Counted from the first letter of the stretch, positions 1 through 64,000 are shown. The stretch is DNA of 64,000 nucleotides from Candidatus Nanoarchaeia archaeon (GCA_035293285.1 DATDOM010000066.1:20249-84248), one strand, 5' to 3'. Translations and numbers: made by a program. The notes: a model not told the origin generated them from the sequence alone.

Positions 1-2
1 TA

Positions 3-257
3 AGGCTCAAATACGGCGTCAAGGAAGAGCTTTTGCCGCTTGTCAGGCTTGAGAACATTGGACGGGTAAGGGCAAGGCTTCTTTTCAAAAACAAAATCAG
101 GGACTTGCAGGGATTAAAAGACATTGATTTGTCGAGCTTAAAGCAGATACTTGGAGAAAAAACTGCAGTTTCAATAAAAAACCAGCTTGGGCAAAGCGCA
201 GAAGAAGTTTCTGAGAATAAAAGAAAAGGGCAGATTAGCCTAAAGGACTGGGACTGA
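3..257 (+). CDS. Hel308/Ski2-type helicase, C-terminal end only (gene starts upstream of window)
   Basis: Frame is open from the window edge. It reads RLKYGVKEELLPLVRLENIGRVRARLLFKNKIRDLQGL..., resembling the helix-hairpin-helix tail of archaeal Hel308. Stop TGA at 255-257. Confidence 0.6.
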   Translation, partial: RLKYGVKEELLPLVRLENIGRVRARLLFKNKIRDLQGLKDIDLSSLKQILGEKTAVSIKNQLGQSAEEVSENKRKGQISLKDWD

Positions 258-258
258 T

Positions 259-1011
259 TTATTTTTTAGTTTCGTAAACAACAGATTTATTTCTGCCGGA
301 ATTTTTTGCCGAATACAATGCCGAGTCTGCATTTTTTAATACTTCATGAGGAGATTCCTTCATTTTATTATCTGCTATCCCAATGCTTACAGTTATTGAG
401 TCAAGGTTGCTTAAATCAACAGATATCTCTCTTTTTTGCAAATCAGCCTTTATGTAATTCACAGCTTCATTCCGGATTTTTTCCCTCAATCTTTCTGCGA
501 TTTTCAGGGCATTTTTAGCGTCAACATTGTTTAATTCTATGTAGAATTCTTCTCCGCCGTATCTTGAAACATAAGACTCACGCAGGGTTTCCTGAACTAT
601 TTTTACGATGTTTTGGATTACATAGTCTCCTATCTGGTGGCCGTTATTGTCATTAACTTTTTTAAAATTATCTATGTCGACCATCAGAACTGAATAAATA
701 GAATCTGACGCCCTAAGGTTAGATTCCATGTGCATCCGGTTATAAGCGCCCGTAAGGCCGTCCCTTTCTGCCATATACTGTGCCTGCACTATTGCAGGCC
801 GCTGCAAAGTAGTTACTATCTCAAAAACATCATTATCAAAAGTTACTGTGTCTAAGTCTAGATTGATGAAAGTTGATATTCTGTTAAGATACCCCAATAC
901 TTCAAATGGATTATTTTGCAGCGTAGTAACGTCAGAAATAACCCTATCCCTGGTTATACGGCCTTCTGCAATTATATCCTGCACCAATGAGTCTACTGAT
1001 GGGCTTTTCAT
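259..1011 (-). CDS. GGDEF-domain diguanylate cyclase-like protein
   Basis: 250 aa. Motifs DGLTGAYNR, MVDIDNFKKVNDNNGHQIGD and RYGGEEF. About 80 aa of unassigned N-terminal region. Confidence 0.85.
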   Translation of the reverse strand: MKSPSVDSLVQDIIAEGRITRDRVISDVTTLQNNPFEVLGYLNRISTFINLDLDTVTFDNDVFEIVTTLQRPAIVQAQYMAERDGLTGAYNRMHMESNLRASDSIYSVLMVDIDNFKKVNDNNGHQIGDYVIQNIVKIVQETLRESYVSRYGGEEFYIELNNVDAKNALKIAERLREKIRNEAVNYIKADLQKREISVDLSNLDSITVSIGIADNKMKESPHEVLKNADSALYSAKNSGRNKSVVYETKK

Positions 1012-1088
1012 ATATCACTCAATAAAAACATCATTTATAAAGCTTTCGTTTTTGTTACTATATTTTAGTAGTAATAATTTTATAGAAT

Positions 1089-1346
1089 TTATGGTTTGTA
1101 CTGCTCTTTGACCCTTAAGACTTCTGTTGAAATTTCTGACGCCTGGCTTCCATTAAGACTGTAGATGGTCCACCAGCCAGTATTGCCTCCAAGTATTTGT
1201 TCAACAATTCTTTGCTGGTCGTTAGGGCCTATCCTATATCGCTGTAAAGCTGAACTTGCATTGTCGCATACATACCTGACCATTTTTGCGTCAAGCTGAG
1301 TTACTGTTCTTTCAATTGTCATAATGCCCGGTAAGTCTTTTTTCAA
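1089..1346 (-). CDS. hypothetical protein (85 aa)
   Basis: ORF only, no recognisable motif. Confidence 0.35.
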   Translation of the reverse strand: MKKDLPGIMTIERTVTQLDAKMVRYVCDNASSALQRYRIGPNDQQRIVEQILGGNTGWWTIYSLNGSQASEISTEVLRVKEQYKP

Positions 1347-1421
1347 TATAAACTTATTGAGTATTCACAGGCTGTTGCATTCAACAACATTTATAATAAG
1401 ATATTTTTACCTCTAGATAAT

Positions 1422-1495
1422 GCCCGTGTAGTGCAGCCTGGATAACACGCAAGCTTGCGGAGCTTGAAACCGGAGTTCAAATCTTCGCACGGGCG
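1422..1495 (+). tRNA. tRNA-Arg (anticodon GCG)
   Basis: Cloverleaf read by eye. Acceptor GCCCGTG/CACGGGC, anticodon stem CAAGC/GCTTG with loop TTGCGGA, T-arm CGGAG-TTCAAAT-CTTCG. No encoded CCA. Confidence 0.85.
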
Positions 1496-1540
1496 TTAAA
1501 TTTAAACTCTGAAGGCAAACTTCCATAATTCGAAAGTTGG

Positions 1541-2578
1541 GTGGTGAAATTAGTCATGGAAGAAATAGAATTTTGGAAAGAAAATGATACATTGCGGCGT
1601 ATATGGGACCCATTGCATGAGCTGCCGCGTTGGATTAATCCATACGAGGAAGATTCATACCGTTATTATTACGGATCTTTGCACATTTTTAATGAGTCTC
1701 TTCAAAAGACGATGTCCAAGTTTCTTGGGTTTATGAAATACGGATTTCAAGAGCATTATGCGCTGACAGCCACAGGAAGTGACGGACGCTTCGAAAAAGG
1801 CCCTCAGTCAAAAATAGAAATATTAATGCTTAAAAAGGAAGGCAGTGAATTTGATGAGGAAATAAGGGAATTTGAAGATAAACTGAAACACCCGCCATTC
1901 GCTTATTTTTTTGATTCTTTGGAAGTAAAAAATCTTGACAGCCACACGCTTAGTTATTTTCGCAATGATCCAAAAAGAGTGCACCCTACCAGAATGTTTG
2001 ATATGAGATTTTTGGGAGGCAATAGAGCTTTAATGGAAGAGGCTTATAATGTGCTATTTCGTGAAATTACAGAAGAAGAAGGCGCCAGAATCAGACATTA
2101 TGTAAGAGACTCAAAAGACATAGCAAAAAAAGTTATGAAGAGGGGCAAGCAAAGTTTTGGAGGCGAAACCTTTACACATTATGACCTTGAAAGTGGCATA
2201 GCCTACTATGGACCTAGAGAGAATGAAAGAGGAATGTTTACTTCTTTTAAGAATGGTCCGTTAAGGTACATTCAATATGAATTTGCTGACGAACTGATAA
2301 AATACCTAAGAAGCACGCAAGATGAGGGGGCGCTACATAATCTTCCAAAAGGCACAATAGAGAGATTTCTCATGTTGGAACCCGGAGTCACCACAAAACT
2401 TTCTCCCTCGGAAATTTCGGATATTGTCGATAACTATGCATATTTCCTGCATCTCCTTCACATGTCGGAATTCAAATATAGGAACGGCAATGGAATGACA
2501 AGTTTTTATGTTCCGGAAGTAAAAGAAAGGATTAATGCGCTTGAATCAATTATGAGAAATGGTGTTCTTAAATATTAA
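1541..2578 (+). CDS. GlnD/DUF294-like nucleotidyltransferase-fold protein, atypical active site
   Basis: 345 aa, GTG start at 1541 (ATG alternative at 1556). ALTATGSDGRFEKGPQSKIEILML aligns with the G-x2-GR-x-E-x2-P-x-S-D-I-D-L motif of pol-beta type NTases, but has K-I-E in place of D-I-D. Confidence 0.5.
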   Translation: MVKLVMEEIEFWKENDTLRRIWDPLHELPRWINPYEEDSYRYYYGSLHIFNESLQKTMSKFLGFMKYGFQEHYALTATGSDGRFEKGPQSKIEILMLKKEGSEFDEEIREFEDKLKHPPFAYFFDSLEVKNLDSHTLSYFRNDPKRVHPTRMFDMRFLGGNRALMEEAYNVLFREITEEEGARIRHYVRDSKDIAKKVMKRGKQSFGGETFTHYDLESGIAYYGPRENERGMFTSFKNGPLRYIQYEFADELIKYLRSTQDEGALHNLPKGTIERFLMLEPGVTTKLSPSEISDIVDNYAYFLHLLHMSEFKYRNGNGMTSFYVPEVKERINALESIMRNGVLKY

Positions 2579-4464
2579 ACAATATTAACATTGATTATTT
2601 GCTCTGCTGTGTCTATTCCGTCACTGACTTTTACTACAACTCTTTTTGGCCCTTTGGTTGTGAATTTTCTCAGGTGGCTCTTGGTCCCCTTGTAAGTATC
2701 CAAAAACCCAAAGTTCCAGGTATACTCAAGATTGTCCCCGTCATCGTCAACTGCATCTACAACCATCAGCACAGGCTGGTTTAGCCTTGCAGTGACTGTC
2801 TTTGTTGCGTTTATTATTCTTGGCTTCATGTTAACATCTTTTATTTCTGCTGCTACCACCTGCTTTGCAAAGGATTCTTTGTCGCGTGCAACAAAAACCA
2901 GGTTAATGGTTTTAGTCTGGCCTTTTGAAGAAAATTCATTAGGCACGTTCCAGTAGAAGACGCTTTCTTTGACAGAAGCATCCTCTGGCAGGTTTTCCAC
3001 ATCAAAAGTTACTTCGTCTCCGTCTGGGTCTTCTGCTTTCAGTATTATTGCAATCAAATCTCCCTCTGATGCTGTTATTTTCCTGATTTTTTCAAAAACA
3101 GGCGCCCTGTTTGTGTTCTGTATTTCTATGTCAATATTTTCCGAGGTCTGTGACATTCCGTCGCTTGCTGTTATGGTCTCTGCGTACTTGCCTGCCTTGT
3201 CAAATCCTGCAACATAAGTTTTCTTGCCAGTCAGACCGGAATATGATAATTTGATTTTGTCCCCGTCAAGATCATAGGCAACAGGGTTAAGCTCAAGTGA
3301 CTGGCCTTCGCTTATTTTTATGTCATCCATTTCTTCCATCACAGGCGGCCTGTTTTCATCCTTGACCGTTATTATTGCATTCTGGACCACTTTTAAGTCC
3401 TTTGAGGATGCTGAGAACTGCACATAGAATGTTTTTGTAAGCGGTCCAAACTTGTCCACAATCCAGTCAACAAAATTCTGGCGCCTTACTGTGTCAAAGT
3501 CCGGTTTCCAGGTAAACTTGTTGCCATCAAATTCTGCGCCCTGGGGAAGACCTTCTGCAGAATAAGTAACCCTGTCTCCGTCGGGATCTTCTGCTTTCAG
3601 GGCAATCTCGAGCGTTTCGTCCTCGTTTATGAACTTGCTTTCAAGATTTTCCATCACAGGCGGCCTGTCAAGATTGTTTACCCTAAGCTCAACGGTCTTT
3701 GTTTTTTCGTATCCTTTTCCTTCAACCTTTACTTTAATGAAGTAAAGCCCGGAGTCATCATAGCCAGTCTGCCATTCGGTTTTATCGGCAAGTATTCCTG
3801 AAACAGTGTAAGTTAGGCCATATTGTGAAAAATCGGGAAGTGAAAGCATTGCAATTTCTGTCTCGCTTATTTCAATATTAGGAATTGAGTCTACAACCGA
3901 GTCAATGTCAACGTCGGCAACATTTGCTTCCCATTCAAAGCCTGATTTTAGTTTTCCGTCAGAAACAGTTACTTCTACCTTATGCGAGCCGCTGTCTTTG
4001 TATCCAGGCTTGTAAGTAAATTCTTGGGATTCAGAAGCTGCCTTTCCGTCCACTTTCCAGTTGTATGAAAGCTCGTCCTTGTTTAAGTCAATTGCAGAAA
4101 CTCTGAAATTTACCGACTCTGCCTCGCTTATTGAAATCCTGCTTTCAGAAGGCTTGGTAATCTCTATCTTGGGCGGCTCCTCTTTTCTTTGCACGACTAT
4201 GATAATTTCTTTTGACACAGAGCTCTCTCCGTCTGAGACTGTAACAGAAGATTTGTATTCACCTGCATCGCCGTAGGTTGTCTGCCACTGCCCGCTTTGA
4301 TTAAGGGGAGGAGAATAAGTTATTGTTGTTTGGTCTCCGTCGGGGTCGTTTTCATTAGTTTCAAGCGAGATTTTTTCGGTTTCCTTGATTGTGAATTTAT
4401 CCGCAGAGTATACCAACTGCACGAGCAATAGAATTAATAATATTCCCACAATCCTTTTTTTCAT
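2575..4464 (-). CDS. secreted multi-domain Ig-like (PKD/cadherin-like) repeat protein
   Basis: 629 aa. N-terminal hydrophobic signal (ILLILLLVQLVYSA). Repeated ~90-aa modules with DPDGD, Y.W..DG and TVSDG motifs. Confidence 0.75.
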   Translation of the reverse strand: MKKRIVGILLILLLVQLVYSADKFTIKETEKISLETNENDPDGDQTTITYSPPLNQSGQWQTTYGDAGEYKSSVTVSDGESSVSKEIIIVVQRKEEPPKIEITKPSESRISISEAESVNFRVSAIDLNKDELSYNWKVDGKAASESQEFTYKPGYKDSGSHKVEVTVSDGKLKSGFEWEANVADVDIDSVVDSIPNIEISETEIAMLSLPDFSQYGLTYTVSGILADKTEWQTGYDDSGLYFIKVKVEGKGYEKTKTVELRVNNLDRPPVMENLESKFINEDETLEIALKAEDPDGDRVTYSAEGLPQGAEFDGNKFTWKPDFDTVRRQNFVDWIVDKFGPLTKTFYVQFSASSKDLKVVQNAIITVKDENRPPVMEEMDDIKISEGQSLELNPVAYDLDGDKIKLSYSGLTGKKTYVAGFDKAGKYAETITASDGMSQTSENIDIEIQNTNRAPVFEKIRKITASEGDLIAIILKAEDPDGDEVTFDVENLPEDASVKESVFYWNVPNEFSSKGQTKTINLVFVARDKESFAKQVVAAEIKDVNMKPRIINATKTVTARLNQPVLMVVDAVDDDGDNLEYTWNFGFLDTYKGTKSHLRKFTTKGPKRVVVKVSDGIDTAEQIINVNIV

Positions 4465-4507
4465 TTATTCCCCCAAACCAAAAAAGAAAAGATAAAAAAA
4501 TGCAGAA

Positions 4508-6286
4508 TTATTTTTTCTGCACTATGTCTGTTATCACTGGCGGCCTGTTGACATTTTCAACCATGACCTTGAAGGCCTTGGATGTTGTGTCCTGCCCGTC
4601 ACTGACACTCACTATCACATCATAAGCGCCCGCGCTTGAGTAATCGGTTTGCCAGGTGAAAACATTGTCTTCCTGCTTGAACCTGCTGTCGCTTATTGAG
4701 TAAGTGAGTTTATCCCTGTCTTCATCAGTTGCAAGGGCAGTTATTACAATCTTGTCTGTTTCCTTGGCGCTGATGTCATTAACATTTTCAAGCACAGGCT
4801 TTCTGTTTACATTATCAACTTCAACTGACCAGATTTTGCTGGCAACTGAAATTCCATCAGTGACATCAGCCTTGACTGTGTGAGTCCCTGCATCATCATA
4901 AGTTGAACTGTAGGTATACTCGCTTTCGGTTCCTGCTTCCTTGCCGTCAAGCTTCCACGAGTATGACAACGGGTCTTTGTTAAGGTCGCTTGCAGACAAG
5001 CTGAATTTCAAGGATTCAGTTTCCTGAATCTTTAGCCCGGTTTCAAGCGGCTTTGCCGAGTCTATAGCCGGCGCTTCCTCTTTCTTGTTTACAATTATTA
5101 ATACATCCCTCTGGGTTGCTGACTCTCCGTCTGATGCAGTCACAGAAACGGTGTACTCGCCTGCATCGCCGTAGGTTGTCTGCCATTGGCCATTTTGGTC
5201 AAGGGGCGAAGTAAAAGTAAATCCTATCTTGTTGTCCTGGTCAGGGTCCTCTGCTTTTGTCTGAAGCTCAACCTTTTCTGTTTCAGATACAACAACGACA
5301 ACCGGCTTTTCATCCGACTTGATTACTTCCTGAGGCACTTTGACTTCGTCATTAGGAGTTTCCTCTGGAACTTCGGTTTGAGTTTCTGTTTCTTCATTTA
5401 CATCCCCAGATGGAGCTTCATCTGTTTTATCTTCTGAAGGCATTGCTCCTTCATTCTCCTTTTCATCAGGAACTGTTTCCTCGACCTCTTCATCCGGAGC
5501 TTCTTCTGTTTCTTTTTCGACAAAAACGTCCTGCTCGGGGAATCCAAGTGCAATGTGATCTTCCATCTTCACGTCAACATCAAAAGATTCTACGTCTTTT
5601 TTCTCTTTTGGTAAAAGGAAAGCAAGCTGTGTATGGGTATCCATTCCAAATTCGCCCGGTTCTGCGCCATGTGTTTTTCCGTCGCTTTGGTATGCAAGAC
5701 CGACGAGTGAAATTGATTTTTCAGTGCTTGACGCAAGCGGTGCCATTTCTACGCTAAACTTTGCGCTGCCTTTATTGTCTGCAGTGAATGAATTTTGTGA
5801 GCCATCCGCTTTTCCGCACGGCATGACTTCCATTTTGTATTCCGGAGGCAGGATTAATTTAGAGCACCATAGTGTATAAACTCCATCAGGAACCAAGTTG
5901 GAAAATTCGAGAGAAAGTGTTGCTTTGCCATCCTTTACCGAGTATTTTCCATTTCCTTCCCCCATAAGCCATTGTTCAAGCGTGAATCCAAGGGATTTAC
6001 CGGCGTCATATGGGCCAAGAGGGTTTTCTGAAAGCTTTAGAGGGTCGTGGGCGACATAATCTTTGGAAGCATATACTTCCTGATTCAAAAACTCAGGATT
6101 TTTTGCGTCATCGCCTTCAATACGCCAAACTTTTTCAGCAGCCTGCGGCCCAGTGTCTTTTGTCTTGCCTTCAGAGGAAACTGTGTTTCCTGTCGGACTA
6201 TAAAGGGTATTGTAAACTTCGCAGCTGCTCAACAAGAACATAGAAAGTATCATCAACACTACAAGAGATTTTGTTTTAAAATTCAT
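4508..6286 (-). CDS. secreted lipoprotein-like protein with PKD-like repeats
   Basis: 592 aa. Lipobox-like LLSSC, unique ~230-aa N-domain, acidic E/D/P/T linker, then 3 PKD-like modules paralogous to those in 2575-4464. Confidence 0.75.
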   Translation of the reverse strand: MNFKTKSLVVLMILSMFLLSSCEVYNTLYSPTGNTVSSEGKTKDTGPQAAEKVWRIEGDDAKNPEFLNQEVYASKDYVAHDPLKLSENPLGPYDAGKSLGFTLEQWLMGEGNGKYSVKDGKATLSLEFSNLVPDGVYTLWCSKLILPPEYKMEVMPCGKADGSQNSFTADNKGSAKFSVEMAPLASSTEKSISLVGLAYQSDGKTHGAEPGEFGMDTHTQLAFLLPKEKKDVESFDVDVKMEDHIALGFPEQDVFVEKETEEAPDEEVEETVPDEKENEGAMPSEDKTDEAPSGDVNEETETQTEVPEETPNDEVKVPQEVIKSDEKPVVVVVSETEKVELQTKAEDPDQDNKIGFTFTSPLDQNGQWQTTYGDAGEYTVSVTASDGESATQRDVLIIVNKKEEAPAIDSAKPLETGLKIQETESLKFSLSASDLNKDPLSYSWKLDGKEAGTESEYTYSSTYDDAGTHTVKADVTDGISVASKIWSVEVDNVNRKPVLENVNDISAKETDKIVITALATDEDRDKLTYSISDSRFKQEDNVFTWQTDYSSAGAYDVIVSVSDGQDTTSKAFKVMVENVNRPPVITDIVQKK

Positions 6287-6331
6287 AATTCACCACTCCT
6301 CCGATCTTTTTTGCATTAGGAAATAATTATT

Positions 6332-6353
6332 GTTGCTATTTTAAAATAGCAAC
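6332..6353. promoter_or_regulatory. perfect 22-bp palindrome upstream of the 4508-6286 gene
   Basis: GTTGCTATTTTAAAATAGCAAC equals its own reverse complement. It lies about 46 bp upstream of the start codon at 6286. Confidence 0.35.
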
Positions 6354-6617
6354 TTATATTTAAACTTTATGGTGGTTAATAAAAATTCCTTAAAATAAAT
6401 TCGTTTTTTGCTATCGACAAGTAACGCCATGAAATTTTCAATACTGAAAAAATTGGCAAATTGAATTCAAACGCTTTTTGCGGCAAAATTAAAACCCCTG
6501 GATTCTATAATAATTAGTATTGAAAAAATTATGGTTTATTATAGGATAATAACTGGTAACAAATGTTCTTTCAGGAGTGGGGAATCAAGTGTCATCTATT
6601 GGAATATGAATAGTGAA

Positions 6618-6692
6618 TGGGCCTGGGCAGATTCGAACTGCCGACCTCTGCCTTATCAGAGCAGCGCTCTAACCAGGCTGAGCTACAGGCCC
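6618..6692 (-). tRNA. tRNA-Ile (anticodon GAT)
   Basis: The reverse complement reads GGGCCTGTAGCTCAGCCTGGTTAGAGCG-CTGCT-CTGATAA-GGCAG-...GGTCGGCAGTTCGAATCTGCCCAGGCCC. Confidence 0.9.
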
Positions 6693-6827
6693 AACAGGAA
6701 TGTTTTGAAAAGCTGGTTGGTTTATAAAGTTTATTGGGAAAGTTGAAGCCAGTTTGATAAAAAATAATTTTTAAATTAGAGTTGATTTTATTGCAGTTTG
6801 ACAAATTAAAGAGTACGCTCAAATGAT

Positions 6828-6900
6828 AGGCCTCGCCATTTGCTCGGCGTACATTGCGCTGTAACCTTCCTGATTCGCCTGCATTTGGGCGAAGGTTAAT
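6828..6900 (+). repeat. GC-hairpin mosaic repeat, copy 1 (modules A-B)
   Basis: AGGCCTCGCCATTTGCTCGGCGTACAT followed by the hairpin TTCGCC-TGCATTT-GGGCGAA. Matches the other copies. Confidence 0.7.
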
Positions 6901-6914
6901 GAAAGAAATAAAAC

Positions 6915-7220
6915 TTATCTCAAATCTTTTACAGAATCCATTATCAAATCTTTTATTTTCTGCACTTCTTCTTTTTTGACTTCCTTAAACCAAAGCTGGT
7001 CCGGATATATTACAATTGTTGCGCCATTCCTGTTGCAAAAGCCAAGGCAGCCTGTCCTTGTCACCCATATAATTGAGCGAAGGCCTTTTTCTCTCACGAA
7101 ATTTTTTAATTCATGGTAGATTTCAAGGCTCCCAGTTTCAGAGCAGCATTCCCTGCCGTCAGTTCTTTCATTGGTGCATACAAGAATATGTTTTATCGGC
7201 CTTAATTGGATTTGTTGCAT
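6915..7220 (-). CDS. thioredoxin-like [2Fe-2S] ferredoxin
   Basis: The ATG at 7220 gives MQQIQLRPIKHILVCTNER. Cys pattern VCTNERTDGRECC...GCLGFCNRNG. The longer tracked ORF would overlap tRNA-Asn. Confidence 0.7.
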   Translation of the reverse strand: MQQIQLRPIKHILVCTNERTDGRECCSETGSLEIYHELKNFVREKGLRSIIWVTRTGCLGFCNRNGATIVIYPDQLWFKEVKKEEVQKIKDLIMDSVKDLR

Positions 7221-7229
7221 TTTAAAAAG

Positions 7230-7302
7230 CGCCTCCGACCAGACTCGAACTGGTGACCCCATGATTAACAGTCATGTGCTCTACCTGCTGAGCTACGGAG
7301 GC
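7230..7302 (-). tRNA. tRNA-Asn (anticodon GTT)
   Basis: The reverse complement reads GCCTCCGTAGCTCAGCAGGTAGAGCA-CATGA-CTGTTAA-TCATG-GGGTCACCAGTTCGAGTCTGGTCGGAGGCG. Confidence 0.9.
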
Positions 7303-7443
7303 AGAAGAGCTTAGAGGTTGAAAGTTTTGTTTAAATAGGTTTCGTTGAAAATTATTGTATTTGTTTTAAAGGGAGAAACTAAAACCGGCCTTCGGCGAAT
7401 GTTAGGCTCGCGCAATGGCTCGCATTATTGATGAACGGACAAT

Positions 7444-8622
7444 ATGGACAAATTTTTATACGGCAATAACAAAGTTGGAGAAATGCCAAAGAAAGAATCA
7501 AAAAAGACTGTGAGGGCTTTTGCGTTTGCTTCTTTTTTTAACGATATGGGCTCTGACATAATCGCTCCAATCTGGCCGCTGTTTGTAACTACATTTGCCG
7601 GCGCAAACATGCAGGTGCTTGGGCTTATCGACGGGATTGGAGAAGCTATCGTTTCAATTTCCCAGGCAGTTTCAGGATATCTTTCTGACCGCCTCAAGAA
7701 AAGAAAATTTTTTATTTGGTTAGGGTATTTATTCGGCGGCCTTTCGAGAATCGGATACGCACTTTCAACTGCGTGGCAGCATCTGATTCCATTCAGGATT
7801 CTTGACAGAGGAGGTAAAATAAGAAATTCCCCAAGAGATGCAATAGTTGCAGATTTGTCAGGAAAAGAAAAGGGCAAGAATTTTGGGTTCATAAGGGCCT
7901 TTGACAATCTTGGCGCTGTTTGCGGCATTTTGATAAGTATTTTCTTTTTAGGATTTTTTGGCTACAAAAAAATGTTTTTGCTTGCGGCAATTCCATCCGT
8001 TATTGCCGTCGCTATTGTCTTGATATTTGTAAAGGAAAGGAAGAACCACATAAAACTTCATAAAGGAATGTCGCTAAAAAACCTAAGCCCTCGGCTGAAA
8101 GTGTTTCTAGTTTCAAGCTCGCTTTTTTCGCTAAGCGCATTTAGCTATTCGTTTTTGCTCATTTATGCAAAAAATTTCGGATTTAAAATTGCAACAATAC
8201 CTGTATTATATTTGGTGTTTACTGCGGTTGCGTCTGCAACTTCAATTTATTTTGGCAAATTGTCAGATAAAGTTGGCAGGAAAAATATTTTGTATCTTGC
8301 TTATTTTTTTTGGATAATCAGCTGCGGGGCGTTTATCATTTTGCAAAGTTATTTTACAATAGTTTTAGCATTTGTCTTTTATGGGCTGCATAAAGGGGCA
8401 TTTGAGCCGGTGCAGAGGGCATTTGTTTCAGAGCTTTCTGTCCCGAGATTTAGGGCAAGCACGCTTGGAGGATTTCAGATGGTAATAGGGCTGATTGCAC
8501 TTCCCGCTTCGTTCCTGGCAGGGATTTTGTGGAGCAAAGTGAGCGTCAGCGCGCCGTTTTATTTTGCTATTGGACTGACTCTAATGTCTATGGTTATCTT
8601 GATCTTTGTAAAAGAAAAATAG
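7444..8622 (+). CDS. MFS-type transporter
   Basis: 392 aa, about 12 hydrophobic spans, with a GxLSDRLxKRK-like loop (GYLSDRLKKRKF) after TM2. Confidence 0.75.
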   Translation: MDKFLYGNNKVGEMPKKESKKTVRAFAFASFFNDMGSDIIAPIWPLFVTTFAGANMQVLGLIDGIGEAIVSISQAVSGYLSDRLKKRKFFIWLGYLFGGLSRIGYALSTAWQHLIPFRILDRGGKIRNSPRDAIVADLSGKEKGKNFGFIRAFDNLGAVCGILISIFFLGFFGYKKMFLLAAIPSVIAVAIVLIFVKERKNHIKLHKGMSLKNLSPRLKVFLVSSSLFSLSAFSYSFLLIYAKNFGFKIATIPVLYLVFTAVASATSIYFGKLSDKVGRKNILYLAYFFWIISCGAFIILQSYFTIVLAFVFYGLHKGAFEPVQRAFVSELSVPRFRASTLGGFQMVIGLIALPASFLAGILWSKVSVSAPFYFAIGLTLMSMVILIFVKEK

Positions 8623-8663
8623 ATCATATTTTGTATTATATCTGCCGGAATTTTAACTATATT

Positions 8664-10406
8664 TTACCTTTTTGGTATTTCATACAAAAGATGCCTGATG
8701 TAACTTTTAAGAGCTGATTTATCTATATCGTTTATGTCTGAGGTTATGCTGTAGCAGCCCGGGAACCTGCCGCCGCTTCCTTTACCTTGCTTGAATGTTA
8801 AAATAACCCCATCCGATATTAATTTTCCAAACTCGCCGTCAAATCCATCCATATCCCGTTGTGTCACATTAGAATCATGGCTTGTGTGTTTCTTTATTCT
8901 GGGAAAATTTTTATAATTCATGACTATCCGCGGCCTTATTGAGTCCAGCTCAAAACCATGCCTCATCATTGCATCAAGCAGTCTAAAATTACCATAACCC
9001 TCATTGCTTAAAGGCCCAACCCATCGCACATTCTCGTCAGAATCATTTCCAACAATTTTTTCTTCAAGCATCTGGCTTAGCACATTCAACCCTTCTATTG
9101 AAGAAAATGCAGTCGGGTTTCTGTTAATTGAAAAAGAATCCGGAACTTCTGACTCAAATCTCGAAGTTATTGCACCGTAAGTTGAAAACAGAGAGCTGAA
9201 ATACCTGTCTATTCTCCTTTCATCCAAAAATAAAAGACTTGGATTCGCCTTCAAAATCGGCTTATAAATTTCCTGCCCTAAACTTTCTGCCCTGAGTATA
9301 AATGCATTTACCTGCCTTATTGGTACGGACCTTGCCAGCCTTCTTGCAAATTCATCGTCAAATCCCAAGGTGTAGGCAAAATCATAAGTTTCCCTGTGAT
9401 AAGGGCTCCTTGATTGAGGTTTAACTTGCAGTTGGTGCCTACCAGTCGAAGCTTGAGGCTTGGCATTTGCCGGCTTTTGAGGCTTGCTTGAACAGGCAAT
9501 TTCAATTTGCCTTCTGGATTCTTTTATACTGTCCATGCCTGAATTCCCGTTAAGATATTGGATGCAGCTTTCCCCGAAATTGTTTACCAGCTGTTCGTAT
9601 TTTTCCTCATCAAAATCTGATAAATTCTTCAGCAGTTGCATTTCACCTAAAACAACATTTAGCCTCTTAATCCCATTTTTTATGTCCCGCGGGACTTTTA
9701 CCATCGATAAGGCTCCCTTGCCTCTTTCAACAAGAGTCTGGTAGTAATGTGCCTTTACACGAAAAGAAGGTGCTATCATACCCATTAGCAAAAATTGTGA
9801 AGGGAGGAAGGCATAAGCTGAAGCACTTCTTCCATAATCAGGGTTTCCAGTCAGCAAATAATAAGAAAGAAATTCGAGGGATGGCAATACACTAAAACCA
9901 AAAGCCTTAAGGTTGTCTTTTGTGATGAGTGAGCCTTTATCGTTGAATGTATCTTTTATGTAATATGCAGCTGAGGTCAAAACTGGCAGGGCAATGGAAA
10001 AATCGTGCTTAAATAATGAATAACATCCAACTCCGGCATAAAGAACAACTCCAAAATTATCAACTATTTGGCGCACTCTAGAGGCTGCCAGTTCCATTCT
10101 CCTTTCAAGGCTTAGTCTTTTGATTTTTTCTTTGTCTTCTTCTAATATCCTGCCAAGCTCTTTTGCCGGGTCTATTGCCTGCTGCCGCAGTATATTTAGC
10201 TCTGCTGTATAAAGTTCAGTTGGGAATTCTGATATTGAAGTTTCAAAGTCCAGTCTGCCTTCTAAGCCGGATTTTAATTGCGCAATTCCCCCCCTTACAT
10301 TAGTTTTAGAATCAGCAGCGCTCTCAATCTTTAAACGAAGACTATAAACTTTATCCGCTAAATCCAATAAATTTCCCCTTACTCTAAGGCCTAATTGTTC
10401 CATCAA
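8664..10406 (-). CDS. hypothetical protein (580 aa), coiled-coil N-terminus with central hydrophobic segments
   Basis: Long ORF with typical local codon and amino-acid usage. No motif recognised. Confidence 0.55.
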   Translation of the reverse strand: MMEQLGLRVRGNLLDLADKVYSLRLKIESAADSKTNVRGGIAQLKSGLEGRLDFETSISEFPTELYTAELNILRQQAIDPAKELGRILEEDKEKIKRLSLERRMELAASRVRQIVDNFGVVLYAGVGCYSLFKHDFSIALPVLTSAAYYIKDTFNDKGSLITKDNLKAFGFSVLPSLEFLSYYLLTGNPDYGRSASAYAFLPSQFLLMGMIAPSFRVKAHYYQTLVERGKGALSMVKVPRDIKNGIKRLNVVLGEMQLLKNLSDFDEEKYEQLVNNFGESCIQYLNGNSGMDSIKESRRQIEIACSSKPQKPANAKPQASTGRHQLQVKPQSRSPYHRETYDFAYTLGFDDEFARRLARSVPIRQVNAFILRAESLGQEIYKPILKANPSLLFLDERRIDRYFSSLFSTYGAITSRFESEVPDSFSINRNPTAFSSIEGLNVLSQMLEEKIVGNDSDENVRWVGPLSNEGYGNFRLLDAMMRHGFELDSIRPRIVMNYKNFPRIKKHTSHDSNVTQRDMDGFDGEFGKLISDGVILTFKQGKGSGGRFPGCYSITSDINDIDKSALKSYIRHLLYEIPKR

Positions 10407-10475
10407 TCGTGAAAAATGATTTAGTTATATAAATTTTACTACTAAGAAATGAATAAAAATTATTTTGCCAAGAAA

Positions 10476-10898
10476 TTAATTTATACCGACAACTTTAATC
10501 TTGAAAGTCAAATCTTTTCCTGCAAGCTGGTGGTTTAAGTCAATCTTTACGATTTCTTTCCCGATTTCTGAAACCAAAGCAGGCATTGACTGGCCTTCCG
10601 GGTCTTTTAGCATCAATTGTCCGCCGACTTGGATATTTTCAGGAAACTTGCTTCTTGGAACTTCCAAAACAAGCTCGTTGCTTTTTTCGCCGTAAGCGTC
10701 TTTTGCAGGAATCTTAACTGTCTTTTCCCCATTAATCTTCATCCCAAGAACTCCTTCGTCAAATCCTTTTATGACGTGGCCTTTTCCTACTGTGAATTCA
10801 AGAGGGTCTTTTCCTTCTGAAGAGTCAAATTTAGTTCCGTCATCCAAAGTTCCTGTGTAGTGGACTTTTACTTTGTCGCCTTTTTTCATTTTATTCAA
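10476..10898 (-). CDS. FKBP-type peptidyl-prolyl cis-trans isomerase
   Basis: 140 aa. KGDKVKVHYTGTLDDGTKFDSS...FTVGKGHVIKGFDEGVLGM is typical of the FKBP/SlyD family. Confidence 0.9.
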   Translation of the reverse strand: MNKMKKGDKVKVHYTGTLDDGTKFDSSEGKDPLEFTVGKGHVIKGFDEGVLGMKINGEKTVKIPAKDAYGEKSNELVLEVPRSKFPENIQVGGQLMLKDPEGQSMPALVSEIGKEIVKIDLNHQLAGKDLTFKIKVVGIN

Positions 10899-10931
10899 GC
10901 GAAGAAAAAAGTTCCTTTATATAAATTTATT

Positions 10932-11813
10932 TTATTTTTGATAAGTAACCATTGCACGCTTAAGCGGGATAAGGTCAATGCCTTGCTTTTGAGGAACTCT
11001 CATATGTGCAAGCATGTAATCCTCTCCGTTCCAAATCAGCGTCTGATCTGGGCCAAAGTAATGAGTAAAAGCATTTTGGACTTGGTGGGAATTGTCCAGG
11101 AATTCTGAAACTGCAGGGATATTTTGAAACTGATGGATTATGTAAGAGAATTTCATCATTGGGCTTGCTCTTGTGATTATTTCGTTTTCTCCAACAGTTC
11201 GCATTGATACTACATCAAAATTATTGCTTATAAATTTAGGGTCTTTTGTATTTAGAAGTTCCAAAAATGCCAAAGCTGAACTTCTTAGCAAAGGAAGGTG
11301 GTCTTCGGTTATAGAATTTTGGTGTCTAACCCAAGCCCTGTAGCATTCGTTGAATTTTTCCAGCGCCCTGTTTCCAAGGTAACTTGCAGCCATTTGGCTT
11401 GTGCCAATGCTTTTGGCAAGTTCAGGAATGCAGCCCTGCAAATGATTAATGACATCTCCCAAATCAGCAAATTTTAATACAGGCTGGTCCGTAAAATCAG
11501 AATCATCACTCAAAAGCACATTAAATCCACTTGCTATTGCATCGTAATGCCAAAAAAGGTAAGGATGATTTCTTTCAACTTCCCCTCTCCTGGTATTTCT
11601 TGCATATAATCTAGGGTCTGGAATATTCAGCATTTTATATCCCTCCCCCTCTACTAAAATCACTCTGGATCGTGTCAAAAAGTCATCAAAAGAGGTAAAT
11701 GGCGCTTTGTCAAACCTGCTTCTTGGAGAAACCTCCTGCATGCTGTCAATAACCCTTATCCTGGTTCCAATATCTTCAGTTAAATCACTTATTTCGTAAA
11801 TTGTTTGAACCAT
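10932..11813 (-). CDS. hypothetical protein (293 aa)
   Basis: ORF only. Confidence 0.5.
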   Translation of the reverse strand: MVQTIYEISDLTEDIGTRIRVIDSMQEVSPRSRFDKAPFTSFDDFLTRSRVILVEGEGYKMLNIPDPRLYARNTRRGEVERNHPYLFWHYDAIASGFNVLLSDDSDFTDQPVLKFADLGDVINHLQGCIPELAKSIGTSQMAASYLGNRALEKFNECYRAWVRHQNSITEDHLPLLRSSALAFLELLNTKDPKFISNNFDVVSMRTVGENEIITRASPMMKFSYIIHQFQNIPAVSEFLDNSHQVQNAFTHYFGPDQTLIWNGEDYMLAHMRVPQKQGIDLIPLKRAMVTYQK

Positions 11814-12000
11814 CTTTACTACTAAACAGAAGTCATTTTTAAATATATCTATTCTTTAATTGTGAAAATATCTATCTAGCAGCAGGAATTGTTTTGTTGT
11901 ATTGTTCATTCCTGTAAGAAATCCAAAATTAATGGTTGCCATTTGGTTTCCAGTGAGTTATTATATACAAGGCTCGCTTTCCACGCCTTGGTGAATTAAG

Positions 12001-13551
12001 ATGAAGTTTCAAAAATTATTAATTATTATCGCAGTTATGATGGCAATGGCAATCTCAGCCAGTGCTCTTGAGATAGTGTCGCCTTCTGAACAAACATACT
12101 TTACAGGATTAATTGATTTAAACATAACATCAAACCAGACTCTTGACAGTGTGTTATATTCTATTGACAGTGCTGCAAATATTACAGGGTGTCAGAACTG
12201 CAGCGCATTTAATGGCGTGCTAAACTTAAGCAATGGCAACCACACAATTGAAGCAAACGGCATTTTGGGAAACGAAACTTTTTTTGACAGCACCTCTTTT
12301 GCTGTTGAGGAAAGTGTTTCTAATGAGACAAACGAAACTCTGCCTGTAGTAAATTTTAGCATAGAGATAATTGAGCCAAAAAATCTTGTTTATAACTCAA
12401 CAGAAATCAATGTTTCAGTTTCATCAAACGAGACTGTTGATAATCTCAGTGTAAAGCTTGACTCTGGAAGCTACGAAGTTTTGTGCAGCAACTGCTCATC
12501 TTATTCAAAGACAATCAATGTCTCCACTGGCGGCCATACTTTAAGCGCAAAGGGAAGCAAAAGCTCAGTCGAAAAAGAGAAGAGCGTATCATTCAGCGTT
12601 GTGATTCCAAGCGAGCCTGTTGTGCTTTCGCTTCTTGTGAACAGCCCAGAGGCAAAGAACTACACAAGCAAAAATATTTTGCTTAATTTTTCAACAAACC
12701 TTGATTCAACAATAAGGTATTCGCTTGACGGAAATAATTACACTGCATGCGGCGCCTGCAAAGAGTTTTCATCGCAGGTTGAAGTTTCATTTGGAAGCCA
12801 TAATCTCTTGGTAAATGCAAGCACTGAAAACCAGACTGATTCAAAGACTATGGAATTTTCAGTTATCAATGTTTCCAACGGGGGAAACAATACTCCAAAA
12901 AACAACTCCAAAGGAAATTCAACATTCACAAAAGGATTTGAGAAACTGCCAAAGATGATAGAAGCTGGCGAGATAAGTGACGAAGAGCTTGCCCAAATAA
13001 TAAGAAACAACAAATTGAATCCTGGCGTCTTGAACAGGCTGATAAAAACAGGAAAACTTGGACCGGATTCAATTGATGCAATCCTTGATACCCAGTTCCT
13101 TCCACAAGGGATTTTAAGAAAGCTTCTTGCATTTTTTGGGATAAGCCAAAAAACCTATCCGGAGCTGATAATCGATTATTACGATGTTACCGAAAAGGCA
13201 GAGCAGAAGATTATCTCAAGAGAGGACCTTTCAGAAAAGTATGCTGATAAAATAGAGAAAAATCTTGAAAAGAAAATTGAAAATGAGATAAAGAGCGGTA
13301 GTGGAAATTCTGGCAACTCGGGAAAAGGAAACTCTGATGAAGGAAAAAAAGGTAATTCTGGAAAGAGTGAAGATAAGGAGATAGAGAAAGTTAAAAAGGA
13401 AGAAAAAGAAAACAAGGGACCAGGAAAAAAATCCTTTAACGCTGGAAAACAGAATGGGAATAGCGGAAAATCCGGAAATGAAGAAGGACCGGGTAATTCC
13501 GGCAAGGGCAATGAAAAATCTGGCAATTCCGGAAAAGGAAAAGGCAACTAG
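12001..13551 (+). CDS. secreted surface protein rich in N-glycosylation sequons, with a GNSGK-repeat tail
   Basis: 516 aa. Signal peptide (IIIAVMMAMAISASA). Very many N-x-S/T sequons in the first ~300 aa. C-terminal K/E-rich region with repeated GNSGK. Confidence 0.7.
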   Translation: MKFQKLLIIIAVMMAMAISASALEIVSPSEQTYFTGLIDLNITSNQTLDSVLYSIDSAANITGCQNCSAFNGVLNLSNGNHTIEANGILGNETFFDSTSFAVEESVSNETNETLPVVNFSIEIIEPKNLVYNSTEINVSVSSNETVDNLSVKLDSGSYEVLCSNCSSYSKTINVSTGGHTLSAKGSKSSVEKEKSVSFSVVIPSEPVVLSLLVNSPEAKNYTSKNILLNFSTNLDSTIRYSLDGNNYTACGACKEFSSQVEVSFGSHNLLVNASTENQTDSKTMEFSVINVSNGGNNTPKNNSKGNSTFTKGFEKLPKMIEAGEISDEELAQIIRNNKLNPGVLNRLIKTGKLGPDSIDAILDTQFLPQGILRKLLAFFGISQKTYPELIIDYYDVTEKAEQKIISREDLSEKYADKIEKNLEKKIENEIKSGSGNSGNSGKGNSDEGKKGNSGKSEDKEIEKVKKEEKENKGPGKKSFNAGKQNGNSGKSGNEEGPGNSGKGNEKSGNSGKGKGN

Positions 13552-13563
13552 GGCAAAAACTGA

Positions 13564-14418
13564 TTATTTTATTTTTTCCTTTAGGTAAAGAAGGTTTGTC
13601 TTGAAATGAGGCTTTCTTTCCAAGAGGCATTTTTCCTCAAGCCGCCTTACAATTTTGCTCATTTTTGATTTTGAGAATCCAAGCTTTGCCGCTATTTCTT
13701 TCTGCTTTTTGTTTCCTGCCCTTATTTCTTCTATTATTTTAAGCTCGTCAGATGAAAGCATCTCACCAATTTCCTTTCTGGCTTTTCTTTTGTAGAAACT
13801 AAAAAATACAAAAGCTATCACGACTATTGCTGCCAAAAAAGAAAATATTGCAATCAGGCTGAATTCTTCTTCTCCCTTGTAAAACACTGAAATGTCAGCA
13901 TAATCTGAGTTTTCAAATTTCCATTCAAGGGTTATCCTTTGGCCGTCAGTGCTTACCGAGGCAGGCTTTGGAATTGCACTCGGTTCTTTTTCTGAAAGCG
14001 CAAAATGAAGCGGAATGTTAAGCTTTACTTCCATGTCTGATTTTGAAGATGGATAAAAAGATGTCCTGAGGTTTCTCTCTCTGCCGTTTGATTCCACCAT
14101 ATCGTTATAGATAAGCGTGAAATTTATGCTGTTAGCACCCTTGACTATGTTCCTTTCAAAGTTTATTGTGTAATAATTGCCGTCCTGAGATATTGAATAG
14201 TCGCCATCATAAAGAATGCTTAATGGCCGGTTTACTGTCGTGAAAGAAAGGCTGTCATAAGTCTCGTTTGCAATAAAATTAAGTGATATTTTCTCCTCAA
14301 CTATGTCATTTTTTGAAACGCTTATGTCTATAATCAGTTTTTCTTCAGCGTAAACCCCTTGCGCCAAAAGTGCAGAAAGCAACGCAAAAACTGCAATCAG
14401 CGCTAAAAACGGTTTCAT
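13564..14418 (-). CDS. membrane-anchored protein with C-terminal winged-HTH
   Basis: 284 aa: signal peptide, extracellular domain, one TM (LIAIFSFLAAIVVIAFVFFSF), then ELKIIEEIRAGNKKQKEIAAKLGFSKSKMSKIVRRLEEKCLLERK. Confidence 0.65.
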   Translation of the reverse strand: MKPFLALIAVFALLSALLAQGVYAEEKLIIDISVSKNDIVEEKISLNFIANETYDSLSFTTVNRPLSILYDGDYSISQDGNYYTINFERNIVKGANSINFTLIYNDMVESNGRERNLRTSFYPSSKSDMEVKLNIPLHFALSEKEPSAIPKPASVSTDGQRITLEWKFENSDYADISVFYKGEEEFSLIAIFSFLAAIVVIAFVFFSFYKRKARKEIGEMLSSDELKIIEEIRAGNKKQKEIAAKLGFSKSKMSKIVRRLEEKCLLERKPHFKTNLLYLKEKIK

Positions 14419-14450
14419 AATACCGATATAATCAGTAGAGTATAAAAAGA

Positions 14451-15563
14451 TTAAGTCTTAAACTTAGTCTCGTCTTTTTCAAGTCCCAATCTTTTAAAAT
14501 ATTTTTCAGGAATTAATTTTGGGTCTTTGTAGATTGTCCAGCCGCAGGGCTTTTTTGGGTCAGGATTAAATTCAGTAACCCAAGCAGGATAGCCTAATAT
14601 TGAGATTGAAGTTATTTCGTTTCTTGCGCAGTGCGAGCAGTAAGGCGGGACTTCATTTTTTAAATTCCAGGTTTCTGGAGACGCTTCAGGAAATTTTGTT
14701 AATCCTTTTATGTTTCTTAACCTTAATGCCTGGCCTGTGCCGCATGGCTCAAAAATCAGCCTGTATTTTTCTTCATCTTCAACAATTTCAACTGAGCCTT
14801 TTCTGTCTTTTCCTGAAAAATGGCACCTTAAATGCTCTGCCATTACTGCGGAAAGCTCTTCAGGAGTAATGCTTTCGACAAGGGACCACATTCCTGCAAC
14901 AAAAGGGCAGCTTTCTAAAGAGTGCTGCATAACATCTGCTGCAATTTTCTGACTTGTTTTTTCCTCAATCCTGCTTATGTAAGTTGAAACAAATTCACCT
15001 GCAAGGTCGTGAAGCAATCTCATTTCTCCAAAGTAATTTGCAAAATACATTTTTGCATTGTCGAAATCCTTGTTTGCAATTGATTCAGTCAGATTTTTGT
15101 AGTGCTCAAAAGCATTTTGAAATAATACTGTTGCCTGATTTGATTCGTTTTTTTGCTGTTTTTCCCTGAAATCTTTAATTGATTCAGGATTAAGATTTTG
15201 AAGAGCAAGTTTCATCAATTCTATTGTTTCATTGTGTTTGTATTGCTCAATTGCGCCTTCAAGCCAAATCTCAAAGCTCTCTTTTGTTATTTTTGGCTCA
15301 AGCTCTTTGTATCCTTTGCTTGAAAGTGTTGAGGGCAGTGCAATTCCCCACTCAAAAAAAGTTGAGTTTGTAGCAGTATAAAGCGCGTGCATCAAGCCAA
15401 GATAAGACATTGCCTTTTCTTGGTCTTTTTTTTCCAGTGCCTGCTTGACTTTATCAAAATCAGAAACCTTAATTTGTTCAAAGTCCCCTTTTCTTATTGG
15501 CCTCCCGAACGCTTTTGAGAACTCTATCCTGTCAGGGCCGTAGAATAAATCTTGTGATTCCAT
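14451..15563 (-). CDS. hypothetical protein (370 aa) with a C-terminal Cys cluster
   Basis: C-terminal third contains RCHF, EPCGTG, YCSHCA and KPCGW. Family not recognised. Confidence 0.55.
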   Translation of the reverse strand: MESQDLFYGPDRIEFSKAFGRPIRKGDFEQIKVSDFDKVKQALEKKDQEKAMSYLGLMHALYTATNSTFFEWGIALPSTLSSKGYKELEPKITKESFEIWLEGAIEQYKHNETIELMKLALQNLNPESIKDFREKQQKNESNQATVLFQNAFEHYKNLTESIANKDFDNAKMYFANYFGEMRLLHDLAGEFVSTYISRIEEKTSQKIAADVMQHSLESCPFVAGMWSLVESITPEELSAVMAEHLRCHFSGKDRKGSVEIVEDEEKYRLIFEPCGTGQALRLRNIKGLTKFPEASPETWNLKNEVPPYCSHCARNEITSISILGYPAWVTEFNPDPKKPCGWTIYKDPKLIPEKYFKRLGLEKDETKFKT

Positions 15564-15578
15564 TTAATTCCTTTGATG

Positions 15579-15725
15579 TTAGGAGTTTTTAATTGTTTTG
15601 GGAACTCTCTTAAAAATCTCGAAATGAACAATATCTCCGACTTTTAGATTTTTTTCTTTCATATATTCTGGTGGAATGATAATGGCGTGACCTTTTCCGA
15701 ATTTTATTATTTTTGAGGTTGGCAT
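15579..15725 (-). CDS. AbrB/SpoVT-type small DNA-binding protein (48 aa, not in ORF track)
   Basis: Own translation: MPTSKIIKFGKGHAIIIPPEYMKEKNLKVGDIVHFEIFKRVPKTIKNS. Ends 15 nt before the start of the 370-aa gene. Confidence 0.5.
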   Translation of the reverse strand: MPTSKIIKFGKGHAIIIPPEYMKEKNLKVGDIVHFEIFKRVPKTIKNS

Positions 15726-15837
15726 AATGTTGTCAATAGTGCAGAAGTATTTTAAGGTTTTGGGAAAATTCTGAATATTTTGAAAAATAAAGAGAAAATG
15801 GTTCGGGATGTGGGTTTTGAGTTTTATATTAAAATAA

Positions 15838-16482
15838 CTATTTATGTATTGATATATACTTTATATCTTTAATGCTTATCACATGAATTAATTTTTTATC
15901 TTGAATTTTTAATTCAGATAATCTATAGATTTTTTGACGCCTTTTTGGTACTAAACCTGAGATTATTTTTCCATCTTGCAAAGTAAATGTAATCTTACTT
16001 CCATTTTGCATTGCTTTTAAAATTTCTTCATATCTTGCGTCTGAAAAGTAACTATAAAGTGGAAGACTTTGCCAAATTTTAACTAACCTCTCCTTAGAAA
16101 AATAGATATATTTTTTGCCTTTAGGTTTAAAATAAAATAAGAAAGATAAAAATGTAATCAAAACATGCAAAATCAAGATTATTAGAAAAATAGATATTGA
16201 TATAACTTCAGCTATTCCAACAGAAACTATTATTGAGAGAAATAGGTTTAATACATTTAAATTTTCTAAAAGTGAATTGTAATCTGAAAACTTAAAGAAC
16301 GTAAAAGTGATAGAACTCCAAATAACTGAAATTACTATCATGCTTAAAAAATTTATATTTTCCCACCTATATTTAAAAGCCTTAAAGAAAGTTATCATAA
16401 ATAATATGAAAGTATTAAAACCTATATAACCAGGTATAATAAATATTAAAATAAATAATGCGTCCTTTGTTAAAAACTCCAT
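15838..16482 (-). CDS. integral membrane protein (214 aa)
   Basis: Four hydrophobic spans followed by a soluble C-terminal tail. Confidence 0.5.
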   Translation of the reverse strand: MEFLTKDALFILIFIIPGYIGFNTFILFMITFFKAFKYRWENINFLSMIVISVIWSSITFTFFKFSDYNSLLENLNVLNLFLSIIVSVGIAEVISISIFLIILILHVLITFLSFLFYFKPKGKKYIYFSKERLVKIWQSLPLYSYFSDARYEEILKAMQNGSKITFTLQDGKIISGLVPKRRQKIYRLSELKIQDKKLIHVISIKDIKYISIHK

Positions 16483-16517
16483 TTTTCTATTTATTTCATT
16501 TATGTTTTTATAATTAT

Positions 16518-18005
16518 CTAAACTACAACTTCTTTCTTAACAACAACCTTACCAGTTATTGAACGCAACATATGCCCGAATATTTCCAAATCATAGAATT
16601 TCTTTAATTCCAAACGGCCTTTAACTCCAACAATTAATGGGTAAGTTCCAAATTGTCTGCAAAAAGTTGTGTTGCCATCATAAATTTCGGCGTAGCAGTT
16701 AGTTAAAACAGTTCCAGATGGAACAACTCTTTGGAGCATTGGCCAGTCTATTTTTTGCCTTATTTCGTTTCTCCATTTCCAGTACATTTTCTTGTTTTTC
16801 CTAAGGAATTTGTCTTTTCCTTCGTTAAACAATGGAGTGCCTTCAAAGATTGCGACTTGCCTTATGTTTATTCTTCTAAGCATCAAGCCTTCATCGTAAA
16901 CTCTTTTTAACCATTTCATGTTTTCTTCATGGGTTTTTTTAGACTCATTTCTAAGTCCAAATATAATATTAATTCCGGGCAAAAATCTTGGCATTCCGTC
17001 TTCCCCTCTTTCTGCACCATACTTATTCAAAACCTTGATTGCCTCGTAAGCAATGACTGGCACTGTATTCAGTGTGTTTGCCTTGACAACTTCCATGTCA
17101 AATGATTCCACTCCGAATGCAGCGATGTTTCCTGAAGTGCAGTATTTTACAACTGCTTTTGTGATTTCAAAGTCATTTTTCTTGTCCATCACAACCTTTA
17201 CAGGATTGACATTGTCAATGTGGAGGACTTTTATGTCAGGGCAATTCGCCCGTATATCTTTAAGCAGTTCAACAGCATAAGGCAAAGTGTAAAAGCAGGT
17301 TTGCTTGCCTAATCTAAAGAACCTTGCACCAAGATTATAAAACTCAATTACTTCATTCAAAACATCTTCTTTATCCCTAAATTCAACTTTATTCTTGATT
17401 GGTTCAGTGCAAAAAGAGCATTTTCCAATATCACAGCCGTGGCCTGTTTCTATCTCAATCATCCTTATGTCAGGAATTTGCTTAATGATTGAAGCACCCT
17501 TGATTGAAAGCTCCTTTACATTTTTGTAAGTGAAGTTGAACATTTCATACGAAATCTTGTCAAAGATGCTTGTGTCTGCTTTTTCATAGAACTTGCCGCC
17601 AAATAATTGAGTACCAAAGACAGCAGGTCCAGTCAAAATCTTCTTGCAGTTCAAATCCCTAATCATTGGAATTAGCTCATTCAAAGTGCCAGGCACTGCT
17701 GAAAGGTATTTTCCAGGAACATGGACTCCAAGAACTACAATAAGTGTATCAGTTTCATCAAGTATTTTTGAAACATTCTTGTAGTTTACAGTAAGGTTGT
17801 ATGTAGTGCTGCTGGTTTTTTCAGATTTCTTTGGTACTTTTAAAACTCCGTTATACTTCTTCCAAAGCCTTAGGTCATCTATAGTAATATAATAGGGAGT
17901 TTCATCAAGCGAGCCTGCTATGTATCTTGGATAAGTGCCTAAGTATGGTGGCACTCCAAGGCCTGCCGGCTCATCTGTATAACAATCAAGGATTGTGGTG
18001 ACCAT
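16518..18005 (-). CDS. radical SAM-family protein
   Basis: 495 aa. Cys triad in ETGHGCDIGKCSFCTEP with C-x4-C-x2-C spacing. Conserved N-terminus LDCYTDEPAGLGVPPYLGTYPRY. Confidence 0.65.
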   Translation of the reverse strand: MVTTILDCYTDEPAGLGVPPYLGTYPRYIAGSLDETPYYITIDDLRLWKKYNGVLKVPKKSEKTSSTTYNLTVNYKNVSKILDETDTLIVVLGVHVPGKYLSAVPGTLNELIPMIRDLNCKKILTGPAVFGTQLFGGKFYEKADTSIFDKISYEMFNFTYKNVKELSIKGASIIKQIPDIRMIEIETGHGCDIGKCSFCTEPIKNKVEFRDKEDVLNEVIEFYNLGARFFRLGKQTCFYTLPYAVELLKDIRANCPDIKVLHIDNVNPVKVVMDKKNDFEITKAVVKYCTSGNIAAFGVESFDMEVVKANTLNTVPVIAYEAIKVLNKYGAERGEDGMPRFLPGINIIFGLRNESKKTHEENMKWLKRVYDEGLMLRRINIRQVAIFEGTPLFNEGKDKFLRKNKKMYWKWRNEIRQKIDWPMLQRVVPSGTVLTNCYAEIYDGNTTFCRQFGTYPLIVGVKGRLELKKFYDLEIFGHMLRSITGKVVVKKEVVV

Positions 18006-18053
18006 ATTGGACAGAAAGAATAATTGATTAATAAAAGCTTTGAAGAGTAAACG

Positions 18054-18578
18054 TCAATTTATTAATTCCAGATAAGCAGTATAAGGGCCTTTGCCTAATC
18101 TTTGGTCATAGTCAAATATGGTGGCACTGTTAAAATCATCCAGCTTCAATATTGTAGGATGACCGGCAGAATTGACCAGTACCAGGCTAGCGATGTTTTC
18201 CAAGGGAAGGTAAGCTTCAGCATCGTTTGAGTGAAAGTCTGCAATCCGCACTGCAAGATTAAGATCTAAATTCCCTGCGGCTTGCCTGCCTAATATCGCG
18301 GTTATTCTGAGCTTGTCATCCAAAGTGCCTATTTCCTCGCCGCCTAGTCGCTCTGGGCCCTCAACAGTAAAATGCCCATAAGCTGCAGGACATCGAAATG
18401 AAATGAAATTTGGAAAATACGATGCATAATCATTACTTTCTTTTGAACCTAAGGCATTTAGAAAGTATTGAAAATCAATAGGCACTCTGTGGCTTAGGTA
18501 TGGGGCAAGAAGTTCAGATGTGTCTGGTTTTAATTGCGGAGAGGGTTTACTAGCGGCAACTGCATAGCTAGAACTCAT
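18054..18578 (-). CDS. hypothetical protein (174 aa)
   Basis: ORF only. VPIDFQYFLNALGS weakly recalls SMI1/KNR4-type proteins, but this is not reliable. Confidence 0.45.
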   Translation of the reverse strand: MSSSYAVAASKPSPQLKPDTSELLAPYLSHRVPIDFQYFLNALGSKESNDYASYFPNFISFRCPAAYGHFTVEGPERLGGEEIGTLDDKLRITAILGRQAAGNLDLNLAVRIADFHSNDAEAYLPLENIASLVLVNSAGHPTILKLDDFNSATIFDYDQRLGKGPYTAYLELIN

Positions 18579-18762
18579 TTAAGGACCTCCACTATGAAAT
18601 AATGGAAAATATCCATGCCATTAAACTTGAGCTAATATATTTTAAACTTTTCCTAAATAGTATACTTTTTAATATATATTTTTAATCATATATTTTAACC
18701 AAATTTCGCCACAAAGCTTAAATACCTCTCTTTTCAGGGTATAGGAAGTATATACTTAGATC

Positions 18763-19143
18763 ATGGAGGTGATCTATATCGCAGAAATACAAAAGACATA
18801 CGGAATGATTTTAGGTGTAGTGTTAGTATTGGTTGGTATACTTGGATTTGTTCCAGGCGTTACAACTGATGGCTTGCTGCTAGGAATATTTGGTGTAAAC
18901 GCTGTAGAGAACGTGGTTCACCTGCTAGGTGGCGCTGCAATTCTATACTTTGTAAGCAAAGGAAGCGCAAAGACAACAAACATGTATCTAGGATACGTTG
19001 GACTTGCTTTGGCAGTCTTGGGATTTATACCAGGAGTCAGCGGATTGTTGCTTTCAATCTTTGGAATCAACATGGCAGCAACAGTATTGCATCTTGCAAT
19101 CGGGCTTGTCAGCCTTGGAGTTGCATACGGAGTAAAGGAATAA
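18763..19143 (+). CDS. small membrane protein, DUF4383-like
   Basis: Four TM spans. ILGFVPGV...GIFGVNAVENVVHLLGG pattern. Confidence 0.55.
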   Translation: MEVIYIAEIQKTYGMILGVVLVLVGILGFVPGVTTDGLLLGIFGVNAVENVVHLLGGAAILYFVSKGSAKTTNMYLGYVGLALAVLGFIPGVSGLLLSIFGINMAATVLHLAIGLVSLGVAYGVKE

Positions 19144-19206
19144 ATTTCCTTTATTTTTTCTTTCTTTTATTTTTTTATTTAACCATAAAGAACTACATCT
19201 AAGAAT

Positions 19207-19533
19207 ATGAAAAAAGACCAAAACAGCGGATTTTTCAGGCAAAACAGGAAAGGGCTTCTTATAGGATTCATATTTGGAGCAATAGTCGCGCCGTTTCTTG
19301 CAACATTCGGACTCATACTCCCTTTCTTTGAGGTAATCAGGCCAATATTAATTGGTCCAATGGATTTTATGGGGCATCTTATCCCAAACATCCAGACTGC
19401 ACCAGATACTTTTTATGCTCCATGGTACAAGTGGGTCTTGACCCTTGGCTTTAACGGAATCTGCTATGCATTACTTGGAGGGTTAATTCAGGCATTCACA
19501 AGAAAAAGCGACAAGCATCCTTATCTAAAATGA
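19207..19533 (+). CDS. small membrane protein (108 aa)
   Basis: Hydrophobic ORF. Its stop overlaps the start of the next ORF (ATGA at 19530-19533). Confidence 0.5.
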   Translation: MKKDQNSGFFRQNRKGLLIGFIFGAIVAPFLATFGLILPFFEVIRPILIGPMDFMGHLIPNIQTAPDTFYAPWYKWVLTLGFNGICYALLGGLIQAFTRKSDKHPYLK

Positions 19534-19760
19534 AAATCAAAAAGGCACCAAAGGTCAAAGCACTGGAAATTATAGGTACAATAATACTGTTTTTTGGAAT
19601 CTTGTTTGCTTTTTTGCCGCATGCATGGCACGATGCGATTCTTCAGGAAGAGGTTGGAGTGTCCCACTTTACACATACAATTTATGGCATCCTGGCTGCG
19701 ATTGTTGGATTGGGAATTTTGATTTGGAGCAATAAAATTCCTAAAGGGACTAAAAATTAG
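19530..19760 (+). CDS. small membrane protein (76 aa)
   Basis: Two TM spans, coupled to the preceding ORF. Confidence 0.45.
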   Translation: MKIKKAPKVKALEIIGTIILFFGILFAFLPHAWHDAILQEEVGVSHFTHTIYGILAAIVGLGILIWSNKIPKGTKN

Positions 19761-19806
19761 ATTTTTGTGATTTGACTGTGTTCTGGTTAAACCCCTTACG
19801 CCATAA

Positions 19807-19985
19807 TTACGCCTCGCCATTTGCTCGGCATACATGGGATTATCAACCTTGCAAAATTCGCCCCATTTGGGGAAGGTTAATATCTTACTTCGCAAGATTT
19901 CAAATCAAGGAAGAATTTACCCGCAATGCAACGGGTTGTGATAAAATAAATGCGGCCCAATGCAGGCCGCCTATCTATGCGGAGC
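19807..19985 (+). repeat. GC-hairpin mosaic repeat, copy 2 (modules A-B-F)
   Basis: TTACGCCTCGCCATTTGCTCGGCATACAT ... TTCGCCCCATTTGGGG ... CCCGCAATGCAACGGG ... GCGGCCCAATGCAGGCCGCCTATCTATGCGGAGC. Confidence 0.75.
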
Positions 19986-20058
19986 TGATTTAAGTTGAAA
20001 GTTAAACTCAAAGCTTTCAAACAAAAACCTTTAAATCAACCAATCCAAACCCATAGTT

Positions 20059-20682
20059 ATGCTTTGGGTTATAGCAGTTGTCCTGTTTTTTGTCATTATT
20101 GTAATACTTTTCCTGCTTAATTTCTACAGAGACCCTGAAAGGCAGGTTCCGAAAGGAAACAACATAGTTTCGCCGGCTGACGGAAGGGTAATCAGCATAA
20201 TTGACACTTCAAAAGGCAGTGTGAAAGTAAGCAAGGGGTATTTTGGCAAAATAAGGACACTCACAAAAGACATTGCAAAAGAAACATACGTAATCTCAAT
20301 TTTTATGTCCCCTTTGGACGCACACAAAAACAGGTCGCCGATTGAAGGCAAGATTGTTTCAATGAATCATACCAAAGGAAGATTCTTTAAAGCATATGAC
20401 TTGGAAAAAAGCCTGGAAAACGAAAAAAACGAGATAATAATACAAAACAAGGCAATGAAAATCAAGGTAATCCAGATTGCAGGTTTTCTTGCAAGAAGGA
20501 TTATACTTTACGTGAAAGTCAATGAAAAGGTTAATAAAGGACAGAAAATAGGCATGATAACTCTTGGAAGCCAGGCTACTTTGATAATTCCAAAGAAATT
20601 GGTTGAGTTAAGAGTCAGGCTTAATGACAAGGTCAGGGCAGGGGAATCGATAATCGCAGAAATTGGGGTGCAGGATGAATAA
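20059..20682 (+). CDS. psd: phosphatidyl/archaetidylserine decarboxylase proenzyme (short form)
   Basis: 207 aa. N-terminal TM, FYRDPER, SPADG, FMSPLDAH.NR.P..G and a G-S self-cleavage-type site (ITLGSQATL). Confidence 0.8.
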   Translation: MLWVIAVVLFFVIIVILFLLNFYRDPERQVPKGNNIVSPADGRVISIIDTSKGSVKVSKGYFGKIRTLTKDIAKETYVISIFMSPLDAHKNRSPIEGKIVSMNHTKGRFFKAYDLEKSLENEKNEIIIQNKAMKIKVIQIAGFLARRIILYVKVNEKVNKGQKIGMITLGSQATLIIPKKLVELRVRLNDKVRAGESIIAEIGVQDE

Positions 20683-21232
20683 TTCACTTATGTTTTTCCA
20701 GAGTTTCATGAAAAATCCAAAGGAGATTGGGGCAATAGCTCCGAGCTCAAAATTTCTAACTGAAGAAATAATGAAGCAGATTGACTTTGAAGAAGCAAAG
20801 ATTATTGTCGAGCTTGGGCCAGGCTCAGGCGCTTTTACGAAGGAGATTGTAAAAAGGCTTGGAAGCGATGCCAGGCTTATCTGCTTTGAAGTCAATAAAA
20901 AATTCTGCTCCCATATAATAAGGTCAATGGATGATGAAAGGGTGACTGTAGTAAACGCTGGGGCAGAAAAAATGCAGGACTACCTGAAAAAACTCGGAAT
21001 TGAGGAGGCAGATTACATAGTTTCAGGCCTGCCTTTCAGGAATTTTCCAATTCCAAAAAAGAAGAAGATACTGGACAGCGCCTCCAAATCGCTCACTGAA
21101 GGCGGAAAATTCGTGCTTTTTCAGTATACCAACAGCCTTGGAGAATTGCTCGCAAAATATTTTGCAAAGGTTGAAAGAAAATTTGTTGCCTTAAACGTTC
21201 CGCCTTCTTTTGTTTACAGCTGCGGGAAGTAG
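20675..21232 (+). CDS. class I SAM methyltransferase, COG3963 phospholipid N-methyltransferase-like
   Basis: FFQSFMKNPKEIGAIAPSSKFL, VELGPGSGAFT, IVSGLPF and FVLFQYT match the Rhodobacter-type PmtA pattern. The ATG at 20675 overlaps the psd stop. Confidence 0.7.
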   Translation: MNNSLMFFQSFMKNPKEIGAIAPSSKFLTEEIMKQIDFEEAKIIVELGPGSGAFTKEIVKRLGSDARLICFEVNKKFCSHIIRSMDDERVTVVNAGAEKMQDYLKKLGIEEADYIVSGLPFRNFPIPKKKKILDSASKSLTEGGKFVLFQYTNSLGELLAKYFAKVERKFVALNVPPSFVYSCGK

Positions 21233-21236
21233 CCAA

Positions 21237-22313
21237 ATGAACCTAAGGATAAGAAGGGAAAGAATTTACTATACTGTAACCTGGCTTCGGTGCCTTTTAG
21301 CTGCAATTGTTGCGGTTTCCGTCTTTGTCAACAGAAAGAACATAGCCCTGTTTTTCTTCATTTTTACTGCACTGCTCGGATTTTTTGAGAATTTTATCTC
21401 AAGAAAGCACCCGTCACAGCTTCGGGCAGTGATAGACTTTTTTGCAGACAAGATGCTTGTCAATTTTACGGCAATAGTGCTTGCAATAAAAGGGATTATT
21501 CCATTTTGGGTTGCGCTTATTTTCCTTGCACGCGACCTTTTGACAATACTGATAGGAACTTATCTGCTTTACAAGGACTTAAGGAAGGAATTCAAGCCGA
21601 CAGTGCTTGGAAAAGTCAGCTACTTTTTCCAGCTTATGGCACTCATCTCCCCCATCATAGCCAAAGAAATAGACTGGGTATTGATGACTGCCGCAATTTC
21701 ACTCACCATTGTTTCCGGAGTGTACTCCCTTTTCAAGTCTGAGTTTAGGCTAATAAGAAGCAAAAGAACATCAGACCTTGATGATTTTCGGATTACGAGG
21801 CTTTTGAAGCTTGCAGATTTTTTCACGCTCGCAAGCGTTGCTCTTGGAATGATAAGCATAGTGCTTGCAATAGGCAACCGCTTCAATGATGCTGCGATTG
21901 CGCTCTTGGTTGCAGTTGTGTTTGACTATCTGGATGGGAAGGTTGCAAAATCAATGCACCAGCAGAATAGTTTCGGAAAGGAGCTTGATTCACTTGCCGA
22001 CACTGTTGCTTTTGGAGTGGCGCCTGCAATTTTTGGATTCAGCCTGATGCAGGACGCCTCAAGATTCAGCAATCTACAGGTTTCATTTGGAATAATAGCT
22101 TTCACGATTTTTCTTTTCTGCGGAATTCTCAGGCTTGCAAGGTACAACATTATGGACTTCAAGGGGGCTTATCAGGGAATGCCTATAACCCTAAACGGGA
22201 TAATAATCCCGATTGCATATTTTGCCAAAGTGCCGCTTGGATATTACCCGTATATTTTTCTTGCACTCGGAATTCTGATGATTTCTGCAATAAAGATAAA
22301 GAAGATATTTTGA
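21237..22313 (+). CDS. pssA: CDP-alcohol phosphatidyltransferase, archaetidylserine synthase-like, with a degenerate N-terminal duplicate half
   Basis: The C-terminal half has DYLDGKVAK-x8-GKELDSLADTVAF (D-G-x2-A-[RK]..G-x3-D-x3-D). The N-terminal half keeps only VIDFFADK. Confidence 0.7.
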   Translation: MNLRIRRERIYYTVTWLRCLLAAIVAVSVFVNRKNIALFFFIFTALLGFFENFISRKHPSQLRAVIDFFADKMLVNFTAIVLAIKGIIPFWVALIFLARDLLTILIGTYLLYKDLRKEFKPTVLGKVSYFFQLMALISPIIAKEIDWVLMTAAISLTIVSGVYSLFKSEFRLIRSKRTSDLDDFRITRLLKLADFFTLASVALGMISIVLAIGNRFNDAAIALLVAVVFDYLDGKVAKSMHQQNSFGKELDSLADTVAFGVAPAIFGFSLMQDASRFSNLQVSFGIIAFTIFLFCGILRLARYNIMDFKGAYQGMPITLNGIIIPIAYFAKVPLGYYPYIFLALGILMISAIKIKKIF

Positions 22314-22385
22314 ATTTGTTTTTATTTGGTATTAGGGTTTTTTAAATTATATAGATTATTTTTGACTGAATGTTTTCTAAAATCC

Positions 22386-22559
22386 GCTCCGCGATAGATA
22401 GGCGGCCTGCATTGGGCCGCATTTATTACTCACAAACCGCTGCATTACGGGAGTTGCTTCTTTGATTTAAATTCTTACGAGATAAAGTATTGACTTTCGC
22501 CCAAATGAAGGCGAATGTGCGGATTGCTAACAATGTATGCCGAGCTGATGGCGAGGCCT
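22386..22559 (-). repeat. GC-hairpin mosaic repeat, copy 3 (modules A-B-F, inverted)
   Basis: The reverse complement aligns module by module with copy 2: GCTCCGCGATAGATAGGCGGCCTGCATTGGGCCGC ... ATGCCGAGCTGATGGCGAGGCCT. Confidence 0.75.
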
Positions 22560-22627
22560 AGATTGAGTAAGGATTTAAGAGTTATTTAGTAAAGAAAAAT
22601 AAAATCAAAGACAAAAGTAATTTAAAA

Positions 22628-23686
22628 TCAACCAATCTTATGCTTTATGCTCCAGGCCTTGAAAACATAGACTGCCATTGTGGCATAAACCATCACAAGT
22701 ATTGCCTTAAGCAGATAATCTGTGACAATCTCAAAGAATTCTATGTGAAAGGTTATCTTTAGGAGTATTATTATGAGCGTGGTGTAAGTGAGAGCAACAC
22801 TTAGCCTTGCAATCAAAGTAACAGGCACCGTCTTTTTCTTCCTTGCATAGAACATTTTCATTGCCCCGCTTACAAGCGGAGGTATCACAATAAGCACAAC
22901 CCAGCTTTTGTTTATGAAACCCTGAAGAAAAAGAAGTGAAAATGAGACTATTATCACGGTCCAGTCCGTAAATGAGTCAAGGCCCGAGCCAAGCTCGGTC
23001 TTTTGGTCCATCAGACGCGCTGAGATTCCGTCAAGCTTGTCGCTTAGAGTTATTACTGAAAAAATTATGAGAGCTATAAGGTGCTTGGAATTTACAATAT
23101 AATAAGCAAACGGGAAGATAAGCAAAAGCCGTGTAATTGTTATAAGGTTTGGAATATTTACAACTTTATAACCCGTCAGCTTCCTGATTTTTATGAGGTA
23201 GTCTATTCCTGAAACTACTGTAAGGAAAACTGCTATGAGCATTAGATAATACCCTGCCTTGAGGTCAAGAAGCACAAAAACAATGCCTATGCTTTGAAAA
23301 ACAGTCTTAAGTTTCCCTATGTTTCCTGCAGGGACAACGAGCTTGCTTGGCAAAAGATAAATCCTTATTGCAGTAAGTATCATCTCCCTGGAAATTATCA
23401 CTACTGCAATCCACAAGTCAAGCCCCCGGATTACGAGAAAAATCAGCGCTGTTGATATAAGCAGCTTGTCTGCTATCGGGTCAATTAGCTTTCCAAAATC
23501 AGTTACCTGCTTTTTCTTCCTTGCAATGTAGCCATCGAAAAAGTCAGAAACTGACAAAAGCACGAAGATTATTGCAGAAAATATGTTCTTGTGGGGAATT
23601 TTGGCAAGCAGAACTACGGCAAAAAGAGGAACCAAAGCAATCCTTATCAGAGTAATCCTGTTGGGAACATTAAATTTAAACTCCAT
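22628..23686 (-). CDS. tandem fusion of two CDP-alcohol phosphatidyltransferase domains
   Basis: 352 aa with two complete signatures: SDFFDGYIARKKKQVTDFGKLIDPIADKL and LSDKLDGISARLMDQKTELGSGLDSFTDW. Confidence 0.8.
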   Translation of the reverse strand: MEFKFNVPNRITLIRIALVPLFAVVLLAKIPHKNIFSAIIFVLLSVSDFFDGYIARKKKQVTDFGKLIDPIADKLLISTALIFLVIRGLDLWIAVVIISREMILTAIRIYLLPSKLVVPAGNIGKLKTVFQSIGIVFVLLDLKAGYYLMLIAVFLTVVSGIDYLIKIRKLTGYKVVNIPNLITITRLLLIFPFAYYIVNSKHLIALIIFSVITLSDKLDGISARLMDQKTELGSGLDSFTDWTVIIVSFSLLFLQGFINKSWVVLIVIPPLVSGAMKMFYARKKKTVPVTLIARLSVALTYTTLIIILLKITFHIEFFEIVTDYLLKAILVMVYATMAVYVFKAWSIKHKIG

Positions 23687-23751
23687 GGTTTCATAAGATT
23701 TATAACTGCTTATATAATTTTCGCTGAATATAAGTTAAATAAAATAGCAGG

Positions 23752-24050
23752 GATTCAAACACGGGTTTTGTTAAAAATTTAAAAATTGTATTTTAATAAG
23801 ATTTCAGGAATAGTTACGCCTCGCCATTTCGCTCGGCATACATGGATTATCAAATCCGCACACTCGCCCCATTTTGGGCGAAAATTTATCCGTGGGACTT
23901 CAAGTCCCACTTGATTCGCCGTTAACTCGCGCAACGGTTATCGGTGTTCATCCACGCCACGTAAAATTATTGAAATATTACGAGGCAAAATTTTACTGGA
24001 AACAAAAAATTTGCCGAGCGAAACTAGGGTTGGCTCAAGACAACGGATTT
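23752..24050 (+). repeat. GC-hairpin mosaic repeat, copy 4 (leader-A-B-C-D-E)
   Basis: Aligns with copy 6 over a ~65-nt AT-rich leader plus modules A-E. Contains the hairpin GTGGGACTTCAAGTCCCAC at 23892-23910. Confidence 0.75.
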
Positions 24051-24074
24051 AAGATTTGAATTTTAGAAATTAAA

Positions 24075-24713
24075 ATGAAAAAATACGATTTACACGTCCA
24101 CACTCACTATTCCAGATGCAGCAACCTTGAGCCAAAAACAATTCTAAGGATAGCCAAGAAAAAAGGGCTTGACGGCATAGCAATAACCGACCATCACGAG
24201 ATAAAAGGGGCTTTGGAAGTAAAAAAATTAAACAAAGACAAGAATTTCGAAGTAATAGTTGGAGAAGAAATAAGCTCAACTTATGGAGATGTTCTGGTTT
24301 ATTACCTCAAGAAAAAAATAAATGAGATTGATTTTTACAAGGTAGTTGACGAGGCAAGAAAGCAAAATGCACTTGTTGTCTTGCCGCACCCATTCAGAAG
24401 GACCCTGATAAATGACCACAAGTTCCAGGTCCCGATTGAAAAAGTAAAAGGCAAGATTGATGCAGTTGAGTGCTTTAATGCGCGCCTCTTGTTTCCAGGC
24501 GACAACAAGAAAGCGGATATTGTTGCCGACAGGCTTAATATTGCAAAAACCGGCGGCTCTGATTCACACTTTTTTTTCGAAATCGGGACGGCAAAGACTG
24601 TTTTTGAAGGCGACTTGAGAACTGCAATAAAGAAGAAAGAAACAAAAGCAGAAGGCAGGATAAGGCTTGGGGCTTTTGGCGGGGCGCTTAGCTATATCAG
24701 AAAGAAGTTTTGA
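24075..24713 (+). CDS. PHP-domain metal-dependent phosphoesterase
   Basis: YDLHVHTHYSRCS, GLDGIAITDHH, LPHPF and GGSDSH motifs. Confidence 0.8.
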   Translation: MKKYDLHVHTHYSRCSNLEPKTILRIAKKKGLDGIAITDHHEIKGALEVKKLNKDKNFEVIVGEEISSTYGDVLVYYLKKKINEIDFYKVVDEARKQNALVVLPHPFRRTLINDHKFQVPIEKVKGKIDAVECFNARLLFPGDNKKADIVADRLNIAKTGGSDSHFFFEIGTAKTVFEGDLRTAIKKKETKAEGRIRLGAFGGALSYIRKKF

Positions 24714-24730
24714 GATTTAATTTTGATTTA

Positions 24731-25177
24731 TCAAAAGAATTCTTGAAGGTACATACTATGAGGGAAGATGAATATGTGCACTGTGAGCCATAAAATGGAT
24801 AATACCCGGGCTGGAACTACAAATTTTGGATATTTTAAAGATAAGTAATATCCAAGGACCAGCATCAATGGGTCAGCTATAAGCCTATTAGGCCACGACT
24901 CCACCCCCTGAAACCAATACTTTATTTTTTCTCCAAGCAATCCTGATTCAAGATAGTGCTCTATGGCTTCCCAGAGGTAGCCTAAAAAAAGAACTCCGAC
25001 GAGATCGAATCTTATTGCGCTTTTATGGGAGTGCGGCGCATTTTTGTGTATCCTTAAGATGTGCTTTCTGTTATCTTTTTTTACTGCATGACCAATTGAA
25101 ATTCCACTCAAGATATGCTCAAATGTCCAAAAATCAAAAATCGCTACGGTTTTTAGTCCCCACAAGTATCCCAGCAT
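24731..25177 (-). CDS. integral membrane protein (148 aa)
   Basis: Four hydrophobic spans, no family recognised. Confidence 0.5.
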   Translation of the reverse strand: MLGYLWGLKTVAIFDFWTFEHILSGISIGHAVKKDNRKHILRIHKNAPHSHKSAIRFDLVGVLFLGYLWEAIEHYLESGLLGEKIKYWFQGVESWPNRLIADPLMLVLGYYLSLKYPKFVVPARVLSILWLTVHIFIFPHSMYLQEFF

Positions 25178-25308
25178 AAAAAAAAATTATTCGGGGTGTT
25201 TATAAATATTTACTTCAAATCTGCATTGCAAAAACATGGGCTTAGAGTGAGTCTGGCTTAACGGCAAATTTAGAAAACATTAAATACTGGAATAAAGCAG
25301 ATTTTTAG

Positions 25309-26148
25309 ATGACTCACCTTAAAAGGAATATTGGAAACAAAAAAATATTGTTCTCCTATATCATTGTTTTTTTGATAGTTTTGTTTTTATCAGTCTATTA
25401 TTTTGACAAGATTAAACTTGTTTATTCTGACCCTGAGTCTGTAAAAAACTTCATCAACGGATTTGGGGCTTTGGCGCCCGTTGCCCTGATAATAGCCCAG
25501 GCAGCTCAGGTAGTAATCTTTGTAATCCCCGGTCCTGTTTTCACAGTTGCAGGCGGATATATTTTTGGAGTTTTTCTTGGAACAGTTTATTCTTTAATCG
25601 GGACTTTCATAGGCTCAATACTTGTTTTTTTTATTGCGAAAAGATTCGGCAGGCCGTTTATTGAAAAGATAATAAACAAAAAAGACCTTGAGCATTTTGA
25701 CTATTATTTCAAAAAGAAGGGCAAGACTGCGTTGTTTGTGACAAGGCTGATACCAATTCTTTTTCCAAATGATGTTGTGTCTTTTGCAGCAGGCCTCACG
25801 CCATTAAGCCTAAGGTCTTATGCAGTCATTTCGTTTTTTGGGTTTATACCAAACATCCTGGCCCTTAATTTTTTCGGAAATGCGCTTTCGCAGAATTTCA
25901 ATCCTTATTTGCCGATTATTCTTACATTAATCGGCTCTTCTGCGTTTTGTTATATAATCAGGCACAGGCTCAAGAAAGTATTTATTTATGAGGTAAGGGT
26001 TTGTGAAAATGAGCTTGCCTTGGTTGAAGAAAAGTCAATACGGGAGGTTAAATTTGTGAAAAAATATCTGATATGTGATTTCAAAAGAGTAAAAAATGAG
26101 ATGGGGCTTATCGAAAAAATTGTAATAAGCAAAAACCGGGGGGCCTGA
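25309..26148 (+). CDS. TVP38/TMEM64 (DedA/SNARE-associated) family membrane protein
   Basis: VIPGPVFTVAGGYIFG and RLIPILFPNDVVSFAAGLT motifs. Confidence 0.75.
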   Translation: MTHLKRNIGNKKILFSYIIVFLIVLFLSVYYFDKIKLVYSDPESVKNFINGFGALAPVALIIAQAAQVVIFVIPGPVFTVAGGYIFGVFLGTVYSLIGTFIGSILVFFIAKRFGRPFIEKIINKKDLEHFDYYFKKKGKTALFVTRLIPILFPNDVVSFAAGLTPLSLRSYAVISFFGFIPNILALNFFGNALSQNFNPYLPIILTLIGSSAFCYIIRHRLKKVFIYEVRVCENELALVEEKSIREVKFVKKYLICDFKRVKNEMGLIEKIVISKNRGA

Positions 26149-26948
26149 TGAAAAAATTAGGCATTGCTTTGGGCGGGGGCGGTTCAAGATGCTTTGCGCA
26201 TCTCGGAATGCTTGAAGAATTGCAAAGAAACAAAATTAAGATTGACTATATAGTTGCCTCAAGCACAGGCTCATTGATTGCAGCTCTTGTATCTAATGAA
26301 GTTCCAATTGAAAAAATCAAAGAAGAGTTCTATAAAACGACGACCAGGTTTAAATGGACGGTACCAAACGGCGCGACTACTTTAAGCCAGATGGCTGTAA
26401 AGAGTATTCTTAAAAACCTTTTAGAAAACAGGCTCATTGAAAAGTCAGCGATACCGGTTACATTTACAGGAACCAACATGAACAACGGAAATGAAGTCTT
26501 GCTTGAAAGTGGGGACATAATCAAGGCGGTTTGCGCATCCTGCGCACATCCGCTAGTAAACAGGCCAATAAGGTACGGAAGGCAGTTCATTGCGGACGGG
26601 GGCATACTTGATAATATTCCGTCATATATTTGCAGGCAAAAAGTCGGAAAAAACGGGATTGTACTCACTTCGTCACTTGGCGGCACTCTTGACCCTGAAA
26701 TCGGAAGGCTTAGCAAGATAAACATAATGTTCAGGGCATTTTACATACCACTGATTCACTTCAGGAAAATAATGGTTAACCAATATTCAGATATCATAAT
26801 TGAACCCCTTAGTGATATTAAATTTAACATAAAGGATTGGAGAAAAATAATGAACTTCCGTGATTTGGACGCCATGGAAGATTGCTACAAAAGAGGCCTT
26901 GAAGAAACAAGGCGAAAAATTCCAGTTATTAAAAAGATGCTAAGGTAA
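26148..26948 (+). CDS. patatin-like phospholipase
   Basis: GIALGGGGSRCFAHLGMLEEL, the nucleophile elbow ASSTGS, and ADGGILDNIP. Its start overlaps the upstream stop. Confidence 0.8.
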   Translation: MKKLGIALGGGGSRCFAHLGMLEELQRNKIKIDYIVASSTGSLIAALVSNEVPIEKIKEEFYKTTTRFKWTVPNGATTLSQMAVKSILKNLLENRLIEKSAIPVTFTGTNMNNGNEVLLESGDIIKAVCASCAHPLVNRPIRYGRQFIADGGILDNIPSYICRQKVGKNGIVLTSSLGGTLDPEIGRLSKINIMFRAFYIPLIHFRKIMVNQYSDIIIEPLSDIKFNIKDWRKIMNFRDLDAMEDCYKRGLEETRRKIPVIKKMLR

Positions 26949-26992
26949 CATATTCAAAAATTATTTAAACATATCATCAAATTTTTACTAAA

Positions 26993-27541
26993 ATGGAAGG
27001 GAATTTTGGATTTTTTCTTTTGAAGTGTTTTTACCTCATGCTGCCCGCCTATTTTGCAAATATGGCTCCCGTGATTGTAAGAAAAATAAATTTTCTTGCC
27101 CATCCCATTGACTTTAAAAAAAAATTCGGGAAAAAGCCCATCCTTGGAAAGAACAAGACTTTCAGGGGAGTTTTTTTCGGTATTTTGTTTGCAATCATAA
27201 TTGTTTATATCCAGTTTATTTTTGAGCAAAAAGGATTATTTCCAAACATCTATTTTTTTAGCTACAAAAACTGGATTTTGGCAGGACTGCTAATGGGAAG
27301 CGGGGCTTTGATTGGGGACCTTGTAAAAAGCTTCTTTAAAAGAAGAATCGGAATTGAGCCAGGCTCAAGGTGGGTTCCTTTTGACCAGACTGATTTTGTA
27401 ATCGGAGCGCTTTTTTTCTCGCTGTTTGCATTTGAAATCACTTTTCAGATTTTTGCAGTATGCATCCTTTTGAGCTTTGCGCTGCACATAGTTGTGAACC
27501 ATATTGCATTCTATACCAAAATAAGAAAAGAAAAGTGGTAG
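26993..27541 (+). CDS. carS: CDP-archaeol synthase
   Basis: 182 aa membrane protein. LPAYFANMAPV and KRRIGIEPGSRWVPFDQTDFVIGA are typical of CarS (DUF46). Confidence 0.8.
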   Translation: MEGNFGFFLLKCFYLMLPAYFANMAPVIVRKINFLAHPIDFKKKFGKKPILGKNKTFRGVFFGILFAIIIVYIQFIFEQKGLFPNIYFFSYKNWILAGLLMGSGALIGDLVKSFFKRRIGIEPGSRWVPFDQTDFVIGALFFSLFAFEITFQIFAVCILLSFALHIVVNHIAFYTKIRKEKW

Positions 27542-28009
27542 CTAAAGTAAGTATACTGAATTTGCCAAAATGAGGAATCCAAGATTATAAAAAAGTATTC
27601 TGAAGTGATTTTTTTCCTTTTGGCTGTAAAGTGAGCAGGAAGTCCCTATTCCAAAAAGAAAAACAAGGCTTGATTCTATCACGAGCAGGTTTGCATTTTT
27701 TGCGCTTAGGGAGAGTACTATCCCAAGAACAGCATAATTAAGCATTGACAGTTTGAACTTTTCGTTTGGTCTGTAATTTATGAATATCAAAAAACCAAAG
27801 TAGGCAAGCAGGACAAGAAAGCTAAAGATATTATTAAAGTAGTAAAACAACACAAATCCAAAAATGGCAAAAAGCAGGATTCTTTCAAAGATTTTCAGAT
27901 ACTTTCCAAGCGGTTTTTGCTCTTCAGGAGCAATTTTTACAAGAGCAATTCCTGCAGCTAATCCCAGGTATGAAATAAGCGAAACAAGAAAATAAGTTAT
28001 GAATTGCAT
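27542..28009 (-). CDS. integral membrane protein (155 aa)
   Basis: Hydrophobic ORF only. Confidence 0.45.
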   Translation of the reverse strand: MQFITYFLVSLISYLGLAAGIALVKIAPEEQKPLGKYLKIFERILLFAIFGFVLFYYFNNIFSFLVLLAYFGFLIFINYRPNEKFKLSMLNYAVLGIVLSLSAKNANLLVIESSLVFLFGIGTSCSLYSQKEKNHFRILFYNLGFLILANSVYLL

Positions 28010-28010
28010 A

Positions 28011-28460
28011 TTATTTGTCGAGCTTTTTTATTCTCCTTAAGTGCCTTTCCTCGCCTGCAAAATCTGTTGAAAGCCAAAGCTTTACTGCTTCAATTGCGTG
28101 GCTTTTTGCAACGAATCTTGCGCCGATTGAAAGAACGTTTGCATTATTGTGGATTCTTGAAAGTTTTATCAGCTCAAAATTATCTGTGTTATATACTGCA
28201 GCCCTCACACCTTTTATCCTGTTTGCGCAGGTTGCCTCGCCCTGCCCCGAGCCTCCGAAAATTATGCCCACCGAGCCCTTGTCTTTTGCCACTTCTTTTG
28301 CCGCAGGAAAAATGAAGTCAGGATAATCATCTTCCTTGTCGTAAGAATGCGCGCCCTTGTCATCAACTTTGTAGCCTTCCAAAAGCAGGAATTTTTTGAC
28401 TTCTTCTTTTAGCTCGAATCCTGCGTGGTCTGTTGCAAGGATTATCTTTGGATTTGCCAT
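28011..28460 (-). CDS. rpiB: ribose-5-phosphate isomerase B
   Basis: KIILATDHAGFELKEEVKKFL, GGSGQGEATCANRIKGVRAA and ARFV motifs. Confidence 0.9.
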   Translation of the reverse strand: MANPKIILATDHAGFELKEEVKKFLLLEGYKVDDKGAHSYDKEDDYPDFIFPAAKEVAKDKGSVGIIFGGSGQGEATCANRIKGVRAAVYNTDNFELIKLSRIHNNANVLSIGARFVAKSHAIEAVKLWLSTDFAGEERHLRRIKKLDK

Positions 28461-28464
28461 AATG

Positions 28465-28863
28465 CTAAATTAAGCCAAGAACTTTTAAATCTTTCTTTAG
28501 GCCAGGCACTCCGGGATAGTTTTTGAGCTCTTTTGGTTCAATCCACCTGAATTCCGTATTTTCATGGCAAAGCCTTACTTTATCAGAAGAAGGCGTGCAC
28601 AAAAAGCATTGGACTGTCCATATTTTTTTGAGCTTTTTGTCCGCAATCTGGAAAATATTTGCTTTCTTTGTGATTTTCGCTTTTAATCCCGTCTCTTCCC
28701 TTATTTCCCTTATTACTGTGTCTTCTGCTGCCTCAAATTCCTTGATAAATCCCGAGCAAAATCCCCATTTATTCGGATAGTTATAATCATCCGGCGCTTT
28801 TTTCAGAACTAGTATTTTGTCTTTGTGATTTATGACTCCAGTAACTACGAAATAGGTTTTCAT
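28465..28863 (-). CDS. NUDIX hydrolase
   Basis: Nudix box GFCSGFIKEFEAAEDTVIREIREETGL. Confidence 0.85.
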   Translation of the reverse strand: MKTYFVVTGVINHKDKILVLKKAPDDYNYPNKWGFCSGFIKEFEAAEDTVIREIREETGLKAKITKKANIFQIADKKLKKIWTVQCFLCTPSSDKVRLCHENTEFRWIEPKELKNYPGVPGLKKDLKVLGLI

Positions 28864-28935
28864 TCCGGATGAGAAAAAACTATCCTTATTTAATGTTTTG
28901 ATTTAAGTGATTTTTAATTTTACTTTTTAAAATAT

Positions 28936-29110
28936 GCTCCGCGATAGATAGGCGGCCTTCATTGGGCCGCGTGCATAATACGGTTGATTCGTTGCATTGC
29001 GAAGGTTGCTTTTGTGATTTGGTCGTAAAATAAAATGAGCAATTTTCGCCCAAATGGGGCGAGTGTACGGGTTTGATGAACAATAAATGCCGAGCGAAAT
29101 GGCGAGGCCT
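28936..29110 (-). repeat. GC-hairpin mosaic repeat, copy 5 (modules A-B-F, inverted)
   Basis: GCTCCGCGATAGATAGGCGGCCTTCATTGGGCCGC ... TTCGCCCAAATGGGGCGAG ... ATGCCGAGCGAAATGGCGAGGCCT. Confidence 0.75.
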
Positions 29111-29200
29111 AAATTTCTTTGTAGTTTTTATAAAATAACTGTAATTAGAGATTATTTATCAGAATAATTATCAAATCACAAGGATATTCTAAGTTAGGTA

Positions 29201-29467
29201 TTAATACCAAGTTCCTCGCCATGTTGAATGGCCCCACTGGATAAGAAGGTCAACTCCTAACCTGTCTACCTGGAGCGGCACGTCGCATGCGCCGTAGCAC
29301 GAGCCCATCCAGATTACAACACTTGCATCAGTATTTTTTTCTATTGAGTGCTGGATTTCATTTGCCCTTGGCTTTAGCCCGTCGGGCAATTGGACGCAGA
29401 CAATCTTAGGCTGGTCTTTTTTTATTCTTTCAATGACTTTGTTAAGTTCAAGGTCGTAGTTTTCCAT
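29201..29467 (-). pseudogene. dph2: Dph2 (diphthamide synthesis, radical SAM ACP transferase), N-terminal ~80 aa only
   Basis: MENYDLELNKVIERIKKDQPKIVCVQLPDGLKPRANEI...GSCYGACDVPLQVDRLGVDLLIQWGHS matches the Dph2 N-terminus as I recall it from Pyrococcus (...YGACD...ALIHLGHS). The frame then reads TWRGTWY-stop, whereas full-length proteins are about 330 aa. Confidence 0.7.
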
Positions 29468-29498
29468 AATATTAAGAAAGAATAGGTATTTTAAAAAA

Positions 29499-30251
29499 CT
29501 AATGATTTTTATGCCTGCCAGTCTTTGGTTTTGGCTTTTGGTGCTCAACTTTTGGCTCAGGCCAGTTTACAACTTTGACAAGATTTCTTGATATTTCTCC
29601 GTAATATCCCTTAGGGTCTGACTGGGATGCCATATTAAGGTATTCAGTTGATTTGGCTTTGTGGGATTGTTTATCCTTCTTTGCAACTTTTGACGATTGT
29701 GCCCATTCCAAGATGCCAAGAAAGTAATATGCCCTGGATTTTGTTTCATTATCTTTTGATAGATTGATTCCTGACTGAATCCTGGATACTGCAGTTTCAT
29801 AATTTTTGCCGCTTTGCCTGTAAAGAAATGAGCCTGAATTAATGTAAGCATCTGCCACGTGCTTGCTTTTTTTGTGATTGTTGATAATGTCATCATAGAA
29901 AATGAGAATCTCTGATTCATAATGTTTGTCATTTTTGTTTTTTGCAATAAGTTTTAAGTACAGTTCTCCTAATTTTTTGATTGCATCATCTGCTAAGTTT
30001 TCGTTTTCACCAATAATGTTTTTGTATAACGGGATTGCTGCATCCGGATTTTTTTCTTCAGTCTTGGCAATCTCGGAGAGCTTATCGTCCAAACTTGGAG
30101 TTGGTTTGGAATGAATTTGCGGCTCGGCCTGGATTTGTATAGAATATGCGCGCTCGGTAAACAAAGCTGGAACTAAAGAAGCTGATAAGATTCCGGCAAG
30201 TGCGCTTTTGGCATAATTGTTTATTCTCATTTTATTGTAAGAAACAGTCAA
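29499..30251 (-). CDS. secreted helical-repeat (TPR/Sel1-like) protein
   Basis: 250 aa. Signal-like N-terminus (ALAGILSASLVPALF), then a helical repeat character. Confidence 0.5.
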   Translation of the reverse strand: MTVSYNKMRINNYAKSALAGILSASLVPALFTERAYSIQIQAEPQIHSKPTPSLDDKLSEIAKTEEKNPDAAIPLYKNIIGENENLADDAIKKLGELYLKLIAKNKNDKHYESEILIFYDDIINNHKKSKHVADAYINSGSFLYRQSGKNYETAVSRIQSGINLSKDNETKSRAYYFLGILEWAQSSKVAKKDKQSHKAKSTEYLNMASQSDPKGYYGEISRNLVKVVNWPEPKVEHQKPKPKTGRHKNH

Positions 30252-30874
30252 ATGTTAATATGCTTAACTTTTTTAGTATCTTTAACAGGTATTGGAACTA
30301 AGTATCCGCCTCCCATCATCAGATAATCAGAATGTGAATTTTGCGGAGAATATGAGAAAGTCAAAGAAGAGTTTAAAGGAATGCTTGTTAATCCTCTGTA
30401 ACCTTTCTTCCTTAAAGATGTGGAATATTCGCTAGAGTCTAATGCGTCAAAAAGCTCAAGTTTAGCCTTCCTGGCAGAATTTTTAATTACTTTGTAAGAT
30501 AAATTAAAGGTGTTGCCTTTTATTACTTCATAGGTTCTATTTAGGCTTTTGTCGCCAGCAATGTGTGGCAGAATTACGAATTTTTCATTTTTGTAATCTG
30601 CAAAAAACCCTTCTTTGGTATGGGTTATTTTTACAGTGTATTTTTTCTGTTTTTCAGCGGATTTTGGGTCTGAAGAGCCTACCTCAACCAAATTTTCAAG
30701 GCTGCTGACAGGTTGCGCATCATTGTTGCTGTATGCAGCCCGTGTTTCTCCGCTCGTTTGGTTTTTGTTTAGACCCGTACTTCCGGAATTCAAGTTATTA
30801 CTATAATCCGGCACTGAAGTTAGTGCAGACAGCAAAGCCAATATTAAAGCTCCATTTTTTATTTTGTTAGTCAT
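30248..30874 (-). CDS. secreted hypothetical protein (208 aa)
   Basis: Signal peptide GALILALLSALTSVP. Overlaps the downstream gene by 4 nt. Confidence 0.5.
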   Translation of the reverse strand: MTNKIKNGALILALLSALTSVPDYSNNLNSGSTGLNKNQTSGETRAAYSNNDAQPVSSLENLVEVGSSDPKSAEKQKKYTVKITHTKEGFFADYKNEKFVILPHIAGDKSLNRTYEVIKGNTFNLSYKVIKNSARKAKLELFDALDSSEYSTSLRKKGYRGLTSIPLNSSLTFSYSPQNSHSDYLMMGGGYLVPIPVKDTKKVKHINI

Positions 30875-30922
30875 ATTTGTGAGAATAATAATGTAATTAA
30901 AAATATTTCTTTCTAAGAATTC

Positions 30923-31489
30923 TTAATTATTCTTAATTGAATATGGAACTAGGTATGTAGACTCTCTCTTCATTGATGTATCCATTTCCTTAAATTCAAT
31001 TTTTGCAGACTGTCCAGGAAGCAATGCTTCTATGCTACTTTTATTTTGCTTAACAGCAGAGAATGCCTGCTCCAAGCTATATAAAGTTGCAGGGTCAAAT
31101 TCTGTTTTGTAACCATCCAGTTTTTGCATCACGCGAATAAGCGCATCGCCATCTTTAGCACTATAAGGAGTTAGCTTAATTGTCTTTCCGTCGATTTTGA
31201 CCTCATAATTTTGGCCGCCTATATTTGTAACTTCCATTTCCTGATGATAAGCATCACTTATTTTTTGAGCCAAATCGTTCCTTACCTGAGGTTTCCTTAA
31301 CTCGTTTGCTACAGGTAATGCCAGGAGTGCTAATATTCCCCCACCTAAAAGCAAATTCCTCATCCTTTTAGTTTTTCCTGCCTGAGAAGCTTGATATTCT
31401 ATTGTTGTAGGAGTCTTTACATAAGTCCTGTCACTTCTAGGAGCCGTGTATCCTACCATTTTATTCACCGAAAATCTCGTCCATTTCAA
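30923..31489 (-). CDS. membrane-anchored hypothetical protein (start may be the ATG at 31459)
   Basis: Single TM (LLLGGGILALLALPV) followed by a soluble domain. Confidence 0.5.
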   Translation of the reverse strand: MKWTRFSVNKMVGYTAPRSDRTYVKTPTTIEYQASQAGKTKRMRNLLLGGGILALLALPVANELRKPQVRNDLAQKISDAYHQEMEVTNIGGQNYEVKIDGKTIKLTPYSAKDGDALIRVMQKLDGYKTEFDPATLYSLEQAFSAVKQNKSSIEALLPGQSAKIEFKEMDTSMKRESTYLVPYSIKNN

Positions 31490-31613
31490 AACCGGACAAG
31501 TCTCTTTTGTTAATTAATTTTGCGAAATCCTTCTCGCCCATTTTCTTTCTGGCACTTCGCATGTTTTCAATCTGCTCCATGTCCTCGTCCAAAAACATTT
31601 CTTCTGCTTCCAT
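31461..31613 (-). CDS. possible small acidic protein (50 aa, not in ORF track)
   Basis: Own translation: MEAEEMFLDEDMEQIENMRSARKKMGEKDFAKLINKRDLSGFEMDEIFGE. Abuts the 30923 gene. Confidence 0.25.
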   Translation of the reverse strand: MEAEEMFLDEDMEQIENMRSARKKMGEKDFAKLINKRDLSGFEMDEIFGE

Positions 31614-31897
31614 TTTAGTAGTTTGATTTAGTAATTTATGTTTCCTGTTTGGTATAATGGATTTGATGAATATGACTGGTCATTAGCTGAATAGTCAATT
31701 TTACTTTCAAGCTCCTGAGGACTTTTACCGTCAAAAGCTGCCTGACAAAATACACACATTTCAAATACCCCCAAACTTTTGTTACTGTGTAGTGATAGAG
31801 GTTGTATATAAAGTTTTCGATTGTTATGACTAAACAGGGATTATTTTCAATATAGAAGGAAATAAAGTTTAAAAGTGATAATTGATTAGTTTATAGA

Positions 31898-32341
31898 ATG
31901 TATGGGACTCAAAAATATTATTTGATAGGAAGTAACAACCCTTTGCTTAGGCAGGAAGCAGAGGAAGTAACAGATTTTTCCGGAATTGAGGGTTTAGTTA
32001 ATGATATGAAAGTTTTACTTAGTGAACAGAAGAAGGCCGCCGTTGGTTTGGCTGCTCCCCAAATAGGTGTTTCCAAAAGAGTGTTTATAGCAAAAATGGG
32101 GAGAGAAATCAAAGAATTTGTAAATCCAAAGATTATAAACTCAAAATGGTATTCCCTTTCCTGGGAAGAATGCCTGAGCATGCTTGAACTTACAAATCTA
32201 AAAGTGCGCAGATATTCAATTACCGTTGAATACCAGAATATGTACGGAGAACAAAGAACAGAAAAATATAGGGGTCTTAACTCGAGAATTGTCCAGCACG
32301 AAATAGACCATTTGAATGGAATTTTGATAATAAGAGATTAA
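31898..32341 (+). CDS. def: peptide deformylase
   Basis: GLAAPQIGVSKRVF, EECLS and HEIDHLNG motifs. Confidence 0.9.
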   Translation: MYGTQKYYLIGSNNPLLRQEAEEVTDFSGIEGLVNDMKVLLSEQKKAAVGLAAPQIGVSKRVFIAKMGREIKEFVNPKIINSKWYSLSWEECLSMLELTNLKVRRYSITVEYQNMYGEQRTEKYRGLNSRIVQHEIDHLNGILIIRD

Positions 32342-32649
32342 TGAACAGGAAACCTCATAAAACTTTTACAGTTCTGGCAATAATAAATCAATCTGTGCTT
32401 GTGGATTCTCACTCGGCAGTTTTTTCCCTGTGCAAGAAAACAATGGCAATTTTTGCAGAACATTTTCTTCTGCTCTTTCGTAAATCCGGCCTTGTTTTTT
32501 AACGCAATTTTTATGGCAGTTTCGACATATTTGTCTGCAAGCTTCCTGTCTTCCGGAAATATTTTTTTTGCAAGCTCAAAAAGAAACTGGATTCTTGCAT
32601 TTGCAATTTTGAGCTGGCTTTGGGGCTTTTTACTGTATTTTTTCTTCAT
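32338..32649 (-). CDS. rnp4: RNase P protein component 4 (Rpp21/Rpr2)
   Basis: 103 aa. Helical N-terminus (RIQFLFELAKK...) and Zn ribbon CKNCHCFL...CQNCKS. Confidence 0.8.
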   Translation of the reverse strand: MKKKYSKKPQSQLKIANARIQFLFELAKKIFPEDRKLADKYVETAIKIALKNKAGFTKEQKKMFCKNCHCFLAQGKNCRVRIHKHRLIYYCQNCKSFMRFPVH

Positions 32650-32660
32650 AATAAGCCAAA

Positions 32661-33458
32661 ATGAATAATTATATAAAAATCTACTCTGTTGATTTATCTA
32701 TGTATGAAAGAATTGTTTCACTAGCGCCAAGCAATACTGAAATTATCTATGCGCTTGGTGCAGAAGATAAGCTTGTAGCCTGCACAAGATACTGCGATTA
32801 TCCAGCACAAGCAAAATCAAAGCCCAGGATTGGAGGCTGGCTTGACATAAATGACGAGCTTGTAAAAAGCTACAATCCGGACTTAATCCTGACTTCAACT
32901 TTTGTGCAGGACAAAATAACTGAAAGATATAGGAAAAATAGGATGAATATTGTTGCACTGATGCCAAAAACTTTGGATGGGGTTTTTGAAAGTATTGTTA
33001 AAATAGGAGAATTGGTTGAAAAACAAAAAGAAGCAAAAAAATTGGTTGAATCAATGAAAAATGGGATTAATGAAGTTGGAAATAAAACAAAGGCAGTTAA
33101 AATCAAACCAAGAGTTTATATCGAGGAATGGCATAAGCCGCCGACAGTTTCAGGCAATTGGGTTCCTGATTTGGTAAAGGCTGCAGGCGGAAATTACAGA
33201 CTGATAAAATCAGGAGAGTACAGCAAAGAAGTAACTACCAAACAAATACAGGATTATGATCCTGAAATAATAGTTGTTTCAATCTGCGGAATGTGCGACA
33301 AAGTTCCAAGAGAATGGATTACAAAACGGGAAGGCTGGCAGAATTTAAGCGCAGTAAAAAATGAAAAAGTTTTTGTTTTTGACGATTCTTTACTCAACAG
33401 GCCGGGGCCAAGGCTGGTTGAAGGGTTAAGAAAATTGTATGAAGTTGTACGTGTTTAG
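32661..33458 (+). CDS. periplasmic-binding-protein fold protein, BtuF/cobalamin or iron-siderophore binding-like
   Basis: RIVSLAPSNTEIIYALGAEDKLVACT, PDLILTS, and a C-terminal NRPGPRLVEGL. Confidence 0.7.
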   Translation: MNNYIKIYSVDLSMYERIVSLAPSNTEIIYALGAEDKLVACTRYCDYPAQAKSKPRIGGWLDINDELVKSYNPDLILTSTFVQDKITERYRKNRMNIVALMPKTLDGVFESIVKIGELVEKQKEAKKLVESMKNGINEVGNKTKAVKIKPRVYIEEWHKPPTVSGNWVPDLVKAAGGNYRLIKSGEYSKEVTTKQIQDYDPEIIVVSICGMCDKVPREWITKREGWQNLSAVKNEKVFVFDDSLLNRPGPRLVEGLRKLYEVVRV

Positions 33459-33475
33459 AAATATTAAAGTTAATT

Positions 33476-33551
33476 CAATCTGTCGCTTTGAGCGACCCTA
33501 GTTACACTCGGCGAAATTTGACAGACACTAAATTTCGCCTCGAAATATTGC
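33476..33551 (-). repeat. GC-hairpin mosaic repeat, copy 7 (module E only)
   Basis: The reverse complement reads TTCGAGGCGAAATTT-loop-AAATTTCGCCGAGTGTAACTAGG-GTCGCTCAAAGCGAC-AGATTG. Confidence 0.75.
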
Positions 33552-33617
33552 AATAAATAACGGAACTCTGATAGGCATCTTAGGTTAATTAATTGCCAGA
33601 AATCATTAAATTTTCAA

Positions 33618-33977
33618 TTAGTGTGCGGGCGCTGGTTCTGGATTAGAATCTGGTTTATTAGACGAACCTGAATAGGACATTGAACTATTGAACCAATCAT
33701 AAAATCCACTCCCAAATTGAATGCCGCTATCTGCCAAATATTTACCAGATTCTCCAAGATCTCCAAAAAATCTTCCTAAGCCATATGGCTGCTTCTTTTT
33801 TTCGTGTCCATTGGCAGCATGGTCCTGTCCCGGGATTCCGTGAGGAGCAGCGCCATGGTCTCCCTGAGCCTGAGCATTATGTATCATTTGTTCCAGTTGC
33901 TGCTGTGACGGCTGCGCCTGTTGCCCACCATGTCCTTCTGGAGATTCTCCGTGTTTTTCTTCTTTGTGTTCTGCCAT
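33618..33977 (-). CDS. His/Gln/Gly-rich small protein (119 aa)
   Basis: Low-complexity H/Q/G/A-rich N-terminal half (HKEEKHGESPEGHGGQQ...DHGAAPHGIPGQDHAANGHE). Noticeably GC-richer than its surroundings. Confidence 0.5.
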   Translation of the reverse strand: MAEHKEEKHGESPEGHGGQQAQPSQQQLEQMIHNAQAQGDHGAAPHGIPGQDHAANGHEKKKQPYGLGRFFGDLGESGKYLADSGIQFGSGFYDWFNSSMSYSGSSNKPDSNPEPAPAH

Positions 33978-34039
33978 TTTGTTTATTGTTGTAATGTAAT
34001 TGTGTTTTAATGTAATTGTGTTTTTAATGTTTTTTGTTC

Positions 34040-34945
34040 TTAAGCAGGGTTTTCTGCCGGCGCTGCTTTTGGAGCCGGAGCTGCTCCTGAAAAATAACTG
34101 TCAAGGGTTTTTCCAATAGCATAAATTGGCTCTGAAACCGCCTTAAGTGAATTTGAATAAAGCTTTCCTGTTACGCTGACAGCACCTTCAATAATTGGAA
34201 GCGGGTTCAATGCTTTTGTCAGATTACTGATTTTTGCATTTTCTGATTTTACGCCTACAATCCTAAATAACAGGCCCATCAGTGAAGAGTATGCAAGCTG
34301 AACCGGCAATCCGTAAGGAGCCAAGAATAGGACGTTAATTGCAGCTAATGGCAATACATATTTCCAGGTCCTCTTGACTGTTTGCATGAATTCTTTTTTG
34401 TACAGTTCACCTAATCCCTTAAAACTGTGGTTTTGGATTATATGATTTAAGCCCATGTATGCTCCGACAAAAACAGCCTGTCCTAGTGCCAATCCACCAA
34501 CAGCAGCAACTCCTCCTAAAATTGGACCACCTAAACCTGTAACATATTGCTTTCCAACTTCAATATTTGAAAACATCCATCCAAGTCCCGGTGCTAATGC
34601 CGTCCCAACAACTGCTTCTTTTCCAGCCTTGACAAAATTAAGAGACTTGTTTTCAAGTTTATCCTGAATCAATGAGCCAAGCGCTAATGGTCCTGCAACA
34701 AGACCGGCATTCAAACTCATCATAGGATTGTAAATTGGCGTGTTTGGAATATTAAATACAAGCGGAGACGCAAGACCTGCTCCCAAAGCTGCAGTTTTCG
34801 AAAGCCCTTCAACTATTTCGTCAAGTGGTTTTTGGGATTTAGGTTCTTTTCCTTGCTCGCCCGTACCGTGGTCGGCATTGTTGCCTTGAGCTTCTTTCAG
34901 TTTTTCTTCGAGTCCTGACGGAGTTTCTTGAGCTTCTTCAGCCAT
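34040..34945 (-). CDS. Gly/Ala-rich integral membrane protein (301 aa)
   Basis: Acidic N-terminus followed by several glycine-zipper-like hydrophobic spans. Confidence 0.6.
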   Translation of the reverse strand: MAEEAQETPSGLEEKLKEAQGNNADHGTGEQGKEPKSQKPLDEIVEGLSKTAALGAGLASPLVFNIPNTPIYNPMMSLNAGLVAGPLALGSLIQDKLENKSLNFVKAGKEAVVGTALAPGLGWMFSNIEVGKQYVTGLGGPILGGVAAVGGLALGQAVFVGAYMGLNHIIQNHSFKGLGELYKKEFMQTVKRTWKYVLPLAAINVLFLAPYGLPVQLAYSSLMGLLFRIVGVKSENAKISNLTKALNPLPIIEGAVSVTGKLYSNSLKAVSEPIYAIGKTLDSYFSGAAPAPKAAPAENPA

Positions 34946-35078
34946 CTTTCTCCTCCAAGAGTTTTCTGACTGCGTACTCTACAACATGGCTTTTGTTTCG
35001 GAATTTTCCGGAAGAAAGAGATTTCATTACCTTAAGGACAAGTTCTTCGTCCATTGTAATACTCATTTTATGTTTCAT
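34938..35078 (-). CDS. ribbon-helix-helix (CopG-like) DNA-binding protein (46 aa, not in ORF track)
   Basis: Own translation: MKHKMSITMDEELVLKVMKSLSSGKFRNKSHVVEYAVRKLLEEKDG. The stop overlaps the ATG of the 301-aa gene by 8 nt. Confidence 0.6.
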   Translation of the reverse strand: MKHKMSITMDEELVLKVMKSLSSGKFRNKSHVVEYAVRKLLEEKDG

Positions 35079-35197
35079 AAATTCCCAAAAATGTTAGCAC
35101 TTAAAAGTAGTATTTTATACTACTAATATAAAAAGTTTTCTATTTGTCATTACTAAAAAATAGTTACAAATTTGAGAAACTGTTGTATTTTTGGATA

Positions 35198-35274
35198 CAA
35201 TCGGTCGCTTTAAGCGATCCTAGTTACACTCGGCAAAACTTCTTCTGCCATTAAAGTTTTGCCTCGGAATATTC
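35198..35274 (-). repeat. GC-hairpin mosaic repeat, copy 8 (module E only)
   Basis: The reverse complement reads TTCCGAGGCAAAAC-loop-GTTTTGCCGAGTGTAACTAGG-ATCGCTTAAAGCGAC-CGATTG. Confidence 0.75.
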
Positions 35275-35325
35275 ACTAATTTTTAAAAAGTGACGAAGCG
35301 CGGCTTTTTATAAATTCTACCAAAA

Positions 35326-35490
35326 GGTATATATACCAATAATATGAAAGATAAAACCACAAGATTTAAATATGACTGTTATACAGAATGGAATATAAAT
35401 TTTAGATTAATATACCAAATAGTATAGTAATACTAAATCAAAACTTTTAAATATAAAATAAGTAAATAGGTATATATTCCAATTGGTATA
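35326..35490. promoter_or_regulatory. palindromic operator-like sites in the divergent RHH / ATPase intergenic region
   Basis: GGTATATATACC (35326-35337, perfect palindrome), TATACCAAAT (35411-35420), and GGTATATATTCCAATTGGTATA (35469-35490, contains the palindrome CCAATTGG). Confidence 0.45.
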
Positions 35491-35502
35491 GAGTTGACGT
35501 AA

Positions 35503-36645
35503 TTGAATAAAAGAGGGTTAGCCGGCAGGGAGTACTACATAGACTTATTAGATAAAAATACAAATTCTTTCAGAAAAGGCGAAGGGAAAAATATTGCACT
35601 CCTCGGCCCAAGAAGATGCGGCAAGACTTCAATTCTAAAGCACCACGCCCAAAACTCAGGCGAGATTATTTCAGTTTACATTGACGTTGAAAAAATCAGC
35701 CTGAATCCTGAAAATTTTGCTGTTGAGTTTGTGTGGAATATAATCCAGTCTTCTGTCAAAAAAACCTTTTCAGAAAGCGAGGGCATTGGATTTCTTGAAA
35801 AAATAAAAAAACACGAAGCTGAACTCGGTAAAAATTCTTTTTCTTTGATAAAAACAATCGAAAATGAACTATTAAAAATAAAGCCTGACCAGAGGCTTTT
35901 GGTAAAAAGTGCATTTGATTTTGCCAATGTTTTTGGAACAGAGAAAAACAAAAAAATCCTCCTGTTATTGGACAATTTTGAAAATATTTTTGATTTGAAC
36001 AATTTTTCTCAGGTAAAAGATGCCATTTCATTAATAGATTATGGCGCAAAATATGTCAGATATGTTGTTGCCAGCTCTGCCGTAAGGGAATGCATCTCGC
36101 TTCTGAAAAATTTTGAATGCTTTGAAATAAAGAATCTCGAAAAATCAAAGTGTGTTGAGTTAATTGAAAGCATTATCGGAAATGCTAACAGAAAAGCCTG
36201 TGAAGAAATTTTTTCATTCAGCAAAGGCCATCCGTTTGTTGCGGTCTCCATTGCAAAAAGATTTCTTGAGACAAAAGACGCAAAAAAAGCATTTTTAGTG
36301 GAACTCCTTGTAAAAGACAGTCCTGTCTATAATTACTGCAGCGAATCATACAATTATTATTACAATCGTGCACGCGGCCAGACTCTGCTCAAGACTATCC
36401 TGAAAGTTGTTGCAAGTGAAGAGCTCAGGCTAAGCGAGATAGCAAAGAAAATTTACAGAAGCGCGCCTGTAACAAAGGCAATTCTTGAAAGGCTAATTGA
36501 TGCGGATATAATCCACAAAAAAGACAATAAATTCTATTTTGGAGATGACGTTCTTAGGGTGTGGGTCAAACTGACTTCTGATGGTTACGATTTCATTGAT
36601 TCTATTGATGATAAAATTTTGGAGGAAGCTGGCAAAAAACTATGA
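35503..36645 (+). CDS. Arch_ATPase (PF01637-like) AAA-type NTPase with C-terminal wHTH
   Basis: TTG start. LAGREYYIDLL, Walker A LLGPRRCGKTS, Walker B-like ILLLLDNFE, and a C-terminal LRLSEIAKKIYRSAPVTKAILERLIDADII. Confidence 0.75.
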   Translation: MNKRGLAGREYYIDLLDKNTNSFRKGEGKNIALLGPRRCGKTSILKHHAQNSGEIISVYIDVEKISLNPENFAVEFVWNIIQSSVKKTFSESEGIGFLEKIKKHEAELGKNSFSLIKTIENELLKIKPDQRLLVKSAFDFANVFGTEKNKKILLLLDNFENIFDLNNFSQVKDAISLIDYGAKYVRYVVASSAVRECISLLKNFECFEIKNLEKSKCVELIESIIGNANRKACEEIFSFSKGHPFVAVSIAKRFLETKDAKKAFLVELLVKDSPVYNYCSESYNYYYNRARGQTLLKTILKVVASEELRLSEIAKKIYRSAPVTKAILERLIDADIIHKKDNKFYFGDDVLRVWVKLTSDGYDFIDSIDDKILEEAGKKL

Positions 36646-39140
36646 GCAAAAAAAACCTTAGCTGGATTTTTGCAATGATTTTGCTAGCTTTAGTTCCTGC
36701 AGTTTATGCCCAAAGCTGGACTCAAGGAATTGGTTTTGTCGTAATTAATGCGCTTGTAGTTGGGATTGTGTTATTTGTATTGCAGTCATTCCTTATACCA
36801 AACAAGGAGGGTAAAGAAAAAACTGCAATCTGGGTTGTAATAGCAGTAACTTCGCTCTTGATTTCGTGGTTCTATGGACGTGGCGGATTTATCTGGAACA
36901 CTGGGCCCCTTGCAAAATTCTTCAATGTGTACTTATTGGTCAATGCGCTTGTAATCGGAACCTTCCTTTACGTTGTGCTTGGCTTGATGGGATTAAAAGA
37001 AAAGCTTGGCTCCAAGGAAGGAACGACCGGCTACATCATTTTGCTTTTCATAGTATCAGTAATGTTTGCATTCCAGCTTGGCAACCAGTGGATATGGAGC
37101 CAGACAACAGTAGCCAGATTCATAGACTCATTATTTGGAACTGACGGAATTTTAAATCCGAATCCTCCATTGTACAGGCTCTGGGTTTTCCTGTCAAGCG
37201 CAGTCTTGTTATCATTTTTCTTTGCAGGATACCTGCTAAAAGGAGGAGTAAACGGCAAAAACGGTGTAAGCTACGCACTTGCAATTGTCCTTGCTGCAAG
37301 CATGGCAAGCCAGGGTGCAAGCCTTGGTGCAGTCATACAGTTGGGAGAGCTTGTGTTTACAATATTATTTTTCCAGACCGTAAATGAAACATTCGGAAAA
37401 GATAATCAAATAATAGCGGGGTTTGTTTCAATTAGCCTGGTAGCCTGGGCTTCTGCTGCGGCTACCGCATCAATACCCGAGTACAGGGGATTGTTAGGGT
37501 CAATGTTCTGTAAAACTGGATTAATAGAATGCACTCAGCTGGCGGCACAATCGGCTGCAGCAACTGGCGTTTTTGGGTGGATAAAAACGCTTGGGATGTG
37601 GATTCTCATAATAATTGCAGTAATTGTGGTTTTATTATACAAGGCATTTAAAGGCGGCGGAGAGGACAAGAAGAAATGGCTTACAATACTTGCAGTATTA
37701 GCAATCTTAGGGATAATATTGCTGCCAGGATGGATATTCATTCCATTTTTGATTTTCATGGCCATAATAGGGCTGATTGTTTGGGGCATGAGCAGGGGAG
37801 AGAAGAATAGCAGAATTTTTACACTTGGTTTAGGAGGCCTAAAAAAGAAATTGAGTACAATATTTACAAATGCCAAGCTTTATAGGGATGTTCCTGAAGG
37901 AAGGGAGCCTCAAATATTCAAAGAAAATAAACATATGTTCCAGGCACTGGCAAATTATGTGACTCGTTCGGAAATAAATTACAGGTATTGGGCTTTCATC
38001 AAGACCGGAATAAAATTAGGAAATCAGCTTGCCCCAAAGATAGGAAAATTCAATGATCCAAAAAAACTTAGAAAAGATATAATATATTACAGAAGCGGGG
38101 GCACAGTTATAGAAGGCAATAGGCCAATAAAAGTAGAAGGCTGGAACAGGCTAAATCTTGAAGCGGTTAATTTGATGAATCGATTTTACTATTTGATTAG
38201 TATGGCGTATATTGCCGCAGAGTACAACCTCAAAGCAACTAACCAGTACCACACAGAAGCGGCAGAATTTGTTGCAATTGAAGTTGCGGCAAGGGAACTG
38301 TTAGAAAAAATGAAGAGAAATCATGAACAATACAAAAGAAGGTTAGACGCCTATGGCAACCATCATGTCCTAAAAGTCTACAGGGACATAACATTAGACA
38401 TGTCAAACCCAACAGGGGAAGTGGAGCAGCATCCGCAAATATTCGCCAGGCCCGGCGCTGCATTTGATATGGGAAACCAAGATCCCGCTGTAAAAAATAA
38501 TGTAGCCAAAGCGGACCAATTTGGAGTTGGCGAGGAATTAAACCAGTATGGGGAAGTAGTAGCTGACATAATTGGACAAAAAGCAAAGGATCCAAGAGAA
38601 TATAAAAAACCAAGAAGGATTGTTAATCCGGAGGATATAATAAATTTCCCGGATTTTATACAATTCATGGAAAACATCTCAAAGGATTGGAAAGGATTGG
38701 CAGAAGATGTAAGATACGGACTGCACCACCCAAAAAGCAGAACTTTAGGTGCTTATATAACTGCTTATAGAGAACATAAATATTATCCTGAATGGGCTGA
38801 TGAGCTAATAAAACCAACCGGTTCGCCAACTCAAGAAGACCCTGCTATAGATTACAGGGCCATGGCAGACCCGGGTAAAAATATTTATTGGGGAAGAAAG
38901 AACTATTACGATGGAAGCGAGGGAATTCCAAGAGATAATCCCTATCCGAACCTATGCTCTTTAGGCTTGACCAAATACTTGAAATTACGTGTTGAATTGG
39001 ACATAAAGGACCATCATAAAGTAGAGGAATTTTTGTACAAGTATCCGGCTGATAGCGGAGTCCCGGAAAAAAAGATGCCTGGCCAGCCAATAGGAATACA
39101 TTTGTCTGACAAGCCTCCAGAGCCGGCACAAGGTGGATAG
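36642..39140 (+). CDS. 832-aa polytopic membrane protein with a ~450-aa soluble C-terminal region of unknown family
   Basis: ATGA overlap with the ATPase gene. Signal-like N-terminus (ILLALVPAVYA-QS), about 10 hydrophobic spans to about aa 385, and a C-terminal domain shared with the 972-aa protein. Confidence 0.8.
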   Translation: MSKKNLSWIFAMILLALVPAVYAQSWTQGIGFVVINALVVGIVLFVLQSFLIPNKEGKEKTAIWVVIAVTSLLISWFYGRGGFIWNTGPLAKFFNVYLLVNALVIGTFLYVVLGLMGLKEKLGSKEGTTGYIILLFIVSVMFAFQLGNQWIWSQTTVARFIDSLFGTDGILNPNPPLYRLWVFLSSAVLLSFFFAGYLLKGGVNGKNGVSYALAIVLAASMASQGASLGAVIQLGELVFTILFFQTVNETFGKDNQIIAGFVSISLVAWASAAATASIPEYRGLLGSMFCKTGLIECTQLAAQSAAATGVFGWIKTLGMWILIIIAVIVVLLYKAFKGGGEDKKKWLTILAVLAILGIILLPGWIFIPFLIFMAIIGLIVWGMSRGEKNSRIFTLGLGGLKKKLSTIFTNAKLYRDVPEGREPQIFKENKHMFQALANYVTRSEINYRYWAFIKTGIKLGNQLAPKIGKFNDPKKLRKDIIYYRSGGTVIEGNRPIKVEGWNRLNLEAVNLMNRFYYLISMAYIAAEYNLKATNQYHTEAAEFVAIEVAARELLEKMKRNHEQYKRRLDAYGNHHVLKVYRDITLDMSNPTGEVEQHPQIFARPGAAFDMGNQDPAVKNNVAKADQFGVGEELNQYGEVVADIIGQKAKDPREYKKPRRIVNPEDIINFPDFIQFMENISKDWKGLAEDVRYGLHHPKSRTLGAYITAYREHKYYPEWADELIKPTGSPTQEDPAIDYRAMADPGKNIYWGRKNYYDGSEGIPRDNPYPNLCSLGLTKYLKLRVELDIKDHHKVEEFLYKYPADSGVPEKKMPGQPIGIHLSDKPPEPAQGG

Positions 39141-40958
39141 ATGGCAGATACAAACCAAGATAATCCAGAATCAGGTTCGCCCGTTGTGAAGATAGATTTA
39201 GTCATAAATATTTTGACCCGAATCACAACGCTTCAAGACCAGATGGAAGAAACAATAGATACAAAGAATAAGTACAGATTGCTGCTTTTTGAGCCCAAAT
39301 TATTGTTTGGATACAAAAAAGACTTTGCTGCATTTTTTGTTGCTTTTAACCTATACAAAGATTACTGCTCTTCTGTAATGGGCGCTGAAGAAATAAGGAG
39401 AGAGATAAATAAAATAAGGATATATGATGCGCGTTTAGCCCTTAGCATAGAAAACTTATTGGGCTTATCAAATAGTTATGGCTCTTTATTCTCCGGTTTG
39501 ATTGCTGCATTACGGCAAGGCAAAGAGTATTTTGTTTCATATATTTCTACCCATGACAAAGAATTGGCTTTAAGGGCCAAATCAATAAGCAACAATAGAG
39601 TATCGAGCCAATTGACCTTCCTGTTTTCCTCCATTAGCGGCCGAGAAGTTGATTACCTCCTTTCATACAAAAATGATTCCGGCAACTGGGGCAATTACTC
39701 CATAAATAATAGGATAGAATTTTTCATATCAAGAGTGAATTTGTACTTAAGAGGAGGCAATGAAAGCAATAATCAATTTAAGGGATTGTTAAATGATTTT
39801 GGTGACAAGGAAGTTACCGTTTCAATCTTGAAAAACAAAGCTGTCATGTACTTGTGGAAATATAATGAACAAATAAAATTCCTTAATTCCCTTATAGAGT
39901 TATGTAAAAAATCAGGAGAGAGCGGAGAATGGAAAGGGTTTTTTGGGAAGCAGGGATTTTGGACTAATATTGACAAATATGCCGCCAGATTGGAAAAAGA
40001 GTTTTCCAATGAGGAGTTCGCAAAAACCATAATTTCAAAAAAGAAAGAAATTGGGGAGAGCCCGGAAGGGTGGGGGGGCAGTTGGAACGGAGTGAATCTT
40101 GCGACTCCCGGATTATTGAATAATTTGCTGTATAAATTAAATCATCCTTCTTTTCAAAGGAAAATGATAATAATTCCGGCATCCCAGGAATTAAGAATAA
40201 TTTTTGAGAATAGGGAAGCTGTATTGAAAGAAAACAGGGATAATCATATAAAAGAACTTATTGGAATCATAACAAATACAGGCGGTTTAAAATCTAAAAA
40301 AAGAATAGCTGAAAATTTCAGGTCAGAATTAATAGGTTATAGTAAAAAATCAATAGAGCGTTTGGGTGAAGATTTATCCAGGTTCGCGAAGGTTGCAAAT
40401 GAGCCGTTGTTATCTTATGAGGAATTCATGGAAGAGTTTGACAAATACACTTTAAAAATAGACCCGCAAACACTCTGGAGCAGCATAAGCCGTTTGTCAG
40501 GCATAATGAAATCAAATGACAGTTACACAGCAGATTCCATAAACAACTTTAAATTTCTAAGAAGCATAAGCGATTTGACTTTGGTTAGTGGCGCAGACTT
40601 GTCAGCAAAGCAAGCATTGTTAAAGATAGAGATGCTTAGGAGCTTTGACCACTTAAACGATGAAGACATAAAAAATTTGGAAAGCTTGGTTCCAAAAGCT
40701 GAAGGCTTATTGGTTAAACTAAATAATTTAGGAGAATATTTAAAATCCAAAATAAATGAGAGTTACACTCTCAGACCTGAGTTTATCCTGAATCTGGACT
40801 TTAATAATATCAGAATAAGAAATTTAAACAATGATTTAGGTTATGTGAGAAAAGTTCTCTTAAGGCTCGTTAAGGATTTCAGGATTAAAGAAGTTGCAGA
40901 TCAATCTTACTTTACCAGCAGTACGAAAGATAATAGAATAGAAAACAGGGGTGCTTAA
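39141..40958 (+). CDS. 605-aa soluble helical protein, unknown family
   Basis: The ATG directly abuts the upstream TAG, with AGGTGG 5-10 nt upstream. No motif recognised. Confidence 0.75.
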   Translation: MADTNQDNPESGSPVVKIDLVINILTRITTLQDQMEETIDTKNKYRLLLFEPKLLFGYKKDFAAFFVAFNLYKDYCSSVMGAEEIRREINKIRIYDARLALSIENLLGLSNSYGSLFSGLIAALRQGKEYFVSYISTHDKELALRAKSISNNRVSSQLTFLFSSISGREVDYLLSYKNDSGNWGNYSINNRIEFFISRVNLYLRGGNESNNQFKGLLNDFGDKEVTVSILKNKAVMYLWKYNEQIKFLNSLIELCKKSGESGEWKGFFGKQGFWTNIDKYAARLEKEFSNEEFAKTIISKKKEIGESPEGWGGSWNGVNLATPGLLNNLLYKLNHPSFQRKMIIIPASQELRIIFENREAVLKENRDNHIKELIGIITNTGGLKSKKRIAENFRSELIGYSKKSIERLGEDLSRFAKVANEPLLSYEEFMEEFDKYTLKIDPQTLWSSISRLSGIMKSNDSYTADSINNFKFLRSISDLTLVSGADLSAKQALLKIEMLRSFDHLNDEDIKNLESLVPKAEGLLVKLNNLGEYLKSKINESYTLRPEFILNLDFNNIRIRNLNNDLGYVRKVLLRLVKDFRIKEVADQSYFTSSTKDNRIENRGA

Positions 40959-43877
40959 GTGGCAGACGCGCATGGTGCAGAAGGTGGAGGAGATGCCAAG
41001 GGAGGAGGCAAAGCAGGCTTTTTTTCTGAATGGGTAGAAATTGGCAGGAATTGGTTTAAAAGAAAAGTACCATTTGTAGACAGGTTCAGATTTGGGAGAA
41101 GGAAAGTAGGTGACAGGCCGCATCCAATTCAATATGAGCTTCAGAGCACCTGGATAGAAAAAAATACCAATTTGTTTGGCACCACTTTAAAGAGGGTAGA
41201 AAACGAGTGGGCTAAATTGGCAGTTTCAATGGGTGAAGGGCAAGACCCTAACAAAGGTTTTCTGGAAGATCCTCAAGGGATAGTTCCTCTTTACCAGAAA
41301 CTCGGGGTTTATGCCGACTTGGAAAGGATACCCCTGGAAGTAAACTGGTTTGAAACAGGAACGGGATTTCATGAAAGCAAGTTGTCATTTGAGATGCCTG
41401 AAGAAGCTGTTTGGAGAAAATATGGCTGGATAGAAGATGAGGTAAAAAAATTAAAGAAAAACTCAAGCAAAATCAAAGCAATAAGTGATAATGTAAAGAT
41501 AAAGAGGATTTCACTTCACCCGGGAACAGTCATTCATGAAGGCAAAATTGAAGAAGATATCTATGCTTTTGGCATTGAAAGGGCAAAACAAATGATAGGG
41601 GAAATGACAGCTTATTCTGAAATACTTAGCGTAGGCTATTTAAGACAAAAAGGTGTCGGCACTGAAGTTAGAACAAAAATTGATAATCTGATAAAACAGT
41701 TTACTTCGTTATTCCAGCAAATTGCGGAAATGGAAAATGAGGCATATAGTTTGCTCCAGGATTTGACCGGTGATGCCAAAATACTAAAAGGAAGATGGGA
41801 ACTTATAGCTGACCAGACTGCGCCAGAGTCAACAAACGTATCAACAATAAGATTTCCCCATACTTTTAGAATTATCAGGCAATATGCACTTCTGGAAATA
41901 ACTGAAAAAATAGAGAAAAAAACCGGAATTACTACTGAGAGCTATGAAAATAAAAGAGTAGTTACTTCTTACATAGATCCCAATCAGCATACTGCTACCA
42001 GTAATATTTATACAATAGAAAAGCAGAAACTTAATGATGAATTGGCATCAATAAACAGCATTATGACTGACGAATTGAAGTATATAGTTCGTGATATTCA
42101 GAGTTTTGAGCAATTGGTTAACAATACTGGAAGTTTTGAGAATGTCATAAAAGGGATTATCAGAGCAGAAAGAAATAATTTGATTGGCGTTCTTAACAGC
42201 ACCGACCTGCCAGAAGCCAAAATACAGAATATAACAGATTTGATTACTCATCCCGATCCTACTTTGGCCAGTTTGCTCGAAGAATCACTCAAAAATATTG
42301 TTTCAATAATTTCAAGTGTGGTAAACTCCAGAAAATCCGCTGACGAAAAAGTGGATGATATAGAAAACTCGTTGCTCAATTCATTTAGTGCAATCAGGAT
42401 TATTGAAGAGTTCCTTGCATATCACGAAAATGACGTAGTGGGTATTCTAAAGGAACGGGATGATAGGGGGAATAAAAGAAAAGTTGATGATGTTTTTGAG
42501 GATATCAGGCATGTTTTACTCCCAAATGAATTGGCCACAAGCAGTATTATAGACACCATATTAAATGATAAAAATCATCGGGCTCAAATAAAAGCATTAA
42601 TCAATAAACAAAAGGATGAGTTTGTAACGGCAAGAACCATAATTCGATTCATACGAATTTCTGTAGTGAGGAAAAATCTAGATGATAAAGAAGCTGGATT
42701 AAAAACAAGGCTGGAAATACTCAATATCAAGAAATCTGACATTGAATTAAAATTTCTGGAAGAAAAAAAGAGGCTTCAGGATAGGTTAGACGAGATAGAT
42801 GGTATAAGTCCCCGCGATATGCAGGATATTCTTGATTCTATCAGGCCAAAAATTAGCGCCCCGAATGCCGGGACAAAAGGTTTTTACAAAAGACCGGAAG
42901 AGCTAAAGTATGGTTTAGATGAATATGGGTACCCGTTAGAAATTGATCCAGGTAATGGGATAGTGCTAATTGATAAATGGTGGCATGAGATAGGCCAAAA
43001 TGAATGGCAAATGAAGACAATTGCACAAAAACATGAAGGTGCGGATACATTAAGAAAAAATTTGGGCGTTACTGTCAATTATACTTCCAATCCTGGTGAA
43101 AAACCAAAATTAGGGGATATAAACATTGCCGGAACTCCTGCCAGAGAAATACGTTATGTAACTGATCAAAGATTTATAGGGCAGGTCGATATACTTGACT
43201 TAAGTGCGTTTATGTATTCTTATTGGGATGCTGTAAGAGATGATTTAAGGGATGGCAGATACCACCCCCATTCAAAAAGTACTGGTGACTATGTTATAGA
43301 AGCTATGGGGGGATATCATAAGGATTTGGGCGCACCTTATTCCAGAGACTGGGTTCCTGGCTTAAAAAGCAAGGGAATGTTTTTTTCGAGAAGGGGTGTT
43401 GTGCCATTAAAGCCAATTCAACTTCACATAGACGTGCCAACAGAGCTTATTAAAAGTAATCCTGAAACTTTCAATAAGCATATCCCTGATGATGAGAAAA
43501 CAGTAACAAGGGATTACGCCATGAGAATGCCGGACGGCAGTGTAGAAAAAGGAGAAAGGCATCCTTCAAAGTATAATCCAGCATTTGATAGAAGGTCGTG
43601 GCACATTGAAAAATATGTACATTGGGGAAGAATGTATTATTGGGAATGGGCAGGCGGAATAAACAGGTGGTCAGAAAATACATTCCCCCATGTTTCAACC
43701 AGAGGATTGGCATTGTACATAGCCCATCTTGCATCTACAGACACTTATTATTATAAAGAAGCAGAAGAGGCAATCGAAGGGCATTCGTTTGATTACGGAA
43801 CCAGGGGAATGGGTGCATTCCCAATTATGAACCCATTAAGCGGAAAAAACATAGTAGGGGAAGGCACAGAAAATTAA
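40959..43877 (+). CDS. 972-aa protein, unknown family: Gly/Lys-rich N-terminus, long helical middle, conserved C-terminal domain
   Basis: The GTG start directly abuts the upstream TAA, with AGGGGTG upstream. The C-terminal ~320 aa are paralogous to the C-terminus of the 832-aa protein. Confidence 0.8.
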   Translation: MADAHGAEGGGDAKGGGKAGFFSEWVEIGRNWFKRKVPFVDRFRFGRRKVGDRPHPIQYELQSTWIEKNTNLFGTTLKRVENEWAKLAVSMGEGQDPNKGFLEDPQGIVPLYQKLGVYADLERIPLEVNWFETGTGFHESKLSFEMPEEAVWRKYGWIEDEVKKLKKNSSKIKAISDNVKIKRISLHPGTVIHEGKIEEDIYAFGIERAKQMIGEMTAYSEILSVGYLRQKGVGTEVRTKIDNLIKQFTSLFQQIAEMENEAYSLLQDLTGDAKILKGRWELIADQTAPESTNVSTIRFPHTFRIIRQYALLEITEKIEKKTGITTESYENKRVVTSYIDPNQHTATSNIYTIEKQKLNDELASINSIMTDELKYIVRDIQSFEQLVNNTGSFENVIKGIIRAERNNLIGVLNSTDLPEAKIQNITDLITHPDPTLASLLEESLKNIVSIISSVVNSRKSADEKVDDIENSLLNSFSAIRIIEEFLAYHENDVVGILKERDDRGNKRKVDDVFEDIRHVLLPNELATSSIIDTILNDKNHRAQIKALINKQKDEFVTARTIIRFIRISVVRKNLDDKEAGLKTRLEILNIKKSDIELKFLEEKKRLQDRLDEIDGISPRDMQDILDSIRPKISAPNAGTKGFYKRPEELKYGLDEYGYPLEIDPGNGIVLIDKWWHEIGQNEWQMKTIAQKHEGADTLRKNLGVTVNYTSNPGEKPKLGDINIAGTPAREIRYVTDQRFIGQVDILDLSAFMYSYWDAVRDDLRDGRYHPHSKSTGDYVIEAMGGYHKDLGAPYSRDWVPGLKSKGMFFSRRGVVPLKPIQLHIDVPTELIKSNPETFNKHIPDDEKTVTRDYAMRMPDGSVEKGERHPSKYNPAFDRRSWHIEKYVHWGRMYYWEWAGGINRWSENTFPHVSTRGLALYIAHLASTDTYYYKEAEEAIEGHSFDYGTRGMGAFPIMNPLSGKNIVGEGTEN

Positions 43878-43898
43878 AGTGTTTCGAATTATTGGCAA

Positions 43899-44690
43899 AT
43901 GACAAAAATATCATTCCTCGGAACAGGAAAAATGGCGGCAGCATTGATTAGCTCAATCCATAAAAAAGATTTTGTCAAGTCAATTATTGCAAGCGGAAGA
44001 AATGAAGAAAATCTTGATAAAATAAAAAATAAATTCAATATCAAGACAACCAAAGACAACAAAGAAGCTGCAAGAAATTCGGATGTGATTTTTCTCTGCG
44101 TCAAGCCGCAGGATTTTGATTTGTTATTAAATGAAATAAAAAGTGAAGTAAAAAGCCAGTTAATTGTCTCCATTGCCGCAGGAATAAGAACAATCCACAT
44201 TGAAAAAATTCTTGGCAAGAGAAGAGTAATACGAGTGATGCCTAATGTCAACTGCCTTGTCGGCGAGATGGCTGCAGGATTTGCAGGCGGAAAATACGCA
44301 AAAAAAGAAGATATGGATTTAGTTGAAAAAATTTTAAGTGTATCCGGGCTTGCAATAAAAGTAAAAGAAAACCAGCTGGATGCGCTTTCAACTATAAGCG
44401 GCTGCGGTCCTGCATTTTTTGCTTATTTCATAAAACATATGTGTGACGCTGCTGCAAAAAAAGGACTGCCAAGAGAAACTGCATATAAGCTTGCTGCAAA
44501 AACACTGCAAGGCACTGGAAAGCTTCTTTTGGAAAAAAACCTGAGTCCGGATGAATTGATTAAAATGGTTACATCAAAAAAAGGCGTCACCCTTGCCGGG
44601 CTTGAAGTGCTTGAAAAGGAAAAAGCTGGTAAAATCCTAGAAAAAATGATATTCGCAGCGCATAAAAGGAGTCTTGAGTTAGGTAAATAA
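43899..44690 (+). CDS. proC: pyrroline-5-carboxylate reductase
   Basis: ISFLGTGKMAAALI, VIFLCVKPQD, VIRVMPN and SGCGPAFF motifs. Confidence 0.9.
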   Translation: MTKISFLGTGKMAAALISSIHKKDFVKSIIASGRNEENLDKIKNKFNIKTTKDNKEAARNSDVIFLCVKPQDFDLLLNEIKSEVKSQLIVSIAAGIRTIHIEKILGKRRVIRVMPNVNCLVGEMAAGFAGGKYAKKEDMDLVEKILSVSGLAIKVKENQLDALSTISGCGPAFFAYFIKHMCDAAAKKGLPRETAYKLAAKTLQGTGKLLLEKNLSPDELIKMVTSKKGVTLAGLEVLEKEKAGKILEKMIFAAHKRSLELGK

Positions 44691-44715
44691 ATTCTTAAAA
44701 ACATTTAATAATCGA

Positions 44716-46014
44716 ATGAGTACACTAAAAACAATGATTGAAAAGGCCAAAATTGCAAGGGAAGCGACGCTTAAATTAGCCGCGCTGAAGAATGAAGTAA
44801 AAAACAAGGCGCTTGTTGCAATAGCTGCTGCCATAAAGAAAAATTCTGGCAGGATAATTGGCGCAAACGAAAAAGATGTCACTGAATCAAAAAAAGCAAA
44901 GATTAGTGATGTGCTGATAAAAAGATTGCTCATTGATGGAGATAAAATAAGTGAGATTATTGAAGAAATTGAAAGCGTTGCCAAGCTTGATGATCCAAAC
45001 GGAAAAATTCTGTCACAAGTGGAGCTTGATAGAGGCCTCATGCTTTATCAGGAAACCTGCCCAATAGGGGTAATTGGGGCAATTTTTGAGTCAAGGCCTG
45101 ACGCGCTTGTCCAGATCGCAGCCCTTTGCATAAAATCCGGAAATGCTGTGATTCTGAAAGGCGGTTCTGAAGCAAAAAATTCAAACAGGATTTTAGTAGA
45201 AATAATTTCAGATGCCTGTGAAAAAAATGGAATTCCAAAAGGAGCTGTTCAGTTAATAGAAACAAGGGACGAAGTATCTGAAATGCTGAAGATGAATGAT
45301 TTTATCAGCATGATAATTCCAAGAGGGAGCAATAATTTTGTAAAATATGTTCAGCAAAATACGAGCATTCCCGTGCTTGGTCATTCTGATGGGATATGCC
45401 ATGTTTTCATTGATGAGTCTGCTGAAATGAAAAAAGCGCTTGACATTGCTTATGACGCAAAATGCCAGTATCCTGCTGTCTGCAATGCAATGGAGACTTT
45501 GATTGTCCACAAAAATATTGCAAAAAAATTCCTGCCGGAGATTGCAAAAAAATATGCAGGTTCAAAAGTAGAAGTCAGAGGAGACGAAGAAACAGGAAAA
45601 ATACTGAAAGGAATAAAAAAAGCAACAGAACTGGACTGGAAAACAGAATACAATGATTTAGTGCTTTCAATAAAGATTGTTAATAATTTAAGCGATGCAG
45701 TTAGCCATATCAACAAATACGGCTCAAAACATACTGAGGCAATAGTCACAGAAAACAAAAAAAACGCTGAAGAATTCATGGATTTGGTTGATGCGGCATC
45801 AGTAATGTGGAACGCGTCAACAAGATTTGCCGATGGGTTTAGGTACGGAAAAGGGGCAGAAGTAGGAATAAGCACTTCAAAAATTCACGCAAGAGGGCCA
45901 GTAGGGCTTGAAGGCCTTGTGATTTACAAATACAAGCTGGTTGGACACGGCCAGATTGTAGGAGATTACAGTGGAAAAAATGCAAAAAAGTTTTTGCATA
46001 AAAAAATTAAGTGA
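44716..46014 (+). CDS. proA: glutamate-5-semialdehyde dehydrogenase
   Basis: 432 aa. GVIGAIFESRPDA, ILKGGSEA, CNAMETLIVH, GSKHTEAIVT and NASTRFADG motifs. Confidence 0.9.
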   Translation: MSTLKTMIEKAKIAREATLKLAALKNEVKNKALVAIAAAIKKNSGRIIGANEKDVTESKKAKISDVLIKRLLIDGDKISEIIEEIESVAKLDDPNGKILSQVELDRGLMLYQETCPIGVIGAIFESRPDALVQIAALCIKSGNAVILKGGSEAKNSNRILVEIISDACEKNGIPKGAVQLIETRDEVSEMLKMNDFISMIIPRGSNNFVKYVQQNTSIPVLGHSDGICHVFIDESAEMKKALDIAYDAKCQYPAVCNAMETLIVHKNIAKKFLPEIAKKYAGSKVEVRGDEETGKILKGIKKATELDWKTEYNDLVLSIKIVNNLSDAVSHINKYGSKHTEAIVTENKKNAEEFMDLVDAASVMWNASTRFADGFRYGKGAEVGISTSKIHARGPVGLEGLVIYKYKLVGHGQIVGDYSGKNAKKFLHKKIK

Positions 46015-46020
46015 TTTTTA

Positions 46021-46803
46021 ATGGCAAGAAACATAAAAGCAAAAAATGTACTGATAAAAATCGGCACAAACACCCTGACCAATAATGAAGGTGATTTGGA
46101 CAATGCAGCAATAAAAAATATTGTAAACCAAATTGCAGACATAAAGAAAAAAGGGAAAAATGTAGTGCTTGTAACAAGCGGCGCAATAGGCGCAGGAATG
46201 AAAGAGCTTAACTTAAAATCAAAGCCGCAGGATATTACTATGAGGCAGGTTTGCGCTGCTGTGGGCCAAAGCATTCTGATGGACACTTACCAGTCCTTAT
46301 TCGGAAAACATAACATAAAAATTGCCCAGATTCTTTTAACTTACAGTGATTTCTCCAACCAAAAAGTTTTTTCAAATTTCCAGAAAGGAATTAGCAAAAT
46401 GCTTGAGATGGGAATAGTCCCCATAATAAATGAGAATGACCCAATTTCAATTGATGAAATAGGCCCTTCATTTGGAGACAACGATATGCTTTCTGCAATG
46501 ATTGCCACAAGCCTCGATATTCAACTGCTTTTAATACTTACAAATGTCGACGGGCTTTTTGACAGGAATCCAAAGGAAAACGGCGCAGTGCTGATAAATG
46601 AGATAGGGGATATTGAAAAATGCAAGAAATATGTCGATGACAAATCAAGCAGCCTTGGAGTCGGCGGGATGAGAACAAAGATTAAAGCTGCAGAGATGGC
46701 TGCAAAAAAAGGCATACCAACAATTATTGCCAACGGAAAATCCAGAAATGTGCTATTAAAGATTTTTGAAAATGAAGAAGTCGGGACCATGTTCCCTGCA
46801 TAA
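46021..46803 (+). CDS. proB: glutamate 5-kinase (no PUA domain)
   Basis: VLIKIGTNTLT, VLVTSGAIGAG, PIINENDPIS, FGDNDMLSA and GVGGMRTKIKAA motifs. Confidence 0.9.
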   Translation: MARNIKAKNVLIKIGTNTLTNNEGDLDNAAIKNIVNQIADIKKKGKNVVLVTSGAIGAGMKELNLKSKPQDITMRQVCAAVGQSILMDTYQSLFGKHNIKIAQILLTYSDFSNQKVFSNFQKGISKMLEMGIVPIINENDPISIDEIGPSFGDNDMLSAMIATSLDIQLLLILTNVDGLFDRNPKENGAVLINEIGDIEKCKKYVDDKSSSLGVGGMRTKIKAAEMAAKKGIPTIIANGKSRNVLLKIFENEEVGTMFPA

Positions 46804-46863
46804 TGAATATAGAAATGTTTTTAAGCATCTGGTTGCGGATTGATTAAGAAAGAGAGGTGCCTT

Positions 46864-47574
46864 ATGGAATATATTTTAAAAAAAAAGCCGAAGAACTGCA
46901 CAATAATTGAGGGTTTTCCGGGATTTGGCCTTGTTGGAACAATAGCATCAGAGTTCTTAATTGAGCACTTGAAAACTGAGCAGATTGGAAAAATAGTTTT
47001 TAACCAGATTCCGGCGCTTGTTGCCATTCACGAGGACAAAGTTGTCGAGCCTTTTGGGATTTTTTACAACGAAAAATACAACCTGCTCATTATACACGCG
47101 ATTTCAGCTGCCCCAAAGCATGAGTGGGACTTTGCTGAGACAATAGCAAGAATTGCACTTGAGTTAAGCGCCGAGGAGATAATATCTCTTGAAGGAGTAG
47201 GGGCTACTGAAGACAGCGAGGGCTGCAGGGTATTCTATTACGCAAGCGATGAGAAAAGCGCAAAAGCGCTTGAAAAGCTGGATGTAAAGCCGCTCAAGGA
47301 AGGGATAATCATGGGAGTTACAGGCGCGCTTCTTTTAAGGGCAGAAAAGACTCCAATGTGCTGCTTATTTGCAGAGACCCATTCAAACCTTCCCGACAGC
47401 AAGGCAGCTGCAAAAATAATTGAAGTGCTTGACAAATACATTGGAATGGAACTCGACACAAAGCCGCTTTTGCAGCAGGCTGAGAAATTTGAAGAGAAGG
47501 TAAAGATGATAATGCAAAAAAGCCAGGAAGCCCAGGAAATAAGCGACAAGAAAAAGCTGAGTTATTTGGGATAA
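46864..47574 (+). CDS. PAC2-family proteasome assembly chaperone
   Basis: The ATG at 46864 gives MEYILKKKPKNCTIIEGFPGFGLVGTIA, the typical PAC2 N-terminal motif. Confidence 0.75.
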   Translation: MEYILKKKPKNCTIIEGFPGFGLVGTIASEFLIEHLKTEQIGKIVFNQIPALVAIHEDKVVEPFGIFYNEKYNLLIIHAISAAPKHEWDFAETIARIALELSAEEIISLEGVGATEDSEGCRVFYYASDEKSAKALEKLDVKPLKEGIIMGVTGALLLRAEKTPMCCLFAETHSNLPDSKAAAKIIEVLDKYIGMELDTKPLLQQAEKFEEKVKMIMQKSQEAQEISDKKKLSYLG

Positions 47575-47576
47575 AT

Positions 47577-49568
47577 TTAATATAATCTTCCTGGAAACAT
47601 TTGTATTCCTGTTTTTGATTCTACAATATCCACTGTTCTTTTGTAGAGGGCATTATAATTAAAATCAAATTTAGTTCCGGACTGGTATAAGCCGTATTTT
47701 TTTACCATTTCAATTGCCTTGGGCTCTCCGGCAGCAGCGTGCCTCATTATGCCTGACATTGTATCATTCATTAATATCCAAAATAGTTTACGCTGAGATT
47801 CAGGCTTGCCATCTGCGAGGGCGATGTAGTTTGTTGCCAATGAATTTCCTACACCTACTCCGCCTCCATCATGTATAGCCACGGAAGTTGCGCCATTCAT
47901 TACAGCTGAAGCGAAATTTGCCATCACATATGTGGCTATCGGGTCACTGCCGTTTGGCATTTCCCTAGTTTCTCTTTGGGGTGAAGCAACCGAGCCTCCA
48001 TCTAACTGGTCTCTTCCGATTATGATTGGAGCCTTAATCTTGCCATCTGCAACCAGTTTATTGAACAGCATCGCAACAGCAGCTCTTCCCGGCAACTCCA
48101 TGCCACCATAGCCTGCCCAGACAACTCTTCCAGGAAGGCCGGGCTCTACAGGAACATATTCTGAAGCTAAATTAAGCCAGTTAGTGGCAATAGGGTCATC
48201 ACTAAGCAAAAGTTTAGCATAGTGGTCAGTTGTCCTTAAGTCTTTTACATCGTTAGAAAGAACTTCCCATCTGAAAGGGCCCCTTCCTTCGCAAAAAAGA
48301 GGGCGCACGAACATTGGAATAAATCCTCCTATATTTTTTGCCTCATTGAATCCGGCATGCATTGCCGTTCCGACCAAAAAATTTCCATAGTCAGTAACTA
48401 TTGCCCCGCGATTCTGAAGCTCCAACATCTGCCTTGCTTGCATAACTACACTTTCCAATGATTTTTCGAGATATTCCTTAGGTGAGTTATTTCTCTTGTC
48501 AAGAGCTTGTTCCGGAGTCCAGCCAACAGGACAGTAAAAGAAATTTTTGTAAGTGTTTTTTCCTTTAGTGTTTGTTTGCAATACTTCGTGAATTGAAGAT
48601 TGGGATGTTACAAAATGAGGAGTTATTTGTTTTTCAACCAGATAATTCAATAAATCAACAGCATTGGTATGAACTCCTATAGATATTGCTTCGTCGCGTT
48701 CAGCATATTCTCTTGCTATCGCAAAAGCTTCATCTATGGTTTTTGCTTTTTTATCCAGATATCCTCTGGATATTGTTTCGTCAATTCTTTCTTCAGAAAC
48801 TTCTGCTATCATAGCGATTTTGTTTTGTTTTCCGCTGGTTGGGCTTGTTACCATTGTGAATGCAAGCGGCTGAGCCCCGCTCATATGCCCCAGCCCTTCT
48901 GAAACCATTAAGCGCTGCTCTAATTTACTCATTGAAGAATATTTTGGAGATATTTCTGCGACCTCTACTGCCTTACCTGCAGTTTCATAAGTTCCCTGTG
49001 CGATGCCTTGAAATCCCATATAAATCCAGCTTCCTGCCGTCATTTGGCCAAAAGATATCATTCCTGCAGCCTGATATTGTGGGAAAAATTCTGCCCAGTT
49101 TCCAACCATCATAGAATTTGCAATGATAACTCTCGGCTTGTCTTTGCCACGAAAATTGCCCCCAATAAAATAGTCTCCTCCTGCAGATACGTGAAGAGTT
49201 TCATATGGTTTAAGGTTTCTTAGAGAGAGCTGTATATTGTTAAAATCTTGCCAATTTCTGGCTGCCTGTCCTGTCCCTCCATAGATAATCAGACCTTCGG
49301 GGTCATCACCATGGCACAAATTACTAATCATTGCCCTCAATAAGGCTTCAGTTGGCCAGCCAGCTTTTGTCGTAGGACTCAAAGCAGATTTTCCCCTCGG
49401 AAGGGGGTTTTTTTCGCGGTCTTTCCAATCAACTTTAGATAAAATTTTGAAATCATCTGGCATAGAATTAATCCTGTATCTTTCCTCAGGATCAGATATT
49501 GCCCTTTGGCCAGCGATAACTTGTCCGTATGCAGTTAACTGTTCTAAATTAGTAATTAGTATCCCCAT
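47577..49568 (-). CDS. hutU: urocanate hydratase
   Basis: 663 aa. IYGGTGQAARNW, GQMTAGSWIYMGFQGI, GLGHMSGAQP and RDQLDGGSVASPQRET motifs. Confidence 0.85.
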   Translation of the reverse strand: MGILITNLEQLTAYGQVIAGQRAISDPEERYRINSMPDDFKILSKVDWKDREKNPLPRGKSALSPTTKAGWPTEALLRAMISNLCHGDDPEGLIIYGGTGQAARNWQDFNNIQLSLRNLKPYETLHVSAGGDYFIGGNFRGKDKPRVIIANSMMVGNWAEFFPQYQAAGMISFGQMTAGSWIYMGFQGIAQGTYETAGKAVEVAEISPKYSSMSKLEQRLMVSEGLGHMSGAQPLAFTMVTSPTSGKQNKIAMIAEVSEERIDETISRGYLDKKAKTIDEAFAIAREYAERDEAISIGVHTNAVDLLNYLVEKQITPHFVTSQSSIHEVLQTNTKGKNTYKNFFYCPVGWTPEQALDKRNNSPKEYLEKSLESVVMQARQMLELQNRGAIVTDYGNFLVGTAMHAGFNEAKNIGGFIPMFVRPLFCEGRGPFRWEVLSNDVKDLRTTDHYAKLLLSDDPIATNWLNLASEYVPVEPGLPGRVVWAGYGGMELPGRAAVAMLFNKLVADGKIKAPIIIGRDQLDGGSVASPQRETREMPNGSDPIATYVMANFASAVMNGATSVAIHDGGGVGVGNSLATNYIALADGKPESQRKLFWILMNDTMSGIMRHAAAGEPKAIEMVKKYGLYQSGTKFDFNYNALYKRTVDIVESKTGIQMFPGRLY

Positions 49569-49623
49569 TCCTGGGAAAAATAAGAAGTTTTTATAGTTTT
49601 CTACCTAAAAGAAATAACAAATT

Positions 49624-50505
49624 TCAAAAATATAATTTATCAAAAACTGATAGATATTTTCTTGTCAAATCATCATGCAAATCAATCGCTTTTCTTCCTT
49701 TTCCCATCATCAAACTGACAAATGCGAAAGCGATGTCGTGAAGCCCGTTTCTTGCAGGCTCAAAATCAAGCACATCCTTAATCGACGAGCCGATGCCGGC
49801 AATGTTGTGATTTTTTATTGTATTTGCCCACTCAACTGAAAATGCAAATGCCTTTGCCTCCTCGTCGTGTTTGTTTGAGAGTGTCGGAGTTAAGATATGC
49901 CCTATTTCGTGGCCAATGACGAGCATAACTGCATCAAGGGAATTTTCCCTTATAAAAATTTCTTTTGTTTTGTTGAGAGAGAACCCAAGGATTCCATTAT
50001 TCCATTTTCCAAATACAGAATGAGCTAACTTGAAGTCTGAATCATTTAGCAAGTATATTGCCATTTTTGGCATTTTCTTATCCATCATAAGCTCAAAGGT
50101 TTCTTTTACCGCATCAATAATTTCAGTTTTGTCGTCGACAAATTTGGTTTTTGGCCGAGACGGCAGAAGAAAAACCTCAGGTGTAAATGAGTGGTAAAAA
50201 GATTCGGAAGATTCCTTATATGAGAAAATATAGAAGCCGTTAGTACTAACTCTCACTTTTGGCGCTGAGTAGTTTAAATCAGGATTTTCTTTGGATGAAT
50301 CTACCCCATAAACGGGCCGGTTTACCAGTAAGTACCCCGTGTCAGGAGCAGACTGTCCAAAATAACTGTTTAGTCTGTACTCCAAAGGCAAGTTTGAGTA
50401 ATCCATGGATTTGGATAAGATAACTGAAATAAAAGCCTTTGCGAATCTGAGGTTATAACCCTTATAAGCCCCAAATTTAGCCTTAATAGACTTTTTAATT
50501 GCCAA
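49624..50505 (-). CDS. ImmA/IrrE-like HExxH metallopeptidase
   Basis: TTG start. VIGHEIGHILTPTLSNKHDEEAKAFAFSVEW fits the HEhGH...E-EA-x-FA pattern of COG2856 peptidases. Confidence 0.6.
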   Translation of the reverse strand: MAIKKSIKAKFGAYKGYNLRFAKAFISVILSKSMDYSNLPLEYRLNSYFGQSAPDTGYLLVNRPVYGVDSSKENPDLNYSAPKVRVSTNGFYIFSYKESSESFYHSFTPEVFLLPSRPKTKFVDDKTEIIDAVKETFELMMDKKMPKMAIYLLNDSDFKLAHSVFGKWNNGILGFSLNKTKEIFIRENSLDAVMLVIGHEIGHILTPTLSNKHDEEAKAFAFSVEWANTIKNHNIAGIGSSIKDVLDFEPARNGLHDIAFAFVSLMMGKGRKAIDLHDDLTRKYLSVFDKLYF

Positions 50506-50940
50506 AATAGGGATAAATTCCTAGTGCCTAACTTTTCAATTGACACTCACTTTCGAGTATATGGGGTTCATGAAAATAAGTTTGGCAGCTGTAAAAGGGG
50601 GTAAAAGAACTAAATAAATTCTAAATCGTTAATAGTCCACGCGCCTAGTAAGAGGCAAGCCAGTACATCAGTCCCACTCATTGTCAAGGCACCATATCTT
50701 AAAGGTTTTAGTCTACCCTATTTCATTCGGATAGGGAGGGCAATTTGGGACTTTCAAAAAATTAAGAATTATGGCTTATCTCTTTAAGCTGCCCTGTAGA
50801 TCAAATCTGCCCCCCTGCCAGTATTCTTTTTTACCGGATTTATGAGTCAAACCATAAACTAAGAAAACTACATGAGTCACTTCCTGCTTTTAACTCTCAC
50901 TTCTTATGAGTAAGATTCATACTGAAAGTCTTCTTACAAC

Positions 50941-51130
50941 CATTTTTAGTTGCCTAAATGGATATTTAAAAAAATATAATATAAAGATTATGTTATAAAA
51001 TATATTAATTAACAAATAGTATATAACATAATTTTTATTAAATAACTTATAGAATAATATCTTTGAACAAATTAATTAAACTAAATTATTTAATAATTAA
51101 TAGTATATTTTAGTTATTTCTGAGTTTTTA
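50941..51130. other. extremely AT-rich non-coding block (possible DNA-unwinding element)
   Basis: About 190 nt of almost pure A/T with repeated ATAGTATAT(A/T). No ORF. Confidence 0.3.
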
Positions 51131-51311
51131 TGAGTAAAAATAGAATTTTTGAGAAAGCCAATGAAACAAAAAAATTTCGATAAAAAATCGAAAAATCATT
51201 CAGAAAAATTTGGCGGGTTTTTGTAATTTGACGTCTTTAAAATAAAAACAAATCCATAAAAAAATATTGCAATTACAAAAATTTATAAATCACCTATTGT
51301 GTGATTTTCCA

Positions 51312-51467
51312 ATGGACGAAAGACAGTGCAAAAAATGCAAGGCAAACATGCACAAAAAAGGCGTGATGCAGAGCGGAAATTCAAAATACGAGATTTACAT
51401 TTGCAATGAATGCGGAAGCGAAGAAATGAAGGCAATCAGTGTGAATGAAAAATATCACCGTCAGTAA
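51312..51467 (+). CDS. small Zn-ribbon protein (51 aa)
   Basis: CKKC...17 aa...CNEC. The ATG at 51312 is preferred over the TTG at 51267. Confidence 0.5.
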   Translation: MDERQCKKCKANMHKKGVMQSGNSKYEIYICNECGSEEMKAISVNEKYHRQ

Positions 51468-51665
51468 TTCTAAAATTTGCCTTATTTGTTCGAAGAATTT
51501 ACCCTACTTAAAGGTTCAGAATAAGGTATCGGATTGATTTTCTCGATGACAAAACTCAAGATGGTTTATTTTTGCAGATTTTTAGGTAAAAAAGAGTTCG
51601 CCTAATACGCATTATGCGAAGTTTTATATACTAGTATACACATCTTATGCAAAAAAGGTGTCTGA

Positions 51666-52481
51666 ATGCTTGGTATTCTAGAAACAGAACTTAAAATCAG
51701 GGGATTTAGCGATAGAACAGTGCAAAGTTATCTGGCACATAACAAGAGTTTTCTCCAGTTTATAAATAAAGAGCCTCAGCTGGCGGATACAAGTGATGCA
51801 AAAAGATACCTTGCGTATTTGATGTCAGACCGAAAATACAGCCCAAGGAGCGTAAATCTTGCCCTAAGTAGCGTGAAGTTCCTTTTTAGGGAGATCTTGC
51901 AAAACACGGCCTTTAATGCAGTCAGGGCACCAAAGATAGAGAAAAAGATCCCGACAGTTCTCTCAAAAGATGAGATAAGGAAGCTTTTGGACGCTGCAGT
52001 TAACCCAAAACACAGGCTTTTGATTAAGTTTCTTTACTCGACAGGCATGCGTGTGAGTGAATGTGTAAATATTCAAATTGATGACCTGGATTTTGATGAA
52101 AAAATCGGCAAAATAATGCACGGAAAAGGCAACAAGGAAAGGTATTTGATACTTTCTGAAGGACTTATCAAAGATCTCAAAAGCTACCTTGAGACCAAAA
52201 AAGACAATGGAGATTATGTGTTTTCAGTTAAAGGCAGTCCAATCACGACAAGACAGGCACAAAAAATTGTGAAGGAAACTGCAAAGAAAGCAGGCATAAA
52301 GAAGAGGGTTTTCTGCCATGCCCTGAGAAGCAGCTTTGCGACACATTTGCTTGAATCCGGGACGGACATAAGGGTTATACAGGAGCTTTTAGGGCATGCT
52401 GATCTTTCTACCACTCAGATTTACACAAAGGTGTCAACTGAGCAGCTAAAAAAAGTGAAAAATCCTCTTGATCAGCTATAA
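51666..52481 (+). CDS. xerA: tyrosine recombinase, XerA/XerC-D-like
   Basis: 271 aa. N-terminal SAM-like domain (RTVQSYLAHNKSF), catalytic residues in STGMRVSE, HALRSSFATHLL and LGHADLSTTQIYT. Confidence 0.85.
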   Translation: MLGILETELKIRGFSDRTVQSYLAHNKSFLQFINKEPQLADTSDAKRYLAYLMSDRKYSPRSVNLALSSVKFLFREILQNTAFNAVRAPKIEKKIPTVLSKDEIRKLLDAAVNPKHRLLIKFLYSTGMRVSECVNIQIDDLDFDEKIGKIMHGKGNKERYLILSEGLIKDLKSYLETKKDNGDYVFSVKGSPITTRQAQKIVKETAKKAGIKKRVFCHALRSSFATHLLESGTDIRVIQELLGHADLSTTQIYTKVSTEQLKKVKNPLDQL

Positions 52482-52512
52482 AATTAAAACTTTTAATAAA
52501 AAATAAAAAGAA

Positions 52513-53064
52513 TTAAAATCCAAACTCCTGCAAGCTGAACTGCAAGATGTTTTCTTTTGTCTGCAGAGTCTTGAATTCCTTATCAAGCCTCAAGTGCGGC
52601 TTAAGGTTGATATAGCGCTTTATTACAGGAACTCCCTTCTCGATAAGCGAAGTCACGTAGCTTGCCGCAAGATGTTCAGAAATCCCAAGTCTTTGCGCAA
52701 TATCTCCGTAAGTGACTGCGCCTTTCTCCTCTTCTAAAGTGTAGATTACCAAAAAAACTTCCTGCTCTTTTCTGTCAAGCCTTTTTACGTTAAATTCTTT
52801 TTTTCTTTCAGACGGCACCCCTGAACTGGCCTCAATATACATCTGAAGATTGTCAACTCTTGAGCTAAGCCTGTCAAGCTTGTTTTCAAGCTCGCAGATG
52901 TACTCAAAATTTGAAGAAATCTCATTAGTGTTCTCGTTAATTGACTGCAAATGCTCGTCAAACTCGTGCCTGATTTTCGTAAATTCAAGCTTTAGCATCC
53001 TGTTTAGCCTGGATATCTCCAGCCCCACCCCTCTAAGAAAAATTTTTCCTAAAATACCAATCAC
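52513..53064 (-). CDS. coiled-coil plus winged-HTH protein
   Basis: 183 aa. C-terminal QEVFLVIYTLEEEKGAVTYGDIAQRLGISEHLAASYVTSLIEKGVPV. Confidence 0.6.
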   Translation of the reverse strand: MIGILGKIFLRGVGLEISRLNRMLKLEFTKIRHEFDEHLQSINENTNEISSNFEYICELENKLDRLSSRVDNLQMYIEASSGVPSERKKEFNVKRLDRKEQEVFLVIYTLEEEKGAVTYGDIAQRLGISEHLAASYVTSLIEKGVPVIKRYINLKPHLRLDKEFKTLQTKENILQFSLQEFGF

Positions 53065-53107
53065 CCCCCAACCTCAACCAACGATGAGGGGTTTAAAAAA
53101 GTTTCGT

Positions 53108-53797
53108 TTAAGCCTGATTTGACCTCGACAATTTGTAGATGTAGTGTATTTCTTTGCCTTCCTTAATTACTGCAATTTCACCAGATTCTGCTATTTCATC
53201 CATTAAGCGGTAAAATGAGCTTTTTGAGCAAAATTTCTGCTCGTCAACGACCATTTCCTTAAGTTTTAGGGAAGATATTTTTCCATATTTTTTAATGTAG
53301 GAGATTGCCATGCTCTTGACGTATTCCTTTGAATTTCTTGTGATGTTTTTGATGATTTTTTCCTTTATTGAGTACTTTTTGTCTTCAAGCCTTTCAAGCC
53401 TTCTTTTTATAGTCGTCAAATCCTCACTTGGTTGCACAGGAATTTCTCTTTGCACTGCCCGAACAGGCTGCATTTGGGCCTGTGGCACCCTCACTCTTGA
53501 AAGCTCTTCAACCCTATAATTCAAGTCCCTTAGCTTTGCCATTATGCCTTCAAATGAGTAATAATCGTCAATTATTTTTCTTATTTCTTCTCTTGTTTTT
53601 GGCATGTAATTCAACTCATTTTTCATCTGCCTAATGACGTCTTCTTGCTCTAATGATTTTTTGTAAAAAAAGTTGACCCATTCAAAGAGGTTTGAGGTAT
53701 CTTTTTTGACATTTGAAAATGACTTTTTTACAATCAAGTTAATCTGCATGAGTCTCTTTTCTGTTTCAATATTTTTTTGCTCCTTTTTCCAAAACAT
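53108..53797 (-). CDS. coiled-coil plus winged-HTH protein
   Basis: 229 aa. C-terminal KISSLKLKEMVVDEQKFCSKSSFYRLMDEIAESGEIAVIKEGKEIHY. Confidence 0.6.
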   Translation of the reverse strand: MFWKKEQKNIETEKRLMQINLIVKKSFSNVKKDTSNLFEWVNFFYKKSLEQEDVIRQMKNELNYMPKTREEIRKIIDDYYSFEGIMAKLRDLNYRVEELSRVRVPQAQMQPVRAVQREIPVQPSEDLTTIKRRLERLEDKKYSIKEKIIKNITRNSKEYVKSMAISYIKKYGKISSLKLKEMVVDEQKFCSKSSFYRLMDEIAESGEIAVIKEGKEIHYIYKLSRSNQA

Positions 53798-53837
53798 AAA
53801 AACAGATAAATACTAATTATTATTTAAATATATTTAT

Positions 53838-53947
53838 TTCTGGGACTATCTTGGGACTATGCTGGGACTGGATTGGGACTATCTTTAGATGTCAAAATAA
53901 TTTTCTGGGACTATCTTGGGACTATGCTGGGACTGGATTGGGACTAT
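53838..53947 (+). repeat. iteron array: two exact 45-bp units, each with four TGGGACT heptamers at 11-bp phasing
   Basis: TTCTGGGACTATCTTGGGACTATGCTGGGACTGGATTGGGACTAT occurs at 53838-53882 and again at 53903-53947. Heptamers start at 53841/52/63/74 and 53906/17/28/39. Confidence 0.85.
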
Positions 53948-54472
53948 AATTTTTTAATAGAATTAAAGTAAGTTTTAGAAAAATTGATAGGTCATTCAAA
54001 GATAGTTCAAAAAATTGGACAAAAAAATGGATTGATTTTGGCAAGATTTTTGCAATAAAAAACAAGGGAAAAATGGTATAAAAGGACCTTATAAAAGCCG
54101 CAAAAAAGAGGAGCTTTTAAATGAAATTTTGTGGGAATTTGGCTTTAAAATAGGCTGAATTCTGCAGAAAAGAAGGTTAAAAGTGAGAACCAATGTGAGT
54201 CAACTTGGTCGATATAAGGGCTATTTTAGCCTAGGAATGGTATTTTCAGCCATATTCTTAGATAAATAAGGATGTAAAGGTGATTTACGAGCAAAAAGTG
54301 AGGTTTTAAGATTTATTTTCTATATAGAAAATTTAAATATTTATATGTAAAAAGGCAAAGCAGCGGGAAGAAGAGAGATTTGACGAGATTTATTGAGATA
54401 TTATTTACAATATTGAAAAAATATAAACAAATATAAATATAAGAAGTTTACTCATGAAAAGTGAGAGTTCAA

Positions 54473-55111
54473 ATGAGTAAAAAGATGTCAAAATCGGCCT
54501 TGGCTATTATTTTATCACGATTAGAAGGGTTTTCTAAGCCAAAAGTGGACCAGGAGCAGTATGTAACAGACAGTGAAGTGGCTGCATTTAACCTCTGGAA
54601 CGCCTATATATTGGGAGATATAGAAGAAAAAGAGATAGCTGACATTGGGTGCGGCACTGGAATTCTTGGTATAGGGACCCTAGTGCTTGGCGCAAAGAAG
54701 GTCTTCTTTGTGGACTCTGACAAAAGTGCCCTGGAAACGCTAAAAATCAATATTTCAAAGGTGAGAAGTGAGGGTTACATCATAAATGGTGCCTTTGAAA
54801 TCATGAATAAGGATATAAAAGACCTGGATTTTAAGGCAGAGGTAGTAGTACAAAACCCGCCTTTTGGGACCAAAAACAAGCATGCCGACGTCATATTTCT
54901 TGAAAAGGCACTAAAAACAGCCAAAATTATCTATTCATTCCATAAAAGCGAGACTAAGTCATATATAAACAAGTTTTGCAATGAGAAAGGCGCAAAAATT
55001 ACCCATGTTTGGGACTTTGACTTCCCACTCAAATCTACCTATAAGTTTCATAATAAGAGGATTCACAGAATAAATGTAAGCTGCTTTAGGATAGAATCAG
55101 GTCATTTATAA
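54473..55111 (+). CDS. METTL5/COG2263-type N6-adenine RNA methyltransferase
   Basis: DIGCGTGILGIG and the VVQNPPFG catalytic motif. The ATG at 54473 is preferred over the GTG at 54461. Confidence 0.75.
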   Translation: MSKKMSKSALAIILSRLEGFSKPKVDQEQYVTDSEVAAFNLWNAYILGDIEEKEIADIGCGTGILGIGTLVLGAKKVFFVDSDKSALETLKINISKVRSEGYIINGAFEIMNKDIKDLDFKAEVVVQNPPFGTKNKHADVIFLEKALKTAKIIYSFHKSETKSYINKFCNEKGAKITHVWDFDFPLKSTYKFHNKRIHRINVSCFRIESGHL

Positions 55112-55234
55112 GCTATTAAATATATTTACATGGGTTCTTGATCTCGTATAATGAAAAGTGAGTTCAGATAAGGTAAGTAGCCAAATTTCAGGCTTTCCAA
55201 AAGCTTTTTAAATAGATTTAGGTTTCTTAAATAA

Positions 55235-55513
55235 ATGGAAATAAAAGTTCTCGACGATAAAAAAAACAAATTAATCGTGGAAGTCAAAGGTGTTGACCAC
55301 ACTCTGTGCAATGCACTAAAGACCGAGCTTTATAATGACAAGCACGTCAAGATTGCAACTTACAGCATAAGGCATCCTCAGATAAGCATACCACAAATAA
55401 TTGTTGAGACTGATGGAGAAGTGAGTCCTAAAAACGCGCTGATTAGCGCTGTTGACCGCATGCACAAAGTTAATGACAAATTCAGGAAAGAAGTTGCAAA
55501 AGAAATAAAGTAG
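55235..55513 (+). CDS. rpoL: DNA-directed RNA polymerase subunit L (Rpo11)
   Basis: 92 aa. KLIVEVKGVDHTLCNALKTELYNDKHVKIATYSIRHP. Confidence 0.85.
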   Translation: MEIKVLDDKKNKLIVEVKGVDHTLCNALKTELYNDKHVKIATYSIRHPQISIPQIIVETDGEVSPKNALISAVDRMHKVNDKFRKEVAKEIK

Positions 55514-55962
55514 TGTTCGCGATTTTATCAAAATGAAACGACAAACCTTGCCAGATGTTGTCACAGAACGACAATTTCTATATTTAACGAGAGTTGCGGC
55601 CAGGATATTTGAAGAAGTGATTGGGGATCCTGACGCTGGACTCAGGAGCCAGATAATAAACGTGCACGTTAGTCCTGGAGTGCTTCATAGAAGCTTTGAA
55701 TTAAGACGTTCTGAAAGCGGAAGAGTGACTGTGCATAATACTTTTTATGGGTGCTCGTATGACGATAGAGCGAACCTGCCAAATAGGCAATACGATGTCC
55801 GGGGAGAGTAATTGAGCCGAATTGAGGATGGGCTAATGTTTCTGCTAGAAAATTATTCTAATAGGCATGACTAATTTGTTCGCCTAATCTTTCTTTTTAT
55901 ATAGGAAAATAATTCTAAAACAGACAGAAAAGCATATAAATTCCTAGTGCCTAACTTTAGAT

Positions 55963-56460
55963 ATGGCATTCTTTAGAATCAAGAAAATCAAGGGAAATGA
56001 GTATGCTTACAGGGTTGAAAATGAGTGGAAAAAAGGGACAAGCGTGCAGAAAGTAAAGGGATATTTGGGACGAGTTTTCAGATTTGAAAAAAGCCAGCAG
56101 ATTGAGTTTCAGAAATTTATTAATATTGAAGATCTAAATGAATACACGTCGTCAAATGACTGGATGAAAATAATAAAAAGTCTTGTTGAGTGGGAAATTT
56201 ACCAGCACAGCATAGACAGGACAAAATTCAATATTGATTTGAATTCCTTTAAAGTCCAGAGGAGAAAAAGAAATTCTGTCTTCGCCATCAATGAAGGGTA
56301 CATGTGCAATCTTACACTATCGAACCTTGCAAACTTCAAAAAAGAAGATGAAAGTGTCGACGGCTTTAGGCTTGCAAGGGTATTCATAGAAGCAGGGGTA
56401 AAAGTCCCGCAGGATGCCTTTGTCGGAATCTACGGAAAACTATATAAAACTGAAGAATGA
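55963..56460 (+). CDS. hypothetical protein (165 aa)
   Basis: N-terminus MAFFRIKKIKGNEYAYRVENEWKKGTSVQKVKGYLGRV. The ATG lies 4 nt after the 23-bp repeat, which supplies a TATA-like ATAAATT. Confidence 0.5.
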   Translation: MAFFRIKKIKGNEYAYRVENEWKKGTSVQKVKGYLGRVFRFEKSQQIEFQKFINIEDLNEYTSSNDWMKIIKSLVEWEIYQHSIDRTKFNIDLNSFKVQRRKRNSVFAINEGYMCNLTLSNLANFKKEDESVDGFRLARVFIEAGVKVPQDAFVGIYGKLYKTEE

Positions 56461-56470
56461 ATCTTTGATT

Positions 56471-56704
56471 ATGGTAAAAATTTTGGGAGCCTTGTTTATC
56501 ATAAGCAGCATTGCTGCATTGATTTTTGGAGCATATATCGATATCCATTATGGGGCAGGTTCCCAAGTTACTGGAAACCTCATTAAGGAGATTGTGACGC
56601 AGCCAAGCGTTTCTGTTAATTTTTTTGAATACGTTGAAGCAGGCGCGTTTGCCTACTGCGTCTTAAGCTTCATAGTCGGGGCTGTTCTTCTTTATAGGTT
56701 CTAA
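56471..56704 (+). CDS. small membrane protein (77 aa)
   Basis: MVKILGALFIISSIAALIFGAY plus a second TM near the C-terminus. Confidence 0.45.
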   Translation: MVKILGALFIISSIAALIFGAYIDIHYGAGSQVTGNLIKEIVTQPSVSVNFFEYVEAGAFAYCVLSFIVGAVLLYRF

Positions 56705-56732
56705 ATTTTGGTTTTTTGGTTACCTCAAGCAG

Positions 56733-57150
56733 AATTCACACACGGGTTTTGTTAACAATTTAAAAACTGTAGTTTTATAAAATTTTAGGAATAGTTACGC
56801 CTCGCCATTTCGCTCGGCATATGCGGACAAACCAAAATTATTTTAAATTTGTTTGGTTTGTCCTGACGTTCAGACACATAAGTAATAACAATAAAATTGT
56901 ATGTCTGAACGCATTGTTCATCAAACCTGCACATTCGCCCCATTTCGGGCGAAAACTTATCCGTGGGACTTTGAGCCCCACTTGATTCCGCCGGGGCTCG
57001 CGGAAGGGTTGTCGGTGTTCATCCACGTCGTAAAGTCATTGCCATGTTCCGAGGCAAATTTTAGTGCGGGGACTTGTGAGAGCTCGCTCTCACTCGCTCA
57101 GGTCCCCAAAAATTTGCCGAGTGTAACTATTGTCGTCAAACGACCGATTG
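56733..57150 (+). repeat. GC-hairpin mosaic repeat, copy 6 (leader-A-[2 inserted hairpins]-B-C-D-E), the longest copy
   Basis: Collinear with copy 4. Extra hairpins are GGACAAACCAAA..TTTGGTTTGTCC and GTTCAGACA..TGTCTGAAC. The module E loop carries a nested hairpin GGGGAC..GTCCCC. Confidence 0.75.
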
Positions 57151-57229
57151 AAGTAAGAGGTCCGAACTAGGTATTTAATCAAGTAATACAATTCAAAATC
57201 TTTTTATAAGAAGGTGTATTCCAGAGCTT

Positions 57230-57934
57230 ATGGTTTCTAAAGTCCCAAAGCACATAGCCATAATCCTCGATGGCAACAGAAGGTATGCCAAAAAGCTTGG
57301 AATCCAGATGTGGAAAGGTCACAAAATTGGAATGCAAAAAATCAAGGACTTGGTTGACTGGTGTGTTGAAATCGGAGTTGAGGAGCTGACACTTTACTGC
57401 TTTTCAACAGAGAACTTCAACCGCTCAAAAAAAGAAATAGATTATTTATTCGGCATTTTCAGGAATGAGCTTAAAAAGATGCACAATCCCGAAAAACAGT
57501 TCAAGGGCAAAATCAGGATAAAAGTCATAGGGCGAATTGAAATGTTTCCAAAGGACATGGCTAACCTGATGAAAGACGTTATGAAAAAGACTGAAAAAAA
57601 TGATAAATTTGTCCTTAACCTTGCGCTTGCTTACGGCGGACGGCAGGAGATAGAAGATTCTGTCAAAAAAATATGTAAAAAAGTAAAAAACGGTAAAATG
57701 AAGCTAAGCGAAGTAAATGAAAGCACGATAAGGGAAAATCTTTATCTGTCGAGCGAGCCTGATTTGATAATAAGGCCGGGCATGGAAGTCAGGATATCAA
57801 ACTTTTTAATATGGCAGGGAGCTTACAGCGAATGGATTTTTCTAAGGGACAGGCTATGGCCGGAATTCTCAAGAAAGGACTTTGACTACTGCATGGCTGA
57901 ATTCAACAGGCGGGAAAGAAGGTTTGGCAATTGA
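57230..57934 (+). CDS. uppS: undecaprenyl/di-trans,poly-cis-prenyl diphosphate synthase
   Basis: HIAIILDGNRRYAKK, ELTLYCFSTENFNRSK, RISNFLIWQGAYSE and RRERRFG motifs. Confidence 0.9.
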   Translation: MVSKVPKHIAIILDGNRRYAKKLGIQMWKGHKIGMQKIKDLVDWCVEIGVEELTLYCFSTENFNRSKKEIDYLFGIFRNELKKMHNPEKQFKGKIRIKVIGRIEMFPKDMANLMKDVMKKTEKNDKFVLNLALAYGGRQEIEDSVKKICKKVKNGKMKLSEVNESTIRENLYLSSEPDLIIRPGMEVRISNFLIWQGAYSEWIFLRDRLWPEFSRKDFDYCMAEFNRRERRFGN

Positions 57935-57940
57935 GGCTTT

Positions 57941-59359
57941 ATGGATAAATATGAACAATTTAATGAAGTGCTGAAAAATGCCGCAGTTGAGTTTGGCAAG
58001 ATAGACAAAAAAGAAGTGATAAGGGTAGTAAGCCATCTTGATGCCGACGGCATAAGCGCCTGCTCACTCCTCCTTAAATTGCTAAACAATGAAAGCAGGA
58101 AATACTCAGTATCAATTGTGCAGCAGCTTAACAGAAAAGTTGTGGAGCAGCTTTCGCTTGAACCCTACAACAATTTTATTTTCACTGACATAGGCTCCGG
58201 CGCGCTAAGGGAAATAAAGGAGCTTTTGCCGAAGAAGAAAATTATAATTCTTGACCACCACATAATTCCAGATGTCGGAGAATTAAACGGAATTGTCCTT
58301 GTAAACCCGCACCTTTGCGGAATAGACGGAGGAAAGGAAATAAGCGGCGCTGGTGTTGTATTCAAGTTTGCCTGCTGTGTTGACCCTGCAATTGAGGATT
58401 ATGCGCACATTGCAATAGTCGGGGCATTAGGAGACGTGCAGGAGCAAAATGGATTTTTGAGGCTGAACCAGGAGATTCTTGATACTGCAATAAAAAGAAA
58501 CAAGATTAATGTGACTAAAGGCCTCAGGATTTTTGGAGGGCAGACAAAGCCACTTCACAAGGCGCTTGAATACTGCACTGACCCTTATATTCCCGGAGTT
58601 TCTGGAAGCGAAAGCGGTGCAATACAATTCCTTTCACAAATAGGAATAGACCCAAGAAACGGAAGCGGCTGGAAAAAAATCGTGCATTTGGATGAAGAAG
58701 AGATGAAAAAACTGGTTACTGGTGTAATAATGCGGCGCCTTGGGGAGGCAAACCCTGAAGATGTGCTTGGGGATGTCTACATTTTGCCTCACGAGCAAGA
58801 AGAAAGCCCGACAAGGGATGCAAAAGAGTTTGCAACACTTCTGAATGCTTGCGGCAGGCTAGGACGGGCATCTTATGGAATCGGGGCATGCCTAGGCGAC
58901 AAAAAAATAAAGCAGCAGGCAATAAGAAGCCTTGCAGACTACAAAAAAGAAATTGTCAATGCACTAAACTGGTACCATGATAACAAATTCAGTGATGATG
59001 TATTTTGGGGAAAGGGGTATGTGATAATCAACGCAAAGGACAAGGTGATGTCAACAATGATTGGAACATTGGCATCAATCCTTTCAAAATCAAATGTTAT
59101 GGTCAATAATTCTTTTATCCTTTCAATGGCGCAGTCAAATGACGGCAACACAAAAGTGTCTTTGAGAAGCGCAAAAACCGGAAACACTTCTGACCTGAAA
59201 AAAATAATTGAAGAAGCAATAGTTGGAATAGAAAATGCAGAGTCAGGCGGGCACCAGAACGCTGCCGGCGCTGTTTTTCCGACGGTGCACGAGGAAAGGT
59301 TTACAATTGCCGCAAAAGAAATTCTTTCGAAGTATGCGCAGGAAGAGAAAATAAGCTGA
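57941..59359 (+). CDS. DHH-family RecJ-like (GAN/Cdc45-like) exonuclease
   Basis: 472 aa. SHLDADGISA, ILDHH, GDVQEQNG, and a DHHA1-like C-terminus GGHQNAAGA. Confidence 0.8.
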   Translation: MDKYEQFNEVLKNAAVEFGKIDKKEVIRVVSHLDADGISACSLLLKLLNNESRKYSVSIVQQLNRKVVEQLSLEPYNNFIFTDIGSGALREIKELLPKKKIIILDHHIIPDVGELNGIVLVNPHLCGIDGGKEISGAGVVFKFACCVDPAIEDYAHIAIVGALGDVQEQNGFLRLNQEILDTAIKRNKINVTKGLRIFGGQTKPLHKALEYCTDPYIPGVSGSESGAIQFLSQIGIDPRNGSGWKKIVHLDEEEMKKLVTGVIMRRLGEANPEDVLGDVYILPHEQEESPTRDAKEFATLLNACGRLGRASYGIGACLGDKKIKQQAIRSLADYKKEIVNALNWYHDNKFSDDVFWGKGYVIINAKDKVMSTMIGTLASILSKSNVMVNNSFILSMAQSNDGNTKVSLRSAKTGNTSDLKKIIEEAIVGIENAESGGHQNAAGAVFPTVHEERFTIAAKEILSKYAQEEKIS

Positions 59360-59397
59360 TAATTCAAACTAAAATAGAATACTTAAAATATTATAAA

Positions 59398-59670
59398 TTA
59401 CAAAATTGCCCTAATGCCGTCAATCTTTTCTGCAACATCAGCGCCGGTTTTTGTTAAAGTAAGAAGTTTTAACCTTCCCTGCTTTTCAAAATTTATAAGG
59501 CCGGCTTTTTGCATCTGCTGGAGAATTTTGACAACGTGGGAATATGTGCAGTCAACCTGCTTTGCAATTGAGGAAGCATAAATCTCGCTTTTTGCGTTCC
59601 TTAGCTCTACGAGCATCATTGCCGGCTTTTCGCGAAAAAAAACATTGAATATTTCCTTATTGTTGACCAT
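59398..59670 (-). CDS. small winged-HTH transcriptional regulator
   Basis: 90 aa. EIYASSIAKQVDCTYSHVVKILQQMQKAGLINFEKQGRLKLLTLT. Confidence 0.65.
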   Translation of the reverse strand: MVNNKEIFNVFFREKPAMMLVELRNAKSEIYASSIAKQVDCTYSHVVKILQQMQKAGLINFEKQGRLKLLTLTKTGADVAEKIDGIRAIL

Positions 59671-59793
59671 TTATACAACCCCCAAACATCTCTTTCAGAA
59701 TATAGTTTACATTAGCTAATTCATATTTAAACATTTCTATTTTAGCCTGGAAGTTTTATTTTGAAAAATTTTGATTTCCTAGATTATAAAATT

Positions 59794-59938
59794 GGGCTCC
59801 GCCAATAGGTACTCGCGCCCGCAATAGCGCAATATATATGTATATATTAGACGTTGAAATTATTGAATGTTTTCGAGGCGAATTTTAGTGTAAGTCAAAA
59901 TTCGCCGAGTGTAACTGCTGTGAGCGAAGCGAACGGAT
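59794..59938. repeat. GC-hairpin mosaic repeat, copy 9 (F-like arm inverted, plus module E)
   Basis: GCTCCGCCAATAGG... is followed by TTCGAGGCGAATTTT-loop-AAAATTCGCCGAGTGTAACTGCTG. Confidence 0.6.
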
Positions 59939-60029
59939 AATATAAAAATTATAAAAAATAAAACTAGATTAAAAAAGTAAATCAAGTTCCTTCCAATGCC
60001 AATCTTTTACGAAAAGCTTGACCAAAAGT

Positions 60030-60055
60030 GCGGGTTTCGCTCTGCTCAAGCCCGC
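60030..60055 (-). terminator. hairpin immediately after the stop of the ahcY remnant (possible original ahcY terminator)
   Basis: GCGGGTTTCGCTCTGCTCAAGCCCGC with stem GCGGG/CCCGC. It abuts the TAG stop at 60055-60057. Confidence 0.3.
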
Positions 60056-60285
60056 TAAGTCCCTTCCTGCCAGCTTTCAAGATATTTTTTCTGTTCGGCA
60101 GTCAATACATCGATTGAGATTTCCATTGCATCAAGCTGAAGCCTTGCAATGTCGTCGTCTATCTGCCCAGGCAGCTGGATTACTTCCGGCTTCATTTTTC
60201 CCTTGTTCTTGACTGCGTATTCGCACGCAAGAGCCTGGCCGCAGAATGAAGTTGACATTACTTCGCTTGGGTGCCCCTCCGCTCC
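60055..60285 (-). pseudogene. ahcY: orphaned 3' end of ahcY (last 75 codons plus stop)
   Basis: Translates as (G)AEGHPSEVMSTSFCGQALACEYAVKNKGKMKPEVIQLP...KKYLESWQEGT. By hand alignment 54 of 75 residues are identical to the C-terminus of the intact ahcY at 61998-62225. Confidence 0.85.
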
Positions 60286-60307
60286 TAATTTAAATTTTTA
60301 GATACAA

Positions 60308-60853
60308 CTACTTTATTTGCCCTGCTCTAATCTCTTGTGCGTAATGCGCAGCTAACTTAAAAAATTCTTCTAATTCATCTTGATTGTTGAAACGCTTTAT
60401 ATAAACCAATCTTCTTGTAGATTTCAAAAAAAGAAAAGCTGTGAAAGGATTTATAGAAACAAAAAATAAATCATAAAAAGCATTCAATATGCGTGGCTTT
60501 TTTTCTATCTTTTCCTCTTTTCCCAACCATTTTCTTGCAAGATGTTTAACAATTGGCAACTCATGACTGGTCAAATAAGTCTGAATGTTGTCTAACCAAT
60601 AATTTATTGCCTTTGTTATCTCGTTGGGATGTAATAGAGCTACGTGTTTAATGGCATCAACTACATCATCATCTAAAATCAAAACCAAATTCTCCCCGTA
60701 GTTAAATTTGAGCAAAGAACCGAAAATATGGGCTTGTATACTGCACCTTCTAAAATCTGAGATATTTTGTATTTCTCCTTTATCAATTATATCAACTTGG
60801 ATATCAGGATATTTATTTTTTATAATATCGGCAATTTGTTTTGATGTAAGCAT
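60308..60853 (-). CDS. hypothetical protein (181 aa) inside the HEG cassette
   Basis: ORF only, 18 nt downstream of the endonuclease gene. Confidence 0.5.
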   Translation of the reverse strand: MLTSKQIADIIKNKYPDIQVDIIDKGEIQNISDFRRCSIQAHIFGSLLKFNYGENLVLILDDDVVDAIKHVALLHPNEITKAINYWLDNIQTYLTSHELPIVKHLARKWLGKEEKIEKKPRILNAFYDLFFVSINPFTAFLFLKSTRRLVYIKRFNNQDELEEFFKLAAHYAQEIRAGQIK

Positions 60854-60871
60854 TTGATAATAATTTATTTG

Positions 60872-61771
60872 TCATGATTTAAATTTAACTAATTTTAAAT
60901 AAACTTCAATTTTCGATCTCTTTATAATGTGCCTGCTATCAATCATTTTAATAAATCTTAAAAAATCCCTTTGCCTTGTAATAACAATATTATACCACTT
61001 CCAGTTCCCTCTTGTTTCATTACAAACTCTGCTGTAAATTCCAACTTTATTCAAAAGTTTTTGAATATGTAAAGCATGAAACTCAGAATCAGTTGTTATT
61101 TTTATAGTTGGTATTGTAATTCTCGAATTTTTATAAATATAAATAGTTCCGTCACCGTCAAATAATCCAGTTAGGTAAGAAGATATTTCTTTTTCTGAGA
61201 AATCCAAATTAGGGTAATTTTTTGTTTTCCATCCTATCTTTTTTGCAATTATTCTCCCAACAACAGATGGAGGATAAGCGTAATATGTTTCATCTCTTTT
61301 GTCTTTCTTTATGTAAATTTTACATTCAAAAGTACTCCAGATTAAGCCACAAAATCTGTCAATCAATTCTTTGTGCTGATTAGAAAAATAGAATATTTGT
61401 CCTTTGCCTGATTTTATCAAGTTAAGATGCCCATCAGAATGAATGAGTCCAATTAGTTCAGGAGAAATATGGTTATTTTTGATACTTATCGATTTCGCAT
61501 TTCTTGATGACAAAATCAATGAATTTATACTTGAGTCTAATTTTAACATATCCAAGAATGAAAAATACAGTTTTGTAGATGGCTTGACTTTACCAGTTCT
61601 TATTTGATAAAGAGTAGTTTCATCATGATTTAAAATTTTTGCTAATTCTTTTATGCTGTAAAATTCATTAATTTTTTTGAATATTTTAATTCTTTCATCA
61701 CCCCCCCAGTTAACAAATATAGAATAATCTGTCAAATCTTCCTTTGTAATTTTTAAAATTGAATTTTCCAT
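60872..61771 (-). CDS. double-motif LAGLIDADG homing endonuclease with N-terminal HTH
   Basis: Motifs LIGLIHSDGHL and YLTGLFDGDGTIY. N-terminal ELAKILNHDETTLYQIRTGK. The ATG at 61771 (MENSILKI) is preferred over the longer tracked ORF. Confidence 0.8.
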   Translation of the reverse strand: MENSILKITKEDLTDYSIFVNWGGDERIKIFKKINEFYSIKELAKILNHDETTLYQIRTGKVKPSTKLYFSFLDMLKLDSSINSLILSSRNAKSISIKNNHISPELIGLIHSDGHLNLIKSGKGQIFYFSNQHKELIDRFCGLIWSTFECKIYIKKDKRDETYYAYPPSVVGRIIAKKIGWKTKNYPNLDFSEKEISSYLTGLFDGDGTIYIYKNSRITIPTIKITTDSEFHALHIQKLLNKVGIYSRVCNETRGNWKWYNIVITRQRDFLRFIKMIDSRHIIKRSKIEVYLKLVKFKS

Positions 61772-61997
61772 TTTAATCAAGCCTCCAAAGTTTTTTATTT
61801 TCCTGAAAACTTTGAAGTGGTAAGAAAAAGAGAATTTGAAGCGAAACTGCGTAATTGATTTTCTGGCAAAGCCAAAAATCATTATTTAGCAGTTTTGCGT
61901 ATTCTCTTTTTTGATTTGAAAATCATGTTAACTTAAATACTTGGCGTCGACAAATGTCCAGTGGCCAGTGAAAAAGAAAAAATAAGAAAAGTGGTAC

Positions 61998-63263
61998 TTA
62001 TGTACCTTCTTCCCAAGAATTCAGGTATTTAATTTGTTCTTCATCCAATTCGTCAATCACTACCCCATAAGCTTCTAACTTAAGTTTTGAAATGATATTG
62101 TCTATTTCTTCTGGAAGCTGGATTACTTCCGGCTTCATTTTTCCTCTGTTCTTTGCTGCATATTCGCAAGCAAGAGCCTGTCCACAGAAAGATGTGTCCA
62201 TAACCTCACTTGGATGCCCCTCTGCAAGAGATAAATTAACCAAGCGCCCTTGCGCAAGGCAAGTTATTTTATGCCCATTTTTTAGTATAAAATCCTCCAC
62301 TAATGGCCGGACTTCTTTCATACTTTTTGCTATCGATTTTAATCCTTTGTAATCAATTTCGACGTCAAAATGCCCTGAATTGCATATAATTACGCCATCT
62401 TTCATTTTTTCCATGTGCCTTGTCTTTATTACTTTAATATCTCCAGTCACAGTTATAAAAACATCTCCGCATTTTGCAGCGTCGTCCATTTTCATGACTT
62501 GGTAACCGTCGTACAATGCCTGCAAAGCCCTAAATGGGTCAATTTCTGTTACAATAACATTAGCTCCCATTCCCTTTGCCCTTAAAGTAACTCCTTTTCC
62601 GCAAGAGCCATATCCAGCAACAACAACATTTTTTCCGCAAACTAGAACATTTGTCCCCCGTTTAATTCCATCCCAAGTTGATTCGCCAGTTCCAAGATAA
62701 TTGTCAAGCAGATGTTTTGTCTTGTTGTCATTCACTGCAATCATCGGATATTTGAGTGCCCTGTCTTTTTCCATTGCCTTCAATCTTATGACTCCTGTTG
62801 TAGTTTCCTCACATCCTGCAATTATATCTTTAATCAGATGAGCGTGCTTTTGGTGTATTTCGCTGACCAGATCGCATCCGTCATCAATTGTAATGTGCGG
62901 CTTAAAGGCAATTACGTTATTCAGGTATCTGTAATAGTCTTCGCGGTTTTCTCCCTTGTATGCCCAGACTTTTATGCCGTCTTTTGCAAGCGCTGCTGCA
63001 ACATCATCCTGCGTGCTTAATGGATTGCATCCTGTGATTGCAACATCTGCGCCTCCTGCAATCAAAGTCCTTACAAGAATTCCTGTTTCTTTTGTGACGT
63101 GAAGCGCCATTCCAATCCTTACGCCCTTAAGCGGCTTTTCTTTTGAAAATCTTTGTTTGACTTTCATCAGGGCCTGCATCCTGGATTCTGCAATTTCTAA
63201 ATTAAGCAGCCCCTGCTCTGCAAGCTTCATGTCCTTAACTTCGTAATTTGCTCCTTTGTCCAT
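61998..63263 (-). CDS. ahcY: adenosylhomocysteinase (archaeal short form)
   Basis: 421 aa, uninterrupted. GCNPLSTQDDVAAAL, CEETTTGV, VVAGYGSCGKG, NSGHFDVEI and LAEGHPSEVMDTSF motifs. Confidence 0.9.
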   Translation of the reverse strand: MDKGANYEVKDMKLAEQGLLNLEIAESRMQALMKVKQRFSKEKPLKGVRIGMALHVTKETGILVRTLIAGGADVAITGCNPLSTQDDVAAALAKDGIKVWAYKGENREDYYRYLNNVIAFKPHITIDDGCDLVSEIHQKHAHLIKDIIAGCEETTTGVIRLKAMEKDRALKYPMIAVNDNKTKHLLDNYLGTGESTWDGIKRGTNVLVCGKNVVVAGYGSCGKGVTLRAKGMGANVIVTEIDPFRALQALYDGYQVMKMDDAAKCGDVFITVTGDIKVIKTRHMEKMKDGVIICNSGHFDVEIDYKGLKSIAKSMKEVRPLVEDFILKNGHKITCLAQGRLVNLSLAEGHPSEVMDTSFCGQALACEYAAKNRGKMKPEVIQLPEEIDNIISKLKLEAYGVVIDELDEEQIKYLNSWEEGT

Positions 63264-63398
63264 AAAATCACCAAAACAAGGAATATTCGGGAGATTTATA
63301 TATTTTTTTAGGAGAAAAGTAAAAAAAATACGAATAAATGTAAAAATATTAGAAAAAATAGCAAAAATTTAATAAAATAGTGGAAATTAACCAATCAA

Positions 63399-63827
63399 AT
63401 GATGGACAAAAAGGATTTTGAGATAATTGAGCAGCTAAAAGCTGACTCAAGGGCTTCGATAAAAAAAATCTCCCAGAAAACAAAACTGAGGCCAAGCACG
63501 GTGCATAAGAGGATTGAAAAGCTTAAAGGGAAGAAAATCATCGAGAGCTTCACAATCAGGCTTAATGACAAAGAGGTTGGCGAGAGCTTTATTGTCTTCA
63601 TGCTGGTCAAAGGCGGAACTGAAGAATATATTGACAACAGGTTCATCAATAACAAAAATGTAAAAGAAGTCTTTGGAATAACTGGAGAGTACGACCTTTT
63701 GATTAAGCTCAAGTTTGGAAATGTTGAAGAGTTTAATGACTACATACTCGGGTTTCGGAAAAATAACAAGAATATTGCGTCCACACTTACAATGGTTGCG
63801 ACAAAAAAAATCAAGGAGGAATTTTAG
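63399..63827 (+). CDS. Lrp/AsnC-family transcriptional regulator
   Basis: DKKDFEIIEQLKADSRASIKKISQKTKLRPSTVHKRIEKL followed by a RAM-like domain (VFGITGEYDLLIKL). Confidence 0.85.
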   Translation: MMDKKDFEIIEQLKADSRASIKKISQKTKLRPSTVHKRIEKLKGKKIIESFTIRLNDKEVGESFIVFMLVKGGTEEYIDNRFINNKNVKEVFGITGEYDLLIKLKFGNVEEFNDYILGFRKNNKNIASTLTMVATKKIKEEF

Positions 63828-63893
63828 CAGCTCAACAAAATCTTTAAATACCACCTAAATAGATTGATTTTTCAGCTTGCGATACATTTTAAG

Positions 63894-64000
63894 ATGAAAA
63901 GAGGAAAATTAGCAGTATTCTTGGTTATATCTGTCATATTATTAGTCCAGTTTTCAAAAGCTGATTCTCAAAATCCCTGCATAAACTTAAAGGGGAACAA
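63894..64000 (+). CDS. secreted protein, N-terminus only (runs off the window)
   Basis: Own translation: MKRGKLAVFLVISVILLVQFSKADSQNPCINLKG, a signal-peptide-like start. Confidence 0.35.
   Translation, partial: MKRGKLAVFLVISVILLVQFSKADSQNPCINLKGN

Follow-up and report, generated by a model that had tools for sequence, protein, structure and literature searches.

A conserved xerA/dif locus with phased iterons and a winged-helix gene pair in Woesearchaeota

Rather than an insertion, a stretch of about 4.9 kb upstream of an RNA methyltransferase gene in a genome assigned to Candidatus Nanoarchaeia is probably a chromosome-maintenance locus that is inherited vertically in Woesearchaeota (DPANN archaea). 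The locus combines the gene for a XerA recombinase, directly preceded by a dif site, with a two-gene operon on the opposite strand that is headed by an array of phased iterons. All coordinates are positions in the window, that is, the whole 64-kb stretch of DNA that was analyzed (GCA_035293285.1 DATDOM010000066.1:20249-84248).

Gene order and inheritance

The gene order MTase–[long spacer]–wH230–wH183–XerA–Zn-ribbon–(HExxH protein)–PAC2 is conserved among Woesearchaeota genomes, to ~30% protein identity, and synteny is kept in all relatives examined, with the identity of wH230 falling from 60% down to ~30%. The wH230 and wH183 genes are adjacent in 79 of the 80 species representatives, and xerA adjoins this pair in 30 of the 50 loci with enough sequence; the loci in which it does not belong mostly to distant clades. 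No presence/absence polymorphism was encountered: the block occupies the same place in loci L008-L015 as well as in the 80 species representatives, none of which has an empty site. The only gene of the locus that is missing from all 80 related loci is hutU, which is lineage-specific and had been taken as the chromosomal flank in the initial annotation.

Two repeats had been proposed as boundaries of the block, and both exist. The inverted repeat AACTCTCACTTYTYATGAGTAA, described as 23 nt long, matches at 50892-50913 (plus strand) and 54448-54469 (minus strand) and nowhere else in the 64 kb at up to three mismatches, with 0 matches expected by chance; in a repeat search, the pair is extendable to 41 nt at 78%. 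The direct repeat ATAAGAAGTTT occurs exactly twice, at 49580-49590 (1 nt off the position originally given) and 54439-54449, against 0.14 occurrences expected. The recurrence of TGAGTCA-type motifs holds as well, with 11 copies of ATGAGTMA compared with 3.8 expected, 7 of the 11 within 50842-54480. It is the boundary role that does not stand. The inverted repeat consists of a conserved promoter-like module that is present in two outward-facing copies. The copy directed towards the HExxH gene (50891-50928, minus strand) combines an A element, which is the left arm (50891-50913), with a B palindrome that is degenerate (50916-50928). The candidate methyltransferase promoter (54405-54472, plus strand) comprises a B palindrome (from ~54405), a TATA-like run and the A element that makes up the right arm (54448-54470). 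Weaker internal copies are found on the plus strand at 54179-54331 (A core at 54179-54191 and 54284-54305, B-like palindrome at 54319-54331). The right A element stops a few nucleotides before the methyltransferase ATG at 54473, and the module keeps a fixed distance of 5-6 nt from this ATG in nearly all close relatives. Each module, with its palindrome, TATA box and 24-bp element over the presumed transcription start, would drive the flanking gene that it faces. [quoted passage not shown]

The initial annotation had interpreted the interval between hutU and the methyltransferase gene as an integrated plasmid or provirus-like island, that is, a recent arrival bounded by the 11-bp direct or 22-nt inverted repeats and equipped with its own integrase, repressors and protease. 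The repeats are indeed real and not expected by chance, and on the surface, the combination of genes is similar to that of a lysogeny module. However, 80 species-level genomes have the entire block at this chromosomal place with its genes in unchanged order, so that this order is shared by relatives as core genome, the very observation that had been named beforehand as contrary to an island; moreover, the recombinase is XerA, the right arm of both repeats falls inside the conserved methyltransferase promoter region, and the GC content of the stretch shows no local deviation. Searches of virus and plasmid collections, which covered wH230, wH183 and the HExxH protein, detected no relatives of wH230 in IMG/VR, INPHARED phages or PLSDB plasmids, of wH183 in PLSDB, or of the HExxH protein in INPHARED. 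The conservation of synteny as core genome leaves the island reading unsupported and, indeed, refutes it, so that a recent insertion appears extremely improbable. Nearly all the sequence features on which that reading was built nevertheless exist, the iterons and the 22-nt inverted repeat being well above chance.

The XerA recombinase and its dif site

The xerA gene (51666-52481, plus strand) encodes a protein that scores 265.5 bits against the NCBIfam XerA equivalog NF040815 (cut-off 220) and has full-length PDB sequence matches to XerA of P. abyssi (4a8e; 1.5e-51) and T. acidophilum (5hxy). The catalytic residues of a XerA-like tyrosine recombinase are in place, as initially annotated: by inspection, the R-K-H-R-H-Y set is present in GMRVSE, KGNKER, HALRSSFATH and GH..IYT. 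Judged by these matches, the recombinase is the housekeeping chromosomal XerA. The integron integrase IntI was considered as another identity and rejected: the match to TIGR02249 (227.9 compared with a cut-off of 265) is broken into two stretches, as is the alignment with IntI4 (2a3v), and the IntI-specific extra domain is absent from this protein of only 271 aa.

A dif site, absent from the earlier list of features, lies at 51595-51622 and is followed, after 43 nt, by the start codon of xerA. The 28-bp site, AGTTCGCCTAA-TACGCA-TTATGCGAAGT, has the 11-6-11 architecture of archaeal dif (PMC2958812), with 9 of the 11 arm positions palindromic, and in a matrix scan scores 32.5 bits, compared with 7.0 bits for the runner-up in the 64 kb. 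The site is found at the same position in 30 of the 39 relatives with sequence upstream of xerA (modal distance 45 nt); the sites of many relatives score high although they were not used in building the matrix, and at most one high-scoring site is present per ~20-kb locus. The spacer of the conserved site varies among relatives. In two distant loci (L060 and L074), dif carries ATAATGTATATTAT, which we take to be the core of E. coli dif. The identification of dif confirms the xerA half of the alternative that had been offered next to the island, namely, a chromosomal xerA locus beside an origin-like region.

The TATA-like element TTTATATA (51623-51630) abuts dif, and a Shine-Dalgarno sequence, AAGGTG, is located at 51655-51660; the segment 51623-51660 (plus strand) is accordingly annotated here as the putative xerA promoter and leader. 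As in Pyrococcus abyssi and Sulfolobus (Cortez et al. 2010, PMC2958812), a single XerA recombinase is accompanied by a 28-bp site in which a 6-bp spacer separates two imperfect inverted repeats of 11 bp, and the site is unique, in this case within the 64-kb window. Unlike in Thermococcales, where dif is located apart from xerA (PMC2958812), here it precedes xerA by only 43 nt and overlaps the predicted promoter. Modules of xerA and dif have been reported in some archaea, and recombinase-site modules for bacterial XerS and XerH (PMC5357621). Like XerS/difSL and XerH/difH, the recombinase gene and the site make up a single genetic module, an arrangement implying that expression and action are coupled; unlike these bacterial, FtsK-dependent systems with atypical spacers (PMC5357621), the module described here consists of an archaeal XerA and a site with the canonical 6-bp spacer.

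Iterons and the wH230-wH183 operon

The wH230 (53108-53797) and wH183 (52513-53064) genes are located on the minus strand, and their initial description as coiled-coil plus winged helix-turn-helix (HTH) genes is borne out: in wH230, long helices precede a winged helix at the C-terminus (~residues 160-222), and in wH183, the N-terminal helix spans 80 residues and leads into an HTH or winged helix. The structure models of the two proteins are moderately confident (pLDDT 69 and 68, respectively) and yield only generic winged-helix/HTH matches. The wH230 family is lineage-restricted; a set of 1.84 billion representatives contains 430 of its clusters at 50% identity, and among the best 150 of these, a fused enzymatic domain is excluded by length. 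In all loci, the operon consists of only wH230 and wH183, with no motor NTPase. The wH proteins are not obligate accessories of XerA because 20 of the 50 loci have no xerA beside the wH pair. Just past the wH183 stop codon, at 52483-52497, there is a palindrome, ATTAAAACTTTTAAT (TGATTAAAAGTTTTAATCA in relatives), whose 9-mers are enriched in the locus; across the 80 loci, its core, TAAAA[CG]TTTTA, adjoins the wH183 stop (33 matches) or the neighboring end of xerA (12).

The iteron array (53837-53947) comprises four copies of TGGGACT (53841-53880), a palindromic core (53881-53905) and four more copies (53906-53945). All eight iterons of the initial annotation are exact, with a spacing of 11 bp, or one helical turn, in each cluster, and the two blocks of 46 nt match each other at 100% identity. 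The window contains 19 copies of TGGGACT compared with 5.1 expected, a number reached in none of 100 shuffles. The array lies immediately upstream of the wH230 TATA box, an arrangement found lineage-wide, and the TATA/BRE-like box of the operon (53820-53830, minus strand; AAAGATTTAAATAA in relatives) is a near-invariant alignment block. In the 79 species-level loci, TCCCA is present upstream of wH230 at a mean of 6.7 copies per 250 nt, compared with 0.17 expected (~40-fold), and the iteron spacings peak at 11, 22, 33, 44 and 55 nt.

The HExxH protein and the Zn-ribbon protein

The HExxH protein (49624-50505, minus strand; 293-aa ORF) represents a Woesearchaeota-wide family with 948 members in a profile search and, among the matches listed, no Pfam domain and only hypothetical Woesearchaeota proteins; in seven loci (L023, L032, L033, L042, L046, L052 and L053), the copies are syntenic, adjoining PAC2. 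Alignment with relatives suggests M34, at ~50406, as the true start. The HExxH motif that had led to the label of an ImmA-like peptidase is present but the assignment to ImmA/IrrE (M78) is not sustained: the match to PF06114 (E=0.078, 13.2 bits) is below the cut-off of 22, the resemblance being confined to the HEIGH motif, and a profile search of PDB sequences gave no match. The comparison with a PHROG metalloprotease family yields 5e-4.

The Zn-ribbon gene (51312-51467, plus strand) encodes 51 aa with the CxxC...CxxC pattern, as annotated from the start, and is the conserved upstream neighbor of dif and xerA. It is called as 51 aa in another locus (L001) too, and its counterparts in relatives are 56-74% identical (tblastn). 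Relatives, but not the window, have integron-like arrays of gene modules at the same dif site; in one of these loci (L022), the Zn-ribbon remains beyond the inserted modules.

The long spacer and alternative origins of the locus

The long spacer IGR2 (50506-51311) is a divergent control region that contains, in an order conserved in nine relatives (L008, L010, L017, L018, L023, L029, L032, L042 and L046), a C motif (50520-50532), an AAGTGAG-type core (50543-50553), two copies of ATGAGTCA (at 50842 and 50872) and the palindrome TTTCGATAAAAAATCGAAA (51175-51193). As RNA, the spacer has a fold z-score of +0.34 and no match in Rfam. It includes an AT-rich tract (50941-51152, 87-88% A+T), and the part of it that had been described as nearly pure A/T (50941-51130) is rich, at 88%, if not nearly pure; no other 150-nt stretch of the window reaches 88% A+T, and a single tract of this kind is also present in many relatives, for the most part within the same spacer. 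The repeated conserved motifs beside the tract are mostly direct, with one at a fixed distance from the ATG.

The tract could be the unwinding element of a chromosomal replication origin that the locus is or contains, with XerA/dif merely beside it; the AAGTGAGAGTT-type elements or the iterons would then be the origin-recognition sites, and wH230 and wH183 would act, like WhiP at Sulfolobus oriC3, as winged-helix initiators or origin accessory factors specific to the lineage. Archaeal origins are defined by an AT-rich unwinding element between conserved repeats, and winged-helix initiators have a precedent (PMC5333045); the single tract, adjoining repeated motifs that are conserved lineage-wide and located beside winged-helix genes, resembles this layout. 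In the distant locus L065, CTCACTT and AAGTGAG are even inverted around an AT-rich tract of ~110 nt, the GAN/RecJ-Cdc45 replication gene is syntenic ~3.5 kb away, and iterons beside a winged-helix gene are the classic layout of a plasmid replicon. Unlike archaeal origins with an unwinding element and origin-recognition boxes (PMC5333045), however, this locus has no orc1/cdc6 nearby: no Orc1/Cdc6-like ORF with a Walker A motif was detected in the 80 loci, to a distance of 10 kb, or among the 10 ORFs of the window that were tested. Furthermore, the tract is surrounded in the window by direct rather than inverted motif copies, the copy at 5-6 nt from the methyltransferase ATG better fits a promoter or operator, and the GC skew does not change sign between the flanks and tracks gene orientation. 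The motifs are also, to our knowledge, unlike published origin-recognition boxes. There is some room for an origin function because an 88% A+T tract and multiple conserved motifs exceed the needs of a plain divergent promoter, so that the origin half of the initial alternative is possible, if rather unlikely.

Less probable still, and altogether doubtful, is an ancient plasmid-like module that was domesticated and fixed at the root of Woesearchaeota, its plasmid-style functions now serving the chromosome, the captured parts being proteins for replication or partition, iterons and a system for multimer resolution. As in parC/ParR of plasmid R1 (PMC2241845) and tubC/TubR (PMC6009700), two clusters of direct repeats, spaced by about one helical turn, flank a core upstream of an operon for small DNA-binding proteins; the winged-helix proteins TubR and pNOB8 AspA are both among the weak fold matches here, a site-specific recombinase adjoins its own site, and the wH230 family is confined to the lineage. 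But these systems differ from the present one in that no ParM, ParA or TubZ motor gene is found in or near the operon, and a Rep-like gene is absent as well; no extant plasmid or virus in the collections searched carries wH230, and the affinities of XerA are with chromosomal XerA and not with the integrases of mobile elements. Unlike plasmid centromeres, the locus is chromosomal and lineage-wide, and its proteins, for which iteron binding is putative, have long coiled coils.

Proposed function of the locus

For the chromosome-maintenance locus favored here, the following scheme can be proposed. By analogy with characterized XerA, two XerA dimers would synapse both dif copies of a chromosome dimer and convert it to monomers. 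With the TATA box abutting dif, XerA bound at this site would repress its own promoter and so throttle its own expression. Most likely, wH230 and/or wH183 bind the iterons cooperatively along one face of the DNA, and the resulting higher-order nucleoprotein complex would autoregulate the operon. TrmBL2 is another winged-helix protein. It is described as a boundary at dif in Thermococcus kodakarensis, with many low-specificity sites and without being encoded beside dif (PMC11840125), unlike the sequence-specific iterons and dedicated neighboring genes found here, and no homology to TrmBL2 was detected. In Woesearchaeota, the nucleoprotein complex on the iterons may, in addition to its regulatory role, be an architectural or centromere-like mark beside dif.

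Gene order and chromosomal context

The recombinase, the small winged-helix genes, the repeats and the AT-rich DNA at this locus form a combination that can mimic a mobile island, and the initial annotation interpreted the region at 49579-54449 as plasmid- or provirus-like. The ORF table for 47.5-55.1 kb of the window lists hutU (47577-49568, minus strand), a 293-aa HExxH protein (49624-50505, minus), a 51-aa Zn-ribbon protein (51312-51467, plus), the tyrosine recombinase gene xerA (51666-52481, plus), two lineage-specific genes, wH183 (52513-53064, minus) and wH230 (53108-53797, minus), and a small methyltransferase (MTase; 54473-55111, plus), together with two long spacers, IGR2 (50506-51311) and IGR1 (53798-54472). 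The organism is itself a Woesearchaeote and, apart from hutU, this gene order is common to its Woesearchaeota relatives, an observation that the initial annotation itself regarded as incompatible with an island, and the mobile element interpretation is thereby refuted. Relatives with ∼60% identity in wH230 share the series GAN/RecJ, UppS, p165, RpoL, MTase, spacer, wH230, wH183, XerA, Zn-ribbon, PAC2, proB and proA. A scan with one genome per species yielded 80 Woesearchaeota loci, from Woesearchaeota or Nanoarchaeota genome bins, with wH230 identity ranging from 62% to 29%; when these were searched with the window proteins using tblastn, the wH230-wH183 pair was detected in 79 of the 80, and in most of them RpoL and MTase lie to one side of it, with PAC2 to the other. 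Of the 50 loci with sufficient sequence, 30 have xerA next to the pair, and the identical XerA protein is present in several metagenomes, with the same context every time. The HExxH protein, whose family numbers 948 members, is also syntenic in related loci L023, L032, L033, L042, L046, L052 and L053; its ‘ImmA-like' label is weak, with a sub-threshold match to Pfam M78 and no sequence relative in the PDB. No relatives were found of wH230 in IMG/VR, among INPHARED phages or among PLSDB plasmids, of wH183 in PLSDB, or of the HExxH protein in INPHARED. The one gene that is probably an insertion, that is, a lineage-specific gene gain, is hutU, because none of the 80 related loci contains it (the HExxH gene there lies directly beside PAC2) and its GC content is 41.8%, compared with 37.9% for the window. 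The locus thus belongs to the core chromosome and is a real and unusually feature-rich part of it.

XerA and a predicted dif site

The identification of the recombinase as XerA-like holds, with a score of 265.5 against the NCBIfam XerA equivalog (cut-off 220) and alignment along the full length with solved XerA structures. A predicted dif site, AGTTCGCCTAA-TACGCA-TTATGCGAAGT, overlooked in the initial annotation, lies at 51595-51622, 43 nt 5' of the xerA ATG; it is composed of a pair of 11-bp arms that agree at 9 of 11 positions, with a 6-bp spacer in between, which is the architecture by which archaeal dif is defined (PMC2958812). In a scan with a half-site matrix, which was built without many of the dif sites that it recovered in relatives, this site scored 32.5 bits compared with 7.0 bits for the runner-up in the 64 kb, and there is at most one high-scoring site per related locus. 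Among the 39 loci with sequence upstream of xerA, 30 contain a dif site within 1.5 kb; 17 of these 30 sites are located 33-100 nt from the ATG, with the mode at 45 nt, and five are found at ∼578 nt, as in L008. In distant loci, dif carries GTCGTATAATGTATATTATACGAC, the centre of which matches the E. coli dif core.

The longer distance is seen in L008 and L009, where a 172-aa Zn-finger/HNH-like ORF (L008:10157-10675) separates dif from xerA. The 578-nt spacing common to L017, L025, L028, L034 and L035 suggests, by its length, the same insertion in these loci.

In the window, a TATA-like TTTATATA directly abuts dif, and AAGGTG precedes the xerA ATG. Given that xerA has this AAGGTG of its own, AAGTGAGAG was ruled out as a Shine-Dalgarno sequence; it is absent upstream of the other genes of the window, and on contig L098 it is followed by a separate AGGAGGAGGT and then ATG. 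In Thermococcales, dif is not adjacent to xerA (PMC2958812), in contrast to the arrangement described here, whereas xerA/dif modules have been reported for some archaea and, with XerS and XerH, such modules are the norm (PMC5357621). The XerA/dif pair is a further member of a kind already known; the wH230/wH183 operon, the lineage-wide iterons and the conserved non-coding motifs are uncharacterised.

Gene modules next to dif in relatives

In L022 (12138-19774), dif and the Zn-ribbon gene lie 7.4 kb apart, with an array of 0.7-1.8-kb accessory gene modules inserted exactly in between. Their products are a metallophosphoesterase, ParE and its antitoxin, a DnaJ-domain protein and HicA/HicB, and the modules are set apart by 135-150-nt repeats, the ends of which are inverted and dif-arm-like. 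Related arrays or elements are found at L046:12791-16885, L008:10732-14279 and L014:10331-12017, and in L047, L056 and L058. Folding of the repeat elements as single-stranded DNA is strong (z-scores of -4.2 to -8.7), and the density of dif half-sites in the module part of the locus is four times that found elsewhere. Acinetobacter pdif modules have a similar layout. Judging by these sequence features, the layout in the relatives is integron-like or IMEX-like, beside a housekeeping xerA: the likeness to integrons consists in the recombinase gene, the primary site and the module array, but XerA lacks the domain specific to the integron integrase IntI. Of the archaeal integrons reported to date, most consist of attC clusters that lack an integrase (PMC9668308). 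In the window the platform is empty, with only 127 nt from the Zn-ribbon stop codon to dif.

The winged-helix proteins and the iterons

AlphaFold models of wH230 and wH183 (pLDDT 69 and 68) bear out the coiled-coil plus winged-helix composition proposed for the two proteins, with long helices followed by a winged helix/HTH. Foldseek searches for a specific function gave generic winged-helix/HTH matches only, all with E>1e-3, including Hop2, cullin WHB, pNOB8 AspA, TubR, Lrp-type regulators, LexA and MntR. wH230 belongs to a small family confined to this lineage, with 430 clusters among 1.84 billion representatives, and the best 150 of these 430 clusters are all too short for a fused enzymatic domain. 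wH230 and wH183 were also considered as paralogues, but the two show no detectable similarity. The last ∼20 residues of wH183 (52513-52580), FKTLQxKENILQLSLQEFGF, hardly vary within the close clade and are predicted to be disordered; the ending QxSLxEFGF resembles a PCNA-binding (PIP-like) motif, but its conservation is confined to the closer clade (30 of 77 homologues). Directly after the wH183 stop lies a conserved palindrome (52483-52497; TGATTAAAAGTTTTAATCA in relatives, e.g. L018:11310-11330). In the 80 loci its core turned up 45 times, either beside the wH183 stop or at the neighbouring end of xerA, and the palindrome may form a terminator hairpin or be one more site for protein binding.

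The eight TGGGACT iterons listed in the initial annotation are real and follow an 11-bp phase, and the heptamer occurs 19 times in the window compared with 5.1 expected. Across 79 loci, the 250 nt 5' of wH230 contain on average 6.7 copies of TCCCA on one strand compared with 0.17 expected, with spacing peaks at 11, 22, 33, 44 and 55 nt. The usual array consists of 4-5 repeats, a conserved core, e.g. TTTATCGTCGATAAAT, four more repeats and then AAAGATTTAAATAA ∼30 nt before the ATG. Two 46-nt iteron blocks of the window (53837-53882 and 53902-53947) are 100% identical, and the single repeats of relatives differ, which suggests a recent duplication or gene conversion.

The iteron layout resembles those of R1 parC/ParR (PMC2241845) and tubC/TubR (PMC6009700), plasmid centromeres that double as operators, although the motor gene of such systems is missing here. 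A conceptual precedent comes from Thermococcus, where TrmBL2 is described in one report as forming a boundary at dif (PMC11840125). By analogy with these centromere/operator systems and with TrmBL2, we infer that the iterons would be bound cooperatively on one face of the DNA, with autoregulation of the wH230/wH183 operon as the outcome, and the iteron-bound complex may also mark the dif region architecturally.

Promoter-like modules and spacers

The repeats proposed as element termini mostly exist as sequences and fail as termini. The 22-nt inverted repeat (reported arms 50891-50913 and 54448-54470) is real and unique in the window, the 11-bp direct repeat exists one base away from its reported position, and ATGAGTMA does recur (11 copies compared with 3.8 expected). 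The right arm of the inverted repeat, however, is directly 5' of the MTase ATG, where nearly all close relatives have the TTTTCAATATTGAAAA palindrome, a TATA-like run, GTTTACTCRTGRAAAGTGAGAGTT, 5-6 nt and ATG; the left arm, beside the AT-rich tract, is a second copy of this module that points in the opposite direction, toward the HExxH gene. Because the MTase-side module is conserved in relatives and the left arm duplicates it, the inverted repeat is best described, at the sequence level, as a conserved pair of outward-facing promoter-like modules. IGR2 also holds additional AAGTGAG cores and a TTAGGCACTATGAAA motif.

A structured RNA in this 0.8-kb spacer is not supported (fold z-score +0.34), and Rfam produced no hit to it, either at the gathering threshold or with the limit relaxed to E<=1. 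TCGACGA-type motifs noted in the relatives' spacers were dropped once they proved to belong to the coding region of the HExxH gene (‘LDDNY'/‘FVDD').

A metagenome-wide scan for the A element, as the arm of the inverted repeat is denoted, returned 64 matches, of which 23 represent this locus and the others mostly fall in higher-GC contigs and are chance-like. On unrelated low-GC contigs (L098:500-600, L155 and L150:150-260), with small ORFs of virus- or plasmid-like appearance, the A element is followed ∼30 nt later by TAGTGCCTAAC; in L098, the A element lies just 5' of a canonical AGGAGG ribosome site and ATG.

The possibility of a replication origin

It is unlikely that the locus is, or contains, a replication origin. 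The AT block is the only such stretch in the 64 kb, although at 88% A+T it is not nearly pure as originally described, and in many relatives the same spacer contains one such tract. In the distant L065, CTCACTT and AAGTGAG flank an AT-rich tract in inverted orientation, an arrangement that recalls the definition of archaeal origins as repeats on either side of an unwinding element (PMC5333045). Against this possibility, no Orc1/Cdc6-like ORF was found within 10 kb in the 80 loci. As a test for an origin or terminus, the GC skew is uninformative, since it follows the coding strand and both flanks are co-oriented. We know of no origin-recognition boxes that resemble the motifs of the locus, and our literature search found no Woesearchaeota replication origin. 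An extended version of this scenario, which we also consider improbable, would have the Woesearchaeota chromosome replicated and maintained from this locus, as a fixed plasmid-like replicon: the iterons and AAGTGAGAGTT-type boxes would be recognised by wH230/wH183 in place of a neighbouring Orc1/Cdc6, the AT-rich tract would be the start point of replication, and XerA/dif would form part of the same module.

Other observations in the window

The S-adenosylhomocysteine hydrolase gene appears to be split (60055-63263) into a 421-aa part (61998-63263) and a 67-aa fragment (∼60055-60258), with a LAGLIDADG endonuclease ORF (60872-61882) and a 181-aa ORF in between. At 35503-43877, a gene for an AAA-type ‘archaeal ATPase' (35503-36645) precedes three large ORFs in the same orientation (832, 605 and 972 aa). 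No Pfam domain is recorded for the 972-aa product, and the group may represent a cluster with a defence or accessory role.

Implications

To our knowledge, almost nothing is known of the replication, resolution and segregation of the small chromosomes of DPANN archaea, which are uncultured or barely cultured. The core locus described here offers concrete parts, namely a predicted dif, two uncharacterised lineage-wide DNA-binding proteins and at least five conserved non-coding motifs. Non-coding elements of such deep conservation are rare and usually mark core chromosome functions. If XerA truly mobilises the dif-bounded modules of the relatives, a housekeeping recombinase would serve as an archaeal gene-capture platform.
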